64,000 nt of DNA. Source: a candidate division FCPU426 bacterium. Its GTDB lineage: Bacteria > Oederibacteriota > Muellerivitia > Muellerivitales > Muellerivitaceae. How positions within the stretch are numbered: position 1 is the stretch's first letter; each line of letters begins with the position of its first letter. Below are positions 1 to 64,000 of the stretch, in pieces. The position numbers were made by a program, and so were the translations under genes. The stretch lies in the NCBI GenBank assembly GCA_963796105.1, contig CAWCKJ010000003.1, positions 112,567-176,566 on the forward strand. The letters run 5' to 3'. The notes beneath the pieces were generated by a model. It saw only the letters and a list, made by a program, of their open reading frames with translations. It searched no databases and was not told the origin of the DNA.

Positions 1-397
1 AAAGGGGTTCCCAAAGGATCGCCGTGATGAAGAGGAGATACAAAACCGCCGCGAGGAAAGAGGCGCTGTCCCTTATGGCGACCGGCTCATTTTCGGGATT
101 GAACGGTTTTGCGGGGACTACCCCTGCTTCTGAAAACTCAGGGGAGGTTTTATCAGGCATGCGGAGTCCGAGTAGGGTATACGCGCCCAAGACCAGGATC
201 GTAAGAGCCAATAGAAAATACAGGCGGTTGTGAAGGGGGGAAGCGATGAAATACATGTATTGGGCGGCCAGGAACAAGAAACAAACGCCCCAATAGGGAT
301 ATTGGACAAGGAGAGGGTTTTGGGATCGTGGATTTCCGTTCATTTTTCCGCGGCCCTTACGCTTCGGATGAGAACAACATTGAAAGGAAAATAAATG

Positions 398-826
398 TTA
401 ATTTGAGGGAGTATCTGGATCGCCCGTGTCACCGATATCCTTTCCGTTTTCGTCCAGCATTTTCTCGATTTGATTATATTGATCGATTGAAAAGTCCTGC
501 CTGCCGTTTTCTTTCATCCACTCATATTTTTGTTTCGTGATGCTTTTAATTGCTTCCCTTAGGGTTTGGGTCTGGGCGTCGGTGATCCTGCCGGCCCTCT
601 GGGCATCCGTGATTTTTTGGCGCTGGGCGTCTATCCGTAATGTGACCTTGTAAAGATTGGGCCTGGTGGAGGGGATAACGGGTATTTTCCCTTTTTTCCC
701 ATTGTGTTTAACCGGTGTCGGCGTTTTTTGGGGGGCTTGAGTGGGAACTGGGGTGGGATCGGCTTGAACGAGGCTGGCGCTGAATAGCAGAACTGCCCCG
801 AGTATTGTTATGTATATTGCCTTCAT
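398..826 (-). CDS. hypothetical secreted Pro/Thr-rich protein
   Basis: Listed ORF is 398..856(-). The likely true start is the internal Met (minus-strand ATG at 826), which has a GGAGGA RBS 5 nt upstream. Signal peptide MKAIYITILGAVLLFSASLVQA, then a PT-rich linker. No recognisable family. Confidence 0.5.
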   Translation of the reverse strand: MKAIYITILGAVLLFSASLVQADPTPVPTQAPQKTPTPVKHNGKKGKIPVIPSTRPNLYKVTLRIDAQRQKITDAQRAGRITDAQTQTLREAIKSITKQKYEWMKENGRQDFSIDQYNQIEKMLDENGKDIGDTGDPDTPSN

Positions 827-876
827 TTTTCCTCCAACGAGGTTCTTAAAAACCATTATGGCATATCATCCGGCTT

Positions 877-2994
877 TTGGGCTTTCAAGGGGAAAAAGCC
901 GGAAGCGGGCATGGCTGTTATAATGACATGCGGCTTATGGACAAGGCCACATCAATCGATTTTTCTAAAAGGGAAACTTTGGGAAATCCTTCCGAGAGCG
1001 GAATAAAAACGTCGCAAAGGGACCGGCGTTTGTTTTGGTTCCTGGCCCTCCTTCCGGTTTTCCTGACCTTTTTGGCTTACCTGCCTTCTTTAAGCAACGG
1101 TTTCGTCAATTGGGACGATCCGGACAACATCCAGAACAACCTCCATATCCGATCCCTGGACGCCTCCTCTTTGGGCTGGATGCTCAGTTCCTTCTACCAG
1201 GGCTTTTGGTTTCCCCTAACGCTCTTTTCCCTCGCCCTGGATTACGCCATCGGGAGTTTGAACCCTGGGATTTACCACCTTCACAGCCTTCTCTTGCATT
1301 GCCTGAACACCTTCCTATTCTTTCTTTTTTGCTCGCGGTTTTTGACCTTAGCTCGGAGAGCCTCGGGGCTGGAAAATAGGACCGATGCCGGCGGCTGGGT
1401 GGTGAAATCCTCTTTCCTGGCCGCGCTCTTTTTCGGACTGAGCCCGGTCCATGTGGAAACGGTGGCTTGGGCGACTGACCGAAAGGATGTCCTCTGCGGG
1501 TTTTTCTACTTGGGCTCCCTCCTGGTTTACGTGGATTACGCTTCAAGCTCGAAAAAGTGGAAACTATATGCCTGCCTCGGTCTTTTCCTGCTCGCGCTGA
1601 TGTCCAAACCCATGGCCGTGACCCTTCCCCTTGTTTTTCTTCTGCTGGACGCCTGGCCCTTCAAGAGATTTGGAATAAAGGCTCTCTTGGAGAAATTCCC
1701 ATTTTTGGCTGCTTCGGCGCTGGTCAGTTGGATGGCTCTCTTGGCTGAGAAACAGGTGGGTGCCATGCCGAGCGTCGAGGAAATTCCCTTTATTTACAGA
1801 ATCGCTAATTCGCTTCATTCGATATTTTTTCATTTGTGGAAAATGATCGTCCCAGTGGATTTGACCGCGCTTTATCCCTTGGCGATCCATACGGAAATCG
1901 CTTCATTGAGGAACTTGGGCTTGCTGATCCTGTTTTTGTCGATTTCCTGGCTTTGCTTTTATGGCCGAAAGAAATGGCCCTTTCTGAGTTTGGCATGGCT
2001 GGGCTATTTAGTCATTTTGGCGCCTGTCTCAGGACTTCTTCAAGTGGGCGGTTTAGCCGCCGCGGACCGTTACACTTATTTGACCTGCCTTGGGCCTTTT
2101 ATTCTTTTAGCCTCAGGGATCGGGGCACTTGTTTCAAATCGAAACAAAATCACCGTCGTTGGGACTGTGGTCCTTGTATTTTTGATGGGCATGGGGACGA
2201 TCAGGCAAGCCGGGACATGGAAGGACTCCGTCTCCCTTTGGGAAAATGTCCTGAAAATATATCCCGGCCTTTCCGGTGCGGCCTATTCCAACCTGGCACT
2301 GGCCTATGAAGGCGCGGGCAGGGGAGAAGAGGCCCTGCGCGCGAACGACCAGGCCTTAGCGCTTAATCCCCGCTCCGCCCATTTCCATGATCAAAAGGGT
2401 TTTCTTCTTTTCTACAAGGGGATGACCACTGAAGCCATTCAGGAGTTCAAGACGGCGATATTATTGGATCCCAAACAAGCCACGGCGCACAGGAACCTGG
2501 CGAACGCCGAATTGAAAACCGGGAATCCCCAGGACGCCGAAAAAGATTTTGAGACGGCTGTCGAGATTGATCCTGGATTGGCCGACGCCCATAACTCCTT
2601 GGGCGCCCTATACCTGAGCCGAAATCAAAAAGACCAGGCTCTCTCGGAGCTCAACCAAGCCCAAGCCTTGGAGCCTGAAAACATGAAATACTTGTTGGAC
2701 TTGGCTTATGTTTACCAAAAATACGGGAAGTACGACGAGGCCATTGACCTGTTCAAGCGCGGGATCGAGTTAAATCCGGGGCAGGGGGTTTATTATTTGG
2801 ACCTGGGGATCGCTTATTACTTGAAGGGAATGTACCAGGAGGCTTCCGAGCAATTGAAAAAGGCCTCCGAGCTGGAACCGAAGAACTCGGATATTCTCCG
2901 GAAACTGGGATTGGCCTACGCGCGGTTGGGGAAAAAAGACTTGGCGGTCGAGACCATCCGGAAGGCCATGGCTTTGGAAGCGGCAAAGCCTTAA
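877..2994 (+). CDS. polytopic membrane protein with C-terminal TPR repeats (TMTC / protein O-mannosyltransferase-like GT-C fold)
   Basis: The N-terminal roughly 450 aa have many predicted TM helices and the motif FVNWDDPDNIQNN typical of TMTC/PMT-like proteins. The C-terminal roughly 250 aa are TPR repeats. The start codon is uncertain; internal Mets near 940 are possible. Confidence 0.55.
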   Translation: MGFQGEKAGSGHGCYNDMRLMDKATSIDFSKRETLGNPSESGIKTSQRDRRLFWFLALLPVFLTFLAYLPSLSNGFVNWDDPDNIQNNLHIRSLDASSLGWMLSSFYQGFWFPLTLFSLALDYAIGSLNPGIYHLHSLLLHCLNTFLFFLFCSRFLTLARRASGLENRTDAGGWVVKSSFLAALFFGLSPVHVETVAWATDRKDVLCGFFYLGSLLVYVDYASSSKKWKLYACLGLFLLALMSKPMAVTLPLVFLLLDAWPFKRFGIKALLEKFPFLAASALVSWMALLAEKQVGAMPSVEEIPFIYRIANSLHSIFFHLWKMIVPVDLTALYPLAIHTEIASLRNLGLLILFLSISWLCFYGRKKWPFLSLAWLGYLVILAPVSGLLQVGGLAAADRYTYLTCLGPFILLASGIGALVSNRNKITVVGTVVLVFLMGMGTIRQAGTWKDSVSLWENVLKIYPGLSGAAYSNLALAYEGAGRGEEALRANDQALALNPRSAHFHDQKGFLLFYKGMTTEAIQEFKTAILLDPKQATAHRNLANAELKTGNPQDAEKDFETAVEIDPGLADAHNSLGALYLSRNQKDQALSELNQAQALEPENMKYLLDLAYVYQKYGKYDEAIDLFKRGIELNPGQGVYYLDLGIAYYLKGMYQEASEQLKKASELEPKNSDILRKLGLAYARLGKKDLAVETIRKAMALEAAKP

Positions 2995-3077
2995 GTATGG
3001 AAATTGTTTGCCTCTTTAAACAAACCCTTTAAAACCCTATAATTTCCAGCTCTATTTACATCAAAGACGAAGGAACT

Positions 3078-4193
3078 ATGGTTATCCCGGATAAGCCTAA
3101 AAAAAGAAAATTCTCCAAGATCGGCGGCATCCAATTGAGCCGCAGGACCCAGGATACCCACTTGGCCGGGTCCGAGGTCCTGATCACGCCCAAGCAGGTC
3201 CGGGCCCACCTTCCGGGATCACGCCTGGCCTATGAGACAGTCCTGAGGACCCGCAAAGAGGTGGAGGCCATCCTCGACCGCAGGGAGCGCCGCCTGATCG
3301 TGGTGGTCGGACCCTGTTCCATACACGACCCCCGAGCAGCCTATGAATACGCCTCGAAATTAAAAAGGCTTGCGGGAATGGTCCGCTCCACCCTGCTGGT
3401 GATCATGCGGGTTTATTTCGAGAAACCCCGCACCACCGTGGGCTGGAAGGGGCTCATCAACGACCCCGACATGAACGATTCCTTCCATATCGAGAAGGGG
3501 ATCCTCCTGGCCAGGCGGCTCCTGCTGAGGTTCGCCGACATGGGCCTTCCCACCTCCACCGAGGCTTTGGACCCCATCATTCCCCAGTACCTCGCGGATT
3601 TGATCAGCTGGTCCGCCATCGGGGCCCGCACGACCGAATCGCAGACCCACCGCGAGATGGCCAGCGGCCTTTCCATGGCGGTGGGATTCAAGAACGCCAC
3701 CGACGGGACCATCCAAATCGCGTTGAACGGGATCAAGGCGGCAAGGACATCCCACCATTTCCTGGGCATCAACCAGGACGGCCAGACGGCCGTCTTCAGG
3801 ACCACCGGCAACTCCTACGCCCATATCGTCCTGCGGGGAGGGGACAAACCCAACTACGACCCAGCTTCCATTGCCGCCTGCGAAAAGGCCCTGAGACAGG
3901 CTGGCCTGCCCGCCAATATCGTGGTGGATTGCAGCCATGGGAACTCCAACAAGGACTACAAGCTCCAACCCAAGGCTTTCGACCAGGTCATCCGCCAAAT
4001 CGAGAAGGGGAACGAATCGGTGGTGGGCTTGATGCTCGAGAGCAACCTGCATGAGGGCAGCCAGCCCCTCGTCAGGGACCGCTCCAAGCTGAAATACGGG
4101 GTTTCAATTACCGACGCCTGCATCAATTGGGTCACGACCGAGGAACTGCTCTTGTCGGCCCATAAACGCTTGAGGAAATTGTGGAACCGTTGA
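3078..4193 (+). CDS. aroG: 3-deoxy-7-phosphoheptulonate (DAHP) synthase, class I-alpha
   Basis: Aligns nearly end-to-end with E. coli AroG by eye. Shared motifs include VVGPCSIHD, RVYFEKPRTTVGWKGLINDP, GARTTESQ(T)HRE and FKN(A)TDGT. Which AroF/G/H paralog it is cannot be resolved. Confidence 0.9.
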   Translation: MVIPDKPKKRKFSKIGGIQLSRRTQDTHLAGSEVLITPKQVRAHLPGSRLAYETVLRTRKEVEAILDRRERRLIVVVGPCSIHDPRAAYEYASKLKRLAGMVRSTLLVIMRVYFEKPRTTVGWKGLINDPDMNDSFHIEKGILLARRLLLRFADMGLPTSTEALDPIIPQYLADLISWSAIGARTTESQTHREMASGLSMAVGFKNATDGTIQIALNGIKAARTSHHFLGINQDGQTAVFRTTGNSYAHIVLRGGDKPNYDPASIAACEKALRQAGLPANIVVDCSHGNSNKDYKLQPKAFDQVIRQIEKGNESVVGLMLESNLHEGSQPLVRDRSKLKYGVSITDACINWVTTEELLLSAHKRLRKLWNR

Positions 4194-4232
4194 GCTGAGG
4201 TTCCTGCTGTTATTTTAAACGTGAGGGAAAAA

Positions 4233-4853
4233 ATGGTTTCTTTCCCGTTTGTCCGATGCACCACCGGCTGGTTCGTCGAGCTTTACTTCCGGCCGGAGAC
4301 TCCCGGGGTCGAAAACATCCCGAAAACCGGACCCTGCATCATCGCCTCCAACCACGCCAGCAACCTCGACCCCTATATGCTTGGGTACACGATCAAGGAA
4401 AGGGAGCTGTATTTCATAGCCAAAGAGGAGCTTTTTCATAACCCGATCTTCGGCTGGATCATCCGGATGAACAACGCCTTCCCGGTGAAGAGGGGCCAAA
4501 GGGACCTGGAGGCCATCCGGAAATTCCATGATTTCATCCAAACCGGGAAACCCCTGGCAATTTTCATGGAGGGGACCCGCACCCATGACGGCAACCTCCA
4601 GCCCCCCAAGAAAGGCGCGGGAAGGCTGATTTACGACGCCAAGGCCCCCGTCATTCCCACCTATATCGAGGGGACCTACCAGTCCATGCCCCGGGGCGGT
4701 ATTTTCCCAAAAAGGGCGCGAATTAAAGTCCACTACGGTCCGCCGGTCCCCTTGGATGACCTTTTCGCGGCCCCATCCGAGAAGCCCACTTACATCCGGA
4801 TCGCGGAACGGGTGATGGAGCATATCGCGAAATTAAAACCCAAAACAGCCTGA
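4233..4853 (+). CDS. plsC: 1-acyl-sn-glycerol-3-phosphate acyltransferase
   Basis: Acyltransferase motifs NHASNLDP (HX4D), FPVKRG and FMEGTRT are present. Likely start is the ATG at 4233 with a GAGGGAAAAA RBS, inside the listed ORF 4221..4853. Confidence 0.8.
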   Translation: MVSFPFVRCTTGWFVELYFRPETPGVENIPKTGPCIIASNHASNLDPYMLGYTIKERELYFIAKEELFHNPIFGWIIRMNNAFPVKRGQRDLEAIRKFHDFIQTGKPLAIFMEGTRTHDGNLQPPKKGAGRLIYDAKAPVIPTYIEGTYQSMPRGGIFPKRARIKVHYGPPVPLDDLFAAPSEKPTYIRIAERVMEHIAKLKPKTA

Positions 4854-5174
4854 TTTCATCCTACAGCCGTCGATCCATTCATTCCAATGCCATCCCTATC
4901 ATGAACTCCTGGCGATTTCTTGACCTGATGTGGAGATTTTCCCTCGTGCCTCTAAAACGTTTTGAAAAAATCCCACCTATGCGTCTTTAAAATCAACGCG
5001 TGATTCTAGGAAAAAGCTGATCCTTTCCCTGCGCGAATAAACCCCTTTTGACCGGGAATTTAAAACGATTAAACCCTTTTTAAGGGCTGAAAAGGTACCA
5101 CCAGCCATTCTCCTGGTGTAGAATAACCGCTAAATTTCATCCCCCTGCCGGGGAGCAAGAACGTGAGGAAAACC

Positions 5175-6899
5175 ATGACGGATTCACCCATTCAAGAAAT
5201 GACAATGGAAGAACTTTTAAGCTCCGAACAGCGGGTCGCCCGGGGCCAGGTAGTCACGGGCCAAATCGTGAAAATCGGGGCGGACGATATCGTGGTGGAT
5301 ATCGGCTACAAGACCGAGGGAATCATTCCAAGGGCCGAGTTCCTGGATATCGCCGGGGAGCTCACGGTCAAGGAGGGCGACAAGGTCGAGGTTTCTGTGG
5401 AGCGCATGTCGGATTCCAACGGGAAGATGCGCCTCTCCAAACGCAACGTGGACCGAAGCAGGGTCTGGCAGAACCTGGAGGAGACCAGCCATTCCGGGGG
5501 CGTGATCAAGGGCAGGGTGGTCAAGAAAGTAAACGGCGGATGGCGCGTGGACATCGGTACGGTGGAAGCGTTCCTTCCGGCCAGCCAGGTTACCCTCCAA
5601 AAGGGGCCGGAGGAAGAGGACCACCTGGAGAAAATCTACGAGTTCAAAATCATCAAGCTGGACCGGGCCCGCACCAACGTGGTGCTTTCCCGCAGGCCTG
5701 TCCTGGAAATGGCCAGGGACGAGAACCGGATCAAGAGAATCTCCGAGATCAGTCCCGGGGACATCCTTGAAGGCAAGGTGAAAAACCTGGTCAGCTACGG
5801 CGCTTTCGTTGAGTTGAGCGGGGTGGACGGCCTCCTGCATATCGCGGACCTGGACTGGGGAAGGGTCAACAAGGTCGAGGATTTCGTGAAGCCCAATACC
5901 ACCATCAAGGTCATGGTGCTCCAGGTGGATAAGGAAAAAGGCAAAATTTCCTTGGGTATCAAGCAGATGACGCCTGATCCCTGGACCGACGCAGACAAGA
6001 AATACCGGGAAGGGCAGATCGTGGACGTGGAAGTGACCCACCTGGTGGATTACGGCGTTTTCCTGAAGACGGAGGACAACCTGGAAGGCTTCTGCCACAT
6101 GACGGAGCTGACCTGGTCGAAGAAACCGAAAAAACCCTCGGAGATCCTGAAGCAGGGGGAAAAGCGGCAGGCCCAGATCATCGAGATCGATTTCGAGAAG
6201 CGCAAGATCAACTTCAGCTTCAAACGCCTGGAAAAAAGCCCCTGGGAAAACGTCTCGGCCCATTATCCCATCGGCTCCAATGTCCAGGCCACCGTGACCA
6301 ACACAGCCGAGTTCGGGGTTTTCCTGGAAATCGGGGAGGGCCTGGAGGGCCTCCTGCACCAATCCGACATCACCTGGGACAAGAGGGTCAAGAACCCCCA
6401 AAAGGAATACAAGGCCGGGCAGGTCCTCACGGTTAAAGTCCTGGCCATTGATACCGAGAAAAAGAGGATATCCCTGGGGTTGAGGCAGGTGGAGGGGGAC
6501 CCTTGGGACAAGGTCGAGGAAAAATACCAGCCAGGCCAGGTGCTGACCGGGAAAATAGCCCGAGTCGTGGAGTTTGGGGCTTTTTTGGAGCTGGAAAAGA
6601 ACATCGAGGGGCTGATCCACAAGACCGAGATATCCAACCCGCCTCCCAAAAAGACCGAGGACGCCTTAAAACCGGGGGACGAGGTGACCTTCAAAGTCGT
6701 CTCAGTCGATACAGGAAAGCGGCGGATCGGATTGAGCATCAAGGCCTTGGCGAAAGCGGCCGGTCAAAAGGATGCTAAGGAAGGCGAGGCGCCGAGCGAG
6801 GAGCATGTGATTCACCACAAGACCAACGCCTTCCAGAAGATGCTCAAAAAATTCCTCAAGAAGGTCAAGACTGAGGAAGACGATGACGACGATTATTGA
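5175..6899 (+). CDS. rpsA: 30S ribosomal protein S1
   Basis: Six tandem S1 domains, with the repeated G..V.G.V..I..FGAFV pattern. Acidic C-terminal tail EEDDDDDY. ATG at 5175 is preceded by a GAGGAAAA RBS; the listed ORF starts at the GTG at 5163. Confidence 0.9.
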   Translation: MTDSPIQEMTMEELLSSEQRVARGQVVTGQIVKIGADDIVVDIGYKTEGIIPRAEFLDIAGELTVKEGDKVEVSVERMSDSNGKMRLSKRNVDRSRVWQNLEETSHSGGVIKGRVVKKVNGGWRVDIGTVEAFLPASQVTLQKGPEEEDHLEKIYEFKIIKLDRARTNVVLSRRPVLEMARDENRIKRISEISPGDILEGKVKNLVSYGAFVELSGVDGLLHIADLDWGRVNKVEDFVKPNTTIKVMVLQVDKEKGKISLGIKQMTPDPWTDADKKYREGQIVDVEVTHLVDYGVFLKTEDNLEGFCHMTELTWSKKPKKPSEILKQGEKRQAQIIEIDFEKRKINFSFKRLEKSPWENVSAHYPIGSNVQATVTNTAEFGVFLEIGEGLEGLLHQSDITWDKRVKNPQKEYKAGQVLTVKVLAIDTEKKRISLGLRQVEGDPWDKVEEKYQPGQVLTGKIARVVEFGAFLELEKNIEGLIHKTEISNPPPKKTEDALKPGDEVTFKVVSVDTGKRRIGLSIKALAKAAGQKDAKEGEAPSEEHVIHHKTNAFQKMLKKFLKKVKTEEDDDDDY

Positions 6900-7057
6900 A
6901 TTGGACGCTTGTTAAAAGCCGGCCGGCGCGGGTAACCAGGATGCTTGGTTCGCGAGTGAAAGATCGTTTCGGAGGCTCGTTCTCCGCGCGTCGGCTTGGG
7001 CCGGATGGTTTGACGATGACGGTAGCAGAAATTCCCGCGAAAAGTACCCACCGTTCC

Positions 7058-10000
7058 ATGAAAATGAACAATAGAAAGACTAACGTTGAAAAAAAACGGG
7101 CCGCGATACCGCGCGGGATTTTTTTCTGCGGACTGCTTCTTCCGATTTTAATCCTTTCCATTCCCGTCATCCTCTCGGCGGCCGGCATCGAGGCTCCGAA
7201 GCCATTGGAGGAGGGGAGGGCTCTCCTGAAAGCCAGGGCCTACCACCTAGCCATGGAGCGGTTTCTCCTGGTGGAGGAAAAAAGCGAGAGTTCCCTGGAA
7301 AGGGCCATGGCCCTGAGATTCATCGGGGAAACCGAGTTCCGCGAGAAGGATTACGCGGCCGCTTACCAGGCCTACCAACAGTCCCTCCGCCTGAACCCCC
7401 TTTTTACGGGGGCCTTGGCCCTGGAGTTCAAATCCGCCGTCGCCTTGGTTTACCTCAAGAACTATCCCACGGCCGTCTCGAAGTTCCAGGAACTGGAAAA
7501 GAAGGCCTATGAGCCAAACTCCCTCTCCGACTTGTACTTTTGGGAGGCGGAATGCCATTTTCAGCTGGAGAAATACGACCTGGCGGGCGAGAAATACGGA
7601 AAGATCCTGAAGGACAATCCAGGCTATCAGTATCGGGACCTCGTGCGTTACCTCCAATCCTGGTGTTTCTTCCAGCAGGAGGATTACGACAAGGCCCTGG
7701 AAGGATTCCACCAGACCCTGGGCTCCACGGGCGACAAGTCCCTCAAAAAACTGGCTTTGTTCCAGACCGGGGAAACCCAGTTCCGGATGGGCCGTTACTC
7801 GGACGCGGAGGGAACCTACCAGGAATTCCTGAAGAATTATCCCGATGACTTTCTAACCGTGGCGGCCCTTTACGGCCTGGGCTGGGTCTTCGGCAAGGAG
7901 GAGGACCATGAGCAAGCCGCCAAGAGTTTCGAGAAGGTCATTTCCGAATATCCCGACCACCCCCTGGCGCCCTGGGCCGCCGTAAGGGCGGGAACCGAGC
8001 AGAAGGCCCTGGGCCTTTTGGACAAGGCCCGGAAGGACTACAACTGGGGGCTGGATTCCTCCCCGGACCAATCACCGGCGGACCTGCTGGAATACGGCCT
8101 GGGATGGCTGGATTACGCGGACCAGAAATTCTCCGACGCCGGGAAACATTTTTCCGCGGTTGAGCATTTCCCCCAGGGAAGCGCCCTGAAGTGGGACGCG
8201 GCCTACCTGGAAGCGGGATGCCTTTACCAGGACGGCAAGTTCGACGAGGCCAGGGCGGATTACGGGAAGCTGAGGAGCCAGGCGCCCGCCAACCTCTCCG
8301 CAGACGCCGCCTATTGGGAAGGCTGGTGCGATTACGCCAACGGCAAGTTCGACCTGGCTTTCGAGCAGTTCCGGCGTCTTTCCAAAACGGCACAAGGCGA
8401 GCTCCAGTCCCGGTCCCTCTGGGCGTCCGCGGAAACGGCCTACCAGCTGCAGAAATACGATGAGGCCTCCAAGCTTTACGAGGCGGCCATGGAAAGCCAT
8501 CCCTCGGCCACCATCACCCAGCAGTGCTATTCCGGCGTGGGTTGGAGCCTGTTCCAGGAGGAAAAATTCGAGGAAGCCCTGGCCCAATTCAAGAAAGCCG
8601 CACAGAAAAACCCCGATTCCCCCCTGGCGCTGGAGGCCCAGATCCGCTGCGGGGATTGTTATTACAATCTCCACGATTACGAGAAGGCACGGGAGTCCTA
8701 CCAGAAGATCCTCGACGGGAAGGCCGGACCGCCCTACTCGCTCGACGCGGGGGAACAGCTGGGATGGTGCGATTACCGCCAGGAAAAATACCAGCAGGCC
8801 ATCTATGACTGGGCCCTCCTCCTGAAAAAGAACGGCACCGAGGACCGACAGGCCCGCCTCACCTATTGGACCGCCTGGGCCTACTTCCGGGAAAAGAGGT
8901 TCCAGGACGCCCAGGAGGAATTCCAGAAAGTCGAGGCGGATTTTCCCAAGGACCCCCTCGCCCCCGAGGCCCATCTCCGGTCCGCCGACTGCCTTTTCAA
9001 CCTCAAGAAGTTCAAGGAGGCTAAGGAAGCCTACAAAAGCTTCCTCGCGGCTTATCCGGACCACTCGCTCCTTCCCGACGCGCTCTACGGACTGCAATGG
9101 TCCGCGGATAAGCTGGGCGAAAAGGGAGAGGTCAACGCGGCCGCGGGGGAGTTCCTGGAAAAATTCCCCGCCAGCCGCTACGCCCCGGACGTTCAGTACC
9201 GCCTCGCGGACAGCCTGTTCCACGACCAGAAGTTCCCGCAGGCCGTCGAGGCCTTTAGGACACTCCTGAAAAAGTACCCGGACAGCACAGAGGCGCCCCG
9301 GGCCCTCTTCTGGCTGGGCGAGGCCCTCGTAAAGAACGACCAAAACGCGGAGGCTTTCCCGGTATTCCAGGAACTGCTGAAAAAGTACCCGGAGGACCCC
9401 CTGGCCCTGGAGGGGCAGTTCAGCCTGGGATCGCTGTATTTCGAGTCCAAGAACTACGCCAAGGCCCTGGAAACCTACACCCGTATTTTCCAGAACTACC
9501 CGGACCACCGCCTGGCCCCCCACTCCCTCTTCAACAGCGCGGTCTGCGAGAACAAGATCGGGCACCCGGACAAGGCGCTCCAGGATTTCAAAATGCTCAT
9601 GACGGACTATCCCCTGGATCCCCTGGCCCAGGAGGCCGGCATGAACGCCGGCATCCTGCTGGAGAACCTGGGCAAGCTGGACGAGGCCCTCAAGGCCTAC
9701 GAGCTTTGCATGAAATCGCCCGACGAGAAACTCGCGGTGGAGGCGACCTACTACCACGCCGGGATTTTAAAGAAGCAGAAAAAATACGCCGACGCGGTGC
9801 AGGAATTCAACAAGATCACCCTGGATTACCGCAAGGAGAGCCAGTGGGTGCTGGTTTCCTTCGCCGCCATGGCGGAGTGCTATGAGCAATTGAAGGAGTA
9901 TGACAAGGCCGCGTCCACCTACCGCCGAATCCTGAAATACACCAAGGTCAAGCAGTACACCACGGCAACCCTGAAACGCCTGAAGGCCCTGGAGCCTTTC

Positions 10001-10066
10001 TTGAAAAAGAAACCCAAGAAGGCCGTGAAACACCATGCCGCGGCCCCGGCGGGGGATGCCCCATGA
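7058..10066 (+). CDS. very large periplasmic TPR-repeat protein (YbgF/CpoB-like repeats)
   Basis: The listed ORF 6896.. overlaps rpsA. The plausible start is the Met at 7058 (MKMNNRK..), followed by a hydrophobic signal/anchor FFCGLLLPILILSIPVILSAAG. About 950 aa of TPR-like repeats follow (YbgF-type W..A.Y..G.. pattern). Confidence 0.6.
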   Translation: MKMNNRKTNVEKKRAAIPRGIFFCGLLLPILILSIPVILSAAGIEAPKPLEEGRALLKARAYHLAMERFLLVEEKSESSLERAMALRFIGETEFREKDYAAAYQAYQQSLRLNPLFTGALALEFKSAVALVYLKNYPTAVSKFQELEKKAYEPNSLSDLYFWEAECHFQLEKYDLAGEKYGKILKDNPGYQYRDLVRYLQSWCFFQQEDYDKALEGFHQTLGSTGDKSLKKLALFQTGETQFRMGRYSDAEGTYQEFLKNYPDDFLTVAALYGLGWVFGKEEDHEQAAKSFEKVISEYPDHPLAPWAAVRAGTEQKALGLLDKARKDYNWGLDSSPDQSPADLLEYGLGWLDYADQKFSDAGKHFSAVEHFPQGSALKWDAAYLEAGCLYQDGKFDEARADYGKLRSQAPANLSADAAYWEGWCDYANGKFDLAFEQFRRLSKTAQGELQSRSLWASAETAYQLQKYDEASKLYEAAMESHPSATITQQCYSGVGWSLFQEEKFEEALAQFKKAAQKNPDSPLALEAQIRCGDCYYNLHDYEKARESYQKILDGKAGPPYSLDAGEQLGWCDYRQEKYQQAIYDWALLLKKNGTEDRQARLTYWTAWAYFREKRFQDAQEEFQKVEADFPKDPLAPEAHLRSADCLFNLKKFKEAKEAYKSFLAAYPDHSLLPDALYGLQWSADKLGEKGEVNAAAGEFLEKFPASRYAPDVQYRLADSLFHDQKFPQAVEAFRTLLKKYPDSTEAPRALFWLGEALVKNDQNAEAFPVFQELLKKYPEDPLALEGQFSLGSLYFESKNYAKALETYTRIFQNYPDHRLAPHSLFNSAVCENKIGHPDKALQDFKMLMTDYPLDPLAQEAGMNAGILLENLGKLDEALKAYELCMKSPDEKLAVEATYYHAGILKKQKKYADAVQEFNKITLDYRKESQWVLVSFAAMAECYEQLKEYDKAASTYRRILKYTKVKQYTTATLKRLKALEPFLKKKPKKAVKHHAAAPAGDAP

Positions 10067-11898
10067 ACCATTCCCGTTTTTTCCTCCTTGAGAGTCTCCT
10101 GACCCTCGGGCTTTTACTGGCAGTTCCGTCTTTTTTAACGGCGCAGAAAACGGACGCGGCCGCCGCCCCCGAGACGGAAACCATTCCCGCTGAACCGGCC
10201 TCCCTCTCACAGCCCGTGACGGCGCCGGCGGAGGGGATCCCGGGAAGCCAGGCCCCCGGCCCCGGACAAAAACCCTCCCAAGGGGAGGGGGAAAAAGCCC
10301 CTGCGCAAAGCCGCCCCACGGCGGTTCCCGAGTTCGCGCTGCCGGAGGTGGTGATTACGGGAGAGAACGAGCTGACCATCGGGGCGAACCGTTTGGACCG
10401 GAAAGAAAACGACGTGACACTGGGAACCAGGGACTTGACCGGGTTCGAGCGGACTTTCAACGACCTTCCCGGCTTGAACAAGACCTTGACCGCCCTTTCC
10501 ACCGAGGAGGCCGGCCCCTCCAAGAACACCGCGCTGGTCCTTCACTTGGGCGGAGGAATTCCTGACACTTACGGGGGATGGGGTCTTTTCGGCCAAGAAT
10601 TCAAGGGACTGCAGTACCTGCTTTCGGGCTATTACTCCAACTGGGGAGGCCAGTCCGCGGGAACGGGCCTCGACGGGGACCAGAAAGCCGGAGGGGAATT
10701 GGGATTCCAGATTTCCCCGAGGGGCTCTCCCGCGATCAAATTGACCGCGGGATACGACAGGGTGGACGCGGAACTGCCTTATCAGAATTCCATCCGGGAA
10801 CTGCATGAGGGCTGGAACTTCGGGGGAAGCCTGGATTGGAGGCTCACCAGCCTGTTCATGGGCCAGGTGAAAATTACCTACCGGGACATATCCTTGAACT
10901 GCTTAGAACCTCGTCCACTTCCCCTTCTTCAACTCCAAACCAACAGCACCGGGGAGCTGGAAGGCGCTTTTAAGATGACAGCCGACGATATCGGCCCTTT
11001 CCTGAGCCGGTTTGTCCTGGACGCGGGGGGCCGCCACGCTTCCTCCGATTTCCCGACCGCCTGGGAGACCAGCTATGACTGGGGCTGGGCTGGTTTCCAG
11101 GCCGATTTCAAGGCGGGAGAAACCCTGGATCTCGTCGCGAAACTTCAGGCCCAGGGAGGCGGTGGATTGGACCTGCCGTTGAACCTATATCCGGTGGCGG
11201 ACCTGAATTGGAGGGTCTTTGAGAGCAGCAAACTCGACCTCTACTGGAAAAGGGACCGCTACATCGACGGAATGAGCAATAATTTCCTGGGGACCGAGCA
11301 CATCAGCCTATGGGGAGGTTTCCCTTCTCCCACGGAAATAACCGACGAGTGGGGCGGACGCCTGACCCAAAAGCTCAACGAGAGGTTCATCCTTTCATTG
11401 GCAGCCTCCACAGCCCTGATCAACGGATACCATGAGTGGTCGGATCTCAAACCTGGAAACCCGGATTACATCCAAACCTATTCCACGCTTAATCAGGTCC
11501 GGATTCAAAGGGCGGGGCTCGATATCCAATGGAATTTCGCCAAGGATTACCAGGCCGCGGCTGCCTTTCAATGGACCGGATCCGAAAACACCGGGGGGGA
11601 CGGGAAGAACCTGACGAACCTGCCGGCCGGCAAGGGGGTCCTCTCCATTTACCGCGGAAACGAGAAATTGGAGGCGAGGATGGAATTGGAACTTGCGTCC
11701 AGCCGCAACGCCTATGACACGGGGAGCGCGATCCTGCCGGCCTACGCGGCATTGAACCTGGACGCGGCCTACCATTGGACCAAGACCTTCTCCCTCTGGT
11801 TGAAAGGCGACAATTTAACGGGAACGGACTATGAGCTTCAGCCTGGATATTCCGAGCCCCAGTACCATCTCCGCGGAGGGGTGGAAATCATCTTCTGA
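10063..11898 (+). CDS. outer-membrane beta-barrel protein, TonB-dependent-receptor-like
   Basis: Signal peptide MNHSRFFLLESLLTLGLLLAVPSFLTAQ. Disordered Pro/Ala-rich N-terminal region. A plug-like LPEVVITGE segment. Body of alternating beta-strand character with C-terminal ..GGVEIIF (terminal Phe). Its first codons overlap the upstream TPR gene by 4 nt. Confidence 0.5.
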   Translation: MNHSRFFLLESLLTLGLLLAVPSFLTAQKTDAAAAPETETIPAEPASLSQPVTAPAEGIPGSQAPGPGQKPSQGEGEKAPAQSRPTAVPEFALPEVVITGENELTIGANRLDRKENDVTLGTRDLTGFERTFNDLPGLNKTLTALSTEEAGPSKNTALVLHLGGGIPDTYGGWGLFGQEFKGLQYLLSGYYSNWGGQSAGTGLDGDQKAGGELGFQISPRGSPAIKLTAGYDRVDAELPYQNSIRELHEGWNFGGSLDWRLTSLFMGQVKITYRDISLNCLEPRPLPLLQLQTNSTGELEGAFKMTADDIGPFLSRFVLDAGGRHASSDFPTAWETSYDWGWAGFQADFKAGETLDLVAKLQAQGGGGLDLPLNLYPVADLNWRVFESSKLDLYWKRDRYIDGMSNNFLGTEHISLWGGFPSPTEITDEWGGRLTQKLNERFILSLAASTALINGYHEWSDLKPGNPDYIQTYSTLNQVRIQRAGLDIQWNFAKDYQAAAAFQWTGSENTGGDGKNLTNLPAGKGVLSIYRGNEKLEARMELELASSRNAYDTGSAILPAYAALNLDAAYHWTKTFSLWLKGDNLTGTDYELQPGYSEPQYHLRGGVEIIF

Positions 11899-11952
11899 GT
11901 TTATCGAGCCTGATTTGAAAAAAAGAGAACGGCTGGGTGTAAGGTCCGACTT

Positions 11953-12312
11953 TTAAGGGACTGCCGTGACGGGGGATTTGGCCTCGGTACCTTCAGTGGG
12001 GAGTCCCGCTTCCGACCATTCCAGGATGCCTCCGGGATAGTTCTCCGCCTGCATGCCTTGCTCCTTCAATACCACGGCAGCGTTGTGGCTCGACAGGGAA
12101 TCCGACCGGCTGGCGCCGTAGGTGATGAAGAACCTTCCCTTGCCGTATTTTTTCTCAACGGCCAGCACGAAGCTCCGGACATTCTGCCCGAAGGCGATGA
12201 AGTCCGATCCCTTGATGTGGAGTTTCTCAAAATCGCTTTTGGGAAGGACGCCCAACAGCACCGTGTTGGCGTTTTTGAGTTTTTTTAAAACTGTTTCCTT
12301 CGACATGGCCAT
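11953..12312 (-). CDS. rhodanese-homology-domain protein lacking the catalytic cysteine
   Basis: Single rhodanese-like fold (..FFITYGASRSDS..AAVVLKEQG..NYPGGILEWSEAGLP). The position of the active-site Cys (CxxGxR loop) reads YGASRS, i.e. Cys is replaced by Gly. Confidence 0.55.
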   Translation of the reverse strand: MAMSKETVLKKLKNANTVLLGVLPKSDFEKLHIKGSDFIAFGQNVRSFVLAVEKKYGKGRFFITYGASRSDSLSSHNAAVVLKEQGMQAENYPGGILEWSEAGLPTEGTEAKSPVTAVP

Positions 12313-12560
12313 GCTCCGCCTCTTTCCCCAACCCTCACCCCAATGATTCTAGACCTTTGCGGGGAAATTAGCAGAAGAAAGAGAAAATAAATATGCGTGT
12401 CGGGCGGGCCAATAGGCCGGGTTTTCCCGATTTGAGCCGGAGGGATCCAACCCGGTCCAGGGTACGGAGGGGTCAGGTTTACCCTGGAGCGTTATGCGGT
12501 GGTTGTGCTACCCTTGACGGGTTGGTATAGGCCTTTCGTTTTAATTTCCGGGAGGGTTCA

Positions 12561-13175
12561 ATGGCGCAAGATTTTTCTCTTTTCGAGGTGATCTCAAAGG
12601 GCGGGTGGACCATCGGCTTTTTGTTCCTCATGTCGATCGTGGTGTTCGCCGTTCTTTTCGAGAGGCTGAGCTTTTACCGCAAAAACCTGAGGGGGCGCGA
12701 GGAGGTCCTGGCGGGCCTGGAATCCTTCCTCAACAAGGGCAACCTTCACGAGAGCCTCGAAGCCTGCGACCGGGACGGGACATTCCTGGCCAAGGTGGTC
12801 CAGGCGGGATTGAGGGCGAAACTGGAGAAGACAGGGCCCTCGGAATGCATGGAACGGGAGGCCAAGATACAGCTTTTAAGGCTGGAAAAACGCCTGCCCC
12901 TCCTGGCGACCATCGGAAGCACCGCCCCCTTCGTGGGATTGTTCGGGACCGTCCTGGGAATCATCAGGGCCTTCCGCGATTTGGCCGCCGCCAACAGCGG
13001 GGGAGCCGCGGTGGTGTCCCAAGGGATCGCCGAGGCCCTGGTGGCCACGGCCTCCGGACTCTTCGTGGCCATCACCGCCGTGTTCATCTATAACTGGTTC
13101 CAAAGCAAGATCAACGCCATGGCGCTGGAGGCGGAAATCGTGGTCTCGGAAATAGCCGAAAGGCTGGGGGCCTGA
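12561..13175 (+). CDS. MotA/TolQ/ExbB proton-channel family protein
   Basis: Three-TM topology with the conserved C-terminal block LATIGSTAPFVGLFGTVLGII..F typical of ExbB/TolQ. Confidence 0.8.
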   Translation: MAQDFSLFEVISKGGWTIGFLFLMSIVVFAVLFERLSFYRKNLRGREEVLAGLESFLNKGNLHESLEACDRDGTFLAKVVQAGLRAKLEKTGPSECMEREAKIQLLRLEKRLPLLATIGSTAPFVGLFGTVLGIIRAFRDLAAANSGGAAVVSQGIAEALVATASGLFVAITAVFIYNWFQSKINAMALEAEIVVSEIAERLGA

Positions 13176-13178
13176 GAC

Positions 13179-13655
13179 ATGGAATCCCGCCTCAGGCCCA
13201 AGGCCAAGCTGATGTCCGAGATCAACATGGTGCCTTTCACCGACGTGGTTCTGGTTTTGCTGGTGATCTTCATGGTCACCACCCCTTTCCTGTTCCAAGG
13301 CGCCTTCCAGGTGAAGCTTCCCAAAGTGGCGGCGCCTTCCCCGAATCTGCCTGAAACCTTCACCATCACGATCGCCCAGGGGGACAAGGTTTACGTCAAC
13401 GACAAGGAAACCAGCATGGACGACCTCCAGGGCAAGTTGAAGGATTTGATCGCCCGGAAACCCGGATCCCTGGTCATGATTAACGCCGACAAAAACGTGT
13501 CCCACGGGACGGTCATGGGCGTCATGTCGGAGGCTTACCAGGCTGGAATCACAAAGGTGGGGGTGGCTGTCGAGATCGCGAATAACCCGGGGGCGCCCGT
13601 TACCGCGGGTATTCCACCAGCCAATAGGGCCCAAGCCCCCGTATCCGTGAAGTAA
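13179..13655 (+). CDS. ExbD/TolR biopolymer transport protein
   Basis: N-terminal INMVPFTDVVLVLLVIFMVTTPF single TM helix followed by a periplasmic domain. Directly downstream of the exbB-like gene. Confidence 0.8.
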   Translation: MESRLRPKAKLMSEINMVPFTDVVLVLLVIFMVTTPFLFQGAFQVKLPKVAAPSPNLPETFTITIAQGDKVYVNDKETSMDDLQGKLKDLIARKPGSLVMINADKNVSHGTVMGVMSEAYQAGITKVGVAVEIANNPGAPVTAGIPPANRAQAPVSVK

Positions 13656-13704
13656 CAGCTGTTCAATCAGCCGGGAACCGGCTTGATTTCATGAGGAATG
13701 ACAG

Positions 13705-14481
13705 ATGGACCGTGAGTTTCAAAAATCCATTTTTTACTCGGCCCTGTTCCACGCGCTTCTCTTCCTGATTTTTTTCCTGTTGTACCGTTCCTTCATCCTG
13801 GTGCGCACGCCCCTGCTGATGGACCTGACCCTGATCGGGGAAATGTCGCAAGGCCAGGGCATGGGATCGCCGGCGCCCCACGCGGGAGCGGAACCAGGCC
13901 AAATGCCGCCGGCCCAAACCGCCGGTGAATTCTCGACCCCCCGGAAGGAAGCGGCGAAACCCCCGGTCCCGAATCACGAAAAACCCGAAGCCGCGGTTAA
14001 AAAGCCCTCGAAACCCAAGCTTCATTCCGGGAACGCCAGCTCCGAATCCTACCTTGAAAGTTTGGAAAAGAAAGCCCCCATCGGGTTCAACATCAAAAAA
14101 GACGTCACTGGCGATATCAAGACCACCGCCGGTTTGGGCCAGGCAGGCGTGGCGGGGACTCCCGAAGGGAACCCCCAAATCGAGGGGGAACTGGCGGCCA
14201 GGAGCATCAAGCGCAGGGTGAATCCGGCCTACCCGGATTGGGCCAAAAAGCAGGGGATTGAGGCCACTGTGCGGTTCCATTTGACGGTGATGCCCAACGG
14301 TTTGTTGAAGGATGAACTGGATCTCGAGCAGACCTCGGGTTACCGCGAACTCGACCGAGTGGTGTACGAGGCCCTGATCCAATGGGAATTCGAGCCCCTG
14401 CCGCCGGAATTGCCCCAGGTGGACCAGTCCGGAATCATCACCTTCACATTCAGCCTCAATAACGCCTCCTCCTTCCCATGA
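13705..14481 (+). CDS. TonB/TolA-like energy transducer
   Basis: N-terminal TM anchor, a long Pro/Lys/Glu-rich spacer, and a C-terminal TonB-type domain (..RRVNPAYPDWAKKQGIEATVRFHLTVMPNG..). Confidence 0.7.
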   Translation: MDREFQKSIFYSALFHALLFLIFFLLYRSFILVRTPLLMDLTLIGEMSQGQGMGSPAPHAGAEPGQMPPAQTAGEFSTPRKEAAKPPVPNHEKPEAAVKKPSKPKLHSGNASSESYLESLEKKAPIGFNIKKDVTGDIKTTAGLGQAGVAGTPEGNPQIEGELAARSIKRRVNPAYPDWAKKQGIEATVRFHLTVMPNGLLKDELDLEQTSGYRELDRVVYEALIQWEFEPLPPELPQVDQSGIITFTFSLNNASSFP

Positions 14482-16583
14482 TTTATTTTTTGCTCGCGGG
14501 CGGGGCCCTTTTTTGGACCGGGTTGGCCCTGACCGCCTCGGCCCCGGGCATCGTTGGCGGGGACGCCCCGGAGTTGACCAGCGCGGCCTTCCATTTGGGC
14601 TCGGCCCACGCGCCAGGCTACCCCCTCTACGTGGCCCTGGTGAGGATCTTCCTTCAGATGCCTCTCGGGACCCCCGCTTTTCGATCCACCTTTTTTTCCA
14701 TCTTGGTCCAGGGCGCAGCTTTCGTCATTCTAGCCCATGCCCTCAAGAACCTGCCAGGAAGCCGGCTGAGGGAAGGAGAAAGATGGGGCCTGGCGTTCCT
14801 GATATCCTGCCTGGTCATGTCAGGCCCACTGGTTTTCCACCAGTTCCTAAGTCCCGAGGTGTTCGCTCTCCACTTTTTTTTCATCGCCCTATTCCTGCTC
14901 CTGGTTTTCAAAAAGGATTCACTCGGTTTTCTGGCCACCGCTTTTGTTTCGGGCGCGGCCCTCACCCACCAGCATTTGGCCCTGCTGGTTCTCCCGGCCT
15001 TATTGTGGAATTACCGCTCCTTCCTTGGAAGACCCAAGACCCTTCTTTACGGGATTTCGTTATTCCTGTTGGGACTATCGGTTTACCTTCTTCTCCCCCT
15101 GCGGGCTGTCCAGCATCCATTGGCAAATTGGGGGCATCCGGATAATTTCCGACAATTTCTCTACCATCTGGGAAGGACCCAATACGGCGGAGACATTACC
15201 GGCGGAAAATTCATGAACGGCCTCCAGCTTCTTTGGCTCTATCTCAAGGATTATTTCCGTGAAATATTGGGATTGGGACTGCCCCTGGTTCTACTAGGTC
15301 TCTGGATAGGTTACCGTAGATTTAGTGTTGCCTATTGGATCGGGTTCTCAACCCAATTCCTGTTGCTTCCTTTCCTGATCCGGGCCCCGAATGATCCTGA
15401 GAATAATTTCGTCAACGGGGCTTTCCTCACCCCCGCCATTCTTTGGTTTTCCCCGCTCCTGTTCCTGGGATTGGAATGGGCCTATGAAAAGGCGGGGAAG
15501 TTCCGTTTTTGGGCGACAGCCCTTGTGGCCTTGCAGGTCCTCATCGGCGCCGGCATCACCTTCGGCGAGAAGGATTCCTCCAGGAATCTCGCGGTGGAGG
15601 ACGTCGGGAGGGATATTTTCAGGCAGATGCCGAGACGGTCTGTTCTCTACAGCGAGGGCGACGCCGTGACCTTTTCCCTGGCTTATTTAAACCTGGTCTT
15701 GGGCCTCAGGCCCGACCTGGATCTTTTCGACCGGACGGGGGGGCTTTTCAAGGATCTGTACCAGCTTCTGGATTACCGGGGGAGTCCAAGCGTCACTTTG
15801 GATTACCTGGTCGGCAAGGAAAGGGCTTACGAGTCGATTCGGCAACCCGTGGACATCTATTACAGCGAATCCACCTATTCACCAGGCAGGGCCCTGACGA
15901 TGACCGGTTTGCTTTTCAAGGTCACGGAGGGGAATATGGGTTTGGGCCCGATGGACCTTTGGAACGGCTTCCGGCCTCCCCGGATAGAAAGGCGCCATGA
16001 TTATTTCTCGAGGGAAACAGGGGCAAGGTACTTTCTTTTCAAAGCATCCTGGGACCTGGACCAGGCCAAGAACCAGGCTTATTATCAGGCGGACATGGAC
16101 CGGCTCGGGGAACTGACCTTCGATAATTACAGGCTTCTCGTGAACGAGGGATTAGTCGAGAGCGGCCACGGTAGGACGGACCAGGCGGTGCTGGACTATG
16201 AGAAGGCCATCGAGATCACGCCGGATGCCTCCCTGGCCTGGGTTGACCTGGGCATTGTCGCACACAAACAGGGGCGCGTCGCGGATGCGGTGAGGTACTA
16301 CCGAAAAGCCGTGGCCCTGGAGCCCTATAACGCTGTCTACCACATCCACTTGGGTTACGAGTATTACCAAAACGGACAAGCCCAGGAGGCCATCGGGGAA
16401 TGGGAAACAACCAGGAGGATTGATCCCTCGAACCCCGAGGCCTATCACAACCTGGGCCTCATTTACATGAAGACCAATCCGGAATACGCCGCCCAGATGA
16501 TCCGGCAATTCCTGGGTATATATCCGGGTGCGGGGGACCGACCTGCACTTGAGAAATGGCTCGCGGCTCAGCCCGCCCAGTAG
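14478..16583 (+). CDS. DUF2723-like polytopic membrane protein (putative GT-C glycosyltransferase) with C-terminal TPR repeats
   Basis: N-terminal motif GGDAPELTSAAFHLGSAHAPGYPLY matches the DUF2723 signature. About 10 TM helices, then TPR repeats. Overlaps the tonB-like gene by 4 nt. Confidence 0.6.
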   Translation: MIYFLLAGGALFWTGLALTASAPGIVGGDAPELTSAAFHLGSAHAPGYPLYVALVRIFLQMPLGTPAFRSTFFSILVQGAAFVILAHALKNLPGSRLREGERWGLAFLISCLVMSGPLVFHQFLSPEVFALHFFFIALFLLLVFKKDSLGFLATAFVSGAALTHQHLALLVLPALLWNYRSFLGRPKTLLYGISLFLLGLSVYLLLPLRAVQHPLANWGHPDNFRQFLYHLGRTQYGGDITGGKFMNGLQLLWLYLKDYFREILGLGLPLVLLGLWIGYRRFSVAYWIGFSTQFLLLPFLIRAPNDPENNFVNGAFLTPAILWFSPLLFLGLEWAYEKAGKFRFWATALVALQVLIGAGITFGEKDSSRNLAVEDVGRDIFRQMPRRSVLYSEGDAVTFSLAYLNLVLGLRPDLDLFDRTGGLFKDLYQLLDYRGSPSVTLDYLVGKERAYESIRQPVDIYYSESTYSPGRALTMTGLLFKVTEGNMGLGPMDLWNGFRPPRIERRHDYFSRETGARYFLFKASWDLDQAKNQAYYQADMDRLGELTFDNYRLLVNEGLVESGHGRTDQAVLDYEKAIEITPDASLAWVDLGIVAHKQGRVADAVRYYRKAVALEPYNAVYHIHLGYEYYQNGQAQEAIGEWETTRRIDPSNPEAYHNLGLIYMKTNPEYAAQMIRQFLGIYPGAGDRPALEKWLAAQPAQ

Positions 16584-16729
16584 CTCATCGACCCCGGCGG
16601 ATGCCGCGCTTAACCCCAGCGATTCCACCTGAATCCGCTTTTCATAAGGCGCCATTGATTTCCGGCAATGGCCGCTTTAATCCTTGTTCTGTGTTAAAAT
16701 AACCGCCTTCATCACAATTAAGGAACGAC

Positions 16730-17668
16730 ATGGCCCGGATCGCAGCGGTTTTCCCCAATGAAGGATCTCAATACGTGGGCATGGGCAAGGATTTTTACGC
16801 GAAATCCCTGACCGTGCGCAAATACTACGACGACACGGAGAAACTCCTGAGCTCGAAGATTGCGAAGGTTTGCTTCCTGGGGCCCAAGGAGGAACAGGAC
16901 AAGATCCTGAACGCCCACCTGGCCACCTTCGTGAATGAAGTGGCTTTTTTTGAGCCTATCGTGCAAAACCGCAGGAAACCCGAGCTTTTAACCGGTGTGG
17001 GCGTGGGGGAAGTGGCGGGCCTGGTTCTGGGGGAATGCCTGCCCTTCATTAATGCCCTTCAGTTTGTGGTCAAGAGGATCCCGCTTTTGGAGGTTTTCGC
17101 TGCGAAACACGGCGGCGGCTCCATTTCCATCATGGGAATCACCCTGGAACAGCTCCAACCTCTTTTGGCCCGGGAGGAGGGGGAAATCACCATCACGCAT
17201 TATCTCGCCCCGGATACTTTCATCGTATGGGGGCCCAAGGATGCCGTAGGCTCCCTCCAGGCTGAATTGCAGGGGGTAAAGGGTCTCAAGACCAATCCAC
17301 AGCCTTCCAGGGGTCCGCTCTTTACCCCTCTTGCCTCTGAGCTTGAAGCCGGCTTGGGGAAACTGCTGGAGGAGTGCCTGGGTGACGTGAAGCTGAAGAA
17401 TCCCAAAATCGCCTTCGTGTCCTGCGGGGACGGGGAAAGGATCGGAACCCCGGAAAACGTAAGGGATGTCCTGGTCAAGCAATATTCAAGGCCGGTCCAA
17501 TGGGTCCAAACGGTAAAAGCCGTCATTTTCCAAGGGTTTCGGAGCTGGGTGGAGGTGGGCCCGGGCCGGACCTATGTCTCCATGGTGAAGAAAATCGACG
17601 TGGATACCCGCATCACCAACGTGGAGGATATGAAGAGCCTATCCCTCATGGTGAAGTTGACGGGATAA
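16730..17668 (+). CDS. FabD-like (malonyl-CoA:ACP transacylase fold) protein with degenerate active site
   Basis: Collinear with E. coli FabD (AAVFPNEGSQYVGMG ~ AFVFPGQGSQTVGM; ..VQWVQTV..VEVGPG ~ ..VQWTKSV..YEVGPG). The GHSLGE nucleophile motif reads GVGVGE, so Ser92 and His91 are lost. The His201 position reads Thr. Gln11 reads Glu. Confidence 0.65.
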   Translation: MARIAAVFPNEGSQYVGMGKDFYAKSLTVRKYYDDTEKLLSSKIAKVCFLGPKEEQDKILNAHLATFVNEVAFFEPIVQNRRKPELLTGVGVGEVAGLVLGECLPFINALQFVVKRIPLLEVFAAKHGGGSISIMGITLEQLQPLLAREEGEITITHYLAPDTFIVWGPKDAVGSLQAELQGVKGLKTNPQPSRGPLFTPLASELEAGLGKLLEECLGDVKLKNPKIAFVSCGDGERIGTPENVRDVLVKQYSRPVQWVQTVKAVIFQGFRSWVEVGPGRTYVSMVKKIDVDTRITNVEDMKSLSLMVKLTG

Positions 17669-17673
17669 CGAAA

Positions 17674-18150
17674 ATGAAATTATTAGCGGGACTCATCCTA
17701 CTCTTCTCCTCCGCCCTCGCGGTTTACGGGAAAGACAACACTGACCTGGCCGCCCAGAACCAAATGGGAAACCAGATCAACCTTCCCTCGATGATTACCA
17801 GCCCGACGGAAACGCCCACTCCGGTGGTTCATAGGACTCCCGTGGTCACGAAACCCGGAATCAGCGTCATTCCTAACCCCGCCCGAGGAAAAAAATTGTC
17901 TTTCCGGATCATGGCCCCTTCCCTGAGCAAGGCCTATATCCGCGTTTACGACCGCAATTTCGACCCCGTGACTGTTTTGGTGCAGGAAGGGGAGCAGCTT
18001 TTCGACGTGATGTGGAACCTCCAAAAGGTGCCGGAAGGCCCCTACTATTACCAGGCCCAGCTGGATGAGAAGCGCGGCGGCAAGGTCACCAAATTCCAGA
18101 TGCAAAAATTCGCCGTGATCAAAGACGAGGATCCGGAGGAAAAACCATGA
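17674..18150 (+). CDS. small secreted protein with FlgD-Ig / T9SS-type C-terminal beta-sandwich domain
   Basis: Start taken at the internal Met (MKLLAGLILLFSSALAVYG signal peptide); the listed ORF 17500.. overlaps the fabD-like gene. C-terminal PNP..IRVYDRNFDPVTVL..W..VPEGPYYYQAQL..K..KFAVIK pattern. Confidence 0.55.
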   Translation: MKLLAGLILLFSSALAVYGKDNTDLAAQNQMGNQINLPSMITSPTETPTPVVHRTPVVTKPGISVIPNPARGKKLSFRIMAPSLSKAYIRVYDRNFDPVTVLVQEGEQLFDVMWNLQKVPEGPYYYQAQLDEKRGGKVTKFQMQKFAVIKDEDPEEKP

Positions 18151-19577
18151 CCCTTCCCGAGGTCCTGATCGTTGGACGGCCCAATGTTGGAAAATCCACC
18201 CTTTTCAACCGTTTGATCGGCAGAAACATCGCCCTGGTGGACGGACAGCCCGGGTCCACCCGCGACCTGAAGAGCATGGAGGCTGAGTGGAACGGTACGT
18301 CCTTCCTTTTGACCGATTCCGGAGGTTGGGTCCCGGGAGAGAAGGAATCCATCGCGGCGAAAGTGGGGGCCATGCTGGAGATTAAAATCCGCCAGGCCAC
18401 GGCCCTCTTGCTGGTGGTGGACGGCTCGGAGGGATTGACCCAGCCGGATGAAATCATCGTGCGGCACCTGAGAGAACTCAACCTTCCGACATGGCTGCTG
18501 GTCAATAAGGCCGACCAATTCGAGAAGTGGGACGAGACCCTTTCGGATTTCAGGCGTTTGGGATTCGAGAATTGTTTCCCCCTTTCCGCTTCCCATGGTA
18601 TTGGACTCGACGATTTCCTTGACAGCCTGGTGGATTTCCTGAAACGGGAAAATTTACCTGAAAAGGACGAAAAGGAAGAGAAAAAGCCCCTCAAACTCGC
18701 CTTCCTAGGGAAACCCAATGTCGGCAAATCCTCCCTGGTGAACGCACTCTTGGGTGAGAATAAACTGCTCGTGGACGACCTGCCAGGAACGACCCATGAC
18801 GCGATTCCCCTCATCCTGGAAGTCGGGAACGACCCCCTGGTCCTAGTGGATACCGCGGGAATCAGGGCCACCCAAAGGCAGGACAGCCGCATCGAGGAAC
18901 TCAGCGTCCAACAGACGCTTTATGAGCTTCAAACCTGCCAGGTGGCGCTGTTTCTCCTGGATGGGGAAAAGGGGATCACCCACCAGGACGTCTCCATCGC
19001 CCGGATCCTCCAGCAGGCTTTCCGCCCCGTGGTCATCCTGATCAACAAATGGGACATCCACCCCAAGGGAGCGGAACAGGCCAGGGCCGAGAGAATCACC
19101 CACAGGGAGCTGAGGACGATCCAATTCGCCCCCATCCTTTTCATCTCGGCGAAAAACGGACAAGGATTGGACAGGATCCTGCCCTTGGCCTCCGCCGTAT
19201 ATGAGGAAAGCCTCAAGAAAGTACCCACGGCCCAGGTCAACAACGCCTTCCAGGACGCGGTGGCCAAGCAACAGCCGCCCTTCAAGAAGGGAAACCAGGT
19301 GAGGTTCTTTTACGGGTACCAGCGCCAGGGACATCCCCCAGCTTTCGAGGTTTTCGTGAGCCATCCGGAGAGTATCACTCCCTCCTACCTCCGCTATCTG
19401 GAGGTGGAACTGCGCAAGTCGGTGGGAATGGAATCGACTCCCTTGCAGATCGTTTTGAAGGCGAAAAGCGACAAGCACGGTTTCAAGAAACCTTCCTACA
19501 AAAGGAATTTCGACCCGAATGTCTCCCGCAGGAAAAAAAGGCTCGCGGGAGAAAGGAAAAAAAAGGAAAAACGATGA
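18147..19577 (+). CDS. der: ribosome-biogenesis GTPase Der (EngA)
   Basis: Two tandem GTPase domains with P-loops GRPNVGKST and GKPNVGKSS, a KH-like C-terminal domain, and a Lys/Arg-rich tail. Confidence 0.9.
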   Translation: MTLPEVLIVGRPNVGKSTLFNRLIGRNIALVDGQPGSTRDLKSMEAEWNGTSFLLTDSGGWVPGEKESIAAKVGAMLEIKIRQATALLLVVDGSEGLTQPDEIIVRHLRELNLPTWLLVNKADQFEKWDETLSDFRRLGFENCFPLSASHGIGLDDFLDSLVDFLKRENLPEKDEKEEKKPLKLAFLGKPNVGKSSLVNALLGENKLLVDDLPGTTHDAIPLILEVGNDPLVLVDTAGIRATQRQDSRIEELSVQQTLYELQTCQVALFLLDGEKGITHQDVSIARILQQAFRPVVILINKWDIHPKGAEQARAERITHRELRTIQFAPILFISAKNGQGLDRILPLASAVYEESLKKVPTAQVNNAFQDAVAKQQPPFKKGNQVRFFYGYQRQGHPPAFEVFVSHPESITPSYLRYLEVELRKSVGMESTPLQIVLKAKSDKHGFKKPSYKRNFDPNVSRRKKRLAGERKKKEKR

Positions 19578-20182
19578 GTTTACTTCTTTCCTTATTTGGC
19601 TCCTATTTGTTGGGTTCCATTCCGTTCGGTTTCTTGGCGGTGAAACTCGCCAAGGGCATCGACGTCCGGACCCAGGGGAGCGGGAACATCGGAATGACCA
19701 ACGTATGGAGAGTGGCTGGCGCGCCTTGGGGAATCTTGACCCTGCTCCTGGACGCCTCCAAGGGAGTACTGGCAGTCTGGCTGGGGCGTCATTTCATCCC
19801 CCAAAGCGAAATGGGTGGCGTCCTTTGCGGCCTATTAGCGTTGGTTGGAAATGTTTTCAGCCTATTCATGAAATTTAAAGGCGGTAAAGGGGTCGGGGTG
19901 AGCGTCGGTGTTTTTTTCAGCCTACTGCCCCTGGAAAGCGCCTTCGGCACGGCTGTATTCCTGTTGGCGCTTTTAATCTGGAGGATGATTTCAGCCGGAA
20001 GCCTCCTGGGGTTCACCGCAATGACCCTTTTGACTTTTTATTTTCAAAGGGGTTTGACTTGGTTGTCCGGATTGGCTTTGACCGGAGCTTTGGTTGTTTG
20101 GTGGTCCCACCGCCAAAATATACGCCGCCTTTTAAACGGTACCGAGAGTAAAATAAGCGGAAAACATAAGGGGAGAACTTGA
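19574..20182 (+). CDS. plsY: glycerol-3-phosphate acyltransferase PlsY
   Basis: N-terminal LLGSIPFGFLAVKL..GSGNIGMTNVWR motif. Multi-TM. Sits in the conserved der-plsY-gpsA arrangement. Confidence 0.85.
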   Translation: MSLLLSLFGSYLLGSIPFGFLAVKLAKGIDVRTQGSGNIGMTNVWRVAGAPWGILTLLLDASKGVLAVWLGRHFIPQSEMGGVLCGLLALVGNVFSLFMKFKGGKGVGVSVGVFFSLLPLESAFGTAVFLLALLIWRMISAGSLLGFTAMTLLTFYFQRGLTWLSGLALTGALVVWWSHRQNIRRLLNGTESKISGKHKGRT

Positions 20183-20186
20183 CCCA

Positions 20187-21182
20187 ATGAGAATAGGCAT
20201 ATTAGGAAGCGGAAGCTGGGGAACGGCATTGGCTTCGCTCCTGCAAAAATCCGGTCATGAGGTGAACCTCTGGGCCTTCGATCCCCGGGAGTTCCAAACC
20301 CTCATTGATACAAGGGAAAATCCGCTCCTCCCTGGCGTGCTTTTGAGCCCGCGAATCAACATTACTCATCATCTCATGGATGCTTTAAAGGGCCGGGAGG
20401 GAATTGTCGTAGCAGTGCCTTCCCACGCCGTCCGGGCGACGGCTGTTCAGGCGGCCTTGAATTGGCCTCATTCGGGTTGGGCGGTTTGCGTGAGCAAAGG
20501 CCTCGAAATGGATTCCAGGTTGACGTTAAGCCAGGTTCTTCGCCAGTCCCTTCCGCCTGGAACGCCCATCGGAGTTTTATCCGGACCAAGCCACGCTGAG
20601 GAGGTTTCCGTTGAAATGCCGACGACCGTCGTGACAGCCTCACCTGACCCCCGGCTTGCCGAGAAGATACAACAAGCCTTCCACACGGATTATTTCCGGG
20701 TCTATACCTCCCAGGATATCCTCGGCGTGGAATTGGGCGGTTCCCTCAAGAACGTCATCGCGATCGCGGCCGGAGTCCTGGATGGGATGGGATTGGGAGA
20801 CAACACCAAGGCGGCCCTGATGACTAGGGGCCTTTATGAAATTACCAAGGTCGGGGTCGCGCTGGGCGCCAAGGCCCAGACTTTCGCGGGCCTCGCCGGT
20901 ATGGGGGATTTAATTGTCACCTGCATCAGTCGGCACAGCCGTAACCGATTCTTGGGAGAGAAAATCGGGAAGGGAATTCCCCCAACCCAGGCCATGCGGG
21001 AGATGACGATGGTCGCGGAGGGCGTCAATACCTCCAAGGCCGCCTTGGAAATCGCGCGGGAATTGGAAGTGGAAGTCCCCATTACTCGGGAGGTATACCA
21101 GGTCCTTTTCGAGGATAAACCGGTCCGCGAGGCCATCTCCAGCCTCCTGACGAGGTCGGCCAAGCCGGAGAGCCTGATTTAA
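20187..21182 (+). CDS. gpsA: NAD(P)H-dependent glycerol-3-phosphate dehydrogenase
   Basis: N-terminal Rossmann motif IGILGSGSWGTALA and the C-terminal GpsA-type domain. Confidence 0.85.
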   Translation: MRIGILGSGSWGTALASLLQKSGHEVNLWAFDPREFQTLIDTRENPLLPGVLLSPRINITHHLMDALKGREGIVVAVPSHAVRATAVQAALNWPHSGWAVCVSKGLEMDSRLTLSQVLRQSLPPGTPIGVLSGPSHAEEVSVEMPTTVVTASPDPRLAEKIQQAFHTDYFRVYTSQDILGVELGGSLKNVIAIAAGVLDGMGLGDNTKAALMTRGLYEITKVGVALGAKAQTFAGLAGMGDLIVTCISRHSRNRFLGEKIGKGIPPTQAMREMTMVAEGVNTSKAALEIARELEVEVPITREVYQVLFEDKPVREAISSLLTRSAKPESLI

Positions 21183-21190
21183 GGAAAAAC

Positions 21191-21481
21191 ATGAAACGCA
21201 AAGATATCCTGAAGCAGCTGACCCGCTTGGGTTTGACCAAACACCAAGCCCAAAAGGCCGTCGATGGTTTTTTCCGGTCCATCACGGACGCCTTGCGGGA
21301 GGGGAAAAAAGTTTCTATAGTGGGTTTAGGCAGCTGGGAATGGAAAAGACGGCCGGCCCGGCCGGCCCGAAATCCCAGGACTGGAAAGGTAGTCCAGCTC
21401 AAGGAACGTAAAACGCTTGTTTTCAAGCCCAGTCAATTGATCAAGAATAAGTTGAACGCCCGTCCAGAACCGCGAAAATAA
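21191..21481 (+). CDS. HU/IHF-family DNA-binding protein
   Basis: 96 aa. ..[40 protein letters not shown].. matches the HU/IHF fold, including the RNP(R/K)TG arm motif. Confidence 0.8.
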
Positions 21482-21497
21482 ACCCGGAGGATCCTGC

Positions 21498-21989
21498 TTG
21501 GACGAAAAGCTTTTTTATACCATCGGGGAAGTTTCCAAATACGTTGACGTCAAGCCCTATGTCCTCCGCTATTGGGAAACGGAATTCCGGAAGCTGAACC
21601 CCCAAAAATCGGTCACGGGCCAGAGGACCTATCGAAAAAAAGACATCCAGATGGCCCTGACTATCCGGCGGCTGCTTTACGAGGAAAAATACACCATTGC
21701 GGGAGCTATTCAAAAACTCGAGGAGCTTGAAAATGAGGGTTTGGATTCCTTTATCCCCCCCGTGGATGAAACGCGCCAAGTTGAAGAGGCTGGCTCCGAG
21801 GCGGCCGGGGTTTCAGTGGAAGAAAAAACCATTCCGGGGGAAGCCGAAAAAGCGGGAATAACACTTGAAGAAGCCAAAGGCGAAGCGGTAAAACCGCGTG
21901 GGTCCGCCCGGCCTCCGGAAAAAATAAGGGAACTATTCACGCTGATCGCCGAGACGAAAAGCATCCTGGAAAAATATCCGGCGCTCTGA
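21498..21989 (+). CDS. MerR-family transcriptional regulator
   Basis: N-terminal [27 protein letters not shown] is the MerR signature. The C-terminal part is acidic and low-complexity. Confidence 0.75.
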
Positions 21990-22016
21990 GTTTTCCTGCG
22001 AATAACACCCTTTTTC

Positions 22017-22045
22017 TTGAAGAAGGTTATTTTTGGGCCTATAGT
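22017..22045 (+). promoter_or_regulatory. sigma-70-like promoter candidate for the tRNA-Pro pair (TTGAAG-N17-TATAGT)
   Basis: TTGAAG at 22017-22022, an exact 17-nt spacer, and TATAGT at 22040-22045. About 100 nt upstream of the first tRNA. Confidence 0.4.
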
Positions 22046-22152
22046 ATGCATCCCATCGGGGGTAGTGGTTTCTTTTCCCTTTTTGGGCTAAAAATCCGCC
22101 GTTTTGGGGTTAGGGACCAAGAAGATGTGTTCGTCCCGGGGGTATCTTTGGG

Positions 22153-22229
<77 letters not shown>

Positions 22230-22273
22230 GGATATCGAGGTTAGTTCACTCTAAAAGATTTTTGGTCGGTTAT

Positions 22274-22350
22274 CGGGGCGTGGCGCAGCTCGGTAGCGCA
22301 GTTGCATGGGGTGCAAAAGGTCGCAGGTTCAAATCCTGCCGCCCCGACCA
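22274..22350 (+). tRNA. tRNA-Pro (anticodon GGG)
   Basis: Acceptor CGGGGCG/CGCCCCG, D-arm GCGC..GCGC, anticodon loop ATGGGGT (anticodon GGG), T-arm GCAGG-TTCAAAT-CCTGC, encoded CCA. There is one G-A mismatch at the top of the anticodon stem. Confidence 0.8.
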
Positions 22351-22515
22351 TTTTTTTCAAGTGAGTTTTATTCATTTTTTTAGTCGTCCCTAGTATTCAA
22401 TTCTTCTCCAAAACCGCAATTCCGGCCATTTATTCTTAATGAGTCAAAAATAATCCATCCCCGTTCAAAAAACTGACAAAACAAGCTCGCTTTTTGCATT
22501 CAAAGGAGTCGATTC

Positions 22516-22791
22516 ATGGTGAAAGGACTTTCGGCGATCGCCCATGGAAGGGTCCAGGGGGTTGGTTTCCGTTATTTCGTGAAAACAATGGCGGATAAGC
22601 TCGGTTTAATGGGATGGGTTCGTAATTCAGTGAATGGGACGGTTGAGGTCCTAGTGGTTGGAAACCCGCCTGATTTGGAACGTTTTTTGCATGAAATAGA
22701 AAGGGGGCCTGTGGGTAGTTGGGTGGAAAAGGTGGATTATCAATGGATTGTGGAACCCCCGATTTTAAGGAGTTTTAACATTAAGGATTGA
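22516..22791 (+). CDS. acyP: acylphosphatase
   Basis: 91 aa with [20 protein letters not shown], the acylphosphatase signature. Confidence 0.8.
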
Positions 22792-23765
22792 AAATGGCTA
22801 AAAAAAATAAATTAAAACTCAACCTCAAATCCAATTCCCGGAAAATTCGTAATTCCCCCCTAGTCCCAGCCGCTGAAAGATCCATCAAAAAACAAGCCCT
22901 GGTTTTCAAGAGCGAGAGAGTCACCACCGACAGCCTCAAACTCTATTTCCGGGAAATATCCAAAGTCCCCCTGTTGAATGCGAGCGAGGAAGTGTTTCTC
23001 GCCAAACGCATTGAAAAGGGCGACATGAAAGCCAAACAGAAACTTATCGCCTCGAATTTGCGCCTAGTTATCAACGTGGCCAAAAGGTACATGAACCAAG
23101 GGCTGGCTTTCCAGGATCTCATCGAGGAGGGAAACCTGGGCTTGATCAAGGCCAGCGAGAAATTTTCCTGGCGGCGGGGATTCAAGTTCAGCACCTACGC
23201 GACCTGGTGGATCCGTCAGGCTATCACCCGCGCCCTTTCCAACCACTCCAGGACCGTCCGGGTCCCGGTCCACGTATCCGAGGACATCAATCGTTTCAGC
23301 CGAATCTCAAGGGATCTCATCCGTAAATTGGGAAGGGACCCCAGCCTCCTGGAACTCTCCAAAGCCGCCAAGCTTAAATTCGACAAGATCCATAAACTGC
23401 AGACAATGGGTTTAAGGGACATATCACTTGATGTCCCGGTGGGGGATGAGTCCAATTCCAAGTCTGTCGGTGATTTCATTGAGGATCGGTCCAACAACAG
23501 TCCTGCCCAGAACGTCTTCGACCAGCTTCGGAGCGAGAAACTAAAGAGGCTGATCCAGACCCTCAATGAAAAGGAACAAATGGTTATCCTGATGCGTTTC
23601 GGCTTTGACCGGGACCAGCCGAAAACGCTGGAGGAAACCGGGAATATCCTTGGGGTCACCCGGGAACGCATCCGTCAAATAGAGGAAAAAGCCCTGCAAA
23701 AAATCCGTGTTCTGATGAAATCCCAAAACCAAGAATATCGTGAACTTTTGGACGAATTTGTGTAA
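22788..23765 (+). CDS. sigma-70-family RNA polymerase sigma factor (RpoD/RpoS-like, regions 1.2-4)
   Basis: Region 2 ([58 protein letters not shown]), region 3, and a region 4 HTH ([28 protein letters not shown]). Its ATG overlaps the acyP stop. Confidence 0.8.
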
Positions 23766-23835
23766 TATTGGTCCCCGGTTAGCCTTTCCCGCCTTAAAAT
23801 CATAAATAAATTAAAAACTTAGGAAAAGGTGTGTT

Positions 23836-24348
23836 ATGGAACTGAAGAATTTTATCCGGGATATCCCTGATTACCCCAAGAAGGGGATCGTGTTCAAGGA
23901 CATTACTCCCTTGCTGGGCGATCCCAAAGCGTTCCAATATTCCATCGAACAAATGGCAGAGCGTTATCAGGGAGCCGATATCAAGACAGTCGTAGCCATG
24001 GAATCGAGGGGATTCATTTTCGGAGGCGCCTTGGCGGACAAGCTGGGGGCGGGATTCGTGCCGGTCCGCAAGCCTAAGAAACTTCCCTGGAAGACCTACC
24101 AGGAAACCTATCAATTGGAATATGGGACGGACACCCTGGAAATGCACCAGGACGCCGTTTCCGCCGGGGACAGGGTCTTAATCACGGATGACGTCCTTGC
24201 GACCGGAGGGACCGCGGCCGCAGCCATTCGGCTTGTGGAAAAAGCCGGGGGAAAGGTGGTAGAGGCCTGTTTTCTCATCCACCTGGGTTTCCTAAACGGA
24301 CAGCAAAAATTGAAAAGCATACCCTTCTTTTCTATAATCCAGTACTGA
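23836..24348 (+). CDS. apt: adenine phosphoribosyltransferase
   Basis: 170 aa with DYPKKGIVFKDITPLL..VLITDDVLATGGTA (PRPP-binding motif). Confidence 0.85.
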   Translation: MELKNFIRDIPDYPKKGIVFKDITPLLGDPKAFQYSIEQMAERYQGADIKTVVAMESRGFIFGGALADKLGAGFVPVRKPKKLPWKTYQETYQLEYGTDTLEMHQDAVSAGDRVLITDDVLATGGTAAAAIRLVEKAGGKVVEACFLIHLGFLNGQQKLKSIPFFSIIQY

Positions 24349-24382
24349 TCCCGTTTTTCCTCCCCTAGGGGTAGAGGCGGAC

Positions 24383-24459
24383 GCCCTCGTAGCTCAGTTG
24401 GATAGAGCGACCCTTTCCTAAAGGGTAGGTCACGCGTTCGATTCGCGTCGAGGGTACCA
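24383..24459 (+). tRNA. tRNA-Arg (anticodon CCT)
   Basis: Acceptor GCCCTCG/CGAGGGT (G1-U72 wobble), D-arm GCTC-AGTTGGATA-GAGC, anticodon arm ACCCT-TTCCTAA-AGGGT, T-arm ACGCG-TTCGATT-CGCGT, encoded CCA. Confidence 0.8.
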
Positions 24460-24468
24460 TCGGATGAG

Positions 24469-24498
24469 GCCTTCCCGGAAGGGAAGGCTTCGTTTTTT
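24469..24498 (+). terminator. rho-independent terminator after tRNA-Arg
   Basis: Perfect 8-bp stem GCCTTCCC/GGGAAGGC with a GGAA tetraloop, followed by TTCGTTTTTT. Confidence 0.7.
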
Positions 24499-24524
24499 AC
24501 ATCATTTCATTTGAAAGGCGATTT

Positions 24525-25220
24525 ATGACAAGCCCGCTGCAATCCTTGCCCGATTTACCATCGGAAAAACCGTCTGCAAAATGGCTGACCTGGGCCAAAA
24601 ACCACCAGGAAATAGTCGCCGTCATCGGAATCCTGATTATCCTCCTGTGTGTGGGGATTCCCTATTACCTCCACAGCGTCGAGCAGGGAGAAAAAGACGC
24701 GATCTCTGCCTTGAATCTCGGCCAATACTATCTTCACTCACCCATTGATCCGAAAAACGGCCCATTCAAAACCAATCAGGAAAAGGACCAACAGGCCCTT
24801 CAGGCTTTCCAAAGAATCACGACGGATTATTCGGGGACAAGGGCCGCGAAGATTGCCCGGTTTTACGTGGCAAAGTGCCAATTCTTCCTTGGCCAATTCA
24901 ATCTAGCTTACGCCAGTTTCGACTTGGCGGCTCAGGAACTCAAGGACTCCCCCTTGGGAGAGGAATCCTATCTCGGTAAGGTCCTTTGCCTGGAATCTCA
25001 GAATCAATGGACGCAGGCCATCACCCTTCTGGAAACCCGCCTCAAGATCAAGCCCGACAGTTTTCTCGTTCCAGAGCTGCGGTTAAGCCTGGCCAGGTCC
25101 TACCTCAAGACCCAAAACAGGCAAAAAGCGGAAGAGATCCTCAGCCAAACAGCGGAGAACTTCAAGGACTCCGATTGGGGAAAAGAGGCCGCGAGGCAGT
25201 TGGAGGCCTTGAAATCTTGA
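24525..25220 (+). CDS. YfgM-like membrane-anchored TPR-like protein
   Basis: A single N-terminal TM (IVAVIGILIILLCVGIPYYL) followed by a helical TPR-like periplasmic domain. The architecture resembles YfgM; sequence identity was not tested. Confidence 0.4.
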   Translation: MTSPLQSLPDLPSEKPSAKWLTWAKNHQEIVAVIGILIILLCVGIPYYLHSVEQGEKDAISALNLGQYYLHSPIDPKNGPFKTNQEKDQQALQAFQRITTDYSGTRAAKIARFYVAKCQFFLGQFNLAYASFDLAAQELKDSPLGEESYLGKVLCLESQNQWTQAITLLETRLKIKPDSFLVPELRLSLARSYLKTQNRQKAEEILSQTAENFKDSDWGKEAARQLEALKS

Positions 25221-25243
25221 CGGGGATTTCGAGAATCGCTTCA

Positions 25244-26413
25244 TCACCCCTGGATGCTGGATAGAAAATGGATCAGCCTTTTGATTCCCTCCTCGAAAAT
25301 TTCCTTTTCGGGCAAGAGGCTGATGACCAGGAAAAATCCAGATGAGAAATCGTAAAAACCCCCAGGCTGAACCAGGACTCTTTCCTTCTCCAGCAATTGA
25401 ACGATGAAATCCTCTTCGCTGAGGGGACAATTTTTTAATTCCACCAGGGAGTACCATCCCCCTTCCGAAGGCCAAAGCGTAGATGTGGTTTCTTGGCCTT
25501 TTAGGCTACTCACCAAGTGGGATCGGTTTTTTAAAACACGGTCTAAAAGCTGTTTTTGAAACGAAGGGCCTATTTCCAATAGTTTTTTCAGCCCACATTG
25601 AACAGGCGTATTGACCGAAAGATATGTGTCCGCGATGAGTTCAAGCCTGTTCCGGCATTCCCGCAATAGGTCCTCGGGCCCCTGGAGGGTGATCCAGGAG
25701 AGTTTCAGTTGAGGCAGACCCAAACTTTTCGATAGGCCGCCAAGCCTAAAGATGAGCGTATCGGAATTGTCGGGTTTGAAGGGCGGAGCCAGGGTGTAGC
25801 CATATTCGGAAAAAACCTCGTCCAGAAGAAGGGGAATTCGTCTTCTTTGGCATAAACCGGATAAGAATTGATAATCACCGGGCTTGAGAAAACTTCCGGT
25901 GGGATTATGCGGGTTCACGAATGTGACCAACCTGGTATTGGTTTGAACAGCCGCTTCCAAGGCCCCTCGATCTAGGGGCCAGCCTGATTTCGGAAGGAGG
26001 GGATAGGGAACCGCCAGTAGCCCATCCATACGGGTCAAGTGTTCCATCAAGGGATAACCGGGGTGTGGGATTAGGATATTATCGCCCGGGTCAGCCAGAA
26101 GTTTAAAAAGGTAGGAATAAGCCTCGCTGGTGCAGGAAGTTAAAAGGATATTTTCTGGCTTAGCTTTTTCTCCGCGTGCATTGAGGTAGGCCGCTAAATC
26201 CTCCCGGGCCCTTAAAAGACCGAAGGGATGGGGCTCATAAACCATCCCGGACGGATCCTGAAGAGCTTTCAAAATGTCGTTCGGAAAACTCAATCCGCAT
26301 TGGGTGGGGTTGGATTGGGTCAAATCCAGGAAGCCCGTCAGGCTCATTTTTTCCGTATGAGCGGCGATTTTGTTTTTGGATAAATCCTCAGGCGTACGGT
26401 TTGAAAAAAACAT
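25244..26413 (-). CDS. PLP-dependent class I/II aminotransferase
   Basis: 389 aa. Aminotransferase fold motifs including the GLSKS.GLPQLK lysine region and an N..NPTG-type segment (NPHNPTG). Confidence 0.7.
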   Translation of the reverse strand: MFFSNRTPEDLSKNKIAAHTEKMSLTGFLDLTQSNPTQCGLSFPNDILKALQDPSGMVYEPHPFGLLRAREDLAAYLNARGEKAKPENILLTSCTSEAYSYLFKLLADPGDNILIPHPGYPLMEHLTRMDGLLAVPYPLLPKSGWPLDRGALEAAVQTNTRLVTFVNPHNPTGSFLKPGDYQFLSGLCQRRRIPLLLDEVFSEYGYTLAPPFKPDNSDTLIFRLGGLSKSLGLPQLKLSWITLQGPEDLLRECRNRLELIADTYLSVNTPVQCGLKKLLEIGPSFQKQLLDRVLKNRSHLVSSLKGQETTSTLWPSEGGWYSLVELKNCPLSEEDFIVQLLEKERVLVQPGGFYDFSSGFFLVISLLPEKEIFEEGIKRLIHFLSSIQG

Positions 26414-26560
26414 TCACCCACCCTGGAATTGTGGTTTAGGATGCTGGTTAAAGGTTCCTGAAAGCCGCTTCAAAAATGGATTGGGCACCGGGCATCGGCC
26501 CGCTTATGCATGAGTTTCCTGACAAAAAAAGATATTTCGGTGTTGAATCGGAATTATTTC

Positions 26561-27187
26561 TTAACGAGCCTTTGGATATATGGAATAAGTGTAATTCAAC
26601 TTGGCCTTGGCCAGGGTGATATTGTTGATGGCGTTAATCACGTCCTGCGCGATGAAATTTCCCTCTACCGGACATCGTTTTTCCTTGAGCGCGAAGAGTG
26701 TAATGGTGTAATGGTGCAGCCTCTCGTCATTCCATGCCGGTCCGGGTCCGTCATAGCCGAAGTAATTTCCCTCCATGTTCGCATTGCCTTTGAACCAGTT
26801 CGTGTAATCGTTCAATCCCTGGCGCGTTCCCCGGGGCCCCCCGGGTCCCGGCTTGCCTTTAACCGTCACTTCCTTGCTGAATTCCCCCGATTGGATAGGT
26901 GAGCCCTTAATGGGGATATCTACCAAAACCCAATGGAAAAAGTTGACGCGTGGAAAATCAAATGGGATGGTTTTATCGGTTTTATTCACAAATTCCTTAC
27001 TTGCTGGGGCGTCAAGATCCTGGACGATTAAAACCAGGGTTTTTGTCTCAGGGGGAAGATCTCCCCAGGCAAGGTGGGGGTTTCGGTTTTTCGACAAAGC
27101 GGCGTGCTGGGTGGAATGGGGCATCAAAAAAGTGAAATCCGGACGAATTTGGGAACCCTCGCTAAAACTATCGCTCCAAAGTTTCAT
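26561..27187 (-). CDS. YbhB/YbcL (PEBP/RKIP) family protein
   Basis: PHLAW.D.P..TK, DLDAP, HWVLVDIP and GYDGPGP..HHYTITLFAL all match bacterial PEBP-family proteins. Confidence 0.8.
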   Translation of the reverse strand: MKLWSDSFSEGSQIRPDFTFLMPHSTQHAALSKNRNPHLAWGDLPPETKTLVLIVQDLDAPASKEFVNKTDKTIPFDFPRVNFFHWVLVDIPIKGSPIQSGEFSKEVTVKGKPGPGGPRGTRQGLNDYTNWFKGNANMEGNYFGYDGPGPAWNDERLHHYTITLFALKEKRCPVEGNFIAQDVINAINNITLAKAKLNYTYSIYPKAR

Positions 27188-27360
27188 AAGTCCTCCAAGA
27201 CTTTACTCGATAAAATTAACAAGCTTTTTATAAATACAGCCTGAAAACAAAAGGCCGATGAAATGCGACGATGGATTTTAACATCAAAGGCCCTTCTTTC
27301 TCATAAATGAATTGAAGCGGAATTTGATTCTAAAGGCATTATTCGTGAAGGACTATCTAA

Positions 27361-27377
27361 TACCTGAATTTTGCGCC
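27361..27377. repeat. left terminal inverted repeat of IS element
   Basis: TACCTGAATTTTGCGCC. Its reverse complement is present at 28992-29008 with one mismatch. Confidence 0.6.
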
Positions 27378-27454
27378 TAATAAAAAAACCATCTAGGAAA
27401 CCATTATAGGATAAGGGTTGCGAAGCCAACTCATCCTAAAAGAGGGTCCCCCAG

Positions 27455-28885
27455 ATGGTGAAACGTCAAGATACGCCTCAGAAATCAAACCCGCAAGTCC
27501 AGAAAAAAGCCAATCGAAACGGGAGAATCGCGCCCAAGATTACGGCCAATACTCCCGTAGGTATTTGCGAAGACCGCCTAACAGCTTTTGGCGGATTGTT
27601 GGCATTGGCGAAGATGTTCGACCTTCTTGATTTTGAGCGGGAATTCAAAAAACACTATGCCGCACCTAAACGCCTTCCGAATTTGGGCCACTACCGGATG
27701 GTAAGCGGCATCCTAATGCTTCTTTTCATCGGGTTCCAAAGACTTGGCCATTTTGCCTACCTGCGGGGTGAGGTCATGCTGTGCGGTTTACTGCGGGTTC
27801 CCTTGTTGCCGGTAGTGACAACTTTTTGGAGATACCTGAGGTCGCTGGGGATCGGGCAGTCGGCATCGTTGCTGAATCTGAGTGGGGCGTTACGGGCCAA
27901 GGTTTGGGGACAGGTGAAATATGCCCCCAAGAAGGTGGAGATCAACATCGATACCACCACCGCAACGGTCTACGGAAATATCGAGGGAAGCCGAAAAGGA
28001 TACAACCCCAAGCACCGGGGCAAGAAGGGACTGAGGCCCATTCTGTGTTTTCTCCAGGAAACCCGGGAATATTTGTGCGGAACCCAAAGACGCGGAACCA
28101 CCCTTAGTTCTGAGGAAGTGGCCCGCCAAATTAGACAATTCCGGCGACTCTTGCCGTCCTGTGTCCGGACGATTCTGGTGCGCGGTGACGGTGAAATGAT
28201 CGGCTGGGAAAGCGTGAAAGCCTGTGAAAAAGAAGGGTTTTCTTTCATCTTCGGGAACAAGCGGCATGACCCGCCTTTCACGAAAAAGGGTTGGTACCGC
28301 CATGGAGAACACGAATACAACGAATGTGTCCATCAACCCATAGGCTGGCAACAACCAGTCCGGTTTGTGGCGATGAGGACGCTGGATGAAAAAGCGCGGG
28401 AGAAACAATTGAGCCTTCCTGAAATGGAAGGATATGTCTACCGAATCTTCGCGACCAACTGTCTGGGAGCACCCCATCGGGTGGTTGAGGAATACGACCT
28501 GCGCGCGGATGTGGAAAACCTGATTGGTGAGGCGCAACGGGAGGGGTTATTAGCAATTCCCTCTAAGAGTTTCCAAAGCCACCATGCTTTTTTCCAGATC
28601 GTGATGCTGGCTTACAACCTCTGGAGGTGGATGAAACTAATGGTGGGCCATTGTGGAAAAGAAAAGCGACCGGGAAAGAAGCCACAGGAGAAGGAACAGA
28701 TCACCATGCCGGACCATACCCTTCGGATCGCACGTTTGAAGATGCTCTTTGTAGCCGCCCGAATCCAGTATCACGGCCATCGGGATGTGGTGAGGTATTC
28801 AATCCATGATGATAGGACAGCGGGCCTATTGGGTTTCCTCAAATACCTTGATCGAAAACGATTGGAAAGACCCAGGGCGGCCTAG
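27455..28885 (+). CDS. IS1380-family DDE transposase
   Basis: 476 aa. Blocks ..FGGLLALAKMFDLLDF.., ..KGYNPKHRGKKGLRPILCFL.. and ..ENLIGEAQREGLL..SFQSHHAFFQIVMLAYNLWRWMK are collinear with ISEcp1/IS1380-type transposases as I recall them. Confidence 0.75.
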   Translation: MVKRQDTPQKSNPQVQKKANRNGRIAPKITANTPVGICEDRLTAFGGLLALAKMFDLLDFEREFKKHYAAPKRLPNLGHYRMVSGILMLLFIGFQRLGHFAYLRGEVMLCGLLRVPLLPVVTTFWRYLRSLGIGQSASLLNLSGALRAKVWGQVKYAPKKVEINIDTTTATVYGNIEGSRKGYNPKHRGKKGLRPILCFLQETREYLCGTQRRGTTLSSEEVARQIRQFRRLLPSCVRTILVRGDGEMIGWESVKACEKEGFSFIFGNKRHDPPFTKKGWYRHGEHEYNECVHQPIGWQQPVRFVAMRTLDEKAREKQLSLPEMEGYVYRIFATNCLGAPHRVVEEYDLRADVENLIGEAQREGLLAIPSKSFQSHHAFFQIVMLAYNLWRWMKLMVGHCGKEKRPGKKPQEKEQITMPDHTLRIARLKMLFVAARIQYHGHRDVVRYSIHDDRTAGLLGFLKYLDRKRLERPRAA

Positions 28886-28991
28886 AAGTGGCTTGGTGCA
28901 AAAAATTCTTTGCACATAAGTTCACTTCTGATGAAAATGGCCACTGTCGGGTCCCGATTCAGGCCGATCTGGCCACGGAATCGGTAAACTC

Positions 28992-29008
28992 GGTGCAAAA
29001 TTCAGGTA
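28992..29008. repeat. right terminal inverted repeat of IS element
   Basis: GGTGCAAAATTCAGGTA, the reverse complement of the left IR with one mismatch. Confidence 0.6.
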
Positions 29009-29224
29009 ATATAAAGGGAAAAAAGCTAGAGGCGGCTAAACCTCCAGAAGGGATTCAAAGTCAATTCGGCTTTTGGATAAGATGCGAGGGATTGATTATA
29101 CTTTCACCATGGGGTGGGTAGGTCATCCCGTTGTTTGCCATTGACCCGAACTTTATTTGAATCCGGCGGTACGGCTTGTCCCACTCCGGCCTCGAATCGG
29201 AGATACTTTGAAAAGAAGGCTTTA

Positions 29225-31135
29225 ATGCTTCGTGTAAAACTACTGCTGACTATTTTTACACTTATTGCCCTTGCCGCGTTAGGATTCGGCGCCATCCATG
29301 CCGAGGAAAATGGATCTCAAAAAAAATCCTACGCGAAGTCAGCGCCGGGCCATCCGAATTTCGCACCTGGGTTGGTGGTTTTGGAACTGAACAAGGGAGC
29401 GGATTTGATGGCGGCTCAACATGAAGTGGAATCCCTTGGCTACAAGGTCAAGCGCGCCTCCAAATGGAGCGGGACCCTGGTGGTTCAGGTTCAAGCCGGA
29501 GAGGAACTTCAATTTGTTGATTATTTCAAGAATCATTTCCTTTTTAGGAGGGTCTTGCCGGACTATCTCGGCGTTCCGGATGTGACAAATTACGTACCGT
29601 TCTCCTACCCGAATGATCCCGCCTATTCGGCGAATGCCAGCAGTTCTTCAGGTCAAAACGATTGGTATTTGAACCAAGTGGGAATAGACGAAGCATGGAA
29701 CGATCCTGATCCCTGGATGTCCAATGCGTCCAAGGGTCGATCTAGCGCCGTCATTGCCATTGTTGATACCGGTATCAATCTCGTCCATGAGGATGTAACT
29801 TCTCATTTATGGAGGGATCCCGGTAGCGGGAATCTCGGCCACAACTTTGTTGATGCATCAACGAGCATTTCAGATGTGTCTGGGCACGGCACTTATGTCA
29901 CGGGAGTGGCTTCTGCTAATACCGACAATGCCCTAGGAGGGGCCGGCTTTTGCGTCAACTGCACGGTGATGGTTTTAAGGGCCAGCTCGGACGAGACCGC
30001 AAGCGATTCAGTGCCGTTTGCCGACGCCATCAATTACGCTGTGCAAAACAAAGTCATGGCCATTAATCTGAGCTGGTCTTTTCCGCCCGGCACATTTCAA
30101 ACCTACTGCGCCGACGCTTGGAAGGCGGGAAGCCTTGTGGTGTCCAGCATGGGAAATTCGGGCGACAACACCCAATACAGTCCCGCTGGGGACACGAACG
30201 CGTTGGGGATCGGCGCTACCGAGCCCGCCGGGAACCTGTCTCCCTATTCTTCATTTGGGGCCTGGGTCGGAATGTGCGCGCCGGTAGGCCAAATCGCCAA
30301 TGGGGACGGGGTGTTTACGGATGGGGTCACCTGCGGTTCAAACCCATGCGGGGATCCTTGCACAAGTTGTTATGTGGTCGCGGACGGAACGAGTTTTGCC
30401 GCTGCGCAAGTCAGCGCCATGGTCGCCATCCTGGCGGATTTGGGTCTGTCCAACGACGACATCGTTAACCGCCTCTATAAGACAGCTGAACATCTGGGCG
30501 CTTCCTATCCCAATACCCTGACCGGCTGGGGAAATTTGAACGCCTACCGCTGCTTGGCTTCTTGCAGGCCGCCATCGTCCCTGACCGCTGTGGTTTCCTC
30601 AACCGGGGTGAGTCTTGCGTGGAATCCCCCCAGGACCATCGCTTTCGCGACCAGCGAATATATTATTCTGCGTTCAACTGTCCCGGGAGGGCCTTACATT
30701 CAAGTGGGTCAAACGTCCAATGGGAACACCACTTCCTTCATCGACCTGAGCGCGATGACAGGGAAGAGTTATTATTACGTTGTCAAAGCCGTGGATAGCC
30801 AGCAATTGCAGACTCTTCCCTCGAATGATGTGTTACTCATCGACGACGGGCCGTCTTATCCATTCTGCCCGGTTCTTTTTCCCAACCCACTCAAAGAAGC
30901 CTCTCCCTCGTGGATTTATCTGTCGGGCAAGAGTTCTGGGTCCATTCAGGTTCAAATATACACAACTGCATTTCGAAAAGTGAACGAGGTTTCTCTTTCA
31001 ATCGGGGAGTCGGGTAACTACGGGCCATTAGAGCCGAAGGATTGGTGGAACAAACCATTGGCTAATGGTCTTTATTATCTGCTTATTACAGGAGAGGGAA
31101 AACATTCGCTCCGGAAATGGCTTATCATTAAATAA
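29225..31135 (+). CDS. secreted subtilisin-like (S8) serine protease with T9SS-type C-terminal sorting/FlgD-Ig-like domain
   Basis: Start taken at the internal Met with signal peptide MLRVKLLLTIFTLIALAALGFGAIHA. Catalytic triad contexts IVDTGIN (Asp), HGTYVTGVASA (His) and GTSFAAAQVSAMVA (Ser). C-terminal roughly 85 aa: LFPNP..WIYLSG..IQVQIYT..NGLYYLLI..KWLIIK. Confidence 0.8.
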   Translation: MLRVKLLLTIFTLIALAALGFGAIHAEENGSQKKSYAKSAPGHPNFAPGLVVLELNKGADLMAAQHEVESLGYKVKRASKWSGTLVVQVQAGEELQFVDYFKNHFLFRRVLPDYLGVPDVTNYVPFSYPNDPAYSANASSSSGQNDWYLNQVGIDEAWNDPDPWMSNASKGRSSAVIAIVDTGINLVHEDVTSHLWRDPGSGNLGHNFVDASTSISDVSGHGTYVTGVASANTDNALGGAGFCVNCTVMVLRASSDETASDSVPFADAINYAVQNKVMAINLSWSFPPGTFQTYCADAWKAGSLVVSSMGNSGDNTQYSPAGDTNALGIGATEPAGNLSPYSSFGAWVGMCAPVGQIANGDGVFTDGVTCGSNPCGDPCTSCYVVADGTSFAAAQVSAMVAILADLGLSNDDIVNRLYKTAEHLGASYPNTLTGWGNLNAYRCLASCRPPSSLTAVVSSTGVSLAWNPPRTIAFATSEYIILRSTVPGGPYIQVGQTSNGNTTSFIDLSAMTGKSYYYVVKAVDSQQLQTLPSNDVLLIDDGPSYPFCPVLFPNPLKEASPSWIYLSGKSSGSIQVQIYTTAFRKVNEVSLSIGESGNYGPLEPKDWWNKPLANGLYYLLITGEGKHSLRKWLIIK

Positions 31136-31310
31136 AGACGTTTAAAGCTGTTTGCATTGAGATTCTCAAAGGAAAGTTTTAGAAAGGGAATAGAGAGGGA
31201 AATGGAGAGATTGGAAAAAAGCTTAAGCATTTGACACAAGTCGTTGAAACTCACCTGGAATTATCAAGGAATGAGAGAGAAAAAAACAAACTAGAAAGGA
31301 AAAAAACGAT

Positions 31311-31535
31311 TTAAATTCCTTCGAAAAGTTTGTTAATCGGGCAACCCAAGGCTTTGTGGATCTTGACAACGTTCTTGAGCGTAATGCTTCTTTCGCCGCG
31401 CTCCACAAAACCAATAAAGTTCGCCGCCAAACCAGCCTTGTCGCCCAAATTTTCCTGGGACCAACCATGCATTTTACGGTTTTTGCGGACGTTCTCCCCG
31501 AATTTAAGAATGATTTGCTTATCTGTTTTCTTCAT
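31311..31535 (-). CDS. XRE-family helix-turn-helix transcriptional regulator
   Basis: 74 aa. ..WSQENLGDKAGLAANFIGFVERGERSITLKNVVKIHKALG is a cI/Cro-type HTH_3 domain. It lies inside a very AT-rich segment. Confidence 0.7.
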   Translation of the reverse strand: MKKTDKQIILKFGENVRKNRKMHGWSQENLGDKAGLAANFIGFVERGERSITLKNVVKIHKALGCPINKLFEGI

Positions 31536-31846
31536 GTGTAAATGCTAAGACTTCCCACCGAGTGATATCAACTACCTAGAAGTATTATTTAAAAATTAAA
31601 CCCGCGAATTTTTACCTTATCTGAGTAATTTAAAAACCCATAGTCCGATGAATACTAGTTTCATAAACAAGTCGCTTTTTGTAACCTGTTAAACTAGATT
31701 CATTAAGAATATGAAAAAAACATTTTGGCTTCATTTGATTTTTTACCTTCCTAAAATCATTTTCCGGAGTTTTCCGCGCCTAGAGGTCTACTGGATTTTA
31801 GACCTCATCCTGTAGTGTTTTAAATCGTTGAAATAAGATGTTGCTT

Positions 31847-31862
31847 GATAGGTTGACCTATC
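31847..31862. promoter_or_regulatory. palindromic operator-like site (GATAGG-N4-CCTATC) in the XRE / zinc-ribbon divergent region
   Basis: GATAGGTTGACCTATC lies about 65 nt upstream of the 31927 ORF. A second inverted repeat, GAGGTCTA-N8-TAGACCTC, lies at 31783-31806. Confidence 0.35.
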
Positions 31863-31926
31863 AGGTGCAAGATACCTTTACCTGCCATTTCCTTTAACGG
31901 ACTGGCATGTGAAGGAGTAAAGCCAT

Positions 31927-32199
31927 ATGAAATCCGTTAGATATCCAGAAACTATTTTCTGCGAGGAGTGCAACGGGCATACTCGAATGGTGGACTGTCG
32001 GGTTTTGAGCCGGAAATCCAAGGGAAAAACACAAGTCGAATTTGATTGTGTTTGCGTGGATTGCGGCCACCGTGAATCAGTCGCTAGGGACGCTGAGTAT
32101 CTCCATTTCAGCGAAAGGGAATTTTGCGCCGCCAAGGGCCTGCCTGATTTCAAGAACAGGGCCAAGGGTGCTGGAGTTGTTTTTATCCTTCATAAATAA
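31927..32199 (+). CDS. small zinc-ribbon protein (CxxC..CxCxxC)
   Basis: 90 aa containing FCEECNGH and, about 25 residues later, CVCVDCGH. No assignable family. Confidence 0.45.
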   Translation: MKSVRYPETIFCEECNGHTRMVDCRVLSRKSKGKTQVEFDCVCVDCGHRESVARDAEYLHFSEREFCAAKGLPDFKNRAKGAGVVFILHK

Positions 32200-32306
32200 T
32201 ATTTTCTGCGTCACCTGAGAAAGACCCCTGCCTTCTTGTGAACACGTATCAAGAATCCCGGATGTAGAAACTTGTTCGCTATCACGCTCCCGATGGACAG
32301 TGGGAC

Positions 32307-33104
32307 ATGGGGAGGAGGGCAAACGAAGGCGCACTCCTCGGTGGAAGTCCTTGGGATAGTGCCATGAATTCCTACGGAGAAGCTTTTTCGGCGTTTTATG
32401 ACGACCAATTCGGGAATTACTCTGAAAAGGCCGCGCCGATTCTTCTGCGTTTTTTCTCAAACCTGATACTCTCTAAAACAATTCCCGAGATCTTGGACCT
32501 GGGCTGTGGAACCGGACGGATCGCTTTTCATTTCCTGGAGGCGGGTTATTCCTTCACGGGCCTTGATCTCTCCTCGGATATGCTTGACCTTGCGCGCGCG
32601 CGTTGCTCGCACTTGTTGGCGGGCCGGAACGCGACATTCCTTCAACAAGACATTTCGGGATTCTATCTAACAGACAGTTTCGGGTTAGTCCTTTCTACTT
32701 ATAACGCCGTCAACCATTTGGAGGGTGCGAGGAATCTTCAGGAGTGTTTCCAATCAGTTAGACCATGCCTGGTTAAAGGTGGTTGGTTTATTTTTGATTA
32801 TCACACGATAAAAGGGCTCGAGCAATGGAGCGTTTCTGAAACCTCCCATTTTGACAAAGGAGAGTTGAAAACATCAGGAATCTTCTACGCAGAAAAAGGG
32901 TTGGCGCTTTTGAACCTCAAGGGTTCCTACGGAGGTTCGAGCATTGATGAAACTTTCCAAAACTTTTCGATTCCCTTAATAGAGCTGAATGATCTTCTGA
33001 AAAGTGGGGGCTTTAACAGGATAGTTTATTCCAAGATGGATGACCTGGGCGCAGTTGTCGAGGAACCAGTCTGCGAAAACCGAATCGTAGTAATGGCCTC
33101 CTAG
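32307..33104 (+). CDS. class I SAM-dependent methyltransferase (small-molecule/generic type)
   Basis: Motif I ILDLGCGTGRIA plus an acidic post-I residue. No DNA-methyltransferase DPPY/NPPY motif. Confidence 0.7.
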   Translation: MGRRANEGALLGGSPWDSAMNSYGEAFSAFYDDQFGNYSEKAAPILLRFFSNLILSKTIPEILDLGCGTGRIAFHFLEAGYSFTGLDLSSDMLDLARARCSHLLAGRNATFLQQDISGFYLTDSFGLVLSTYNAVNHLEGARNLQECFQSVRPCLVKGGWFIFDYHTIKGLEQWSVSETSHFDKGELKTSGIFYAEKGLALLNLKGSYGGSSIDETFQNFSIPLIELNDLLKSGGFNRIVYSKMDDLGAVVEEPVCENRIVVMAS

Positions 33105-33189
33105 AATCGGAAATATTCCGGGAGTTAAATGAATTTTTCTCATTATTTTTCGATTAAAATAACATCTTCTCCATTTAGTCGGAAAGGAA

Positions 33190-34131
33190 ATGATTATTTA
33201 TCTGGGAAGCCAAAAAATGTCGAAACCCCTCTCGGGATTCGGCGGTTATATTCAACTCTTGACCCGCGCTGTTGGTTTGGCCTTAAGGCATTCTGCCGGC
33301 CGGCCCCGGGCCTATAAGAGGCTGATCGCGAGCTCGCTCGCGTTCAAATCGGTGCTCGCCCTAGTGCCAGTTCTCGCCATCCTCATGGCGGTTCTCGCGG
33401 GAGAGGCCTTCACCGAAAAACGAGAGGCTATCCTCGACCGGATCGTGGATGTGATTTATCCCGTCGATAACCTCGATAACGACAAGACCTTGGACCCGTC
33501 GGAAAAGCAAAACCTAAGGGAAATGAACCAGGTGGGGAAGAGGCAGATTCGACGCTCTATCAAGAAATTTGCTGAACATTCGAAAAAGGTCGGCTGGACC
33601 GGTTTGTTGGCTTTCGCGGTGGTGGTGTTTCTTTTGCTGCGAGACGTTGAAACGTCCTTTAATTTTCTTTGGGGGGTGAGCCGTGGAAGACCTCTTCCTT
33701 CTCAGTTCGTAAGGCATACCCTATTGTTTCTGGTTGGTCCGTTGATGCTGATCTCCGTCATGACAATGAAAGATTGGTTCCATGGCTGGGGGATCGTCAA
33801 GCCCTTCTGGAATGGGTGGTTCCTTTCTGTCGGAGTGCCATTCGTCTTTCTCTGGGCAGGATGCGCGGCCATGTACGCCTGGATTCCCAACGCCAAGGTC
33901 GGCCGAAAAGCGGCATTGTCCGCGGGGTTCCTAGCGGCTTTTCTCCTGGAGGTCGGACGGCGGGGGATGAACTATTACACGGTTCATGTGATGGATCATT
34001 CGAAGGCCTACGGGGCCCTTTGGACTTTTCCGGTCATTCTCCTATGGCTTTATGTTTCCTGGACACTGATTCTCTTCGGCGCCGAGGTGTCGTTTTACCT
34101 CCAAAATCCACCCTCGCCTGGGAATCATTAA
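33190..34131 (+). CDS. YihY/BrkB-family inner-membrane protein
   Basis: About 6 TM helices with family-typical spacing (..AFKSVLALVPVLAILMAV.., ..LLFLVGPLMLISV..). Confidence 0.55.
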   Translation: MIIYLGSQKMSKPLSGFGGYIQLLTRAVGLALRHSAGRPRAYKRLIASSLAFKSVLALVPVLAILMAVLAGEAFTEKREAILDRIVDVIYPVDNLDNDKTLDPSEKQNLREMNQVGKRQIRRSIKKFAEHSKKVGWTGLLAFAVVVFLLLRDVETSFNFLWGVSRGRPLPSQFVRHTLLFLVGPLMLISVMTMKDWFHGWGIVKPFWNGWFLSVGVPFVFLWAGCAAMYAWIPNAKVGRKAALSAGFLAAFLLEVGRRGMNYYTVHVMDHSKAYGALWTFPVILLWLYVSWTLILFGAEVSFYLQNPPSPGNH

Positions 34132-34163
34132 ATTGCAGGGTATCTATATTTCGGGGTAACCAT

Positions 34164-35063
34164 TTGCGGAAAATCACAATTTTTATCTTTTTTGCGGTGC
34201 TTTATGTACTTCAGTCTGCTGGGGCCGCCCAGGAGGAGGTACGATACCTTGTTTCATGCTCACTGAATGTATCAGCCGACAGTGTCTTAAATATTTACCT
34301 GAACAACCATCTTGTGGACCGGGTTTCCCATATGAGTGTTTTAACCGGACCTCAAACCATCATCAGCCGTCCCTCCAGCCTCTGCTTTTTCCAGCATGAG
34401 AATATCCTGGCGTTTGAACTGGCGGGCCCGGCTTTCCGACCGGCTCTGGCATATGAAACCTATGGGTTCGCCTATTCGATGGATTTGGTATTCTCTGACG
34501 GCAGCCGCAGGGTTCTCACCAGCAGTGAAAGGAACCAGCATTTAAGTCTGTATCTCCAGGACAAATTGATAGGAAATCCCCGCGACTGGGAAACCCTTGA
34601 ATTCAACGAATCTGGATGGCAGATTCCCTATACATCCGCTTCCATTCCGGGGCTGCCTGAAGTATGGAACCAGCAATCTGGCATTCCTGCAGGTTATCTT
34701 TCGGCATCCAAGAAAGTTCCCTTGGGAGAGGGCGGTGGTGACCGCCAACTTTTTCGCAGGAAATTCCTGCTGGAAATGGCCCCGGCGCCGCAATGCGGGG
34801 AATCCAAAACCGCCGCTAATCTTTTTATTTCTTTCGAGGAAGGGCCTGGAATTTACAAGGTTGAGATCCTGGACATGGAGGGCAGGCACATCAAGACGCC
34901 TTTTCAAAAGAAAGTGGTCAGAAAAACAAACGCTTGGGTTCCCTGGGATGGAAAAAACGAGAAGGGGGAACCGGCTTCCTCTGGAACCTACCAAGCCGTT
35001 TACACCAAGGACGGATCCCCCTTGAGAACCACCGATTTTACCATCGACATGACGAATCCCTGA
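34164..35063 (+). CDS. secreted protein with C-terminal FlgD-Ig-like domain
   Basis: The listed ORF 33669.. overlaps yihY in another frame. An in-frame TTG at 34164 gives MRKITIFIFFAVLYVLQSAGAAQ, a signal peptide. C-terminal ..YKVEILDMEGRHIKT..WDGKNEKGEPASSGTYQAVY.. is FlgD-Ig-like. Confidence 0.5.
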   Translation: MRKITIFIFFAVLYVLQSAGAAQEEVRYLVSCSLNVSADSVLNIYLNNHLVDRVSHMSVLTGPQTIISRPSSLCFFQHENILAFELAGPAFRPALAYETYGFAYSMDLVFSDGSRRVLTSSERNQHLSLYLQDKLIGNPRDWETLEFNESGWQIPYTSASIPGLPEVWNQQSGIPAGYLSASKKVPLGEGGGDRQLFRRKFLLEMAPAPQCGESKTAANLFISFEEGPGIYKVEILDMEGRHIKTPFQKKVVRKTNAWVPWDGKNEKGEPASSGTYQAVYTKDGSPLRTTDFTIDMTNP

Positions 35064-35100
35064 AGGATGAGTTGGCGGGAGAGGCCTCTGGGTGAACGAC

Positions 35101-36390
35101 TTATTGGGAATCTTTGCGCAGGGACAGCGCTAGAAAACCCGCGATAAGAAGTGTCAGGGCCAGGACTAGCATTCCGTTTTCGAAGCGGTGGGTGGCTTCC
35201 CTGACGATTCCAATGATGTTGGGCCCGACGAATCCGCCGATATTTCCCACGGAATTAATCAAGGCGATACCGCCCGCTGCCGCCCTGCCGCTTAAGAATA
35301 CCGTGGGCAGGCTCCAAAAGGGTCCCAATGTGCTCCAGATTCCCGTGGCTGTCAGGCAAAGGGTGAGGAAGGCCAGCAGGGGATGGTTTTGCTGGAATAG
35401 GGCGCCCAGCAGGAGCCCCAGGCAGGCGCTGAAGCATGAAACTGCCACGTGCCAACGGCGTTCCCCCGATTGATCCGAATGATAGGCGACCCAGACCATT
35501 CCCGCAGAGGCGCAAAGGTAAGGGATGGCGGACAAAAGGGCTGCGGTTGTGTTATCGAGCCCCGAGAAATTCTTCAAGATTTGGGGCAGCCAGAAGGCTA
35601 CTCCGTAAAAACTGATGATGATTGAAAAATAAAGAAGGCACAACTTCCAGACCCTAGGGTGCGCCAGGGCCTCTCCCAGTTTCAAAGGATGCCGGTTTTG
35701 AAGCTCCCGGCGCTCCCGATCCATGGTTTCCTCCAGCCATTTTCTTTCATTCTGGGACAACCATGAAGCGTTTTTCGGCCTGTCGGTCAGGTAAAAATAA
35801 GTCACGAAGCCCAAGATGAAAGAGGGAAGTCCTTCCAGAAGAAAAAGCCATTGCCAGCCCTGCAGGCTCCATGCACCCCTCAAGCTTAAAAGGAACGCGG
35901 AGAGAGGACCCCCAACAACACCTGCTAGGGCAGTGGAAGTCAGGAAAAGCACGAAGGCCCTGGCCCTTTCACGGGCCGGAATCCAGAAGGTAAGGTAGTA
36001 GAGGATACCTGGAAGGAAGCCGGCCTCCGCGGCTCCCAAAAGAAACCGGAGGGTATAAAAAACCGAGGGGTTTTTCACCCACAACATGCTACAGGAGAGA
36101 ATTCCCCAGGTCACCATAATGCGGGTGATCCAGAGACGGGCACCGACTTTTTCCAATATTAGGTTGCTGGGGATCTCGAAAATCACATAGCCAATAAAAA
36201 AAACACCGGCCCCGAATCCATAAACCGCGTCGCTGAACCCCAGGTCCGTCTTCATATCCAGCGCCGCGTAGCTGATGTTGAAACGGTCCAGGTAATTCAG
36301 GATATAACAGAGAAATAGAAAGGGAATAAAACGCCGCTGAACTTTCGACGGGATGTTTGATAATATATTCGATGGACTTTGGTTTTGCAC
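35101..36390 (-). CDS. MFS transporter
   Basis: 12 predicted TM helices with the MFS signature region ..LNYLDRFNISYAAL..G..G..F..Y. Confidence 0.75.
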   Translation of the reverse strand: MQNQSPSNILSNIPSKVQRRFIPFLFLCYILNYLDRFNISYAALDMKTDLGFSDAVYGFGAGVFFIGYVIFEIPSNLILEKVGARLWITRIMVTWGILSCSMLWVKNPSVFYTLRFLLGAAEAGFLPGILYYLTFWIPARERARAFVLFLTSTALAGVVGGPLSAFLLSLRGAWSLQGWQWLFLLEGLPSFILGFVTYFYLTDRPKNASWLSQNERKWLEETMDRERRELQNRHPLKLGEALAHPRVWKLCLLYFSIIISFYGVAFWLPQILKNFSGLDNTTAALLSAIPYLCASAGMVWVAYHSDQSGERRWHVAVSCFSACLGLLLGALFQQNHPLLAFLTLCLTATGIWSTLGPFWSLPTVFLSGRAAAGGIALINSVGNIGGFVGPNIIGIVREATHRFENGMLVLALTLLIAGFLALSLRKDSQ

Positions 36391-36490
36391 AATTCCCCGA
36401 AACCTTTGACTGACTAGAGGATAGCCCCCATTTTAGCAACCCCCGCCGCGAGGCGGTAATTCGGCAGGCGATGGAAAAACGATAACTTTC

Positions 36491-38005
36491 ATGAAGAAAC
36501 CATTATCTTATGTGTCACGAAACCCCAATTACAATCCAGATAAACTGTATCTTCTGTTTTGGCTCCTATTCGTGCTCGGGTGTTTGGCTTTAACATCCGT
36601 CGAATTCATTCCTCTCTTCCAACGCCTTATCTGCCCTTTCCAGGTGAATCAAGGAGAGGCCATTAATGTGGAGTTTTCCAGGGTATTATCCAGGGGGGAG
36701 GGCTTATATCATGACCCTAATATCAGCCCTTACTTGCACGCCGCCTATCCTCCGGTTTTTCCGATCCTTGAAGACTGGCTTTCCAAGGGTCTACCGGGTA
36801 CATGGTTTCCTGGAAGATTGCTGGCGTTTTCCGGCTATCTGGGCTGCGCCCTGGCGTTGCTGGTGTGGGGATGGAGCAAGGGACCCATCGCTCCAGCTGC
36901 GGGATTGGCGGTCTTGTTTCTTCTTTCCCCTACCTGGGCCGCTTGGGGAACTATGGTCCGGGTGGATTGTTTCGTAACCGCCATTGTTTTTATTTCATTC
37001 CTGCTTTTGAAAAAAGCGGATCGGTTAAAACTTGAAAACTGGAAAAAATTATTTCTTCTGATCACTGCGGGTTTTCTTACTGCGCTGGCTGTCTTTTGCA
37101 AACAACCCGCAATCACTCTTGTGATCGCCTTTGGTTTGACCTGCCTCCTTGAAAAAAAGTGGAAGGATTTTTTATGGTTTGGGGCAGCCTTCGGAATTCC
37201 TTCTCTCTCGTTGGTTTTCTATCTTCAGGACAGATCACAAGGATTTTTTTGGAAGCAAACTGTCCTTTGGGTTTCCAATTATGGCTTCCAGCCTGACCTT
37301 CTGGTTTATTACTTGAAAAACAGCTTCATGCCTGAATGCGGGTGGCTTCTGGCAGGTGTGATCCTGACTTTTTTGTTTAAAAAAACATCCCTCTTCACCG
37401 AACTACAAACGCTGATGGCCCTCTTGACTGTTTTAGGTTTAGCCCATAAAGCCAGCGCGGAAAATTATTACATGGGATTTATTTTGTTCGGTCTATTTTT
37501 CATAGGAGAAGGGTGGCTGGGTTGGGAAAAGGGTGTTCCTCGGGATTTGGAGGGGAAATTGCGGAAAGAGGATGAATCGCCGATTAGGATTTCTTTATAC
37601 ACAGGTTTTCTTTTCCCTATGATCCTCATTGCGGGACTTATTTCCTTCAATCTCGGTCCGTGGCCTCGTGTTCCATCTGCTTATGAAACTCAGTCCAAGG
37701 AAGAGGTTTTGACCCTCTACCGCCAACCTGGGGAGTATTTGGCCTTGGATTTGGACCTTTTGGTGATGGCGGGAAAGCGGATTTTGGTCCAGCCGGCTGA
37801 ATATACAGGTTTGGTGGAAAAAGGATTATGGAGTTCCGCTCCGCTGGTTCGGGATATCCGGGCTAAAAAATTTGCGACCATTGAATTGTACGACATCCCG
37901 AGGCAATACTTGCTTCCGAATGAAGTGACGGATGAAATCAATCTTTCCTATCGGGTGTTTTTAACTAAGTTCGGCCGTAAGTGGTATATCCCCAAAAAAG
38001 ATTAA
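36491..38005 (+). CDS. hypothetical polytopic membrane protein (possible GT-C-type glycosyltransferase)
   Basis: At least 10 predicted TM helices over 504 aa. AT-rich codon usage relative to the core genes. No confident family. Confidence 0.35.
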   Translation: MKKPLSYVSRNPNYNPDKLYLLFWLLFVLGCLALTSVEFIPLFQRLICPFQVNQGEAINVEFSRVLSRGEGLYHDPNISPYLHAAYPPVFPILEDWLSKGLPGTWFPGRLLAFSGYLGCALALLVWGWSKGPIAPAAGLAVLFLLSPTWAAWGTMVRVDCFVTAIVFISFLLLKKADRLKLENWKKLFLLITAGFLTALAVFCKQPAITLVIAFGLTCLLEKKWKDFLWFGAAFGIPSLSLVFYLQDRSQGFFWKQTVLWVSNYGFQPDLLVYYLKNSFMPECGWLLAGVILTFLFKKTSLFTELQTLMALLTVLGLAHKASAENYYMGFILFGLFFIGEGWLGWEKGVPRDLEGKLRKEDESPIRISLYTGFLFPMILIAGLISFNLGPWPRVPSAYETQSKEEVLTLYRQPGEYLALDLDLLVMAGKRILVQPAEYTGLVEKGLWSSAPLVRDIRAKKFATIELYDIPRQYLLPNEVTDEINLSYRVFLTKFGRKWYIPKKD

Positions 38006-38150
38006 GGGTATTTTCAACCTGACAAGTGAAGAGTTTGGATCGGTTTTTCTTATTTAGATTTTCATCTTTTCTTGGATACTACATTTCCAAATCATTTTGA
38101 ATGAGTTTGAAAAGAAAATTTATAACTTTAAAGCCCGTTTTCAATGGGAT

Positions 38151-38159
38151 TGTTATAAT
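38151..38159 (+). promoter_or_regulatory. extended -10 promoter element TGTTATAAT upstream of GH57 gene
   Basis: TGnTATAAT at 38151-38159, about 50 nt upstream of the ATG at 38211. An AAGGAG RBS sits at about 38193. Confidence 0.35.
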
Positions 38160-38210
38160 CTTGGCTCATCCTTTGGTTAACAACGACAAATAAAGGAGTT
38201 TTGAGGGATC

Positions 38211-40664
38211 ATGCCAACTGCGCTCGTTATTCATGGACATTTTTACCAGCCGCCCCGAGAAAACCCCTGGACAGGGGTGGTCGACGACCAGCCCAGCGCC
38301 CAACCCTTTCCCAATTGGAATGACCGTGTTTACTATGAATGCTATAGGCCCAACGCATTCGCCCGGGTATTTGACTCCAAGTCGAATCGAATCGAAAGCA
38401 TCGTCAATAGCTACGAGTCCCTCAATTTCAACATCGGGCCGACGCTCCTTTCATGGATGGAGAAATACCATCCCCAAACCTACCTGCGCATCCTTGAGGC
38501 GGACCGTAACAGCCTGAAGCGCAACGGGGGACACGGCAACGCCATCGCCCAGGCCTATAACCACGCCATCCTTCCCCTTTGCAACGAGGCGGACCGGGTA
38601 ACGCAAGTGAAATGGGGGATCGCTGATTTCAAATTCCGTTTCCGCAGGGAACCGGAGTCCTTGTGGCTATCCGAGACAGCCTGCGACGATGCCACCCTTT
38701 CAGTCCTGATTGATAACGGTCTTAAATACGTTATTCTTTCACCGGAACAAGCCCAAAGGGTCCGGCCACTGCCGGGCGGAGATTGGCACGACGTTTCCCG
38801 AAACGATTTCGATACGGGCGTGGCTTACCGCTACTTTCACAGGGATGGGTCCAGGCGTTTCATCGACCTATTCTTTTACGACCCGGAAATCTCCCGCGGA
38901 ATTGCTTTCGAGGGTGCTCTGGTAACCAGCCAGGCTCTTGTGGACCGCATCGCGCGGACGTCCAAAGGCGATGGAAGGATTGTCCACGCCGCCACCGATG
39001 GGGAATCCTACGGCCACCATACCAAATTCGGCGATTTAAGCCTAGCTTACGCCCTCAAGGTGGAAGCAGCAAACCGCGACTATTGGGTCACCAATTACGG
39101 AGCTTACCTGGAGAAATATCCGCCAGTTCAGGAGGTGGAGATTAAAAGAGGCGAGGATGGCCTAGGCACCTCCTGGAGCTGCGCCCATGGGGTGGGCCGA
39201 TGGTTCCGTGATTGTGGCTGCCAGACCGGGGGCAAGGAAGGCTGGAACCAGGTTTGGAGAGGCCCCTTAAGGAAAGCCTTCAACCATATCCGGGACAAAG
39301 TGAGCGGTTATTTCGAGGCGGAGCGCGGGAAGCTTTTCCTGGATCCCTGGGCGGCCCGCAACGATTACATCCAATTGGTCCTGAATCCCCTGGCATCCCG
39401 GGAGGAATTCCTGGAAAAACACGCGGGGAGGAGCCTTTCCTCCATGGAGCAGGTGAAGGCCTTGGCGCAATTGGAAATCCAGCGCAACTCCATGTTGATG
39501 TATACAAGTTGTGGGTGGTTTTTCTCAGAGATTTCCGGTATTGAGGGTGTCCAGGTCATGAAATACGCCGCCCGGATTTTCGACCTTATGAAGATCCTTG
39601 ACGAGATTTCCCCTGAAAACGAATTTTTGGCCATCCTGGGACAAGCCAAAAGCAATTTTCTGGAATTCGGTACAGGCGCTGACGTTTACCACCGCTTCGC
39701 CGAGTCTAGCCGCGTGACTCCCCAGGGCGTGGTTGCCCATTTGGCTCTTTCTTCGCTGGTCACTCCGGTGCCTGATGAGGGGGAAGCCGGGGGTTACTTA
39801 TACGAGATAACGAACCCGGTCCGGGAACAAAGGGGCAGGTATACGCTCATGGCGGGCCAGGTCCGCCTCAAGGAAGCCATGGTCCATCAAGAGTTCGGCT
39901 TCGCTTTCGCGGGAATCCACTTGGGGGGCATCGATTTTTACGGTGCAATCAAGCCTTTCTTGCCCCCAGATCTATTCCGGAAATCCTCCCGTAAATTGGT
40001 GGATATGTTCAATATCTTATCCCTCCCGAAACTTCTTCGCCTGCTTCAAGAAGAGTTCGGGCCAGAAGAATTTGGGGTTGAGCAGATCCTGCCGGAGGCC
40101 CGAAAGAAAGTCTTCCAGGAGGTGTTTGGAAGCCTGGTGGACCGGTTTTCCGAGCAATATGTCCGCTTGTATGAGGAAAACCGCCGGAACCTGGAAATGC
40201 TCCAATCCGTCGGGTTCGAGCTTCCCAAGGAAATCCAAGCGGCGGCAGAATTCACCTTTGGAAAGCTTTTTGAGGAGGAAATCCAGAAACGGGAATGGTT
40301 CAAGGACCCGGAGGCCTACCGAAGCCTGATCGAACTCGCGGACGAGGTCACCCAGCACGGTTACCGCATTGACCGGTTCGTACCCCAGCACACGTTCCGT
40401 AACCTTTTAACGGAAATCGTGGACAACGCTGTGACCGAGCCGAATGAGGATAACGTAAAAGCCGCCCTCGCGGTAGTGCAGATAACGAAAAAACTGGGAC
40501 TGGATTATAATCTTTACCTCGCCCAGGAGGCGGTATTTGAGGCAGCGGAAAAATCCCTGGAATTCGAGAAACTTATGGAGATTTCAGATTTATTGAATCT
40601 TCGAACAGATCTTCTTTTGGAAAAAAACACGAGGATCAAAGAAACACTTCGCCCCACGGCTTAA
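38211..40664 (+). CDS. glycoside hydrolase family 57-like protein with long C-terminal (DUF3536-like) extension
   Basis: N-terminal LVIHGHFYQPPRENPW and a DGE-containing block HAATDGESYGHH fit the GH57 conserved regions from memory. 817 aa. Confidence 0.55.
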   Translation: MPTALVIHGHFYQPPRENPWTGVVDDQPSAQPFPNWNDRVYYECYRPNAFARVFDSKSNRIESIVNSYESLNFNIGPTLLSWMEKYHPQTYLRILEADRNSLKRNGGHGNAIAQAYNHAILPLCNEADRVTQVKWGIADFKFRFRREPESLWLSETACDDATLSVLIDNGLKYVILSPEQAQRVRPLPGGDWHDVSRNDFDTGVAYRYFHRDGSRRFIDLFFYDPEISRGIAFEGALVTSQALVDRIARTSKGDGRIVHAATDGESYGHHTKFGDLSLAYALKVEAANRDYWVTNYGAYLEKYPPVQEVEIKRGEDGLGTSWSCAHGVGRWFRDCGCQTGGKEGWNQVWRGPLRKAFNHIRDKVSGYFEAERGKLFLDPWAARNDYIQLVLNPLASREEFLEKHAGRSLSSMEQVKALAQLEIQRNSMLMYTSCGWFFSEISGIEGVQVMKYAARIFDLMKILDEISPENEFLAILGQAKSNFLEFGTGADVYHRFAESSRVTPQGVVAHLALSSLVTPVPDEGEAGGYLYEITNPVREQRGRYTLMAGQVRLKEAMVHQEFGFAFAGIHLGGIDFYGAIKPFLPPDLFRKSSRKLVDMFNILSLPKLLRLLQEEFGPEEFGVEQILPEARKKVFQEVFGSLVDRFSEQYVRLYEENRRNLEMLQSVGFELPKEIQAAAEFTFGKLFEEEIQKREWFKDPEAYRSLIELADEVTQHGYRIDRFVPQHTFRNLLTEIVDNAVTEPNEDNVKAALAVVQITKKLGLDYNLYLAQEAVFEAAEKSLEFEKLMEISDLLNLRTDLLLEKNTRIKETLRPTA

Positions 40665-40679
40665 TAGAAAGAGGAAAAA

Positions 40680-42899
40680 TTGCCCCCGCGAAAAAAGAAA
40701 AACCAAATTGAAACAAAAAATACCAAATCTTCAAGTTCCGACTTGGAGCGTTTAGTCAACCTATCCCACCGCGACCCTCACTCCATTCTTGGCATTCATC
40801 CCGTTCCAGAAGGGGTTTTCATCCGGGTTTTCCGGCCTGAGGCCAAGTCCATTTCCGTTTTGCTGGGTAAGAGGGAAATCCAGCTCCAACCCATTGAACC
40901 CAAAGGATTGTTTGAGACGCTGTTGCCCGGGGAAAAAGAATTTCCTCCCTATCGTGTCAGGGCGGAATATCTTGGCGGAAATGTTTTCGAATATTGGGAC
41001 CCCTACGCTTTCTGGCCCACCTTGGGTGAATTGGATTTGTTCCTTTTGGGCGAGGGAAATCACGAGAGACTTTATGAAAAAATGGGAGCGCACCCCACAC
41101 GTTGGCAGGATGTCGAGGGGGTATCTTTCGCGGTCTGGGCGCCCGGCGGAAAAAGCGTCAGTGTGGTTGGGGATTTCAACGGCTGGGACGGTCGTCTGCA
41201 TATGATGCGGTGTCTGGGAGTGTCGGGCATTTGGGAAATTTTCATACCAGAACTTCCGGCAGGCACCATGTACAAATACGAGATCCGCACGCCTTCGGGC
41301 GACATCCGCATGAAAGCTGACCCTTACGCCTTCGCAACGGAAGTGCCGCCCAAGACGGCCTCGGTCGTGCACAAGACTGCCTTCCATTTTAATGATACTG
41401 TATGGATGGAGAAACGGAAGAAGAGCGACGCCCTCCGGGAACCTATGTCCATCTACGAGTTACACCCGGAATCCTGGAGGAAAGTTCCCGAGGAGGGCAA
41501 CCGTTCCCTGACCTATCGAGAAATGGCTTTCCAGTTGGCCGATTACATGAAGGAAATGGGTTTTACCCACGTTCAACTCATGCCGGTTATGGAGCATCCA
41601 TTTGGGGGGTCCTGGGGTTACCAGGTGACCTCCTATTTCGCGCCCACCTCACGGTTTGGAGATCCGGACGATTTCAAGTTTCTGGTGGACCACCTGCACC
41701 AAAACGGCATAGGGGTTCTCTTGGACTGGGTTCCAGCTCATTTCCCCAAGGACGATTTCGCCTTGGGCCGATTTGATGGCACCGCCCTTTATGAGCACAT
41801 TGACCCCCGCCAGGGGGAGCATCCGGATTGGGGTACTTATGTCTTCAATTTTGGGCGAAACGAGGTCCGCAACTTTTTGCTGTCCAGCGCTCTTTATTGG
41901 CTTTCCGAGTACCACGTGGACGGCTTGAGACTGGACGCCGTGGCCTCTATGCTTTACCTGGATTACAGCCGCCAGGATGGGGAGTGGGTCGCCAACAAGT
42001 ATGGAGGAAACGAAAATCTGGAAGCCATCTCCTTCCTCAAGCGCCTCAACGAATTGGCCCATGCCCAATTTCCGGGGGTGCTGATGATCGCCGAGGAATC
42101 CACGGCCTTTACGGGTGTGAGCAAGCCGACCTATACGGGCGGTCTGGGATTCGGATTCAAGTGGAACATGGGATGGATGCATGACACCCTTTTCTATTTC
42201 AGCCGGGACCCCATTTACCGCAGGTATAACCACAACAATCTCACCTTCGGTTTCCTCTACGCTTGGAGCGAGAATTTCATTCTGCCTCTGTCTCATGACG
42301 AAGTTGTTCATGGAAAATGTTCCCTCATCGACAAGATGCCGGGGGACCGATGGCAAAAATTTTCGGGTCTCAGGTCGCTTTTCGGTTATATGTGGGCGCA
42401 CCCAGGCAAGAAGCTCCTATTCATGGGGGGCGAGTTCGCCCAGTTCTATGAGTGGAACCATGAACAAAGCCTGGATTGGCATTTGACCCAATGGGCGGAC
42501 CATTGGCGTATGCAGGACTATATGAAGGATTTGAACCGCATCTACAAGGAAAACCCGGCCCTCTGGGAGGCGGATACGGACCCCTCCGGATTCCAATGGG
42601 TGGATGTCCACAACGCCAACGAAAATGTAGTGGCATTTTTAAGGAAATCCCCTAAAACCGGGAGACAGTTACTCTGCATCGGAAATTTCTCGCCGGTTCT
42701 CCGTCATGGTTACCGAGTGGGCTTGCCGAAGTGGGGGTATTACAAGGAAATCCTGAATTCTGATTCCGCTCACTATGGCGGAAGCAATTTCGGCAATGGG
42801 GGAGGGGTGCAATCCGAGGATATTTCCTACCAAGGGATGCCCCATTCCGCCATTGTGTTCCTCCCCCCCTTGTCGATCTTGTGGTTTGAGGCGCCCTGA
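40680..42899 (+). CDS. glgB: 1,4-alpha-glucan branching enzyme (GH13)
   Basis: N-terminal [10 protein letters not shown]. Catalytic-domain blocks [35 protein letters not shown] and MIAEEST. 739 aa. Confidence 0.9.
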
Positions 42900-42948
42900 T
42901 CAGGTGTTTGAATTTGACCTTAATTCAGTTCATCCATTGGAGCAAAAA

Positions 42949-43554
42949 ATGAAAAACAAAATATTAATTTGTTTATTGTTTTCAATTCTTTTCATTGCGA
43001 TCGCAGGACTATCCCCGTCAGAAAACGACTCGCGTATTATCGTCAAGCTTGGGCATAACTCGGCAAACGAGGAACAAAGAACAGCTTCCCTGTACCTGGT
43101 TTTCAAAGGGGACAAAAGCGACAGCATGATCGCTGTTGATTTAGAAAGAGAAACCCGTTTCTATGCCGAGGTTTGGGATGATTTGTATCTGCAAGTCACA
43201 ACCGAGTCAAGTGACGATGGCATTGAAGCCTACCATTTCGCTTTTTCAAAGGATGAGGCGGGCAATGAACCGGCAGCATTAAAAGACTCGAAGGATAAAG
43301 GGACATTGAGAGTGCTAGCTGCAGCGGATTTTAGGACGGTGGAAAATTCCTCAGCTCGCGTCTTGAAACCGGGTCCTGGAACCCCTGATGACCCCGGGGC
43401 CTTTCGATTGATTCATTATGGCGGTTTTGACGCCGAAATCAGAGTTCTTGAATTCAATATTGCCGGTGCGATTCCCAAAAAGAAACCCTATTTTAAATCA
43501 CTATCTTGCATAGTCGGGATTACCGAGAATAATCAAAAAACATTGGTTAAATGA
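42949..43554 (+). CDS. hypothetical secreted protein
   Basis: Start taken at the internal Met with signal peptide MKNKILICLLFSILFIAIAG; the listed ORF 42775.. overlaps glgB. No family assignable. Confidence 0.45.
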   Translation: MKNKILICLLFSILFIAIAGLSPSENDSRIIVKLGHNSANEEQRTASLYLVFKGDKSDSMIAVDLERETRFYAEVWDDLYLQVTTESSDDGIEAYHFAFSKDEAGNEPAALKDSKDKGTLRVLAAADFRTVENSSARVLKPGPGTPDDPGAFRLIHYGGFDAEIRVLEFNIAGAIPKKKPYFKSLSCIVGITENNQKTLVK

Positions 43555-43645
43555 TATTCCTTTATGTGTGTGGGTTATAAAGCCATTCCATTTGAATCTT
43601 ATATATAATGATCCGTTTTAAATCCGAATTAAGAAGGTTGACACT

Positions 43646-44755
43646 ATGAAACACAATTCCTCCATGAATTCTGAAAAACAAAAAAATACAAGCAATAAAG
43701 GAACCGCGGAAAAAACGATCCTTCAACGGGAATTGGACATGTTCCACAGGATCATCGAGGGCATGAGGGAGGAGCTTTCCTACGTGGATCTCCTGAAACT
43801 CACAGTCACCTGCGTCTGCAAGGGATTGGGCTATGACCGGGCCGGAATTTTCTTGGTGGAACCAGGTGGGAAGAGTATCGCGAGGGCCATCGGAGTTGAC
43901 GCCAAAGGCCGGTTCGAGGTCGGGCATGACCATGTGGATCCTCTTTTAAATAAAAAGGGTTTCAGCACTTTTTCGGATTTGGTTTACGGCTATAAAAAGT
44001 ATTTCTATACCGCCAACCTGCTCAAGCTTTATCCCGATGCCAAGGGTGTCGAGAAAGGCGTGACCTGCAACGCGAATGTTCCGATTTCGATGGGAAAGAA
44101 ACGAATCATAGGTGTTCTGGCCGTGGATAACCTATTCACCCAACGTCAACTGACCCTCAAGGATATCGGCTCCCTCATGAATTTCGCGACCCAGGCGGGG
44201 ATGGCCATTGAGACTATCCGACTTCATGAGCAGGTTCGCGAGCTTTCGGTTACCGACGGTTTGACAAGGATTCACAATCGGAGGTATTTCGAGAGGTTCC
44301 TGGAAGATGAGGCCGCGAGAAGCAAGCGGTATAACCGCGCCTTCAGTCTTCTTTACCTGGATGTGGACCATTTCAAAAAAATCAACGACCATTACGGCCA
44401 TCCAGCCGGCGATGAAGTGCTAAAATTCATCGCATTATTTTTGCGCGCTGACCTTCGAACCATTGATGTGGTAGCCAGATTAGGAGGGGACGAATTCGGC
44501 ATCATTCTTCCCGAAATACATCCGGAGGGGGCCATGACGGTAGCCCAGCGGCTTCATCGGAAGATTGCAGAAGTCCACCTGCCAGTGGAAGCGATGGTGA
44601 AAGACCGGAAAAAGATCACACTCAGTATTGGATTAGCCACTTTTCCGGAGAATGCCTCTAGCGCCGAGGAATTGGTCAAGATGGCGGATAAGAGCCTCTA
44701 CAAAGCCAAGACCTCCGGCCGAAATCGTGTTGGACCTTTTATTAGGAAATCCTGA
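43646..44755 (+). CDS. GAF-domain diguanylate cyclase (GGDEF)
   Basis: N-terminal GAF-like sensor. C-terminal GGDEF domain with RYNRAFSLLYLDVDHFKKINDHYGH..GD and the active-site GGDEF (LGGDEFGIIL). Confidence 0.85.
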   Translation: MKHNSSMNSEKQKNTSNKGTAEKTILQRELDMFHRIIEGMREELSYVDLLKLTVTCVCKGLGYDRAGIFLVEPGGKSIARAIGVDAKGRFEVGHDHVDPLLNKKGFSTFSDLVYGYKKYFYTANLLKLYPDAKGVEKGVTCNANVPISMGKKRIIGVLAVDNLFTQRQLTLKDIGSLMNFATQAGMAIETIRLHEQVRELSVTDGLTRIHNRRYFERFLEDEAARSKRYNRAFSLLYLDVDHFKKINDHYGHPAGDEVLKFIALFLRADLRTIDVVARLGGDEFGIILPEIHPEGAMTVAQRLHRKIAEVHLPVEAMVKDRKKITLSIGLATFPENASSAEELVKMADKSLYKAKTSGRNRVGPFIRKS

Positions 44756-44899
44756 GAACCCACTGATCCTTTTTGGCCGGCTTACTTGTCGGCAATTACC
44801 CGCTTTACTCGATGGCAGAGGTCCCTTGGCTTAGTAGCAGGTTGCGGGGTGGGTGGGTGGCCCCTATAATGATGCCGTTTATTAAAATTTCTAACCAAG

Positions 44900-45757
44900 G
44901 TGAATATGAAAGTTAAGCATCTGAAGAGTGTTAAGAAAACAATTTTAAAGAAGGAATCCAAATCGGCTTGGGAAAGGGTTCAATTGGCCCGGAATTCCCA
45001 ACGCCCCTTTACGGGAGACTATATTCCGCGTATTTTCACGGATTTTACCGCCATCCATGGGGATCGGGCCTTTGGGGATGATCTTGCTATCATCGGCGGT
45101 TTCGCTTACCTGGAAAGCCAACCGGTGGTGGTTTTGGGCCACCAAAAAGGCCATGACACAAAAGAAAATCTCCGCCGGAATTTCGGGATGCCTCATCCTG
45201 AAGGATACCGAAAGGCCCTCCGAATCATGAAATTGGGTGAGAAGTTCAAAAAGCCCATCATTTCATTCATTGATACGGCTGGGGCATACCCTGGCATTGG
45301 TGCTGAGGAACGTGGACAAGCCGAAGCTATCGCCCGTAATCTATTTGAAATGGCCAAACTCAAGGTTCCCGTGATCTCGGTCGTTCTGGGAGAAGGGGGA
45401 AGCGGGGGAGCCATCGGAATCGGGGTGGCTAACCGGGTTCTCATGATGGAAAACGCCTGGTATTCGGTCATCTCCCCGGAAGGTTGCGCGGCCATCCTTT
45501 GGGATGATCGGGAGAAAATTCAGCAAGCCGCCGAAGTGTTGAGGCTGACCGGAATGGATCTTCTTGATTTGAAAGTAATCGATGAGATCATTCCTGAACC
45601 CCATGGAGGAGCGCAGAACAATTTTGACGAAGCGGCGTACCAATTGAAAAAATCCCTTCTGAAGCACTTGTCAGTTCTCACGAAAATGTCACCGACGGAA
45701 CTAGAGGCTCAAAGGTACCAGAAATTCCGGGCAATCGGTGTTTTCAAGGAAAAATAG
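44900..45757 (+). CDS. accA: acetyl-CoA carboxylase carboxyltransferase subunit alpha
   Basis: Long collinear match to E. coli AccA (..[53 protein letters not shown]..) and ..[12 protein letters not shown]. Confidence 0.9.
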
Positions 45758-45797
45758 AAATTTAAAAAACTACCCACTTTAAAGGTTTCGGCGTTTC

Positions 45798-46523
45798 ATG
45801 ATCCCCAGCCTTAAATCATTTTTTGTGTTTTTTTTAATGTTCGCATTATTCTGCCTTAACCCATTAACCTCTTGGTCTAAACCCCGGATTGTCCTCTTCG
45901 CCGCGCACGGCGGGTCGGAAGCAGGTGTGAAATCCGGTTCGGAATTGGAAAAAGACTGGAACTTAAAGATGGCTCTAACCCTTCAAAAATCCTTCGAAAC
46001 AGCAGGGTTTGAGGTGGTGATGATCCGAAAAGGGGATCAAACTATTCCCCCTGAAAGATGGGTCAACCAAATTAATACTTCCCAGGCTTCCTTGGCCATC
46101 ATCATTCATGCCGAAAGGGAATGGACGGGTAAAATCACAGGCCCACTTCTGGTGGTGGAGCCGCCATCACGTTCTGATGCCGGCGAGGAGGGCGTCCAGA
46201 AATGGGGAGCGGTCAATATGACCCAATTCAGATCAAGCCTTAAACTAGCGAGGGCCATCGGACAAAAATTAGGTGTGAATTTGGCACTCAATAACCTTTC
46301 CGATACCAGGACCCTGGCTGGCGAAGCCGTCTCTCCGGAGGGAAGAATTTTCTGTGTGCCCCATCAAAGTTTGAGATGGCTGACTATTCCCTCGGTGGTA
46401 TTGACACCTTTATTTTTAACATCCTCCCAAGATATTAGAATGATGAGCCTTCAAAGTGGCGTGCAGTCTTTTGCAACGAATACGGTTTCTGGGACTATGG
46501 ATTTTCTCCGGATTAACCCGTGA
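45798..46523 (+). CDS. N-acetylmuramoyl-L-alanine amidase (Amidase_3 family)
   Basis: Signal peptide. RIVLFAAHGGSEAG..G..E.D.NL.. and ..IIIHAE.. match the AmiA/B/C-type zinc amidase core. Confidence 0.7.
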   Translation: MIPSLKSFFVFFLMFALFCLNPLTSWSKPRIVLFAAHGGSEAGVKSGSELEKDWNLKMALTLQKSFETAGFEVVMIRKGDQTIPPERWVNQINTSQASLAIIIHAEREWTGKITGPLLVVEPPSRSDAGEEGVQKWGAVNMTQFRSSLKLARAIGQKLGVNLALNNLSDTRTLAGEAVSPEGRIFCVPHQSLRWLTIPSVVLTPLFLTSSQDIRMMSLQSGVQSFATNTVSGTMDFLRINP

Positions 46524-47218
46524 CAAGACCCCCGAAATCAAAGGACCAGTTAAAACTATTCCGCAACGACACCGGCAATATGGGCGGCCTTAATCAAGAA
46601 AGACTTGGTATGGACGTTGAAAAAACCAACTCGAATTTTAAAATCATCTACTTCGCGTTTCTGTTTTTGGTTTTTATTCTCGGATCATGGATTATTGTTC
46701 ATTACGCAAAACGTTCGGACGTGAAAGAAACTATTGCCAGTCCGGCGCATGACAATAAACTCTATGAACCGCAGGATAAACTTTGGTCTATCTTGGTCAA
46801 GGAAGTGGATACGGAAAACGGAAAGGCCTCTAATTTGCCCGTGACCATCCGGCGGAGTAAAACCCGGTATAGCCAGATGAAACAGGCTGTGTTGGCTTTT
46901 ATCCATGGACCTAGGTCCGGAAAATTCCAGGTGCCGGTTCCGGAAGGCGTTGATATAAACGAGTTTTATGTAACCCGTGAGGAAATCGCGGTGGTGGATT
47001 TAACCTTGTCGAATGTTAAAAAGGAAGAATTCGGCTTTTACGAGGAGACCCTATTTGTCCGGGGCCTGATTGAGACTTTGAGCAGGAACTTTTACGAGAT
47101 CAAACAAGTGAAAATTTTAGTGGATGGTCAAGACGCCCCGACCCTTTGCGGGCATTATGCATTGGGAACCGCTGATAGCGCTTCGGCGTCTTTCACCGCC
47201 GGAAAAGCGGCTCGCTAA
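46520..47218 (+). CDS. GerMN-domain membrane-anchored protein
   Basis: N-terminal TM IIYFAFLFLVFILGSWIIV. C-terminal GerMN-like domain (..VTIRRSKTRYS..AVLAFIHGP.. F..E..VVDL..). The start is uncertain. Confidence 0.5.
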   Translation: MTRPPKSKDQLKLFRNDTGNMGGLNQERLGMDVEKTNSNFKIIYFAFLFLVFILGSWIIVHYAKRSDVKETIASPAHDNKLYEPQDKLWSILVKEVDTENGKASNLPVTIRRSKTRYSQMKQAVLAFIHGPRSGKFQVPVPEGVDINEFYVTREEIAVVDLTLSNVKKEEFGFYEETLFVRGLIETLSRNFYEIKQVKILVDGQDAPTLCGHYALGTADSASASFTAGKAAR

Positions 47219-47283
47219 AATATTGTTTCCGCCGTTATGTTACGGCGCTTTAATCTAAACCCGAGATCAGGTAATGAGGAAAA

Positions 47284-49956
47284 ATGGATATGGAACAGGA
47301 AAATGAAAATAATTTACCGTCGGCTTATAACCCCGCGGAGGTGGAAAACCGTTGGTACTCCCTGTGGGAAAGCTCCGGCGATTTCACGGCATCCACCACT
47401 TCCGAGAAACCAGCCTTTTGTTTGGTGATTCCTCCTCCCAACGTGACGGGAAGCCTTCACATGGGGCACGCTTTGAATGAAACCCTTCAGGACCTGATCG
47501 CGCGTTTCAAACGCATGAATGGTTTTAACGTTCTTTGGCTTCCTGGGTGCGACCACGCGGGAATTGCAACCCAGAATGTCGTGGAAAAGGAATTGAAAAA
47601 AGAGGGCAAGACTCGACACGACCTTGGCCGTGAGGCCTTCGTGAAACGTGTATGGGATTGGAAAGCGAAATACGGCGCGACCATCATGCGCCAATTAAGA
47701 AAACTCGGCTCATCCTGCGACTGGACCCGGGAGCGTTTTACGATGGATGAGGGCCTCTCAAAGGCCGTGCGAAAAGTATTCATATCCCTTTTTAACGAAA
47801 AGTTAATTTACCAGGACTATTACCTGATTAATTGGTGCCCCAGGTGCCAAACGGCTCTTTCCGATATCGAGGTGGAACACAAAACCACTCAAGGCAATTT
47901 TTACCATATCCGTTATCCCCTTGTTCAGAATCCTAGCGAGGGATTGGAAGTGGCCACCACCAGGCCCGAGACCCTTCTGGGCGATACGGCGGTGGCGGTT
48001 CATCCTGAGGATGAGCGTTACTTAGAATTGGCGGGTCAATTCGTCATTCTTCCGCTGGTCAAACGCCAGATACCCATTATCAAGGACGCCTATGTTGACA
48101 GGGAATTCGGAACCGGTGTGGTTAAAATCACTCCCGCGCACGACTTCAACGATTTTCAGGTAGGAAATCGCCATAAGCTCGAGCGGATCAATATCCTGAA
48201 TCCGGATGGAACTTTGAGCAAAGCCGCCGGCGCCTACCAGGGTTTGGATCGGTTTGAGGCCCGAAAAATGGTATTGAAGGATTTGGAAACTCAAGGCCTT
48301 CTTCTGAAAACCGTGCCCCATGAACATAACGTGGGCCATTGCTACCGATGCGGAACGGTGGTGGAACCCTATTACTCCAAGCAATGGTTTGTCCGGATGA
48401 AGCCATTGGCCGAGAAGGCGCTGGAGGCAGTGGCAGAGGGCAAAACCAAGTTTGTACCTGAGATATGGCGCGTCGAATATGAGCGATGGCTGGGACAGAT
48501 TCATGATTGGTGCATCAGCCGCCAGATCTGGTGGGGCCACCGAATCCCGGTTTATACCTGCAAGCAATGCAATACCCAGGTCGCCGCGGAAGAAACCCCA
48601 AATAACTGTCCAAGAGGTCATGCCGGGCCCATGGAACAGGATCCGGATGTCTTGGACACTTGGTTCTCATCCGGCCTTTGGCCCTTTTCCGCTTTGGGCT
48701 GGCCTGAAAAAACCAAGGATTTGGAAATTTTTTATCCCACTTCGGTTTTGGTGACTTCCTGGGACATCCTGACCTTCTGGGTGGCCAGAATGATGATGAT
48801 GGGCTTGAAATTTATGGGAGATGTGCCCTTCCGGGAGGTTTATATCTACTCCCTCGTGGCGGACGCTGAAGGCAAGAAGATGAGCAAATCCACGGGAAAC
48901 GTGGTGGACCCGCTTGGCTTGATCGAGCAGTACGGCACCGACGCCCTGCGTTTTACTTTGACCAGTATCGAGACGAAGCAGAGGTATGTTTCCTTGACCC
49001 CTCAAAAACTCGAATCATCCAGGAATTTCGCCAACAAACTTTACAACGCCGCTCGCTTTGTCCTGATGGGATTGGCGGACGGCACAGAAGTAAAATCTTT
49101 AACAAGAGAGGATTTTCAGAATTTGAAATTAGAGGACAAGTGGATTTTGACGCGCTTGGCCCAGGTCATTCGGGAAGTAAGCGGGGATTACGAAAAATAC
49201 CGGGTGGCCGAGCTTTCTCAGACACTTTACCGTTTTCTCTGGAACGAGGTTTGCGATTGGTACCTGGAAGCAGTGAAACCCAGGCTTTATCTTGATCCCA
49301 AGTCGGAGGAGAAGAAGTTAGCCGCCTCGGTGACGGTCACGGTTTTGGACGCGGTTCTCCGGCTTTTACATCCGATCATGCCTTTTGTGACCGAGGAATT
49401 GTGGCACAAGCTCCCAGGGAAGACCCGAAGTATCATGAAGGCATCCTGGCCCGTAGCCTCCGACTATCACGAGAACGAAACGGCCGTCAAGGATTTCGAA
49501 TTCCTTCAGGAAGTGATCACGGTAATCAGAACCAGCCGAAGCGAATTAAATATTCCTCCGGGGGCGATGGTGAAGGTGGATGTCCTGGGGAATAAAGAAA
49601 TCCAAGAAAAAATCATTTCCGGGTTATCACTCATTAAATTTTTAGCCCGGGTTGGGGAAATTGGCCCAACTTCAAACCGGCCGATTGTTCCCGCCGCGGT
49701 CGCCAAAATTAAAGATTGTGAAATTTTTGTCCTGCTTGAAAGTTATGTGGATTTGAACAAGGAGATTTCAAAGATAAAAAATGAGATTGAAAAACAATCG
49801 AACTACATCAAGTCTATTGAGGCTAAACTCTCCAACGAGCAGTTCGTTAAAAAAGCGCCAGCGGGGATGGTGGAGGCCGAAAAAAACAAGATCGACTTGG
49901 CCCGAACAAGGATTGAACATTTTGAGGTGAATCTGCGGCAGATAAACGGGGCATAA
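47284..49956 (+). CDS. valS: valine--tRNA ligase
   Basis: HIGH motif PPPNVTGSLHMGHA, KMSKS motif, editing domain, anticodon-binding domain and a C-terminal coiled coil. 890 aa. Confidence 0.95.
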   Translation: MDMEQENENNLPSAYNPAEVENRWYSLWESSGDFTASTTSEKPAFCLVIPPPNVTGSLHMGHALNETLQDLIARFKRMNGFNVLWLPGCDHAGIATQNVVEKELKKEGKTRHDLGREAFVKRVWDWKAKYGATIMRQLRKLGSSCDWTRERFTMDEGLSKAVRKVFISLFNEKLIYQDYYLINWCPRCQTALSDIEVEHKTTQGNFYHIRYPLVQNPSEGLEVATTRPETLLGDTAVAVHPEDERYLELAGQFVILPLVKRQIPIIKDAYVDREFGTGVVKITPAHDFNDFQVGNRHKLERINILNPDGTLSKAAGAYQGLDRFEARKMVLKDLETQGLLLKTVPHEHNVGHCYRCGTVVEPYYSKQWFVRMKPLAEKALEAVAEGKTKFVPEIWRVEYERWLGQIHDWCISRQIWWGHRIPVYTCKQCNTQVAAEETPNNCPRGHAGPMEQDPDVLDTWFSSGLWPFSALGWPEKTKDLEIFYPTSVLVTSWDILTFWVARMMMMGLKFMGDVPFREVYIYSLVADAEGKKMSKSTGNVVDPLGLIEQYGTDALRFTLTSIETKQRYVSLTPQKLESSRNFANKLYNAARFVLMGLADGTEVKSLTREDFQNLKLEDKWILTRLAQVIREVSGDYEKYRVAELSQTLYRFLWNEVCDWYLEAVKPRLYLDPKSEEKKLAASVTVTVLDAVLRLLHPIMPFVTEELWHKLPGKTRSIMKASWPVASDYHENETAVKDFEFLQEVITVIRTSRSELNIPPGAMVKVDVLGNKEIQEKIISGLSLIKFLARVGEIGPTSNRPIVPAAVAKIKDCEIFVLLESYVDLNKEISKIKNEIEKQSNYIKSIEAKLSNEQFVKKAPAGMVEAEKNKIDLARTRIEHFEVNLRQINGA

Positions 49957-49957
49957 T

Positions 49958-50821
49958 TTGATCAATGAAAAAATCAAAAAACCGATTGCCTTGGATTTGA
50001 AATCCGTTAGAAACCTCCTGCTGGACACCCTGCGTGAGGATGGGGCTTGGAATGATCGGACGACCAAAGCCGTTATTCCCCAGAGCCTCAGGGCTAAAGG
50101 AGAGGTCCTGGCCAAGGAATCAGGAATCCTAGCGGGACTTCCGATCATGGCGGAAATTTACAGGATCCTGGATAAAAGGTGCCGGTTGAAACCTCTTTGC
50201 CAGGAAGGGACAAGGTTCCGGCGAGGACAAAAGGTGGCCATTCTCAAGGGCCCGGCATGCTCCCTCCTTTCAGGGGAGAGGAGCGGGCTGAATCTTTTAA
50301 GCCGCTTATCGGGCGTGGCGACTTTGACCAGGAAGATGAGGGGAATCCTGGGCGTCGACAAGCTTTTTGATACCCGCAAAACCACGCCTCTTTGGAGAGT
50401 GCTGGAACGCTACGCCGTGAGTGTGGGTGGCGGAAACAACCACCGGTTCAACCTAGCGGGCCATGTTCTTTTGAAGGATAACCACTTGAGGCTTGGAGGG
50501 GGTGTTTACAACTGCGTCAAAAGCGCCCGGAAAAAGTACGGCCCCAAGGAATTCATCGAGGTGGAAGTGGAGGATTTTGAAGGCGCAGCGGAAGCCTTGA
50601 GGGCGGGAGCCGACATCATCCTAGTGGATAACTCTTCCCTGGCCCTTCTTAAAAAAATACAAGTGTTGGTCAAGGCAAAGATGGAAATCGAAGTGTCAGG
50701 CGGTTTGCGCAGGGACAATATCTTCCGATATAAATTTTTGAAAGTGGACCGGTTTTCCTCGGGAGCCTTGACCCATTCAGCAAAAGCGGTCGATTTTTCA
50801 ATCGAGCTTTATCCCCTTTGA
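49958..50821 (+). CDS. nadC: nicotinate-nucleotide pyrophosphorylase (quinolinate phosphoribosyltransferase)
   Basis: Typical NadC length and blocks (..RTT...RVLERYAV.VGGG.NHR..L...LLKDNH.., ..EVEV.....A..AGADIILVDN). Confidence 0.8.
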   Translation: MINEKIKKPIALDLKSVRNLLLDTLREDGAWNDRTTKAVIPQSLRAKGEVLAKESGILAGLPIMAEIYRILDKRCRLKPLCQEGTRFRRGQKVAILKGPACSLLSGERSGLNLLSRLSGVATLTRKMRGILGVDKLFDTRKTTPLWRVLERYAVSVGGGNNHRFNLAGHVLLKDNHLRLGGGVYNCVKSARKKYGPKEFIEVEVEDFEGAAEALRAGADIILVDNSSLALLKKIQVLVKAKMEIEVSGGLRRDNIFRYKFLKVDRFSSGALTHSAKAVDFSIELYPL

Positions 50822-51642
50822 GATCCCCGAAAGGAAAGCCTGCTTCATTGACCCCCGAAGCACTCCGGAGGGGCTTGAAGACCGCCTCTTTCGGCAAGAT
50901 CCTTTTCTGCTTTGACAAGCTGTCTTCTACGAACGATCTGGCGCTGGAATTGGCGCGGGGAGGCGCCGAGGAGGGAACCCTCATCGTCGCGGAGGCCCAG
51001 ACCAAGGGGAGGGGCCGCCAAGGCAGGAAGTGGGTTTCCACGCCGGGAAAGTCCATCACATTTTCCCTCATTTTGAGGCCGAACCTCCTGGCGGATGAGA
51101 TGCCTGAAATCACTCTGGCCGCGGCCGTGGCCGTCGCGAGAACCCTTGAGAAGTGGAATTTCAAACCAACCATCAAATGGCCTAATGATATTCAAATCGC
51201 GGGCCGGAAAGTCTGCGGCATTTTGACCGAAATGGGATCGAAAAAAGATAAAATGGGCCTTGCCGCGGTGCTTGGAATCGGTTTGAACCTGAATCAAACA
51301 CCCGATGATTTTCCCGAGGAGATCCGGCGGACCGGCGCAAGCCTCCTGGGCCTGAAGGGCAGGAACATTCCGAGAGTCCGATTTTTCCAGGACCTTCTTT
51401 TGCGGCTCGAGGAAGCCTATGCCTGGGTGAGGGAAAGAAGATTCACCAAAGTTCTTTTTGAATGGAGGAAAAGGGCGTCCACCCTCGGTAAACAGGTCAA
51501 AGTTCATCAAGCGCACCGTGTTTTCTACGGCCAGGTCCTTGATGTTGACGAAAAAGGCGCATTGCTGGTCAGGAACGATTTGGGAATGCTGGAAAGGGTC
51601 ACATCCGGCGACGTGGAAATCCTGTCGTTGAGGAAAAGATAG
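50818..51642 (+). CDS. birA: biotin--[acetyl-CoA-carboxylase] ligase
   Basis: BirA signature GRGRQGRKW and a C-terminal SH3-like domain. No N-terminal HTH is evident, so a group I ligase. Overlaps the nadC stop. Confidence 0.8.
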   Translation: MRSPKGKPASLTPEALRRGLKTASFGKILFCFDKLSSTNDLALELARGGAEEGTLIVAEAQTKGRGRQGRKWVSTPGKSITFSLILRPNLLADEMPEITLAAAVAVARTLEKWNFKPTIKWPNDIQIAGRKVCGILTEMGSKKDKMGLAAVLGIGLNLNQTPDDFPEEIRRTGASLLGLKGRNIPRVRFFQDLLLRLEEAYAWVRERRFTKVLFEWRKRASTLGKQVKVHQAHRVFYGQVLDVDEKGALLVRNDLGMLERVTSGDVEILSLRKR

Positions 51643-51650
51643 GAGATTTT

Positions 51651-52403
51651 ATGTTCTGGTCCGTGGACATCGGGAACAGCCGCGCCGTGTCCGGCTATAT
51701 GAGGGGCATTCATCCGGTCCGAAAAACCTTTGTCGAAACCAGCCGCCTTCGGACCCTTTCTGGAGCCCTCCGGTGGGCTAAAGGGCTTCAAAAAAAAGGG
51801 CCGGGAGAGGGCTTTATCATCGCGAGTGTGGTTCCGGCCGTTGATGGAATGGTCCGCATGGCCGTTGAAAAGGCATCGGGCCAAGCCCCGTTTTTCGTGA
51901 ATCCCCTTAGGAATCCCGGAATATCTATTCATTACCGGAAACCCAGGGAGGTTGGTGCCGATCGAATCGTCAACAGCATAGCCGCCAAGAAAATCTTCGG
52001 TGCGCCAGTGATTGTCGTGGATTACGGGACCGCTACGACTTTCGATGTCGTGGACGGCGGGGGAGCCTATCGGGGGGGCGTCATATGGCCAGGAATAGGC
52101 ATGTCATTGAAAGCTCTCCACCAGCAAACCGCGAAACTGCCCCTTGTGACCTTCGCCAAGACCCGAAGCGCGGTTGGGACGACAACTAAGGATGGAATCA
52201 GGTCCGGACTATATTTAGGGACTTTAGGAGCGACTCGGGAAATTTTATCCAGAATACGGAAACAACTCGGATCGACTGCTCCTGCAGTCGCCACAGGCGG
52301 TTTTTGCCGATTGTTCGAGGGAACCGGATTATATTCCAGGATTGAGCCGGATTTGACTTTGAAGGGTCTAGCCATGATTTGGAATGAAAGATTCGGGGTT
52401 TAG
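51651..52403 (+). CDS. coaX: type III pantothenate kinase
   Basis: MFWSVDIGNS (ASKHA fold N-terminus) and ..IVVDYGTATTFDVV..GG.I.PG... Sits in the conserved birA-coaX pair. Confidence 0.85.
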   Translation: MFWSVDIGNSRAVSGYMRGIHPVRKTFVETSRLRTLSGALRWAKGLQKKGPGEGFIIASVVPAVDGMVRMAVEKASGQAPFFVNPLRNPGISIHYRKPREVGADRIVNSIAAKKIFGAPVIVVDYGTATTFDVVDGGGAYRGGVIWPGIGMSLKALHQQTAKLPLVTFAKTRSAVGTTTKDGIRSGLYLGTLGATREILSRIRKQLGSTAPAVATGGFCRLFEGTGLYSRIEPDLTLKGLAMIWNERFGV

Positions 52404-52688
52404 AAGCCTGCATCCTTAATGAGAGAGAAGAACTTTAGGCATAAATTGTAAGCACTGAAAAAGTCTGCGATATACCGACTTTTTCAGAAATCATTGAAAA
52501 TAATCTCATGATTTTCTGTCCAACTTGGTTTGAAATCTGATAAAGATAACTGGGCGAGAAAATCCTGGGATCAAAACCTCTCTTGGAAGCTTTATTTTAG
52601 TTTTTCAGAGGTTTTAAGTTTATGTGTCGGCCGTCTAAAAAAAGAAAACTTAGGGGCATACAAGCCGTCCCCGAATCGAGCGTGATTC

Positions 52689-55049
52689 GTGCCAAGTATC
52701 GAGGAAGTCGCGGCGGAGGAAGAATTACGCCTGAGGGAGGAATCCCTCGAAAGACGGCGGAAATTTTCCATTTTCGCAGGAACGTTTTTATTGTTCGGCG
52801 GCTGGTTCTACTTCGCAAAAGGCTGGATGAACAGGGGAAGTTTTTTAATCCTAATTTCCTACCTTTTCTTGCTTCATGCGATGGGGCTAAAAAAATATTT
52901 CGAGAAATGGTCCCGTGGAAATTTGCTGTCCGCCGCTCCGGTTGCGGCTGGCCTGCTCGCACTCTATGAAACAACCCATATCTCACGTTTTTATTGGGGG
53001 AAAGACCCATCCTTTTGGCTCGCCGTCCACGCTGGCGCCGTGGGCGATCCCTTTTGGTCCCCTTTGCCGGTCCTTTTCGGCCAAGCCCTTTGTTTCCTGT
53101 TTCCGACCCGGACATTCACGCTTCTTCCCGTCGCGTCCGCCTTAGTTCTTTCTCTCGCCTCGATCATGGCCCTTGGGGAGTTATTCTGGCAATTGAAATC
53201 GCAAAGCATGATCAACAAGGTGATCGCAAGCCTCCTTTGCATGGCCGTCGGATTCAGCCGCCCATGGTGGGACGCGGGAACAATCGGATCTGGGATGGTC
53301 GCGTCCCTGGGGCTTGTTCTTTTCCTGACCCAAAGGAATCTTCTCAACACGGAGGAAAAACCATGGGACTGCCTTTGGATGATCCTGGGGTTACTTTTCA
53401 GCGTGCATCCCCTTTGGGGCTTGTTGGGTCTTTTCAACCACCTGATCCAGGTGGACCTTCAGGCGAAGGACTTTAAAGTCTCTTGGAGCCCCTTGGCCCT
53501 GGGACTCACTCCCTACCTTTGGGTGTATTTCCGCGCCGGAACCTTTTTCCCGTCCTGGGGCGGAAATCACCCGTTTTATTATTTCGTTAAGGAATGGCGG
53601 AGTCTTTGGGATTGGCACCGAGGCACGGATTGGGATCCCCTGAACGCGGCCGCGAGTTTCGGTGTAACCCTGGGCGTCTTATTCCTTTTTTTGGTCATTT
53701 TATGGATTTTAAACCTCCTGAAATGGAAAGTTGGCAACCCCAAAATGATCAGAGCCTCAGAGGTATGGATGTGTATTTTCGCCGCCATTTTGTCCTGGAT
53801 TTCCTCATCCTCCTCCTCGGCGCAAGCGGGGCCCACCGCCGTTTGGCTGCCAATGGGATTGGGATGCCTCCTGCTTTCATTCATCGAAAAAGGGATGGAG
53901 AGGAAACAAACGTCTTTTCTTTCCGGGACCCGCTTAGCCGCCGCGAGCGCTCTGATCCTGCTTTTATCCATCGGCCTAGCCTTTCTTCCCGGCCAGTATT
54001 TTTTTCGGTCGCAAATGACTTTTGCCGAGCAGCACGCGCTGAATCTCCTGAGGGCTTTGAATGAGAAATCCATCCTTGTTTTCCAGGATCCCTTTGAGGC
54101 GGCGGCCTGCCGGGAGACGCGCCTCATGGATCCTCTACAGACCAAGGCCGTTTTTTTGGATGAACGATACTTGGACCGGCGTTGGTACATGGCCCAATGC
54201 ATTAAAAGCCATCCGGAAGTGATTTTCTCCTCCATTCAAGGTTCCCCTGAGGAGGTCGTGAAAAACCTGGCGGAAAATAACCTTCCGGAATGGGACATCC
54301 AATGGTCCCGTTCCAGGATGCCGGATGGTTGGAAGGGCCCGGGAACTTTCCCCACAGTATTAACCCAGGAGTTCACCGGAACGGATCTTGGCACCCAACC
54401 CCCCGGGAATATCCAATTTCGCTATGACCTGACCTCGCTTCCGGACCTGGAAAACAGGTTTTCCGATCCCGCTAACCGGTACATTAGAAGATACTCGGAG
54501 GGTTTCAATGAGCTGGGCTTGGCAATGATGGTTTTGGGGCAGTACTCAGCCGCCATACGTTCCTTTGAAAGGTCGGCCCATTTGAACCCGGGCGACCCGG
54601 AACCCCGGAAATCCCTTTTCGGAATATTCGCCCAGCAAAACATCATGGAGGCTGCCCGCCTGGATTTCGAGAAAACCATCAAGGAGCATCCGGCCCGGAT
54701 CGAGGGTTTGATGCGCCAATTGGAACAAACGAAGAACAACCAGGATGAGGTTCAAACTGTCCTCTTGCTCGATCAAATGATCAAGCTGAACCAGGAACTA
54801 TCCGACGCGCAATTCCATTTGGCGATGATCTATGAAAAACAAGGCAACATATCCGAGTCGAAATCTCTCTTGGAATCCTCCGTGAAATTAAACCCACAAC
54901 GATTGGATGCCCAGTTGACTCTTGGACATTTAATGGCCAAGTTGGGGAACCGCATCAAGGCAGAGGAGGCTTTTAGGTCCGTTCTCGGCTTGGATCCACA
55001 GAATAAAGAGGCCCAAAAGGAACTTTGGAAACTCTTGAACCAACCGTAA
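52689..55049 (+). CDS. DUF2723-like polytopic membrane protein with C-terminal TPR repeats (paralog of 14478..16583)
   Basis: Multi-TM N-terminal half with ..LAVHAGAVGDPFWSPLP.., analogous to the DUF2723 HxxGYPLY region. C-terminal TPR repeats. The start is uncertain. Confidence 0.5.
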   Translation: MPSIEEVAAEEELRLREESLERRRKFSIFAGTFLLFGGWFYFAKGWMNRGSFLILISYLFLLHAMGLKKYFEKWSRGNLLSAAPVAAGLLALYETTHISRFYWGKDPSFWLAVHAGAVGDPFWSPLPVLFGQALCFLFPTRTFTLLPVASALVLSLASIMALGELFWQLKSQSMINKVIASLLCMAVGFSRPWWDAGTIGSGMVASLGLVLFLTQRNLLNTEEKPWDCLWMILGLLFSVHPLWGLLGLFNHLIQVDLQAKDFKVSWSPLALGLTPYLWVYFRAGTFFPSWGGNHPFYYFVKEWRSLWDWHRGTDWDPLNAAASFGVTLGVLFLFLVILWILNLLKWKVGNPKMIRASEVWMCIFAAILSWISSSSSSAQAGPTAVWLPMGLGCLLLSFIEKGMERKQTSFLSGTRLAAASALILLLSIGLAFLPGQYFFRSQMTFAEQHALNLLRALNEKSILVFQDPFEAAACRETRLMDPLQTKAVFLDERYLDRRWYMAQCIKSHPEVIFSSIQGSPEEVVKNLAENNLPEWDIQWSRSRMPDGWKGPGTFPTVLTQEFTGTDLGTQPPGNIQFRYDLTSLPDLENRFSDPANRYIRRYSEGFNELGLAMMVLGQYSAAIRSFERSAHLNPGDPEPRKSLFGIFAQQNIMEAARLDFEKTIKEHPARIEGLMRQLEQTKNNQDEVQTVLLLDQMIKLNQELSDAQFHLAMIYEKQGNISESKSLLESSVKLNPQRLDAQLTLGHLMAKLGNRIKAEEAFRSVLGLDPQNKEAQKELWKLLNQP

Positions 55050-55245
55050 CGCAAATTGAGTCCAAAGAACGCCCGAACAATGTACTTTTCCCCCCGCTTG
55101 AGTTGAACAGCCGCCTCGGCTGGTCATTGCCTTTTTCATGGATTTTTTACCGGGCCGGAAAAACGTTAAAATATTGGGCTTTTCCAATATGAGTATTGCT
55201 ATAATAGTTTCACTTAACGCTTGGTTGTTTTAAACGGGAGCTGGA

Positions 55246-57549
55246 ATGGATCTGCAAGAAATCCTTAATTCCATGGTGAATAAAAAGGCTTCAGACGTCC
55301 ATTTGAAGGCGGGCGCCCCCCCTCTTTTCCGCATTGACGGCGATTTAATCCCCCAAAGTGAAACCATTCTTTCCGCGCAGGAATTGGCGGAAGTCGCGTC
55401 TTATTTGATGGATGAGAAGCAGCAAAAACTGTTTTTCGAGGACCACCACGAGGTCGACCTGGCTTACGCCGTGGAGGGTTTGGCCCGTTTCAGGACGAAC
55501 GCCATGTGGCAGAGGGGTCTTCCGGAAATCATCATGCGGGTTATTCCCCAGATCGTCCCGCGGATTGAGGACATCAACATGCCGACCTCGGTGTTGAAGC
55601 AAATCGCCATGGAACCCCGAGGGTTGGTCCTGGTCACGGGAATAACGGGTTCAGGGAAATCAACCACCCTCGCGGCCCTCATCCACGAGATCAACGTGAA
55701 CCGCTCCGCCCATATCGTGACCGTTGAAGATCCCATCGAGTTTGTCCACCAGGACGCCAAATCCAGCATGACTCAAAGGGAGGTGGGACTAGACACTGAA
55801 AACTTTAAAACGGCCTTGAAATTCGTGTTGCGGCAGGACCCCGATGTCATACTTATCGGGGAAATGCGCGACGTGGAGACGGTCCAGGCCGCCATTACGG
55901 CCGCAGAAACCGGCCATTTGGTGTTTTCCACCCTGCATACTATGGATACCATTCAAACGATAGAGAGAATTTTGGACTTTTTCCCGCCCGATCAGCAAAA
56001 CCAAATGAGGATCCAGTTATCCAATACCTTGCGAGCCGTTATCTCTCAACGCTTGGTTTCTAAGGCCGACGGCGCCGGTGTCGTTCCAGCCTGTGAAATC
56101 ATGGTCGTGACACCCACCATCAAATCCCTTATCGCCGATGATAAAATCAGCTCGATTCGCGGTTATATCGCGGAGGGTCATAGCCAATATGGAATGCAGA
56201 CTTTCGACCAATCCTTGATCGAACTGGTTCGAAAGGGCTTCATTACCCGGGAAAGCGCCATGGAACAGGCCACGTCCCCCAGCGAAATTGATCTTGGGTT
56301 GAAGGGGATTTCATCCTCCAAGGCCTCCGCCCAGTCCTTGATTTCACAAATGGAGACTTCTCAACAAAAAGAGCGGGTTTCCGGCTGGCTAAAGCGGGCG
56401 CAGGATCTTTATGAAAGAAGGCGCAATGACGAGGCAAAAGCGGAGCTAAAACGCATTCTGCAGGAAATGCCGGAACATAAGGAGGCGAACGCGCTGATGG
56501 CCCGTTTGCGTGAAATGGAGGACAAAACCGACAAGAAAAAAGACGCCTCATCCTCGGTTAAAACCGCTCTTCAATTGTACCGGGAAGGCAAGTTCCAGGC
56601 CGCTATCCTGGAATTTCAAAAAGCCTTGGAAATAGACCCGGGAAACAAGCAGGCCGAAGCTTATATCCGCTCCATTCAAACCGAAATGGACAACCGCGTT
56701 CGCGCGAGGGAGTTTGTCCAGGCTGGGATGCAGAAACAACAGCAAAATGACATGGTGTCCGCCCTGAGCCAATTGGAACAAGCGCTCATTTTGGATCCTG
56801 ATAATGAGCAGGCGCAGGTGCTGCAAAAGGACATTAAAAACACTCTTCAAAAGGACCAAGCCAGGGAAAAAGCCAAGGAACAAAACCAAATCGCCATTGA
56901 TTTATACAAGGCGGGTGATTTACTGGGCGCTCTAGTCGCATGGAATAAGGCCTATGAGCTGAATTCCGAGCTGGAAGAAGTCTCGCGCTATTTGCAGCAG
57001 GGGATCGCCAAACTTCTGTCCTTCGGGGTGGAAGGGCTTGAGGGAAATCCGGAAACCCAGAACATCCTAGCGCTCTTTGAGCAGGGAGTTCGGAGTTACG
57101 TGCGAAGCGATTTCCAGACCGCGATTGAGTTTTTTAAAAAAGCCCTCGCCAAGGCCGACGGCAACGCCTATTTAAACGCCTACCTGCAAAAGTCCCTGCA
57201 GATGGAGGAACAGCAAGTCGAAGAATTGTTCCATGAGGGTTTAAAGGCCCAGGAGTCGGGCGACTTGGCCGCGGCGCTAAAAGAGTACAATAAGATCTTG
57301 AGGCTCTCGCCGGGGCACCCGGAAACCGTGAAACAACTCGGCGTCTTAAAAGCGACGATTCAGCAGAAAACCGAGGCTTTGTACACCGAGGGTAAAGTTT
57401 ATTTCGACCAGAATGACATGGATAAGGCCGTTCGTATTTGGGAAAAAATACTTTACCTCGATCCTTCCAATGAACGCGCTAAAAAGAAAATTGAAGAAGC
57501 AAAAATCAAAAAAAGCACCTTATCCGGTATCTTTTCAAAGATAAACTAG
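55246..57549 (+). CDS. pilT: type IV pilus retraction ATPase PilT fused to a C-terminal TPR-repeat domain
   Basis: Residues 1 to about 350 form a complete PilT: Walker A GITGSGKSTTLAAL, Asp box, Walker B DVILIGEMRD, His box TLHT, and PilT-specific AIRNLIRE-like region. These are followed by about 400 aa of TPR repeats. Confidence 0.8.
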   Translation: MDLQEILNSMVNKKASDVHLKAGAPPLFRIDGDLIPQSETILSAQELAEVASYLMDEKQQKLFFEDHHEVDLAYAVEGLARFRTNAMWQRGLPEIIMRVIPQIVPRIEDINMPTSVLKQIAMEPRGLVLVTGITGSGKSTTLAALIHEINVNRSAHIVTVEDPIEFVHQDAKSSMTQREVGLDTENFKTALKFVLRQDPDVILIGEMRDVETVQAAITAAETGHLVFSTLHTMDTIQTIERILDFFPPDQQNQMRIQLSNTLRAVISQRLVSKADGAGVVPACEIMVVTPTIKSLIADDKISSIRGYIAEGHSQYGMQTFDQSLIELVRKGFITRESAMEQATSPSEIDLGLKGISSSKASAQSLISQMETSQQKERVSGWLKRAQDLYERRRNDEAKAELKRILQEMPEHKEANALMARLREMEDKTDKKKDASSSVKTALQLYREGKFQAAILEFQKALEIDPGNKQAEAYIRSIQTEMDNRVRAREFVQAGMQKQQQNDMVSALSQLEQALILDPDNEQAQVLQKDIKNTLQKDQAREKAKEQNQIAIDLYKAGDLLGALVAWNKAYELNSELEEVSRYLQQGIAKLLSFGVEGLEGNPETQNILALFEQGVRSYVRSDFQTAIEFFKKALAKADGNAYLNAYLQKSLQMEEQQVEELFHEGLKAQESGDLAAALKEYNKILRLSPGHPETVKQLGVLKATIQQKTEALYTEGKVYFDQNDMDKAVRIWEKILYLDPSNERAKKKIEEAKIKKSTLSGIFSKIN

Positions 57550-57659
57550 ATTCCCTTTTTTGCTTGACGTTTTTGCCACAAACAGTTGTTTTCTTTTCAA
57601 GCGTCCATTAAGTTACTGGTGACGCGCAAGCTACAAGAGGGGAATTAAAAGGAATTAAA

Positions 57660-58058
57660 ATGAAAAAATTGATCATAGGCATCTTGATATTAATCGGCTT
57701 CTTTTTTATGGCCCTTAATACATCCATGCTCGCTGACCAGGCGTTGAAATGGGTGCAGGAAAATCCCAAGGATCCGCATGCTCCTAAAGTCCTATATGAA
57801 GCTGCCCGTTGGTGCGACATCATGGGCGACAATAAAAAAGCTTTGGAGGTTTATTGGGATCTTTACCAACAATATCCCGGCAGTTCCTCCCTCTGCGCCG
57901 CGTCTCTCTATTACAGCGCTCAAATCCAGGTGGATACGAGTGTTTCGAAAAAACTCGCGGATCCTTTTTTGAAGATTATATTAGACCAGTATTTTAGCGA
58001 GACTGAGTGGGTGGAAAAAGCCAGAAAGTTACAGGACGAGGTGAATTATGTTCGCTGA
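57660..58058 (+). CDS. small secreted protein with a single TPR-like repeat
   Basis: Signal peptide MKKLIIGILILIGFFFMALN. Helical TPR-like core. Confidence 0.4.
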   Translation: MKKLIIGILILIGFFFMALNTSMLADQALKWVQENPKDPHAPKVLYEAARWCDIMGDNKKALEVYWDLYQQYPGSSSLCAASLYYSAQIQVDTSVSKKLADPFLKIILDQYFSETEWVEKARKLQDEVNYVR

Positions 58059-59022
58059 AAAGAATAAATATATTGGTTTGGCCGGTTTGGTCTGCCTGAT
58101 AAGCATGGGTTTGGCTTCATCAGGGATTTGTAAAACCACCGAGGGGGAGGATGAAAATGACCACCTATCCCCGCCCCCTACCCCTATATCCGCTGATCGA
58201 TACCGAAAAATGAATCAGGCGGATCAAGAAAAATCCGTTAAAACGCTGAAAACCGCCAAGAAGGAAAAATCGGAAGTTTCATCCGCAACCTCCCCCGCCG
58301 CCCAGGTAAGGGCGGGGGATAATATAAGCGTCTATTATTTCACGAAAGCTGGTTTTGTAATAACACAGCCATCCCAATTACCTTCATTGGGTAAAGTGGT
58401 TGGGGACCTTAGCGAGACGAACGCCTCCGGCCCGGGCGTTTTAAGTTACAGCCAAGCGAAAAAACCTTATATTGAATATTCCTCCAAGGCTGAGTTAAAT
58501 ATAGACGATTTACTGGTTGTTTATTCGATTTCTCCGGAAAATATTAATGAACCCGAATCGAATTTTTCCGGTTTTCTGGTTGAAAACAGGGCTATCGTAA
58601 AGGTGATTTCTGTCCAAAAGAAGTATTGCCAAGTGGAGATCGTTAAATCCTTCGTTGCTTTTCACGCGGGAGACCGTGTCCGGCCATACAGCGATGAGCT
58701 TCAAAGATGGACAAAGGCTCAAACTAAAAAACCACTTCCCTCAAATGAAATCCATTGTTATGTATGCGGTGGAGAGGTTCAAAAAACAGCTTATTCCCAG
58801 TCGGATTTCATCATCTTGACCGCCGGCACGAACAAGGGTGTGGTTGAGGGACAAGTATTTCATCTAAAACAATTAGTTAAGAACGTGGAATTGAGGGAGG
58901 ATCTTCATGCCTTCCGGGGTTCGGCGCGCGTATTTTTCGCGGGATCCAATTACTCCATGGCCCAAATTCTTTCCAGCAACGAATCCATCCAAAAAGGGTT
59001 TGAGGCGGTTTACAATCCCTGA
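58048..59022 (+). CDS. hypothetical exported protein
   Basis: N-terminal hydrophobic segment IGLAGLVCLISMGLASSG. No family assignable. Confidence 0.4.
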   Translation: MFAEKNKYIGLAGLVCLISMGLASSGICKTTEGEDENDHLSPPPTPISADRYRKMNQADQEKSVKTLKTAKKEKSEVSSATSPAAQVRAGDNISVYYFTKAGFVITQPSQLPSLGKVVGDLSETNASGPGVLSYSQAKKPYIEYSSKAELNIDDLLVVYSISPENINEPESNFSGFLVENRAIVKVISVQKKYCQVEIVKSFVAFHAGDRVRPYSDELQRWTKAQTKKPLPSNEIHCYVCGGEVQKTAYSQSDFIILTAGTNKGVVEGQVFHLKQLVKNVELREDLHAFRGSARVFFAGSNYSMAQILSSNESIQKGFEAVYNP

Positions 59023-59045
59023 ATCGGAGCCGGATTAAGGTTTAA

Positions 59046-59903
59046 ATGGATTCCTTGAAAAACAAAACAGTTGAAGAAGACCCCTTTTTTTTAAAGATTC
59101 TTGAACATGTATTGGCCGAAAAAGGATTCGACGGCACGCATTACAAAATCAATTATATCAAGAGAAGGGTGGCAGTCCGAATGCGGGCATCCGGAACCCG
59201 CGATTACTTGGAATATTATCAGGCGTTAAAAAAAAACCGGGATGAAGTATCACTGCTGTTTGACCGTTTTACCATTCATGTGACGGATTTTTTCAGGGAT
59301 GCCGAAGTTTACAATTCCATGAAGTTAAAAGTACTTCCTGAAATTTTTCGGCAACCGGGATCCAGCCTTAAGATTTGGTGCGCCGGATGCAGCACGGGGC
59401 AAGAGCCTTATTCCATCGCCATCACTTTGAGGGAAAACAGCCCCAAGTACGCGGAGAAGAATATTAAAATCATCGCCACCGATATTGACGATGCCAGCAT
59501 TCGTTTTGCCGAGCGGGGGACCTATCCCATTGCTTCACTGAAAAAACTCTCGAGCCAACAAATGAGCAAGTGGTTTTTGAACGAGGGGGAAAAAGCGCGC
59601 ATATCCCAGGAATTGAGGGACTCGGTAAGGTTCAAAACGCATGATTTACTTGGACGTTGGGATTCGGATTTTTCGGATTTTAACCTTATATTATGTAGGA
59701 ATCTCCTTATTTACCTTTCGGCGGTCCGCCAGCAAAAACTTTATCAAGGGTTTCACAAAGCATTGCGTCCGGATGGGTATTTGATTCTTGGTTTGACGGA
59801 AACATTAATGGGCGGGGCTCGTGAATTATTCCGCTGCGTTGACGTGAAGAACCGAATCTACAAAGTTTGCGGTTCAAAAACGCCTTCTGACAGAGGGGCT
59901 TGA
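59046..59903 (+). CDS. cheR: CheR-type protein-glutamate O-methyltransferase
   Basis: Collinear with E. coli CheR: N-terminal helical domain; ..FFRD...F..L..... followed by IWCAGCSTGQEPYSIAI (AdoMet motif I); ..ATDID...L..A..G.Y; ..D.I.CRN.LIY.. Confidence 0.85.
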   Translation: MDSLKNKTVEEDPFFLKILEHVLAEKGFDGTHYKINYIKRRVAVRMRASGTRDYLEYYQALKKNRDEVSLLFDRFTIHVTDFFRDAEVYNSMKLKVLPEIFRQPGSSLKIWCAGCSTGQEPYSIAITLRENSPKYAEKNIKIIATDIDDASIRFAERGTYPIASLKKLSSQQMSKWFLNEGEKARISQELRDSVRFKTHDLLGRWDSDFSDFNLILCRNLLIYLSAVRQQKLYQGFHKALRPDGYLILGLTETLMGGARELFRCVDVKNRIYKVCGSKTPSDRGA

Positions 59904-59909
59904 GGGAAA

Positions 59910-61091
59910 ATGGATAAGGCACAGGATCATATTAATCTCGGAACCGCTTTCACTCTTTCTAAACGGTATGACGACGCGATTGTGGAGTTTAAAAAAGCGC
60001 TGGTCTTGAGCCCATCGGATGGTGAAATCCTTTTTCAATTGGGGGGATTATGCACCAATATCGGGAATTACGAGGAAGCTGAGAATTATTACCACGACGC
60101 GCTATCCATCAACCCGATGAATTTAAACGCGCATTGCAAATTGGGTTTGTTATTGGAAGTCCAGGGCAAGTACCAGGAATCCATACAAGAATTTCAAAAA
60201 GCCACTGAATTGAATCCGACTGACGCGGGCCTTTACAACAACCTGGGAAATGTCTATTCGAAAATGGGCAGGTATCAGGAAGCCATTGATCAGTTTAAAA
60301 AATACACTGGCATCAATCCGAGCAACGCGGAAATTTTCTTCAAAATGGGTTTTTCATTTGAACAGTTGGGCAGGCTTGATGAGGCCATCAACTCCTATGA
60401 ACGAGCTCTAGTCCTAAATCCCCGACACGCGGCTGTTTACTCCATCCTGGGAAACGCTTACGCGAAAAAAGGGGATTATCAGGAGGCCATATCGCTTTAT
60501 CAACAGGCCCTTCGATTAAATCCTCAAGAGCCGGAAGTCCATTTAAAATTGGGGGTGGCCTTCATGTCGCTCGGCCAATACGACAAGGCCTTGTCTGTTT
60601 TGGAGGAGGCGCGTCAAAAAAACCCGCAGAATGCCGAGGTTTATTTGAAGTTTGGGATGATTTACGCGGGCCGCGGCCAGCATGAGGAGGCCATTCAAAT
60701 GTACCGAAAGGTCATGGAGATTAATCCCCATGACGCAAGCGTCCATAATGTCTTGGGTTACATTTATGACCGGCAGGGAGACGCGGAAAAAGCCATGGAG
60801 GAATACCGCGCCGCCAAACTCATCAACCCCAATGACATATTAATCTTGGATAATCTCGGGAACTTGAATTATAAACAAGGCCATTTTGATGAGGCGGCCC
60901 AGGATTTCGAGAGCTTGCTTCAATTGAATCCGCTGCATAGTGATGCCCACGCGAAGCTGGGAAATGTTTATTTAAAGAAAGGCGAAAAGAACAAGGCCGT
61001 CACCCACTGGGAAAAAGCCTTGGAACTTGATCCGTCCAATGAGATCCTCAAGAACAATTTAAGAATTGTCAAAGGAAGTCCCACGGCATGA
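59910..61091 (+). CDS. TPR-repeat protein (about 11 repeats)
   Basis: Regular 34-aa repeats with the W-LG-Y / A-F-A-P signature across the whole 393 aa. Confidence 0.8.
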   Translation: MDKAQDHINLGTAFTLSKRYDDAIVEFKKALVLSPSDGEILFQLGGLCTNIGNYEEAENYYHDALSINPMNLNAHCKLGLLLEVQGKYQESIQEFQKATELNPTDAGLYNNLGNVYSKMGRYQEAIDQFKKYTGINPSNAEIFFKMGFSFEQLGRLDEAINSYERALVLNPRHAAVYSILGNAYAKKGDYQEAISLYQQALRLNPQEPEVHLKLGVAFMSLGQYDKALSVLEEARQKNPQNAEVYLKFGMIYAGRGQHEEAIQMYRKVMEINPHDASVHNVLGYIYDRQGDAEKAMEEYRAAKLINPNDILILDNLGNLNYKQGHFDEAAQDFESLLQLNPLHSDAHAKLGNVYLKKGEKNKAVTHWEKALELDPSNEILKNNLRIVKGSPTA

Positions 61092-61726
61092 TGAAGACCC
61101 AGGAAAAATCCCTCGGTGAATTATTGCGTCAGGCTGGGAAAATCACCTCCCGCCAAATTCAAGTGGCGTTATCGGAACAAAAAATAACCCATGAACCCAT
61201 TGGGAAAATTCTTGTTTCACTTGGTTTTGTGGAGGAGAGGGATATTTTGCAGGTCATGGAAGGCATGGTGGTATTGACGTTCCGCATGGATAAAGAGCTG
61301 TTCGGGGTGGAAACTTTCCGCGCGCGAGAGGTCTTGAAATACACTGTATTAAAACCATTTGAAAATAAAGTTGGAAATTGGGAAGGGCATCTTGCCCTTC
61401 GCGGTGAGGAAATCCCAGTTTTGTCATTCAGGAAATTCCTTGAGGTTCCCGCGACGGGTCCCGTGGAACGGAGCTGGTTCATTATCCTTGAGAAAAAGGG
61501 GAGGCCTTTCGCCCTTTGGGTGGACGAGGTCAGGGAAGTAACCCGCTTTAAAATCGATCAAATCGAGCCGGTTCCGCTTTATCTTTTGGGAAAAAAAACA
61601 GAATTGTATTATTGTTTAGGTAAAATAAAAGATGACCTTTACTCGATCATCAATCCGGATAATTTAGTGGAAGATGTTCCCGAAAAGCCGCCGTTAATTG
61701 GAAAAAACCATGCCAGCTCAACCTGA
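61088..61726 (+). CDS. CheW-like coupling protein with N-terminal MshEN/T2SSE_N-type putative c-di-GMP-binding motif
   Basis: The N-terminal 60 aa carry tandem motifs LGELLRQAGKITSRQIQVALSEQ and IGKILVSLGFVEERDILQVM, matching the MshEN consensus RLGxxLxxxGxIxxxxLxxALxxQ. The rest is a CheW-like domain (VLTFRMDKELFGVETFRAREVL..). Confidence 0.6.
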   Translation: MMKTQEKSLGELLRQAGKITSRQIQVALSEQKITHEPIGKILVSLGFVEERDILQVMEGMVVLTFRMDKELFGVETFRAREVLKYTVLKPFENKVGNWEGHLALRGEEIPVLSFRKFLEVPATGPVERSWFIILEKKGRPFALWVDEVREVTRFKIDQIEPVPLYLLGKKTELYYCLGKIKDDLYSIINPDNLVEDVPEKPPLIGKNHASST

Positions 61727-63920
61727 AACAAAAACCATCCGTGAATTAGCCCACGGAAGCGATCAAGGCGACGCGTCCACCCACAATAATTTGGGGGTTT
61801 TTTATTATTCCAAGGGCATGTACGCGGAAGCTATCAAGGAATTTAAAACTGCGCTTGAGATCGATCCCGAGAACACCCAAGCATTGGAGAATCTGAAGGC
61901 CGTCAACCGGCACACGGGCCTTTACGACCGTTCGATTGAAGCCTACAAAAAATCGACCCAAATGTTTCCATCGGATTCCGAGGCTAGTTATAACCTCGCC
62001 AATTCCTACCGGTATACGGGTCAATATGAAAAAGCAATCGTTGAATACCAGAAAACCATCGCCTTAAATCCAGAACATCCTTTCGCTAGAAACTACCTTG
62101 GTATCACTTACAAGTGCACGGGCCAGTTGGAGGAGGCCATTAAGGAATTCAAGAAAGCCATCGATGACAACCCCTATTACGCTGATCTTCATAACAATTT
62201 AGGCGAGGTTTATTACAAAAAAGCCATGTTGAATGAGGCTCTCGTTGAGTTTAAAAAGGCCATTTCTCTTAACCCTGACTATGCCATCGCGCACTACAAC
62301 TTGAGCTTCGTTTATGGCGATAAGAACATGCTGGAAGAGGCCGAGAGGGAGTTCAAGAAAGCGGTGGATTTGAACCCTAATTTCGGGCAGGGAGCGCAGG
62401 CGCTTTTGTCGATTGAGCGCGCGAAAAGCATGGAGGAGAAAGTCGCCGAGAAAATCGCTTCCGCCCCCCCCGCTCCCTCCGTGGAAACATACCTTAGTTT
62501 AGCGTCCGCTTACAGCGGGAAAGGACTCCTGGATGAGGCCATCAGGGAATATAAAAGAGCCATTGAGGCCATGCCGAATGAGGAAAAATCCTACCGGGCT
62601 TTGGGTGAAATCTACCTACAGAAGGGCCTGATCGAGGACGCGTTAATGTCGTTCCAGAAGGCTATCGATATTTCACCCACCGACATCGAGAACTATATAC
62701 AGCGGGGGATAGCCCTTCGGGAATTGAACCGTTGCGACGAATCGGTGAGCGAGTTTAAAAAAGCCATAGAATTAACGCAGAATTCCAGCAAGGCTCATTT
62801 TGAGATGGGAGTCACCTACTTCAAAATGGGTGAAACTGAAAATGCCACGAGGGAAATTAGAAAAGCCCTGGAAATAGACCCTGAGAACGCTGAGGCGCAT
62901 TATTATCTTGGCGTTTACTATTACAAAGTCAATCTTTACGACGAGGCCATCCGGGAGATCACCCAGGCCGTGGAGTTGGACGTCTCCATCGCCTCAAGCG
63001 CTGAGGCCCTTATTTATTTGGGATTGGCCCTGGCTGACAAAGGCCGTTTTGAGGAAGCCATCGCAGAGTATAAGAAGGCGATGGAATTGGACCCTAAAAA
63101 CCCGATTATCCATAATAGTTTGGGAGTGGCCTATAAAAACGCCGGAATGATCGATGATGCCATCCAGCATTATCAGAAGGCCATTTCCATCAACCCTCAA
63201 TACGCCAAGGCCTATAATAATTTGGGAGTTGTTTATTTTAAAATGAGCCAATATGAGAAAGCGATCGAAACATTCAAAAAAGCTGTCGAAATAGAGCCGG
63301 AATATAAAACGGCTCAAAATAACCTTTCAGTGGCCATGAAAAAGCGGATCGTTCTTTCCGAGGCATCGGAGGTTTTGATTAAGCAAATTATGGCTGACCC
63401 GGAAAATTATGCCTTGCATCAAAACCTCGGCATGCTTTACAAAAATACGGGGCAACACTCGGAAGCCGTACGCGAGTTCCAGGAAACCATACGCTTGAAT
63501 CCGAAAAACCGGGAAGCTTTAACCCAACTCGGCGACACTCATCTCCTGCTGGGGCATTTGGATGAAGCTGTCAAGGTGCTGGCTAAGGCAATTTCCTGCG
63601 ACCCTACCCATCCGGACGCGCATATGCAATTGGGCAAGGTTTATATCCAACGCCAATGGTGGGATGAGGCTTTGGTTGAGTTCAAAAAGAGCCTGGAAGG
63701 AAATAAGAATTCCCCGGAGGTATATTATTATCTCGGCCAAGTCTACCGGTTCAAAGGCTGGTGGGACGACGCCATCCAAAAAATGCAAATGTACCTGGAT
63801 TCAGCCAATACCGAGGAGGACAAGGTCATACAGGCCATCGATATCATCCAGCAAATCCAAGTTTGGCGAAAAGAACTCCAAGTTTCCCCGAGCGGGGACA
63901 AGGCGAAATATATAAAATAG
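61698..63920 (+). CDS. large TPR-repeat protein (about 20 repeats)
   Basis: 740 aa of back-to-back TPR repeats. Overlaps the upstream gene. Confidence 0.8.
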   Translation: MEKTMPAQPETKTIRELAHGSDQGDASTHNNLGVFYYSKGMYAEAIKEFKTALEIDPENTQALENLKAVNRHTGLYDRSIEAYKKSTQMFPSDSEASYNLANSYRYTGQYEKAIVEYQKTIALNPEHPFARNYLGITYKCTGQLEEAIKEFKKAIDDNPYYADLHNNLGEVYYKKAMLNEALVEFKKAISLNPDYAIAHYNLSFVYGDKNMLEEAEREFKKAVDLNPNFGQGAQALLSIERAKSMEEKVAEKIASAPPAPSVETYLSLASAYSGKGLLDEAIREYKRAIEAMPNEEKSYRALGEIYLQKGLIEDALMSFQKAIDISPTDIENYIQRGIALRELNRCDESVSEFKKAIELTQNSSKAHFEMGVTYFKMGETENATREIRKALEIDPENAEAHYYLGVYYYKVNLYDEAIREITQAVELDVSIASSAEALIYLGLALADKGRFEEAIAEYKKAMELDPKNPIIHNSLGVAYKNAGMIDDAIQHYQKAISINPQYAKAYNNLGVVYFKMSQYEKAIETFKKAVEIEPEYKTAQNNLSVAMKKRIVLSEASEVLIKQIMADPENYALHQNLGMLYKNTGQHSEAVREFQETIRLNPKNREALTQLGDTHLLLGHLDEAVKVLAKAISCDPTHPDAHMQLGKVYIQRQWWDEALVEFKKSLEGNKNSPEVYYYLGQVYRFKGWWDDAIQKMQMYLDSANTEEDKVIQAIDIIQQIQVWRKELQVSPSGDKAKYIK

Positions 63921-63927
63921 GGGCACA

Positions 63928-64000
63928 ATGAAACTACTTCTTTGCATCATTCCTCCCAAAAAGATCGAGCAAGTCAAAAAAGCATTGTGGGAAGCGGGAG
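63928..64000 (+). CDS. P-II family nitrogen regulatory protein (5' fragment, runs off window)
   Basis: MKLLLCIIPPKKIEQVKKALWEAG aligns with the GlnB/GlnK N-terminus ([24 protein letters not shown]). Confidence 0.45.
   Translation, partial: MKLLLCIIPPKKIEQVKKALWEAG

Follow-up and report, generated by a model that had tools for sequence, protein, structure and literature searches.

Few enzymes of bacterial lipid synthesis are as uniform as FabD, with which fatty-acid synthesis starts. The window, i.e., the whole 64-kb stretch of candidate division FCPU426 DNA analysed here, encodes a FabD-like protein whose nucleophile elbow carries a Gly in the place of the catalytic Ser (Table 1). This raises the question of whether such a protein can still act as a malonyl-CoA:ACP transacylase and, if not, what function has kept its gene in the genome.

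Table 1. Features of the FabD-like locus and its surroundings (positions in the window).
Feature	Position	Strand	Basis and remarks
PlsC-like 1-acylglycerol-3-phosphate acyltransferase	4221..4853	+	PF01553; TIGR00530, 101.8 bits; array start
ExbB/TolQ-like	12561-13175	+	Pfam/NCBIfam and synteny (array: PF01618, PF02472, PF03544; TIGR01352)
ExbD/TolR-like	13179-13655	+	Same Pfam/synteny set as ExbB-like
TonB/TolA-like	13705-14481	+	Same Pfam/synteny set as ExbB-like
TMEM260-like GT-C glycosyltransferase, C-terminal TPRs	14478..16583	+	PF11028 and TPR
Shine-Dalgarno-like AAGGAA, 4 nt 5' of the FabD-like ATG	16720..16725	+	Direct sequence reading
FabD-like pseudoenzyme CDS, 312 aa	16730..17668	+	ORF list; PF00698, TIGR00128; AF2; Foldseek
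Asn10-Glu11 for FabD Gly10-Gln11 of the GQGSQ loop	16757..16762	+	Translation FPNEGSQ
Degenerate nucleophile elbow GVGVGE, Gly91 at the E. coli Ser92 position	16994..17011	+	Translation; Gly in 70/70 of the clade
Arg116, equivalent of FabD Arg117, retained	17075..17077	+	Invariant in clade and canonical sets
RGPLF motif: Arg194 for invariant Ser197, Phe198 for catalytic His201	17309..17323	+	Translation; column counts
Small secreted protein, 158 aa: signal peptide, Pro/Thr linker, beta-rich C-terminal domain	17674..18150	+	
der (EngA), double-GTPase ribosome-assembly factor	18147..19577	+	59-68% identical to loci genes with PF01926 x2 and KH_dom-like
plsY, acyl-phosphate:glycerol-3-phosphate acyltransferase	19574..20182	+	Orthologues carry PF02660; 4-nt overlap with der
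gpsA, NAD(P)H glycerol-3-phosphate dehydrogenase	20187..21182	+	Orthologues carry PF01210, PF07479
HU-like DNA-binding protein (21191-21481) and MerR-family regulator (21498-21989)	21191..21989	+	End of conserved string
accA, acetyl-CoA carboxylase carboxyltransferase alpha	44900..45757	+	PF03255, E = 8e-129

The relationship with FabD is clear at the levels of both sequence and fold. The protein reached the gathering score of PF00698 (Acyl_transf_1) with 37.3 bits (cutoff 32.7), and its residues 3-290 aligned with positions 2-287 of the TIGR00128 fabD model at 136.5 bits, below the cutoff of 260.9; three other members of its clade scored 110-133 bits on this model, and six canonical controls 333-375. 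Some 60 solved FabD/AT structures gave full-length, collinear matches as well, the best with E = 9e-27, which, together with the two profile alignments, bears out the earlier proposal that it is collinear with FabD along its whole length. The AF2 model (pLDDT 96.6, pTM 0.93) superimposed on solved FabDs, including the FabD-AcpP complex 6u0j, with Foldseek TM values of 0.85-0.90, and its best 50 matches were all FabD or AT domains. The chain 8csp_8 of human MCAT appeared among both the sequence and the fold matches. The protein is a FabD homologue, and it is predicted to keep the two-subdomain alpha/beta plus ferredoxin-like fold.

The catalytic residues tell a different story. The codons confirm that the GHSLGE elbow of E. 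coli FabD has become GVGVGE, as the earlier note had described, i.e., His91, Ser92 and Leu93 are replaced by Val, Gly and Val, respectively. The nucleophile column is Gly throughout the clade and Ser in the 50 nearest canonical FabDs (50/50) and in 80/80 metagenomic FabDs. The second catalytic His is also missing, but it is not replaced by Thr as first thought: Phe198 aligns with His201, and the Thr, one residue further on, aligns with Cys202. This column holds Phe in 63, His in five and Tyr in one of the 70 clade proteins; in a 62-member set the counts are 57 Phe and four His, and Arg occupies the Ser197 position in 62/62. The alignment to PF00698 and TIGR00128 that had been suggested as a check thus shows the loss of the dyad (Ser92 to Gly, His201 to Phe), and all 130 canonical FabDs that we have inspected keep both Ser and His.

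The replacements extend to the pocket. In FabD, Gln11 of the GQGSQ loop contributes to the oxyanion hole and contacts the malonyl group, Asn160, Asn162 and Gln166 contact pantetheine/CoA, and Arg117 binds the malonyl carboxylate. The Asn10-Glu11 pair was found in 66/66 clade members, and Gly and Gln in 49-50 of 50 canonical FabDs; Asn160 is replaced by His or Gln, Asn162 by Leu and Gln166 by Thr, and Met121 has changed as well. The equivalents of Arg117 and Gln250 are kept. Altogether, 39 of the 74 columns that are at least 96% conserved in canonical FabDs are replaced in the clade (among them Q11, Q63, S92, L93, M121, M132, N160, N162, Q166, S197, H201 and N231), and the clade has residues of its own (N10, E11, R82, G91, R194, R271, W273 and Y282) that are 95-100% conserved and absent from canonical FabDs. 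Since Ser has given way to Gly, His to Phe, and the malonate and pantetheine residues to others, a malonyl-enzyme intermediate should not form, and the Ser-His ping-pong mechanism would not be runnable without Ser92 and His201, in agreement with the earlier assertion that the protein cannot be an acyltransferase. Judging from its sequence, it is not the malonyl-CoA:ACP transacylase of the cell.

The gene is nevertheless maintained. The dN/dS ratio was 0.03 for the two closest pairs and 0.03-0.17 overall among clade genes, and all 13 clade genes are intact, encoding 312-313 aa. The elbow Gly is written with all four codons (GGC, GGT, GGG and GGA) across 17 independent loci, 13 from the FCPU426/Firestonebacteria clade and four from two rarer families with the same Ser to Gly change. 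The FabD-like protein is 68% identical to that of locus L001, to be compared with 67% for Der, 63% for PlsY and 65% for GpsA, so it diverges about like its neighbours. With Gly in 70/70 proteins, a dN/dS of about 0.03 and four GGN codons, the gene is neither an error nor a wreck, and the view that it has been kept stands. Homology combined with the loss of catalytic residues and with purifying selection is what marks a pseudoenzyme, and we would place the FabD-like protein in this category.

The 70 database relatives form an isolated clade of metagenome-assembled genomes from candidate division FCPU426 and Firestonebacteria. A profile search of 1.84 billion representatives gave the clade 539 bits and ordinary FabDs at most 198 bits, with no sequences in between, and it retrieved four other Ser to Gly proteins. 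Two rarer Ser to Gly families, P0244 and P0153, group with the clade. The P0244 family has the der-plsY order of the clade, with a der only 31% identical and with gpsA not present, and the relatives at L040 (P0153) and L171 (P0170) lie in unrelated gene contexts. When metagenomes were scanned with the P0244/P0153 alignment, the 80 loci retrieved were without exception canonical, with Ser and His.

With the residues for chemistry gone, the FabD-like protein probably works by binding a partner and not as a catalyst. The docking surface points in this direction. Four of the five basic residues that dock ACP or CoA are kept: the E. coli AcpP/CoA contacts K279, K286, R287 and R190 remain Lys or Arg in 56, 62, 62 and 59 of 62 proteins, respectively, and K189 is lost. 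K286, R287 and R190 are basic also in the two related Ser to Gly families. The hydrophobic groove of the ACP interface (I136/L192) has been lost in the clade, too, and these losses (K189 and the groove) speak against an adaptor of this kind. The clade has gained the invariant Arg82, Arg194 and Arg271. The mean pI of the clade is 7.7 and its mean net charge +1.2, compared with 5.65 and -4.7 for canonical FabDs. Given the retained docking patch and the gain of charge, the protein most likely acts by binding ACP or a CoA thioester non-covalently.

Therefore, the reading that we favour, although tentatively and somewhat short of calling it probable, is that of a non-catalytic, FabD-derived adaptor for ACP or CoA thioesters. 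Catalysis would have been lost, and with it the malonyl-enzyme intermediate and the transacylase role. Arg117 is retained, as is the basic patch with which FabD docks the CoA nucleotide and the acidic helix II of ACP, about six positive charges have been gained, and the protein would bind holo-, malonyl- or acyl-ACP, or a CoA thioester, acting as an adaptor, a sensor or a sequestering factor. Its gene would be co-transcribed with der, plsY and gpsA and, in the most speculative step, the protein may make phospholipid synthesis of the PlsX/PlsY type responsive to the state of the acyl-carrier pool. The ACP- or acyl-binding regulator suggested in the earlier note fits the four docking residues and the operon with plsY and gpsA, both binding and regulation being putative; since FabD uses the retained basic residues for CoA as well, ACP is not singled out. 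Malonyl binding would be less plausible if Glu11, placed beside Arg116, neutralised the carboxylate site, as it might.

The gene neighbourhood was part of the case for a regulator, and it has to be weighed with care. The FabD-like gene opens a tightly packed string that continues with the secreted-protein gene, der, plsY, gpsA, HU and MerR. Junctions of 5 and 4 nt join its first four genes: the secreted-protein gene starts 5 nt past the FabD-like stop and overlaps the start of der by 4 nt. The coordinates of this segment (17674-21182) agree with the placement of the gene immediately upstream of the secreted protein and der-plsY-gpsA, and the remark that no fab genes are adjacent holds for the entire window. 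The secreted protein belongs to no significant Pfam or NCBIfam family, and in most clade genomes the gene after the FabD-like one encodes a homologue. In the 146-nt gap 5' of the FabD-like gene, a promoter scan found no sigma-70-like site. Terminator-like matches numbered 29, barely higher than the 19.4 +/- 4.1 of shuffled sequences, and a weak hairpin lies at 16636-16651.

Upstream, the ExbB/ExbD/TonB-like genes always precede the FabD-like gene within the clade, and the TMEM260-like gene that lies between them is present in L003, L005 and L083 and absent from L006, L007, L008, L081 and L086. A PlsC-like gene occupies the equivalent position in L081 and L086. Gene order is kept down to 46% identity, and the array formed by plsC-like, rpsA, TPR, ExbB/ExbD/TonB-like, der, plsY, gpsA, HU and MerR genes is a lineage-wide conserved block. 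Because this whole housekeeping array is conserved as a block, adjacency is weaker evidence than the earlier note assumed: the neighbourhood is not specific to lipid synthesis, der being as close as plsY. The conserved gene order could thus reflect an inherited housekeeping array rather than functional coupling. Also against an adaptor, the FabD-like gene of L008 (Firestonebacteria) is followed by CN-hydrolase and thioredoxin genes and not by der, and the L040 and L171 relatives mentioned above have other surroundings.

The presence of der suggests another, in our opinion unlikely, function, i.e., that of a ribosome-biogenesis cofactor in which the FabD fold has become an RNA- or ribosome-binding module working with the Der GTPase, whose gene is the second one downstream. 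There is a precedent in human MCAT, a FabD orthologue that acts on assembly intermediates of the mitoribosomal small subunit (PMC9892005; PDB 8CSP-8CSS) and one of whose chains, 8csp_8, was recovered in our searches. The shift from an acidic to a near-neutral or basic protein (pI 7.7 vs 5.65) with the three gained Arg residues, the survival of the der adjacency without gpsA in the distant P0244 family, and the presence of rpsA in the same conserved array are consistent with this function. However, the catalytic residues are intact in human MCAT, whose ribosomal role is a novelty of mitochondria, yeast being without a homologue according to the authors (PMC9892005). Moreover, the two proteins act on different subunits, Der on the large and MCAT on the small, +1 is little net charge for a protein that binds RNA, and, with der, plsY and gpsA packed together, a link to der is as unspecific as one to plsY.

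It is similarly improbable that the FabD-like protein is an enzyme with a new activity, whose remodelled gorge, with invariant Glu11, Arg116 and Arg194, would catalyse a different reaction without a covalent intermediate. Malonyl- or acyl-ACP or -CoA might, for example, be hydrolysed or decarboxylated, the substrate being carboxylated or a thioester. The replacements are non-random, the eight clade-specific residues being 95-100% conserved, dN/dS is 0.03, and Arg117 and Gln250 are kept, all of which favours such an enzyme. On the other hand, the P0244 and P0153 families lack Glu11 and Arg271, and the latter family has a replacement of Arg82 as well, so the wider Ser to Gly group does not share a common new catalytic constellation; no precedent appeared in the literature that we searched.

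A bolder proposal, to which we give slightly less credit, takes the proteins as an ancient nucleophile-less FabD-fold family, spread over several candidate phyla and encoded 5' of der, which would be a ribosome-biogenesis or Der-linked factor reading the ACP/malonyl state; or else as the sole FabD homologue, with FASII primed without a Ser-His transacylase. The first of these, if true, would provide a bacterial counterpart of the moonlighting of human MCAT, with fatty-acid supply tied to ribosome assembly.

That the FabD-like protein is still a working malonyl-CoA:ACP transacylase, with a non-canonical mechanism and as the only FabD homologue of its genome, is very unlikely. The presence of accA indicates that the organism makes malonyl-CoA and, thus, should need a real malonyl transacylase, a point that counts for the adaptor reading as well. 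When five FabDs and E. coli AcpP were used as tblastn queries, only the pseudo-copy was found in the window and in eight GTDB-representative loci of about 20 kb each (L001-L008), the window having no second FabD and no acpP. These results, and the retention of Arg117 and of the ACP/CoA docking residues, would suit such an enzyme. However, the loci show a small fraction of each genome, and hence the absence of a second copy is no evidence. The nucleophile, the general base, the oxyanion-loop Gln and the pantetheine-binding Asn/Gln residues are all gone, while 130/130 canonical FabDs retain Ser and His. By its established mechanism FabD works with a single gorge, and a direct transfer would need the CoA and ACP arms together, which a single gorge probably cannot accommodate. 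Lastly, GGC (Gly) is one base away from AGC (Ser), but an error of sequencing or assembly, or a pseudogene in decay, has a negligible probability and is refuted by Gly in 70/70 homologues from independent assemblies, four Gly codons over 17 loci, intact frames of uniform length, dN/dS of 0.03 and a structure predicted with high confidence, which also rules out the sequencing error restoring a Ser that the earlier note had allowed for.

The comparison with known systems places the FabD-like protein nearest to FabD itself (TIGR00128; E. coli 1MLA, 2G2Z and 6U0J), with which it shares its length, collinearity, two-subdomain fold (TM 0.85-0.90), Arg117, Gln250, the elbow glycines of GxGxGE, the EVGPG loop and most of the basic docking residues. 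It differs in Ser92 to Gly, His201 to Phe and Gln11 to Glu, in the replacement of M121, N160, N162, Q166 and S197, in scoring half the family cutoff, in being more basic and only about 30% identical, and in lying outside a fab operon. Human MCAT also has the FabD fold and, within a large assembly, plays a structural part that is not enzymatic, and here the gene shares one operon with a ribosome-assembly GTPase; unlike our protein, MCAT keeps the dyad and its enzymatic job, and its role concerns the mitochondrial small subunit, the link at our locus being one of gene context alone. MdcH, the epsilon subunit of malonate decarboxylase (TIGR03131), has a FabD-type fold and was the second-best NCBIfam match, but its 95.1 bits are far below the 297.9 cutoff and the window has no mdc genes, so this identity was rejected; MdcH keeps the Ser/His dyad.

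Two parallels come from unrelated folds. In type II and modular PKSs, the chain-length factor/KS-beta and the KSQ domains are conserved with a replaced nucleophile, as a non-condensing partner or a decarboxylase. Like the FabD-like protein, they are paralogues of a FAS/PKS component conserved despite the lost nucleophile, but they have the thiolase fold and are obligate heterodimer partners within biosynthetic clusters, none of which is evident at our locus. ACP and enzymes of phospholipid synthesis reportedly co-purify with the hot-dog thioesterase YbgC of E. coli (ybgC-tolQRA-tolB-pal-cpoB). The likeness is one of context only, an ACP- or lipid-linked cytoplasmic protein beside TolQ/TolR/TolA-like and TPR genes; YbgC has a different fold and is catalytically active, and its gene flanks the tol genes on the other side. 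The local layout in the window is TPR, ExbB, ExbD, TonB-like and FabD-like.

Our literature search found no description of FabD pseudoenzymes or of a conserved dead FabD paralogue ("FabD-like" papers dealing with hepatitis E virus), and the FCPU426 papers found give no lipid metabolism. IMG and NCBI name the clade proteins 'ACP S-malonyltransferase' and, consequently, metabolic reconstructions of FCPU426 and Firestonebacteria may wrongly include this gene as a fabD. As only rare uncultured lineages have the family, its immediate impact is limited. With the docking surface kept and catalysis lost, the family would be a natural example of the conversion of a FASII enzyme into a binding module, and it is a candidate regulator linking the acyl-carrier pool to phospholipid synthesis or ribosome assembly.

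The FabD-like protein is a full-length homologue of FabD. Its reading frame lies exactly where the earlier note had put it (see table), and the collinearity claimed there holds in alignments to PF00698 and TIGR00128 (fabD), the checks that the note had proposed. PF00698 gives 37.3 bits (gathering score 32.7), and TIGR00128 aligns residues 3-290 with model positions 2-287, at 136.5 bits, below its curated cutoff of 260.9; canonical FabDs used as controls scored 333-375 bits and three other clade members 110-133. About 60 FabD/AT chains were matched by phmmer among PDB sequences, headed by bacterial FabDs (E = 9e-27). The AlphaFold2 model, computed from 112 sequences, has a mean pLDDT of 96.6 and a pTM of 0.93, and its best 50 Foldseek matches in the PDB are FabDs or PKS AT domains (50/50), with TM-scores to FabDs of 0.85-0.90, the FabD-AcpP complex 6u0j included.

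The codons of the nucleophile elbow do read GVGVGE where GHSLGE was expected, as first noticed. The absence of His201 (E. coli numbering) also stands, but the Thr named as its substitute was off by one: the position is held by Phe198, and that Thr is the next residue, aligned with Cys202. A further change had been overlooked, since the GQGSQ loop reads NEGSQ in this protein (Gln11 to Glu). We compared the clade, i.e., the 70 FabD-like relatives with Gly at the nucleophile, with the 50 nearest canonical FabDs. The Ser92 position is Gly in 70/70 vs Ser in 50/50; the His201 position is Phe in 63, His in 5 and Tyr in 1 of the 70 vs His in 50/50; and Gly10-Gln11, conserved in the canonical set, is Asn-Glu in 66/66. 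Arg117 and Gln250 are retained throughout both sets. Of 74 alignment columns with at least 96% conservation among the 50 canonical sequences, 35 are retained in the clade, chiefly Gly, Pro and core residues together with Arg117, Glu95, Gln250 and Trp257, and 39 are replaced, including Q11, Q63 (partly), S92, L93, M121, M132, N160, N162, Q166, S197, H201 and N231. The replaced set covers every residue that we take to be involved in catalysis or in holding malonate/pantetheine. The clade has its own residues, 95-100% conserved (N10, E11, R82, G91, R194, R271, W273 and Y282), with R194 standing at the invariant canonical Ser197.

The 70 relatives came from a search of 5.8 billion proteins, at 46-100% identity (E <= 5e-70), and below them is a sharp drop to ordinary FabDs (31% identity, E ~1e-38). 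The elbow Gly is encoded by GGC, GGT, GGG or GGA in 17 loci from independent assemblies (13 of the clade and four from two rarer Ser-to-Gly families), so the amino acid is held while its codon drifts. All 13 clade genes with DNA sequence are intact, at 312-313 codons. The two closest pairs have a Nei-Gojobori dN/dS of 0.03; more divergent pairs, in which dS approaches saturation, have 0.08-0.17. Identity to locus L001, another clade locus, is 68% for the FabD-like protein, 67% for der, 63% for plsY and 65% for gpsA. The sequencing error that, according to the earlier note, might restore a Ser is countered by Gly in 70/70 proteins, and this, the codon variation, the intact reading frames and the dN/dS values rule out both an error and a dying gene.

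A HMMER profile search found four further proteins with Gly at the nucleophile among 65 single-domain representatives. Outside the clade, P0153 and P0170 retain Gln11 and His201 and have the elbow FG(A/V)G(A/P)GLY; P0244, P0389 and P0390 are without Gln11, His201 and Gln250, and the P0244 group has Arg82 and the RG-LF motif in common with the clade. P0175 differs from ordinary FabDs essentially at the Ser position alone (Gly, with Q11, H91, H201 and Q250 present); its TIGR00128 score is still 287 bits, above the cutoff, and we therefore regard it as either a sequencing error or a loss that was independent and very recent. In a neighbour-joining tree (95 sequences, 100 bootstraps), the clade and the P0244 and P0153 families grouped in 100/100 replicates, and the clade and the P0244 family in 81/100, with long-branch attraction as a real caveat because all three are long branches. 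Synteny is independent support for this grouping: the order is T2SSF, T2SSF, FabD-like, ROK, der, plsY, HU, MerR for P0244 and T2SSF, T2SSF, FabD-like, ROK for P0389, whose contig stops there, and P0153 has a ROK gene 2.4 kb downstream. Between the P0244 genome and the window, der is 31%, plsY 39% and the FabD-like protein 29% identical; that lineage is therefore only remotely related, and divergence of the FabD-like protein is on a par with that of der. On the simplest interpretation, the nucleophile was lost long ago, and His201 and Gln11 were lost later, in some branches.

In a single scan of GTDB species representatives, clade members turned up in eight genomes, titled candidate division FCPU426 (three), Candidatus Firestonebacteria (one), proteobacterium (three) and 'uncultured bacterium' (one). 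The three 'proteobacterium' loci (L001, L002, L004) have the FCPU426-MAG gene order downstream of the clade gene despite their titles, which are probably a taxonomic mislabel. The HMMER profile search that had also yielded the rarer families was exhaustive over 1.84 billion representatives at 50% identity and recovered the clade as one full-length sequence (539 bits) and two fragments, the next single-domain proteins at <=198 bits, and no intermediates between clade and ordinary FabDs. IMG and NCBI name clade proteins '[acyl-carrier-protein] S-malonyltransferase', so public databases mis-annotate them as the enzyme.

Coordinates of features in the window and of related FabD-like genes at other loci
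Feature	Position	Strand	Remark
611-aa protein	10063-11898	+	flanked by 1056-aa TPR protein and ExbB in all clade genomes
AAGGAA	16720-16725	+	before ATG of FabD-like CDS
FabD-like CDS	16730-17668	+	ORF, 312 aa
Nucleophile elbow GVGVGE	16994-17011	+	translation/alignment; FabD G(H/L)SLGE
RGPLF motif	17309-17323	+	alignment; Phe198 at E. coli His201 position
Secreted protein	17674-18150	+	158 aa; starts after FabD-like stop at 17668
DDE transposase	27455-28885	+	PF13701/PF01609
BrkB-family membrane protein	33190-34131	+
Long ORF	33669-35063	+	464 aa, TTG start, no family match
GH57/DUF3536 protein adjoining GlgB branching enzyme	38211-42899	+
T2SSE	55246-57549	+	type II/IV secretion ATPase fused to long TPR region
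cheR, cheW genes	58048-63920		embedded among large TPR proteins
P0153	L040:10001-10933		complete chromosome OZ218778.1
P0170	L171:3351-4280
P0244	L090:2737-3666
P0389	L089:10001-10933

The FabD-like gene heads a tightly packed string, and the secreted protein, der, plsY and gpsA follow it directly, as previously described: the secreted-protein gene and der share 4 nt (18147/18150), as do der and plsY, and gpsA, HU-like and MerR-family genes come next with gaps of 4-16 nt. Upstream are a 146-nt gap with a weak hairpin, a TMEM260-like glycosyltransferase gene that some genomes lack, TonB/TolA-like, ExbD-like and ExbB-like genes, and then those for the 611-aa protein, the 1056-aa TPR protein, rpsA and a PlsC-like acyltransferase. 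The whole arrangement was seen in all clade genomes examined, as far as the 46%-identical member, save one Firestonebacteria contig, in which the FabD-like gene is succeeded by unrelated genes; the downstream order is common to 7/8 of the loci from the GTDB scan. Since rpsA ... der-gpsA ... hbs is an old arrangement in Firmicutes too, part of the synteny may be inherited housekeeping order and not a functional unit. No family match was found for the secreted protein or its homologues (L001-L007, L081 and L087), which range from 145 to 654 aa, share a conserved C-terminal domain of ~110 aa and are encoded by genes that, in several genomes, show translational coupling to both neighbours. The 611-aa protein had no match in Pfam or NCBIfam; given its conserved position, it probably belongs to an uncharacterised Tol/TonB-like envelope module. 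Along the window, GC falls from ~0.55-0.60 in the first 22 kb to ~0.45-0.53 beyond. The BrkB-family gene and the long ORF without a family match lie in different frames and have ~460 nt in common; the latter may have its start further downstream or be spurious. The GH57/DUF3536 and GlgB genes are a glycogen-type storage polysaccharide pair.

In the cross-linked E. coli AcpP-FabD complex, the interface comprises K279 (region 1), K286 and R287 (region 2), with R287 stacking the CoA adenine, and K189 and R190 with I136 and L192 (region 3), with R190 binding the CoA 3'-phosphate (bioRxiv 10.1101/2020.05.15.098798). In the clade, K/R occupies the K279 position in 56/62, K286 in 62/62, R287 in 62/62 and R190 in 59/62, and K189 and the hydrophobic groove (I136, L192) are lost. 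Clade proteins are more basic: their mean pI is 7.7 (net charge +1.2) vs 5.65 (-4.7) in the canonical set. The pattern is one of a stripped catalytic pocket and a mostly intact surface for docking an acidic partner or a nucleotide.

By its sequence, the protein cannot run the FabD ping-pong mechanism. It should still fold as FabD, it retains the Arg that binds the carboxylate and the greater part of the patch for docking ACP/CoA, and constraint on it is strong; it would most likely act by binding. An ACP or CoA-thioester adaptor/sensor tied to PlsX/PlsY phospholipid synthesis is our tentative proposal, with somewhat less than an even chance of being right. It is rather improbable that the protein is a Der-linked ribosome-biogenesis factor. 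This reading has a real precedent in human MCAT, the FabD orthologue, which is a mitoribosomal small-subunit assembly factor that sequesters rRNA h31 (PMC9892005); PDB chain 8csp_8 is among the sequence/fold matches, and the charge shift and durable der adjacency fit, but MCAT keeps its active site, and its target is the other subunit. A new enzyme built on Glu11, Arg116 and Arg194 seems similarly unlikely, as the sister families are without Glu11. In the pocket, Glu11 may contact Arg116. The presence of accA, birA and coaX in the window indicates that the organism produces malonyl-CoA, for which a true malonyl transacylase should be needed. A search for a second FabD that covered the 64-kb window and the eight loci from the GTDB scan (~20 kb each) found none, and, among the canonical FabD matches listed, none was on a contig of the same length as a clade contig, which is weak evidence. 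That the protein is itself the still-functional sole FabD is very unlikely, being at odds with the loss of every catalytic element.

The observation stands. The clade is best regarded as a pseudoenzyme branch within the FabD family, maintained by selection and previously undescribed, for which a role in binding is plausible.

Follow-up and report, generated by a model that had tools for sequence, protein, structure and literature searches.

A PilT-family ATPase continuous with a TPR-like arm at the head of a chemosensory gene cluster in FCPU426 bacteria

The pilT-TPR gene and its neighbours

The window analysed here (the whole stretch of DNA, 64 kb) carries a gene, pilT-TPR, for a protein of 767 aa. 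It is a single uninterrupted open reading frame with no in-frame stops in the ORF listing of the window, in agreement with the sequence-only reading, which had described a PilT continuous with a TPR extension. On reading the sequence, the start codon is ATG and is preceded by GGGAG. The sequence TGcTATAAT, read by hand in the 196-bp spacer 5′ of the gene, is a possible extended −10 element, a call that is a consensus match only, promoters of the FCPU426 phylum being uncharacterised. A consensus scan reported no two-hexamer promoter upstream of pilT-TPR, and the matches of the promoter and terminator scan were no more than the shuffled expectation. Exact look-up of the PilT-TPR of the window and of the 740-aa TPR protein encoded downstream matched no record; a 91%-identical relative was used instead.

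In both FCPU426 lineages, pilT-TPR opens a conserved cluster whose genes all lie on one strand, and is followed by genes for a small membrane-anchored protein, a TsaP homologue lacking LysM, CheR, a TPR protein, a MshEN-CheW fusion and a further TPR protein (Table 1). This second TPR protein, after MshEN-CheW, is missing from one clade-1 locus. The window stops 80 bp past the 740-aa TPR gene and the later genes of the cluster are known from relatives, in the order P-II, CheY, CheC, CheD, CheW, CheY, CheB, CheA and CheX. Gaps and overlaps between the successive genes in the window are +110, −11, +23, +6, −4 and −29 bp, and with this spacing the cluster appears operon-like. The TPR, CheR and CheW-like neighbours named in the sequence-only reading are real, as judged by Pfam; passed over in it were the TsaP homologue, the MshEN domain on the CheW-like protein and the full CheA/B/Y/C/D/X set beyond the end of the window.

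Table 1. Features of the pilT-TPR locus in window coordinates; those of the pilT-TPR ORF include the stop codon.
Feature	Position	Strand	Basis
TGcTATAAT, possible extended −10 element	55197..55205	+	Read by hand
pilT-TPR ORF, 767 aa	55246..57549	+	ORF listing, profile searches
PilT-family ATPase core, aa 1-347 (N-terminal PAS-like and RecA-like C-terminal domains)	55246..56286	+	TIGR01420, PDB matches, Foldseek
Walker A, G132ITGSGKST140	55639..55665	+	G132, G135, G137, K138, T140 invariant (57 sequences)
Asp box, V160EDPIE165	55723..55740	+	E161, D162, P163, E165 invariant (57 sequences)
Walker B and catalytic Glu, D198PDVILIGEMRD209	55837..55872	+	D198, P199, D200, G205, E206, M207, R208, D209 invariant (57 sequences)
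His box, T222GHLVFSTLHT232	55909..55941	+	T222, G223, H224, H231, T232 invariant (57 sequences)
Variant of the PilT AIRNLIRE helix, T291IKSLIAD298	56116..56139	+	I296 invariant
Fusion-specific linker, S344PSEIDLGLKGISSSKASAQS364	56275..56337	+	Nearly invariant in all fusion clades; low model confidence
TPR-like all-helical arm, aa 370-767, seven units	56353..57546	+	Pfam TPR, repeat analysis, AlphaFold
Small protein, 132 aa, N-terminal membrane anchor, weakly CpoB/YbgF-like helical domain	57660..58058	+	Directly 3′ of pilT-TPR, kept in FCPU426 lineage A
TsaP-like protein, signal peptide, no LysM	58048..59022	+	Profile A4 against TsaP structures; N-terminal hydrophobic segments
CheR methyltransferase, itself lacking TPRs	59046..59903	+	PF01739 (1.5e-52), PF03705
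Stand-alone canonical TPR protein, 393 aa, ~11 TPRs, 6 bp past cheR	59910..61091	+	Pfam, loci comparison
MshEN-CheW: MshE-type c-di-GMP-binding domain aa 9-58, CheW aa 62-196	61088..61726	+	NF053729, PF01584
Stand-alone canonical TPR protein, 740 aa	61698..63920	+	Pfam, loci comparison

The 132-aa protein gave a profile match to CpoB (6g5s, E 6.9e-5) and scored 26 bits, below the cutoff, with TIGR02795. Its similarity to the 157-aa protein in the same slot of clade 1 was undetectable, and the two are equated by position only. The profile of the next family (A4) matched M. xanthus TsaP (3jc8_Ta) with an E value of 1.1e-21 and 80.7 bits over profile positions 19-282 and TsaP 17-347, and P. aeruginosa TsaP (6ve2_O) with an E value of 2.9e-6. 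The homology covers the FlgT-like region; Pfam returned no LysM match in the protein, and the profile alignment is gapped over the LysM stretch of TsaP. To our knowledge, TsaP, the secretin-associated protein of type IVa pili, is known only as a partner of the pilus secretin. As the next-but-one gene, its homologue links the cluster to such a secretin and implies that one is present.

The 393-aa TPR protein is 60-91% identical across the FCPU426 lineage A loci (70-91% in all except three). In MshEN-CheW, NF053729 scores 57.7 bits (cutoff 38) with two tandem motifs and PF01584 has an E value of 2.1e-21; from the domain match, the protein is predicted to bind c-di-GMP. The same fusion is seen in clade 1 (NF053729, 65.7 and 51.9 bits). 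The 740-aa TPR protein scores 70 bits with the SgmX model, far under its cutoff of 1800, and is thus not an SgmX orthologue. CheA of the closest relative consists of Hpt, P2, dimerisation, HATPase and CheW domains. It has no receiver domain, and the several Hpt domains and C-terminal receiver of a ChpA-type CheA, one mark of a Tfp-class system, are not found. The other mark, co-encoding with type IV pilus genes, is seen in two lineages, where pilT-TPR and the tsaP-like gene head the cluster. In its composition (a classical P1-P5 CheA, CheC, CheD, CheX), the che set resembles a flagellar-type rather than a Pil-Chp system, so that the main output of the pathway may lie elsewhere.

The ATPase core, linker and arm

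Retraction of type IVa pili is powered by ATPases of the PilT class, which act on the PilC platform. The first 347 residues of PilT-TPR are matched by TIGR01420 (PilT/PilU, NCBIfam) with 457.8 bits against a cutoff of 319.1 (aa 3-347, profile 2-343 of 343), and the Walker A, Walker B, Asp and His boxes are intact, confirming the complete PilT core that had been claimed. An HMM search, proposed earlier as a check, also gave Pfam T2SSE (aa 3-275, 1e-49) together with matches to a number of TPR families that exceed the respective gathering scores. Against PDB sequences the core scored 308-365 bits with PilT, 292 with PilU and about 100 with PilB/GspE; PilB/GspE models and structures align to the ATPase core alone, at ~100-137 bits. 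N-terminal domains of the PilB/GspE type are missing, the core beginning at residue 1, and there is no PilB-type Cys4 zinc motif, C283 being the sole Cys of the protein. The AlphaFold model superposes on G. metallireducens PilT4 (6ojx_A, Foldseek) with a TMt of 0.91 and an rmsd of 2.6 Å over 354 columns at 47% identity, and on P. aeruginosa PilT (3jvu_A) with a TMt of 0.91. The core is a true PilT-family ATPase and not a generic PilB/GspE ATPase, the case in which the sequence-only reading would have failed. PilT-TPR is predicted from its motifs to be catalytically intact and of the hexameric type.

In comparison with known retraction motors, the core is like G. metallireducens PilT4 (6OJX), T. 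thermophilus PilT2 (5FL3) and P. aeruginosa PilT (3JVU) over their full length, with 46-49% identity, all the catalytic boxes and the two-domain fold in common (TM 0.86-0.91). Known PilTs are 344-390 aa long and end ~10-20 residues past the SPxE helix, whereas PilT-TPR runs on through a linker into a cytoplasmic 400-aa arm. With 767 aa it lies outside the PilT/PilU size range of about 345-400 aa, aa 348-767 being beyond TIGR01420. Its gene is accompanied by che genes and does not lie beside pilU, pilB or pilC. PilU, the PilT-dependent accessory retraction ATPase (P. aeruginosa 9N32), shares TIGR01420 and has a C-terminus somewhat longer than that of PilT, the alignment reaching aa 367 of PilT-TPR. 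It differs in its lower score (292 bits) and identity to PilT-TPR (41%), and has no TPR domain.

At the position of the AIRNLIRE helix of PilT stands a variant, T291IKSLIAD298, in which I292, L295 and I296 match AIRNLIRE exactly, with K293 and D298 as conservative substitutes for R and E; among the PilT-TPR homologues the consensus is (T/V)I(K/R)(S/A)(L/M)I(A/L)(E/D). In the alignment, the AIRNLIRE helix of T. thermophilus PilT deviates too.

The divergence of this helix would be in keeping with a PilT-like ATPase recruited to a job other than pilus retraction, such as remodelling or positioning of the chemosensory array or powering of another envelope machine, with the arm as an adaptor for a substrate or partner. 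The flagellar-type appearance of the che set and the lack of core pilus genes point in the same direction; pilB, pilC, pilMNOPQ and pilin genes were found neither in the 64-kb window nor in the 20-kb loci. Precedents are known in other bacteria, where some PilT paralogues have non-canonical roles. Such a role appears improbable to us, since the core is nearer to proven retraction motors (47-49% identity, TM 0.91) than to PilU, DotB or PilB and the TsaP homologue is conserved alongside.

The core passes into the arm through a Ser-rich linker. The junction peptide SPSEIDLGLKGISSSKASAQS is nearly invariant among 57 aligned homologues from independent assemblies, and the linker is conserved more strongly than the arm. 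Tandem PilT-PilT proteins lack the motif. In the AlphaFold model, pLDDT falls below 50 at aa 357-369. The sequence-only reading had called for a check that no frameshift or sequencing error separates the two parts. Long unexpected fusions are sometimes artefacts of assembly or sequencing, in which a frameshift or a lost stop joins a gene (here pilT) to one downstream (here a TPR gene), and the junction near 56.28 kb, though free of long homopolymers, contains a C5 run. However, the same 767-aa product is found in ~47 clusters at 65-91% identity (NCBI, ENA, JGI and Logan assemblies), and the fusion is present in 31 loci of different GTDB species. Since the junction peptide is nearly invariant across independent assemblies, an artefact is ruled out for practical purposes and its probability is negligible.

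The arm scores above the gathering thresholds (in brackets) of TPR_2 with 94.7 bits (27), TPR_19 with 73.9 (25), TPR_1 with 58.5 (27.8) and TPR_14 with 48.7 (23.5) over aa ~400-750. Other proteins among the top hits to the arm contained TPR families only in a Pfam scan, so that different fusion partners gave no functional clue. Instead of the ~12 TPR repeats described earlier, there are seven spaced units of ~53-58 aa, starting near aa 370, 426, 479, 535, 597, 650 and 701. Each unit consists of an A/B TPR hairpin and a connector helix that continues into the next A helix. In the family-averaged autocorrelation, peaks were seen at shifts of 56 and 109, 3-4 SD over background. In the AlphaFold model (pLDDT 85-95), helices of 30-35 and 14 residues alternate, and seven 14-residue B helices, each with an A helix before it, form antiparallel hairpins. 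When the arm was compared with solved TPR solenoids by Foldseek, the TPR probability was 1.0, yet TM was 0.10-0.20. As modelled, the arm would not be a series of contiguous 34-aa TPRs in a regular superhelix; spaced hairpins linked by long helices are an unusual geometry for TPR. The placement of the arm relative to the core is not confident in the model (pTM 0.43). In the 57-sequence alignment the conserved arm positions are mostly structural TPR positions, and a conserved binding patch is therefore not obvious. An L-x-x-I-F/L-x-x-I tail at the C-terminus was considered as a membrane-targeting amphipathic helix and rejected, as it aligns with the connector/capping helix of the earlier units.

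Distribution of the fusion and conservation of gene order

FCPU426 and Goldbacteria are known only from metagenomes, and the former is an uncultured soil/peat phylum. The survey of databases that had been suggested revealed the fusion in more than 80 independent assemblies, with lengths of 739-771 aa, in at least five clades: two deep FCPU426 lineages, Goldbacteria and two orphan clades. The NCBI, ENA, JGI and Logan assemblies also contain more distant full-length products of 765-770 aa at 41-44% identity. In an exhaustive search, the arm was joined to PilT in only four clusters at 50% identity. Identity between clades is 54-63% for the cores and only 20-28% for the arms, yet arm length and repeat plan are kept. 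In both FCPU426 and Goldbacteria the PilT-TPR architecture is ancient and evolves under purifying selection. A metagenome scan anchored on CheD yielded only generic CheD loci (42-56% identity), none with the fusion. The literature searched describes neither a natural PilT-TPR protein nor its gene cluster.

The PilT-TPR proteins of the two FCPU426 lineages are ~44% identical; the downstream gene order is shared and the upstream genes differ, being nadC, birA, coaX and glycosyltransferase-like genes in lineage A and rho, rpmE, prfA and prmC in clade 1. Clade 1 is provisionally assigned to FCPU426, solely through 83%-identical Rho proteins labelled FCPU426. The Goldbacteria copies adjoin cell-division genes and not che genes, and their neighbours showed no similarity to the TsaP-like profile.

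The persistence of the fusion in Goldbacteria without adjacent che genes would be accounted for if the arm of the retraction ATPase were unrelated to them and served polar or machine localisation, higher-order self-association or autoinhibition through its own linker. The adjacency in FCPU426 would then reflect co-regulation or inherited order only. The conservation of the linker above that of the arm fits intramolecular binding of a peptide in a groove, and the genome is unusually TPR-rich, so that fusing proteins to TPRs may be usual in this lineage. Against this, the downstream order has been held over ~44% identity with differing upstream contexts. Moreover, the genes for the stand-alone TPR proteins and the TsaP homologue interleave with the che genes and overlap them, a pattern typical of physically interacting products. 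An arm without a connection to chemosensing thus seems a possible but rather unlikely explanation.

A possible link between signalling and pilus retraction

A retraction ATPase whose arm couples to the co-encoded chemosensory and c-di-GMP module appears to be the best explanation of the locus; drawn from synteny, it is put forward with only modest confidence, at slightly better than even chances. PilT-TPR would be the motor that retracts the pilus, or else a specialised paralogue of that motor. The six arms of a hexamer may serve as adaptors integral to the motor, tethering it to the co-encoded signalling proteins or letting these gate it, with the TPR proteins, MshEN-CheW, CheY~P and CheR as candidate partners. 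Recruitment of the neighbouring TPR, CheR and CheW proteins by the arm, as proposed in the sequence-only reading, would fit the conserved gene order, which is circumstantial support. The Ser-rich linker probably relays occupancy of the arm to the ATPase ring, either as a hinge or as a site for docking or modification. Chemosensory and c-di-GMP input could in this manner set when and where retraction occurs. PilT and PilB engage PilC only intermittently (PMC6858323), which makes recruitment a natural control point.

In several systems signalling reaches the motor through separate adaptors, namely SgmX of M. xanthus (a TPR protein, with MglA on PilB), PilG/PilH, FimX and PilZ of P. aeruginosa and the PATAN-REC regulators of Synechocystis (PMC7519303, PMC11580455, 10.1101/2021.06.11.447907). 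The problem addressed is the same, that of which ATPase engages the machine and where, and there too the means include TPR scaffolds and response regulators of chemosensory pathways. These adaptors are polypeptides of their own and act mostly on the extension motor PilB, whereas in PilT-TPR the adaptor-like domain is covalently attached to the retraction motor. TPRs are also present in che clusters with CheR-TPR fusions (WspC, FrzF), whose pathways have alternative or pilus-related outputs, and cheR with a TPR gene 6 bp on resembles a split CheR-TPR (PMC3447774). In the WspC and FrzF pathways the TPR is on CheR and multidomain regulators are typical; here it is the motor ATPase and stand-alone proteins that carry TPRs, the CheYs are single-domain and CheA is classical. 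The MshEN module recognised by NF053729 is shared with MshE and other MshEN ATPases, through which c-di-GMP controls pilus motors. In MshE the module is on the extension ATPase itself, unlike in the present cluster, where it belongs to a CheW adaptor and the motor has TPRs in its place.

A bolder form of the coupling, which we offer as speculation and regard as doubtful, is that the retraction ATPase is itself the docking site and output of the chemosensory array, a motor equipped with a switch complex. Whether the hexamer can engage PilC would be decided directly by what is bound to the arm or linker, be it phospho-CheY, MshEN-CheW loaded with c-di-GMP or the partner TPR proteins. If true, this would be a covalent, hard-wired link from sensor to motor, unknown in any studied pilus system; those studied use separate and often weakly binding adaptors (PilG/PilH, FimX, SgmX with MglA). 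Signalling to type IV pilus motors is still being solved case by case, and PilT-TPR offers a compact and testable model of coupling, as the operon lists the candidate partners, the arm is cleanly deletable and the linker is an obvious target for mutation. It also provides a first functional handle on the motility and behaviour of FCPU426 and Goldbacteria.

An intact PilT core continuous with a TPR-like arm

The pilT-TPR gene is a single open reading frame with an ATG start and GGGAG just upstream. In its 767-aa product, the Pfam T2SSE ATPase domain covers aa 3-275, and several TPR families exceed their gathering scores at approximately aa 400-750. The NCBIfam PilT/PilU model TIGR01420 is spanned completely (aa 3-347 against profile positions 2-343 of 343; 457.8 bits, cutoff 319.1), and all four nucleotide-binding and catalytic boxes were read in the protein sequence (see table). 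The DNA near 56.28 kb, at the PilT/TPR junction, has no suspicious feature and the junction peptide is conserved across dozens of independent assemblies. A frameshift, sequencing error or assembly artefact is thus excluded, the sole rival reading to be so. The sequence-only reading had described a PilT core running without a stop into about 12 TPR repeats; since the reading frame, domains and motifs are present and the junction is conserved, that description is correct except for the repeat count.

The protein was compared with all PDB sequences. The best matches were proven retraction motors, namely T. thermophilus PilT2 (5FL3, 365 bits), G. metallireducens PilT4 (6OJX, 345 bits), A. aeolicus PilT (310 bits) and P. 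aeruginosa PilT (308 bits); PilU (292 bits), DotB (129 bits) and PilB/GspE (about 100 bits) scored lower. A full-length AlphaFold model (mean pLDDT 83.4), based on an alignment of 57 family sequences, aligned with PilT4 at a target-normalised TM of 0.91 (rmsd 2.6 Å, 47% identity), with P. aeruginosa PilT at 0.91 (46% identity) and with PilU at 0.88 (41% identity). There is a single cysteine, hence no PilB-type zinc motif. The AIRNLIRE helix typical of PilT occurs as a conservative variant, T291IKSLIAD298. The identity of catalytic residues in 57/57 aligned family members argues for an active enzyme. Bit scores and the missing zinc motif identify the core, as had been proposed, as PilT rather than a generic PilB/GspE ATPase. 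By the sequence and predicted-fold criteria testable here, PilT-TPR belongs to the PilT family, from which its size and architecture set it apart.

The C-terminal half is confidently predicted to be all-helical: the full-length model and a second model, limited to aa 336-767, both give pLDDT 85-95. Self-comparison resolved seven repeat units in the arm, each about 53-58 aa long, with starts near aa 370, 426, 479, 535, 597, 650 and 701; the family-averaged autocorrelation peaks at shifts of 56 and 109, 3-4 SD above background. Each unit is a TPR A/B hairpin closing with the usual (L)DPxN turn. After each hairpin comes a connector helix, continuous with the A helix of the unit that follows. The modelled helix rhythm is unusual, helices of 29-35 residues alternating with 14-residue ones. 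The arm therefore is a TPR-type extension that departs from TPR domains in repeat spacing, and the figure of about 12 was an estimate from length. Foldseek recognised TPR proteins with probability 1.0, at global TM-scores of just 0.10-0.20 to solved contiguous TPR superhelices; the predicted shape is not a standard solenoid, long-range geometry being uncertain in such models. In four giant proteins of 2,000-2,500 aa (P0150, P0151, P0154, P0167), 11-21 distinct stretches per protein resemble the spaced 55-aa TPR unit, so this repeat also builds very long stand-alone proteins.

Distribution of the fusion and conservation of its linker

A word-indexed search of 5.8 billion proteins yielded about 47 clusters at 65-91% identity to PilT-TPR, nearly all exactly 767 aa long, and a second group at 41-44% identity (765-770 aa, coverage 98-100%). 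When linker-derived patterns were scanned over one genome per GTDB species, 31 loci with the fusion were found. Arms at 24 of these are 57-88% identical to the window's, under titles of "candidate division FCPU426" or generic ones (uncultured/unclassified bacterium, proteobacterium); one locus belongs to the second group, and five, most titled Candidatus Goldbacteria, have arms 25-27% identical. When the arm alone served as query in an exhaustive HMMER search against 1.84 billion cluster representatives, just four 50%-identity clusters among the best 150 matches carried it fused to a PilT core, the remainder being TPR-only proteins. Clustering separated the fusions into lineage A (the window's own group), clade 1, two orphan clades (P0057; P0081 and P0161) and a Goldbacteria type. 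Clade 1 is probably a second deep branch of candidate phylum FCPU426, because the Rho encoded beside its fusion genes has 83%-identical relatives labelled FCPU426. Public annotation of the fusion proteins reads only "PilT/PilU family type 4a pilus ATPase" or "twitching motility protein PilT".

The linker between core and arm, aa 344-364 (SPSEIDLGLKGISSSKASAQS), is nearly invariant in every fusion clade, Goldbacteria included, whereas the arms have diverged to 20-28% identity. Its motif was found in 85 fusion proteins or fragments examined, was missing from one (P0060), and was absent from every tandem PilT-PilT protein with this core. In the full-length model aa 357-369 have pLDDT below 50. 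Strongly conserved, Ser-rich, of low structural confidence and placed between motor and arm, the linker is a prime candidate for a hinge, docking peptide or modification site. The joining of an intact PilT core and a TPR-like arm is real, ancient and under selection.

The tandem PilT-PilT proteins (714-755 aa) make up about 35 of the best 120 matches in the 5.8-billion-protein search. Two complete cores were present in all eight checked (P0059, P0065, P0066, P0072, P0082, P0096, P0114, P0116). Motifs were read in four of them, and every core had a Walker A and a GEMRD or GELRD of its own. The few organism labels are Polyangiales, Polyangiaceae and Armatimonadetes. This arrangement is a different, and apparently common, elaboration of the retraction motor.

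A conserved chemosensory/TsaP/MshEN cluster headed by the fusion

In two deep FCPU426 lineages the fusion heads a conserved cluster. The six genes 3' of pilT-TPR are tightly spaced or overlapping (+110, -11, +23, +6, -4, -29 bp), and almost every FCPU426 locus keeps their order. In the relative with 91% identity (L115), the cluster goes on with P-II, CheY, CheC, CheD, CheW, CheY, CheB, a classical CheA (Hpt, P2, dimerisation, HATPase, CheW), CheC/X and a GGDEF protein. In clade 1 the upstream genes are wholly different (rho, rpmE, prfA, prmC); downstream it has the same series plus an inserted MCP, ending in CheB and CheA.

Features in the window and at homologous loci (L115, closest relative; L033 and L117, clade 1; L012 and L032, other FCPU426)
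Feature	Location	Strand	Description
pilT-TPR	55246-57549	+	767 aa
Walker A	G132ITGSGKST
Asp box	V160EDPIE
Walker B	D198PDVILIGEMRD
His box	T222GHLVFSTLHT
1st gene after pilT-TPR			132-aa membrane-anchored protein, weak CpoB/YbgF-like domain
2nd gene	58048-59022	+	324-aa exported protein
3rd gene			CheR
4th gene	59910-61091	+	393-aa large TPR protein
5th gene	61088-61726	+	212-aa CheW-like protein
6th gene	61698-63920		740-aa large TPR protein; window end 80 bp further
Large TPR protein	877-2994
Large TPR protein	6896-10066
Large TPR protein	14478-16583		TMEM260-like O-mannosyltransferase-type membrane domain
Large TPR protein	52689-55049		hydrophobic, unannotated N-terminal region
Spacer before pilT-TPR	55050-55245		196 bp
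DDE transposase	27455-28885	+
GGDEF protein	43646-44755	+
GGDEF protein, cluster end	L115 15048-16142
HD-GYP-like and two GAF-GGDEF genes	L033 and L117 2237-6335		upstream, clade 1
MshEN-CheW, clade 1	L117 16095-16757; L033 16126-16779		NF053729
P-II	L115 7881-8219; L033 18343-18672; L117 16754-17086		just past window end
PMT_2/TMEM260-like genes	L012 6740-8908; L032 2801-9664

The 324-aa protein has no match in Pfam or NCBIfam and, as a single sequence, only a marginal one in the PDB (E 0.36). A profile of 23 orthologues matched M. xanthus TsaP over most of its length (E 1.1e-21, 80.7 bits) and P. aeruginosa TsaP (E 2.9e-6). The LysM domain of TsaP falls in an alignment gap, and every orthologue starts with a signal-peptide-like segment. 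By this similarity the protein is a LysM-less TsaP homologue, detectable only by family profile; TsaP itself associates with the secretin in the type IVa pilus machine of M. xanthus. At its N terminus the CheW-like protein has a c-di-GMP-binding domain of the MshE type (NF053729, 57.7 bits, cutoff 38; clade-1 orthologues 65.7 and 51.9 bits), and is read as a fusion of MshEN (predicted c-di-GMP-binding) and CheW conserved in both lineages. A literature search found no published c-di-GMP-binding CheW adaptor. With these two matches, the cluster combines a motor and a secretin accessory protein of the pilus with a c-di-GMP receptor domain and an entire chemosensory pathway. No other pilus genes lie within the 64-kb window, which speaks for a PilT-like ATPase with a non-pilus job; that reading is quite improbable beside the PilT identity of the core and the TsaP homologue.

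The c-di-GMP turnover genes near the cluster, in the window, the closest relative and clade 1, are in line with c-di-GMP input through MshEN-CheW. In both lineages the che cluster also contains a P-II family protein (PF00543; GlnB/GlnK models score about 97 bits), encoded after the TPR or CheW genes and before the first CheY; such a protein is unusual in a chemosensory operon. In other FCPU426 genomes, the 786-aa membrane-TPR gene is separated from pilT-TPR by one to three large genes for PMT_2/TMEM260-like, glycosyltransferase-like membrane proteins with TPR tails; at this place the window has just a spacer. Large TPR proteins are dense in the window, six besides the fusion. GC lies mostly at 0.54-0.60 in the first 22 kb, with 0.50 in the initial 2 kb, and drops to 0.45-0.54 beyond; the shift could stem from the genes present, from an island or from a join made in assembly.

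Possible coupling of motor and signalling

PilT-TPR would retract type IV pili, and its arm may be a built-in adaptor through which the motor is coupled to the signalling proteins of the cluster; a hexamer would have six such arms if PilT-TPR assembles like other PilTs. Chemosensory and c-di-GMP inputs would thereby govern retraction or motor placement. A built-in adaptor agrees with the established picture, in which engagement of PilC by PilB and PilT is no more than intermittent (PMC6858323), and with the separate adaptors for pilus motor control in other bacteria (PMC7519303, PMC11580455).

The coupling reading has weak points. The che gene set resembles flagellar-type systems more than Pil-Chp, and the Goldbacteria-type fusion genes, placed between a large Ig-domain protein gene and mraZ, rsmH, ftsI and murE, have no che genes around them. 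Recruitment of the neighbouring TPR, CheR and CheW proteins, suggested in the sequence-only reading, is thus favoured by the gene order in two FCPU426 lineages and weakened by the Goldbacteria copies. The latter leave room for a che-independent role of the arm, which we consider unlikely, if worth keeping in mind, given that gene order.

Neither a natural PilT-TPR protein nor this cluster was found described in the literature. The fusion is of moderate to high interest for research on pilus motors and chemosensory output, its value being limited because it occurs in uncultured bacteria only and its function is read from gene context.

Follow-up and report, generated by a model that had tools for sequence, protein, structure and literature searches.

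A conserved FCPU426 chemosensory locus with a probable c-di-GMP-sensing CheW protein, large TPR proteins and a PilT-TPR fusion

Gene Content of the Locus

The analyzed DNA (hereafter the window; 64,000 nucleotides from a candidate division FCPU426 bacterium) carries seven genes between positions 55,246 and 63,920 according to ORF and domain annotation, all on the forward strand, whereas a preliminary description of this interval counted eight. Their order is PilT-TPR, s132, u324, CheR, TPR393, MshEN-CheW, and TPR740 (Table 1). The genes from s132 (57660) onward are closely spaced up to the window edge, either overlapping or separated by no more than 23 bp, and this run continues to a P-II family gene.

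Table 1. Coordinates of genes, domains, and conserved intergenic elements in the window.
Feature	Position	Strand	Evidence or remark
Conserved block TAAAATATTGGGCTTTT, upstream of extended -10	about 55167-55183		conserved intergenic sequence
Promoter-like extended -10 element (TGCTATAAT)	55197..55205	+	conserved intergenic block
PilT-TPR, 767 aa, first gene of the locus	55246..57549	+	TIGR01420, PF00437
s132, 132 aa, signal/anchor segment and YbgF/BamD-like TPR region	57660..58058	+	hydrophobic residues 1-19
u324, 324 aa, N-terminal signal/anchor segment	58048..59022	+	hydrophobic residues 8-26
CheR, protein-glutamate O-methyltransferase	59046..59903	+	PF01739 178 bits, PF03705 37 bits
TPR393, cytoplasmic, 11 uninterrupted 34-residue TPRs	59910..61091	+	repeats over residues 5-378
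MshEN-CheW, MshEN-type tandem motif and CheW domain	61088..61726	+	NF053729, PF01584
MshEN-type tandem motif, residues 8-60	nt 61109-61267	+	NF053729
CheW domain of MshEN-CheW, residues 62-196	nt 61271-61675	+	PF01584
TPR740, cytoplasmic, about 19-20 TPRs	61698..63920	+	TPR_11 394 bits, 14 stretches
P-II family gene, 5' end (first 24 codons), cut by window edge	63928..64000	+	translation MKLLLCIIPPKKIEQVKKALWEAG

The product of the first gene begins with a hexameric ATPase domain of the PilT family, which spans residues 1 to about 350, and continues as a TPR-rich tail some 400 residues long. The match to the PilT/PilU family TIGR01420 (458 bits; cutoff 319) is accompanied by one to PF00437 (169 bits), and the similarity to Thermus PilT (5fl3) reaches 367 bits over residues 3–352. 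The sequence contains GITGSGKST as the Walker A motif, VEDPIEF as the Asp box, DVILIGEMRD as the Walker B motif, and HLVFSTLHT as the His box. The fusion has a median identity of 78% among 15 FCPU426 loci and 67% in locus L028; in L030 it remains recognizable at 40%, including the TPR tail.

The next two proteins both start with hydrophobic segments. The s132 protein has weak matches to TPR_14 and tol-pal YbgF, and homologs occupy the same position in FCPU426 loci, L028, and L025 (E 4e-8), while a similar protein of 156 aa takes this place in L030. The u324 protein has no Pfam or NCBIfam match, and its structure prediction has a pLDDT of 43; counterparts are found at the same position across relatives (median identity 41%). 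One u324 homolog (P0255) passes the cutoff of PF16538 FlgT_C (28.3 bits; cutoff 27) and the L025 counterpart scores 17 bits, which weakly suggests a FlgT_C-like beta-barrel.

The CheR protein also matches NF007902 (127 bits, under its equivalog cutoff) and is found at the same position in every lineage bearing the locus. TPR393 starts 6 bp past the CheR stop codon, its own stop codon overlaps the start of the MshEN-CheW gene, and the end of the latter overlaps the start of TPR740. Hydrophobic segments were found in neither TPR393 nor TPR740. A custom repeat HMM detected 19 repeats in TPR740. These two TPR proteins are among the most conserved of the locus: the median identity among FCPU426 loci is 75% for TPR393 (n = 21), compared with 53% for CheR, and 76% for TPR740 (20 loci). 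In L025, L026, L028, and L030, counterparts of TPR393 (383–392 aa) and of TPR740 (42–55% identical) are found at the same positions; the L053 copy of TPR393 is cut by the locus edge. This genome is rich in TPR proteins, so TPR neighbors alone carry little weight. Taken together, the domain assignments bear out the individual gene calls of the preliminary description, namely the PilT fused to TPR repeats, two small exported proteins, a CheR domain, TPR proteins of 11 and about 20 repeats, and an MshEN-type module on a CheW-like protein.

Continuation Beyond the Window Edge

The window stops at position 64000, just 80 bp past the end of TPR740, and the P-II gene already starts at 63928. The translation of 63928–63999 is 92% identical over its 24 residues (tblastn) to the P-II protein of L016, the locus of the closest relative, which in turn matches PF00543 with 85 bits. 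In relatives, P-II opens the downstream half of the locus and is followed by CheY, CheC, CheD, CheW, CheY, CheB, CheA (Hpt-P2-dimerisation-ATPase-P5), CheC/X, and a degenerate GGDEF protein. The downstream che genes of L016 were recognized by Pfam annotation, and tblastn recovered the same order across 24 genome loci. The operon ends with the GGDEF gene, which is followed by dprA, topA, and housekeeping genes in further loci from metagenomes. Because about 20 related FCPU426 genomes continue from P-II into che genes, comparison of sequences indicates that the interval is the 5' half of one co-oriented chemosensory locus of about 17 genes with Thermotoga/Bacillus-like che components. The half past position 64000 is known from relatives; the domain identities, the gene order with its conservation, and the cut at the window edge are direct observations.

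This continuation changes the meaning of what is missing from the window. Genes for MCP, CheA, CheB, or CheY were not found within the 64 kb by tblastn, so that the statement of the preliminary description is literally correct. As a premise, however, it fails, because the window ends before the che genes and the absence of CheA, CheB, and CheY is an edge effect. For the same reason the CheR is not the stand-alone enzyme that it was taken for, as a CheY/CheC/CheD/CheW/CheY/CheB/CheA/CheC series lies directly past the corresponding point in relatives. A complete che operon elsewhere had been named as a finding that would reduce these genes to coincidental neighbors; such partners do exist, but they are adjacent and co-oriented.

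The che genes resemble the Thermotoga/Bacillus flagellar type and are unlike the Pil-Chp type. The best NCBIfam matches are to Thermotogales CheC and CheD and to haloarchaeal CheA and CheY. Chemoreceptor genes have been reported in FCPU426 MAGs, and the phylum is treated as a flagellated lineage with reported flagellar genes. Neither the FCPU426 cluster nor the roughly 10 kb flanking it on each side contains MCP genes or structural genes of pili or flagella.

Conservation Among Relatives

The gene order is the same in every FCPU426 locus that is long enough (15 with PilT-TPR and 18–21 for the other genes). Furthermore, the core that runs from CheR through TPR, MshEN-CheW, TPR, P-II, CheY, CheC, and CheD onward is found in at least four non-FCPU426 lineages (L025, L026/27, L028/29, and L030/31) with GC contents of 38–70%, and L053/57, which is cut at its 5' edge, matches this order beginning with the first TPR gene. 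The che set follows P-II unbroken in every relative and includes CheA wherever the locus reaches far enough, except in L026, where no CheA follows CheB. Flanks outside the unit vary, with an upstream glycosyltransferase-like gene present or absent. This conservation of arrangement is far beyond chance, and such profiling of relatives upholds the earlier proposal that the genes form a real unit. MCP genes lie inside the operon in the L025 and L053 clusters.

PilT-TPR and the two exported proteins recur in L028 and L030, such that three lineages have PilT-TPR in front of the core even though their proteins share only 32–67% identity. L030 is particularly divergent (40% identity for PilT-TPR and 32% for CheW; GC content 67% vs. 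45–52%). However, PilT-TPR is absent from L025 and L026, both of which keep the core. The proposed role as a control module for pilus retraction therefore stands in part: the link to PilT-TPR is conserved in three lineages, but control of retraction is not the defining function of the core, since two core-bearing lineages lack this gene.

Upstream of PilT-TPR lies a conserved TGnTATAAT block. Comparison of the window with L016, L004, and L002 shows little or no change in the TGCTATAAT and TAAAATATTGGGCTTTT blocks, whereas the intergenic sequence around them has diverged; together, the two blocks likely mark the putative start of the operon. The consensus promoter scan did not list the extended -10 element because it has no -35 hexamer at standard spacing. 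In L015, L017, and L019, the gap between PilT-TPR and s132 is just 16–17 bp.

The MshEN Module of the Additional CheW Protein

MshEN-CheW exceeds the curated cutoff of NF053729, the MshE-related c-di-GMP motif domain (57.7 bits; cutoff 38), and matches PF01584 with 76 bits. In a phmmer comparison with PDB, it matches Thermus PilF (2.3e-13) and Vibrio cholerae MshE (5htl; 1e-5), and its N-terminus lines up position by position with the c-di-GMP-bound domains of both. The AF2 model (pLDDT 83.8) has a predicted four-helix fold at the N-terminus, and Foldseek matched the model to CheW at TM scores of up to 0.85 and to 5htl_B at 1.7 Å over 56 columns. The protein is better conserved than the canonical CheW (66% vs. 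44%), and its N-terminus is the most conserved part (27 of 59 positions invariant, compared with 27 of 153 in the rest).

Based on the published motif definition (PMC5013675), the N-terminus has two 24-residue motifs with a 5-residue spacer and retains both Gly residues, the first Gln (Gln31), and every hydrophobic contact position. Two polar positions depart from the consensus. The stacking Arg at motif position 1 is replaced in both motifs (Ser8 and Pro37), and Ser8, which is invariant in 24 aligned family members, falls outside the relaxed pattern [RKPN] for this position (PMC5013675). At the end of motif 2, every lineage has a hydrophobic residue in place of Gln. Despite these departures, binding of c-di-GMP by MshEN-CheW is plausible. 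Among other c-di-GMP-related components, an HD-GYP gene lies directly 5' of CheR in L025, L026 has one REC-GAF-HD-GYP and two GAF-GGDEF genes on the flanks of the core, and the terminal degenerate GGDEF protein keeps its RxxD I-site (RRVD or RKVD) in 20 of 20 FCPU426 loci that cover the motif.

Alternative Explanations

The N-terminus of MshEN-CheW may instead be a degenerate MshEN/T2SSE_N fold that has lost c-di-GMP binding and serves in protein-protein docking, for example to the TPR proteins. The Ser in place of Arg/Lys, the hydrophobic residue in place of the last Gln, and the translational coupling with the two TPR protein genes are in line with such a role, and MshEN-like domains that do not bind c-di-GMP, such as XpsE, exist (PMC5013675). 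However, the score above the curated cutoff and the retained hydrophobic, Gly, and Gln31 positions point to binding. Mutating any conserved hydrophobic residue of MshEN cut affinity more than 10-fold, compared with less than 5-fold for changes at Arg9 and Gln32 (PMC5013675), and PDB contains c-di-GMP-bound structures of PilF mutants K167L, Q190E, and Q218E, altered at apparently equivalent positions. Moreover, genes for c-di-GMP turnover or reception lie beside the core in three lineages. Loss of binding is a serious possibility, albeit one that we hold to be somewhat improbable. A wider alternative is that the locus is an ordinary flagellar chemotaxis operon, with PilT-TPR, s132, and u324 as neighbors by descent that have no tie to Che and the TPR proteins as generic components. 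The che content and best family matches, the reported flagellation of FCPU426, the weak FlgT_C-like signal, the absence of PilT-TPR in L025 and L026, and the richness of the genome in TPR proteins all agree with this. Against it, the three genes lie directly 5' of CheR even in the divergent L030, PilT-TPR is separated from the next gene by just 16–17 bp in several genomes, the promoter-like block lies before PilT-TPR rather than after it, the flanks vary outside the unit, and TPR393 and TPR740 rank with the best-conserved proteins of the locus. We consider this alternative unlikely.

Two further explanations have very little left in their favor. In the preliminary description, PilT-TPR, an orphan CheR, and MshEN-CheW form a self-contained complex with TPR scaffolds, which governs pilus retraction alone and without CheA. 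Seven genes are indeed conserved together and the 64 kb hold no CheA, CheB, CheY, or MCP, but the P-II gene is visible at the window edge, every relative runs into the che set (including CheA where reached, except in L026), and L025 and L026 have the core but no PilT-TPR. The adjacent che genes of relatives contradict such a complex, which is highly improbable. Alternatively, the large TPR proteins may replace chemoreceptors in FCPU426, serving CheR, CheB, and CheD both as a scaffold and as the substrate for methylation. This would explain why the FCPU426 locus has no MCP despite these enzymes, and the extreme conservation of the TPR proteins and their location between CheR and CheW would fit. 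However, the L025 and L053 clusters hold the same TPR proteins together with an MCP in the operon, and FCPU426 MAGs reportedly have chemoreceptor genes, such that this replacement is scarcely credible.

Proposed Function

The explanation that we favor, and regard as moderately probable as a whole, is a chemosensory locus with an extra c-di-GMP-sensing CheW, TPR scaffolds, a P-II input, and a co-expressed PilT-TPR. In this model, CheR would methylate receptors in the usual way for the adjacent che pathway, and the receptors of FCPU426 would be encoded away from the locus, with an MCP lying within the operon in two related lineages. MshEN-CheW would act as a second coupling protein, in which binding of c-di-GMP by the N-terminal four-helix module may alter receptor-CheA coupling or competition with the canonical CheW, so that the level of the second messenger tunes kinase output. 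The cytoplasmic TPR393 and TPR740, translationally coupled to CheR and MshEN-CheW, may scaffold this sub-complex, P-II may provide a metabolic input of the ATP/ADP/2-oxoglutarate type, and the degenerate GGDEF protein may be a second c-di-GMP receptor. CheY-P probably acts on a flagellar motor, given the Thermotoga/Bacillus-type che genes and the flagellar genes reported for the phylum. As the least certain step, the co-expressed PilT-TPR may be recruited via its TPR tail, so that pilus retraction would respond to these signals as well.

Across several lineages of uncultured bacteria, the operon has unusual conserved extras, comprising a probable c-di-GMP-sensor adaptor, two large putative TPR scaffolds, P-II, and a pilus-retraction-type motor. 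Most likely, c-di-GMP influences the chemoreceptor array by way of the additional CheW, and the TPR proteins serve as scaffolds.

Gene Content and Transcription Unit

The interval 55246–63920 on the forward strand is filled by seven co-oriented ORFs (see the table below). The preliminary description had counted eight genes; its domain calls were each confirmed by profile searches. Hydrophobic N-termini are found only in s132 and u324, and the remaining five proteins look cytoplasmic from their predicted sequences. From s132 onward, neighboring genes overlap or are separated by gaps of at most 23 bp. For u324, two homologs have weak FlgT_C-like matches, and the structure predicted from a four-sequence alignment has a pLDDT of only 43. 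An Rfam search of 52000–64000 (E ≤ 1) returned no match, indicating that no known c-di-GMP riboswitch is present in this region.

Locations and assignments of genes in the window and of additional genes in loci carrying relatives (L handles). Coordinates are those of the window unless a locus handle is given
Feature	Location	Length	Assignment
TPR genes outside the cluster	877–2994; 6896–10066; 24525–25220
TPR gene outside the cluster	14478–16583		Multi-span TMEM260-like O-mannosyltransferase-type N-terminus and TPR tail
DDE transposase	27455–28885		DDE_Tnp_1_4; lies in a lower-GC stretch (~48% vs. 55–60% at the window start); probable insertion sequence
Glycogen-related pair	38211–42899		GH57/DUF3536 protein and GlgB branching enzyme
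GGDEF protein	43646–44755	369 aa	PF00990, 165 bits
g786 (TPR gene)	52689–55049		Multi-span membrane protein with TPR tail; multi-span N-terminus without family match
Promoter-like blocks	55167–55205		TAAAATAnTGGGTTTT and TGnTATAAT
PilT-TPR	First ORF of 55246–63920		TIGR01420, 457.8 bits (cutoff 319.1), protein 3–347, model 2–343 of 343; TPR-rich tail of ~400 residues
s132		132 aa	N-terminal hydrophobic segment; weak YbgF/TPR similarity
u324		324 aa	N-terminal hydrophobic segment; no family match
CheR	Ends 59903		PF03705, 37 bits (cutoff 27), and PF01739, 178 bits (cutoff 27): CheR_N all-alpha and SAM-binding domains
TPR393	Starts 59910		Exactly eleven contiguous 34-residue TPRs
MshEN-CheW	61088–61726	212 aa	NF053729 (MshE-related c-di-GMP motif domain), 57.7 bits (cutoff 38), then PF01584 (CheW), 76.4 bits (cutoff 23.5)
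TPR740		740 aa	19 detectable TPRs
P-II (GlnB-like)	63928–64000 (start of gene); L016 12840–13178
PilT-TPR of L001	L001 1957–4104	236 aa and 462 aa	Two ORFs, T2SSE and TPR
Terminal GGDEF protein	L040 10853–11935		N-terminal domain of ~200 residues without family match
Insertion between CheB and CheA	L056 5598–7771	620 aa and 106 aa	NHL-repeat protein and an additional ORF
Gap between CheB and CheA	L013 ~16870–19250		Size like that of the L056 insertion
Actin-fold protein after last CheC	L028 19274–20621; L052 2122–4260; L020 20137–20622	712 aa	FtsA/PilM/MreB-like; weak ThiS-like match in the C-terminal part

The PilT domain aligns with Thermus PilT (5fl3) at 367 bits. Its nucleotide-binding motifs are intact, namely GITGSGKST (Walker A), VEDPIEF (Asp box), DVILIGEMRD (Walker B), and HLVFSTLHT (His box), and these box motifs align to those of 5fl3. 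Together with the TIGR01420 score, these matches identify the domain as a close homolog of genuine retraction ATPases. The AIRNLIRE helix is a PilT-specific motif, and the corresponding stretch, PTIKSLIADDK, is only partly conserved. A homolog search with the PilT-TPR tail, capped at 8000 candidates and dominated by generic TPR proteins, returned only FCPU426 fragments among the matches listed and is uninformative about distribution elsewhere. In a Logan assembly of the same organism (L001), PilT-TPR is called as two ORFs that are 98.4% identical to the window protein over residues 1–698. The 767-aa fusion is kept in 15 other genomes, and the two-ORF call is an assembly or frameshift difference.

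The upstream genes encode ValRS, NadC, BirA, and CoaX, followed by g786. Membership of g786 in the system was considered and rejected: the protein is only 47% conserved, the conserved promoter-like block is downstream of it, in most FCPU426 genomes a further TMEM260-like glycosyltransferase-type gene stands between it and PilT-TPR, and a PMT_2 protein takes its place in L016, the closest relative. Within the 150 bp before PilT-TPR, two blocks are invariant in four FCPU426 genomes, and the other intergenic bases differ among the same genomes. The blocks resemble an extended -10 promoter together with a possible regulator or UP site. Because of these invariant blocks and a PilT-TPR/s132 gap that shrinks to 16–17 bp in some genomes, the transcription unit most likely begins with PilT-TPR. 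A promoter/terminator scan gave counts equal to the shuffled expectation, and the same scan found no terminator in the PilT-TPR/s132 or g786/PilT-TPR gaps.

A Complete che Operon in Relatives, Beyond the Window Edge

The window ends 80 bp past the stop codon of TPR740, and 63928–63999 encodes MKLLLCIIPPKKIEQVKKALWEAG, which corresponds to the N-terminal 24 residues of a P-II family protein. When a single genome of each species was scanned by pattern, close MshEN-CheW relatives were encoded at 24 loci, nearly all from MAGs labeled candidate division FCPU426. In L016, where PilT-TPR is 91% identical, the TPR740 ortholog is followed by genes for P-II, a CheY-like receiver, CheC, CheD, a canonical CheW (171 aa, 108 bits), a second CheY, CheB, CheA (with Hpt, P2, dimerization, ATPase, and P5 domains), and a CheC/CheX-like protein. 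Based on tblastn, this gene order is common to every locus long enough to show it. In additional metagenome loci, the last gene of the operon encodes a GGDEF-domain protein of 360 aa, and DprA, topoisomerase I, and housekeeping genes come next.

CheA, CheY, CheB, CheR, and CheW are thus encoded together in relatives with identical upstream synteny, whereas the window itself reaches only 24 codons into the next gene. The statement in the preliminary description that the 64 kb contain no CheA, CheB, CheY, or MCP is literally true (tblastn), but uninformative, because in relatives the complete pathway adjoins just past the position of the window edge. The same gene order assigns CheR, which had been regarded as a stand-alone enzyme, to the adjacent complete pathway as its methyltransferase. 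Judged from these relatives, the CheA-less orphan module is a product of where the window ends. For scans of this kind, a cluster that touches an edge should not be called orphan before its flank has been seen.

A search for MCP genes found none in the window or in the FCPU426 loci; MCP genes lie inside the operon in two distant loci (L025 and L053), and FCPU426 MAGs have been reported in the literature to carry receptor genes. Among NCBIfam models, the best family matches are Thermotogales for CheC and CheD and haloarchaeal for CheA and CheY. All equivalog scores of the che genes are below cutoff; the best matches suggest a Thermotoga/Bacillus-like pathway and not one like Pil-Chp. The score of CheR against the E. 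coli-type equivalog NF007902 (127 bits) is likewise under its cutoff (435).

Two variations on the gene order were observed. The insertion between CheB and CheA in L056 and the gap of similar size in L013 represent a lineage-specific insertion. An actin-fold protein gene after the last CheC is found in deep-branching relatives.

The MshEN-CheW Protein

Residues 8–31 (SLGELLRQAGKITSRQIQVALSEQ) and 37–60 (PIGKILVSLGFVEERDILQVMEGM) of the MshEN-CheW protein are two copies of the MshEN motif, which is defined as 24 residues long (PMC5013675), and the spacer between them (KITHE) has the canonical five residues. The NF053729 match covers residues 9–58 (model positions 2–51 of 53), and in phmmer, residues 5–58 aligned to the domains that bind c-di-GMP in Thermus PilF (E 2.3e-13) and in V. 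cholerae MshE (E 1e-5). The AlphaFold model (pLDDT 83.8) has four helices (9–15, 21–34, 38–44, and 50–58) followed by a CheW-like double beta-barrel fold. Foldseek matched the CheW part to T. tengcongensis CheW (2qdl; TMt 0.85, rmsd 2.8 Å) and to E. coli CheW in the core unit (8c5v; TMt 0.84), and superposed the N-terminus on MshE (5htl_B; 1.7 Å over 56 columns) and PilF (8pdk_B; 1.9 Å over 53 columns).

The hydrophobic/Gly contact positions (scheme hG..hh..G hh....h...h) are kept at L9, G10, L13, G17, I19, I24, and L28 of motif 1 and at I38, G39, L42, V43, G46, F47, V48, I53, and M57 of motif 2, and two 'h' positions of motif 1 hold R14 and K18. The polar positions, Arg (relaxed to R/K/P/N) at position 1 and Gln (relaxed to polar) at position 24 of each motif, deviate. 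In motif 1, S8 is outside the relaxed set and Q31 conforms; in motif 2, P37 is allowed and M60 is not, a pattern common to all lineages. The stacking Arg is replaced in motif 1 by Ser8, which is invariant in 24 aligned family members and is Ser, Ala, or Thr in more distant lineages, always after Lys or Arg, and in motif 2 by Pro37; the last Gln of motif 2 is hydrophobic in all lineages. These deviations weaken the case for the predicted c-di-GMP binding. Binding is nevertheless plausible, since changes of conserved hydrophobic residues cut affinity more than 10-fold, those of Arg9 and Gln32 had less than fivefold effects (PMC5013675), and the PDB lists the c-di-GMP-bound PilF variants K167L, Q190E, and Q218E.

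Constraint within the protein is strongest in the N-terminal module, where 27 of 59 positions are invariant (vs. 27 of 153 elsewhere), and MshEN-CheW as a whole is conserved far more than the operon's canonical CheW (66% vs. 44%). Taken together, the motif, profile, and structural matches suggest that this protein is probably a c-di-GMP-sensing CheW. Literature searches found no paper on a CheW fusion that involves MshEN or T2SSE_N, and no description of this cluster; stand-alone MshEN-CheW and its accessory layer in a che operon were therefore not found as a described system.

Other c-di-GMP and Metabolic Genes in the Locus

The last gene of the FCPU426 operon encodes a GGDEF domain with a degenerate catalytic motif (E/D-K-x-K-Y). 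RRVD or RKVD lies exactly five residues upstream of it in each of the 20 FCPU426 loci covering the motif. RxxD is the signature of I-site receptors, and the terminal protein is likely a c-di-GMP receptor rather than a cyclase. The N-terminal domain without family match was observed in L040 and 19 other FCPU426 loci. The terminal protein has no close relation to the GGDEF protein that the window encodes 10.5 kb upstream of the cluster; the two are unrelated, with 33% identity over the domain. Among distant lineages, an HD-GYP gene abuts CheR in L025, and an HD-GYP gene and two GGDEF genes lie beside the core in L026. Along with the I-site of the terminal protein, these neighbors hint independently at a role for c-di-GMP.

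In every lineage with the MshEN-CheW core, including L025, L026, L028, and L030, a P-II gene separates the large TPR gene from the first CheY. Its ATP-binding C-terminal motifs are canonical (RTGRIGDGKIF and RVRTGERGE), and its T-loop has diverged. The presence of P-II inside a che operon is unusual.

Distribution and Conservation

A profile search was conducted against 1.84 billion representative proteins. Among the top 150 matches considered, full-length MshEN-CheW proteins (~200–221 aa) form six clusters at 50% identity, and the rest are multi-CheW-domain proteins. The gene contexts of the distant MshEN-CheW proteins (see the table below) define an invariant core that consists of CheR, a TPR protein of ~390 aa, MshEN-CheW, a TPR protein of ~730 aa, P-II, CheY, CheC, CheD, and the rest of che. 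PilT-TPR and the two exported proteins are a frequent, not universal, front end.

Gene contexts of MshEN-CheW proteins in distant lineages (L handles, loci; P0157, one MshEN-CheW relative)
Locus	GC	Front of locus	Core and remaining genes
L028/29	54%	NadC-BirA-CoaX-TPR, then PilT-TPR (67% identical), s133, u262	Full core and che set, then FtsA/PilM-like protein
L030/31	67%	PilT-TPR (40% identical, tail included), s156, u410	CheR-TPR-CheW-TPR-P-II-CheY-CheC-CheD, then contig end
L025	38%	s131 (s132 homolog, E 4e-8), u398, HD-GYP protein	Core with MCP between CheD and CheW
L053/57	70%		Locus cut inside first TPR gene; core order from there onward, with the same in-operon MCP
L026/27	42%	No PilT-TPR	Core only, with two GAF-GGDEF genes and a REC-GAF-HD-GYP gene on its flanks; CheA absent from the vicinity
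P0157 contig (1.5 kb)			CheW directly followed by P-II and receiver

The most conserved proteins of the locus are PilT-TPR, TPR393, TPR740, P-II, the first CheY, and the last CheC (median identity 75–85%), compared with 53–60% for CheR, CheD, CheA, and CheB. The constraint on the repeat proteins argues for many putative interaction surfaces, with the caveat that TPR proteins are common in this genome. Indeed, the genome is unusually TPR-rich, with five such genes in the window outside the cluster. Assignments of the TPR proteins as homologs of MamA, PilW, Tgl, or SgmX were considered and rejected, as the high NCBIfam scores are generic TPR matches summed across many repeats.

Comparison With Known Systems

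The locus shares with che operons of the Thermotoga/Bacillus (F1-like) type the set of CheA, CheW, CheY, CheB, CheR, CheC, and CheD, including the CheC/CheD phosphatase/deamidase pair and the Hpt-P2-dimerization-ATPase-P5 order of CheA. Unlike those operons, it begins with five to seven additional conserved genes, which encode PilT-TPR, two exported proteins, the two large TPR proteins, and a second CheW that carries MshEN. Further differences are P-II in mid-operon, the degenerate GGDEF at the end, and the lack of an MCP in the FCPU426 cluster.

Pil-Chp/Tfp systems control the extension and retraction of type IV pili; in them, as in this locus, a Che-type pathway is genetically linked to a PilT-family pilus motor ATPase. 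Features of Pil-Chp are a ChpA-like multi-Hpt kinase, a PilJ receptor, the PilG/H/I/K set, and the absence of CheC and CheD. In contrast, the CheA described here has one Hpt and P2, two CheC-like genes and CheD are present, and the cluster contains no receptor. With a single-Hpt CheA and both CheC and CheD, the pathway is thus not of the Pil-Chp type; it lacks the PilJ-type receptor, the multi-Hpt ChpA, and the PilG/PilH/PilI/PilK arrangement. Moreover, its PilT is fused to a TPR tail of ~400 residues and has no other pilus genes nearby.

Known c-di-GMP control of chemotaxis involves the PilZ protein MapZ, which inhibits CheR1, PilZ-containing receptors, and YcgR. The common idea is that the level of a second messenger tunes receptor signaling or adaptation. 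However, the sensor here would be an MshEN module in CheW instead of PilZ, and would act at receptor-kinase coupling instead of at CheR or the motor. PelD and PopA are degenerate GGDEF proteins that serve as c-di-GMP receptors via an RxxD I-site. The terminal FCPU426 protein resembles them in its replaced GG(D/E)EF motif and its RxxD, but has the N-terminal domain of ~200 residues without family match; its gene is outside the window and its c-di-GMP binding is predicted.

Compared with the c-di-GMP receptors of the MshEN type (V. cholerae MshE, Thermus PilF, and PilB), the two 24-residue motifs, five-residue spacer, four-helix fold, and hydrophobic contacts are shared, whereas motif position 1 is Ser or Pro instead of Arg, the last Gln is lost, and c-di-GMP binding is predicted. 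An MshEN within a CheA and MshEN-CheX fusions were cataloged in the supplement of Wang et al. (2016; PMC5013675), which means that a c-di-GMP input to chemotaxis proteins had already been predicted; stand-alone MshEN-CheW is absent from its list of fusions.

The nearest precedent for the pairing of CheR with TPRs in a chemosensory cluster is found in CheR-TPR fusions, such as FrzF of Myxococcus and WspC of Pseudomonas (PMC3447774). Here, the two are separate proteins, with TPR393 starting 6 bp after the CheR stop codon in every lineage, and the TPR partner has 11 repeats, compared with the short fused TPR domains that often have two (PMC3447774). Furthermore, such fusions typically belong to pathways whose response regulators are multidomain proteins (ACF type; PMC3447774), whereas this locus has single-domain CheYs together with CheC and CheD.

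Proposed Mechanism and Significance

Established here are which genes are present, the conserved order in which they lie, and that the window edge truncates the locus; we infer the following steps, given in decreasing order of confidence. CheR, CheB, and CheD would adapt receptors that, as receptor genes have been reported for the phylum, are presumably encoded elsewhere in FCPU426. MshEN-CheW may act as an auxiliary coupling protein, whose c-di-GMP-loaded state would alter receptor-CheA coupling or the competition with canonical CheW. TPR393 and TPR740, putatively coupled in translation to CheR and MshEN-CheW, may scaffold this sub-complex, with P-II as a metabolic input and the degenerate GGDEF protein as a second-messenger input. 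Finally, the output would be the flagellar motor, given the F1-like character of the pathway and the listing of FCPU426 with flagellated lineages, and PilT-TPR may be a co-expressed and possibly recruited second effector.

Two alternatives concern parts of this scheme. The MshEN module may be a docking domain only; this has to be weighed against the retained hydrophobic contacts, with the altered polar positions on the other side. Alternatively, PilT-TPR may be functionally unrelated to the che pathway. No pil genes were found in the window or in the loci of relatives; on the other side, this recurrent candidate partner keeps its position at the front of the locus across three lineages. The most far-reaching reading is that the CheR-TPR-MshEN/CheW-TPR-P-II core represents an unrecognized input/scaffold layer for chemoreceptor arrays. 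Kinase coupling would be gated both by c-di-GMP, via the CheW fusion and the degenerate GGDEF, and by metabolic state, via P-II; TPR-TPR contacts would physically recruit the PilT-TPR motor, and a single Che pathway of the Thermotoga/Bacillus type would steer pilus retraction as well as, or instead of, flagellar rotation in several uncultured phyla. We consider this unlikely.

The feature is real and conserved, and is a complete che operon with an undescribed conserved accessory layer, at the center of which stands the probable c-di-GMP-sensing CheW. Whether bacteria move or settle is decided mainly by two systems, c-di-GMP and chemotaxis, and the links known between them target the motor (YcgR), CheR (MapZ), or individual receptors (PilZ fusions). 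If true, a CheW-borne c-di-GMP sensor would let the second messenger act at the step where receptors and kinase are coupled in the array, for which no case was found in the literature searched or in the MshEN fusion catalog. The two large TPR proteins, P-II, and PilT-TPR are clonable candidates for new array-associated components; these candidates are soluble, 200–770 aa in size, and have many orthologs for co-evolution analysis. The locus provides the first functional handle on motility control in FCPU426 and in related candidate phyla that have no cultured members.
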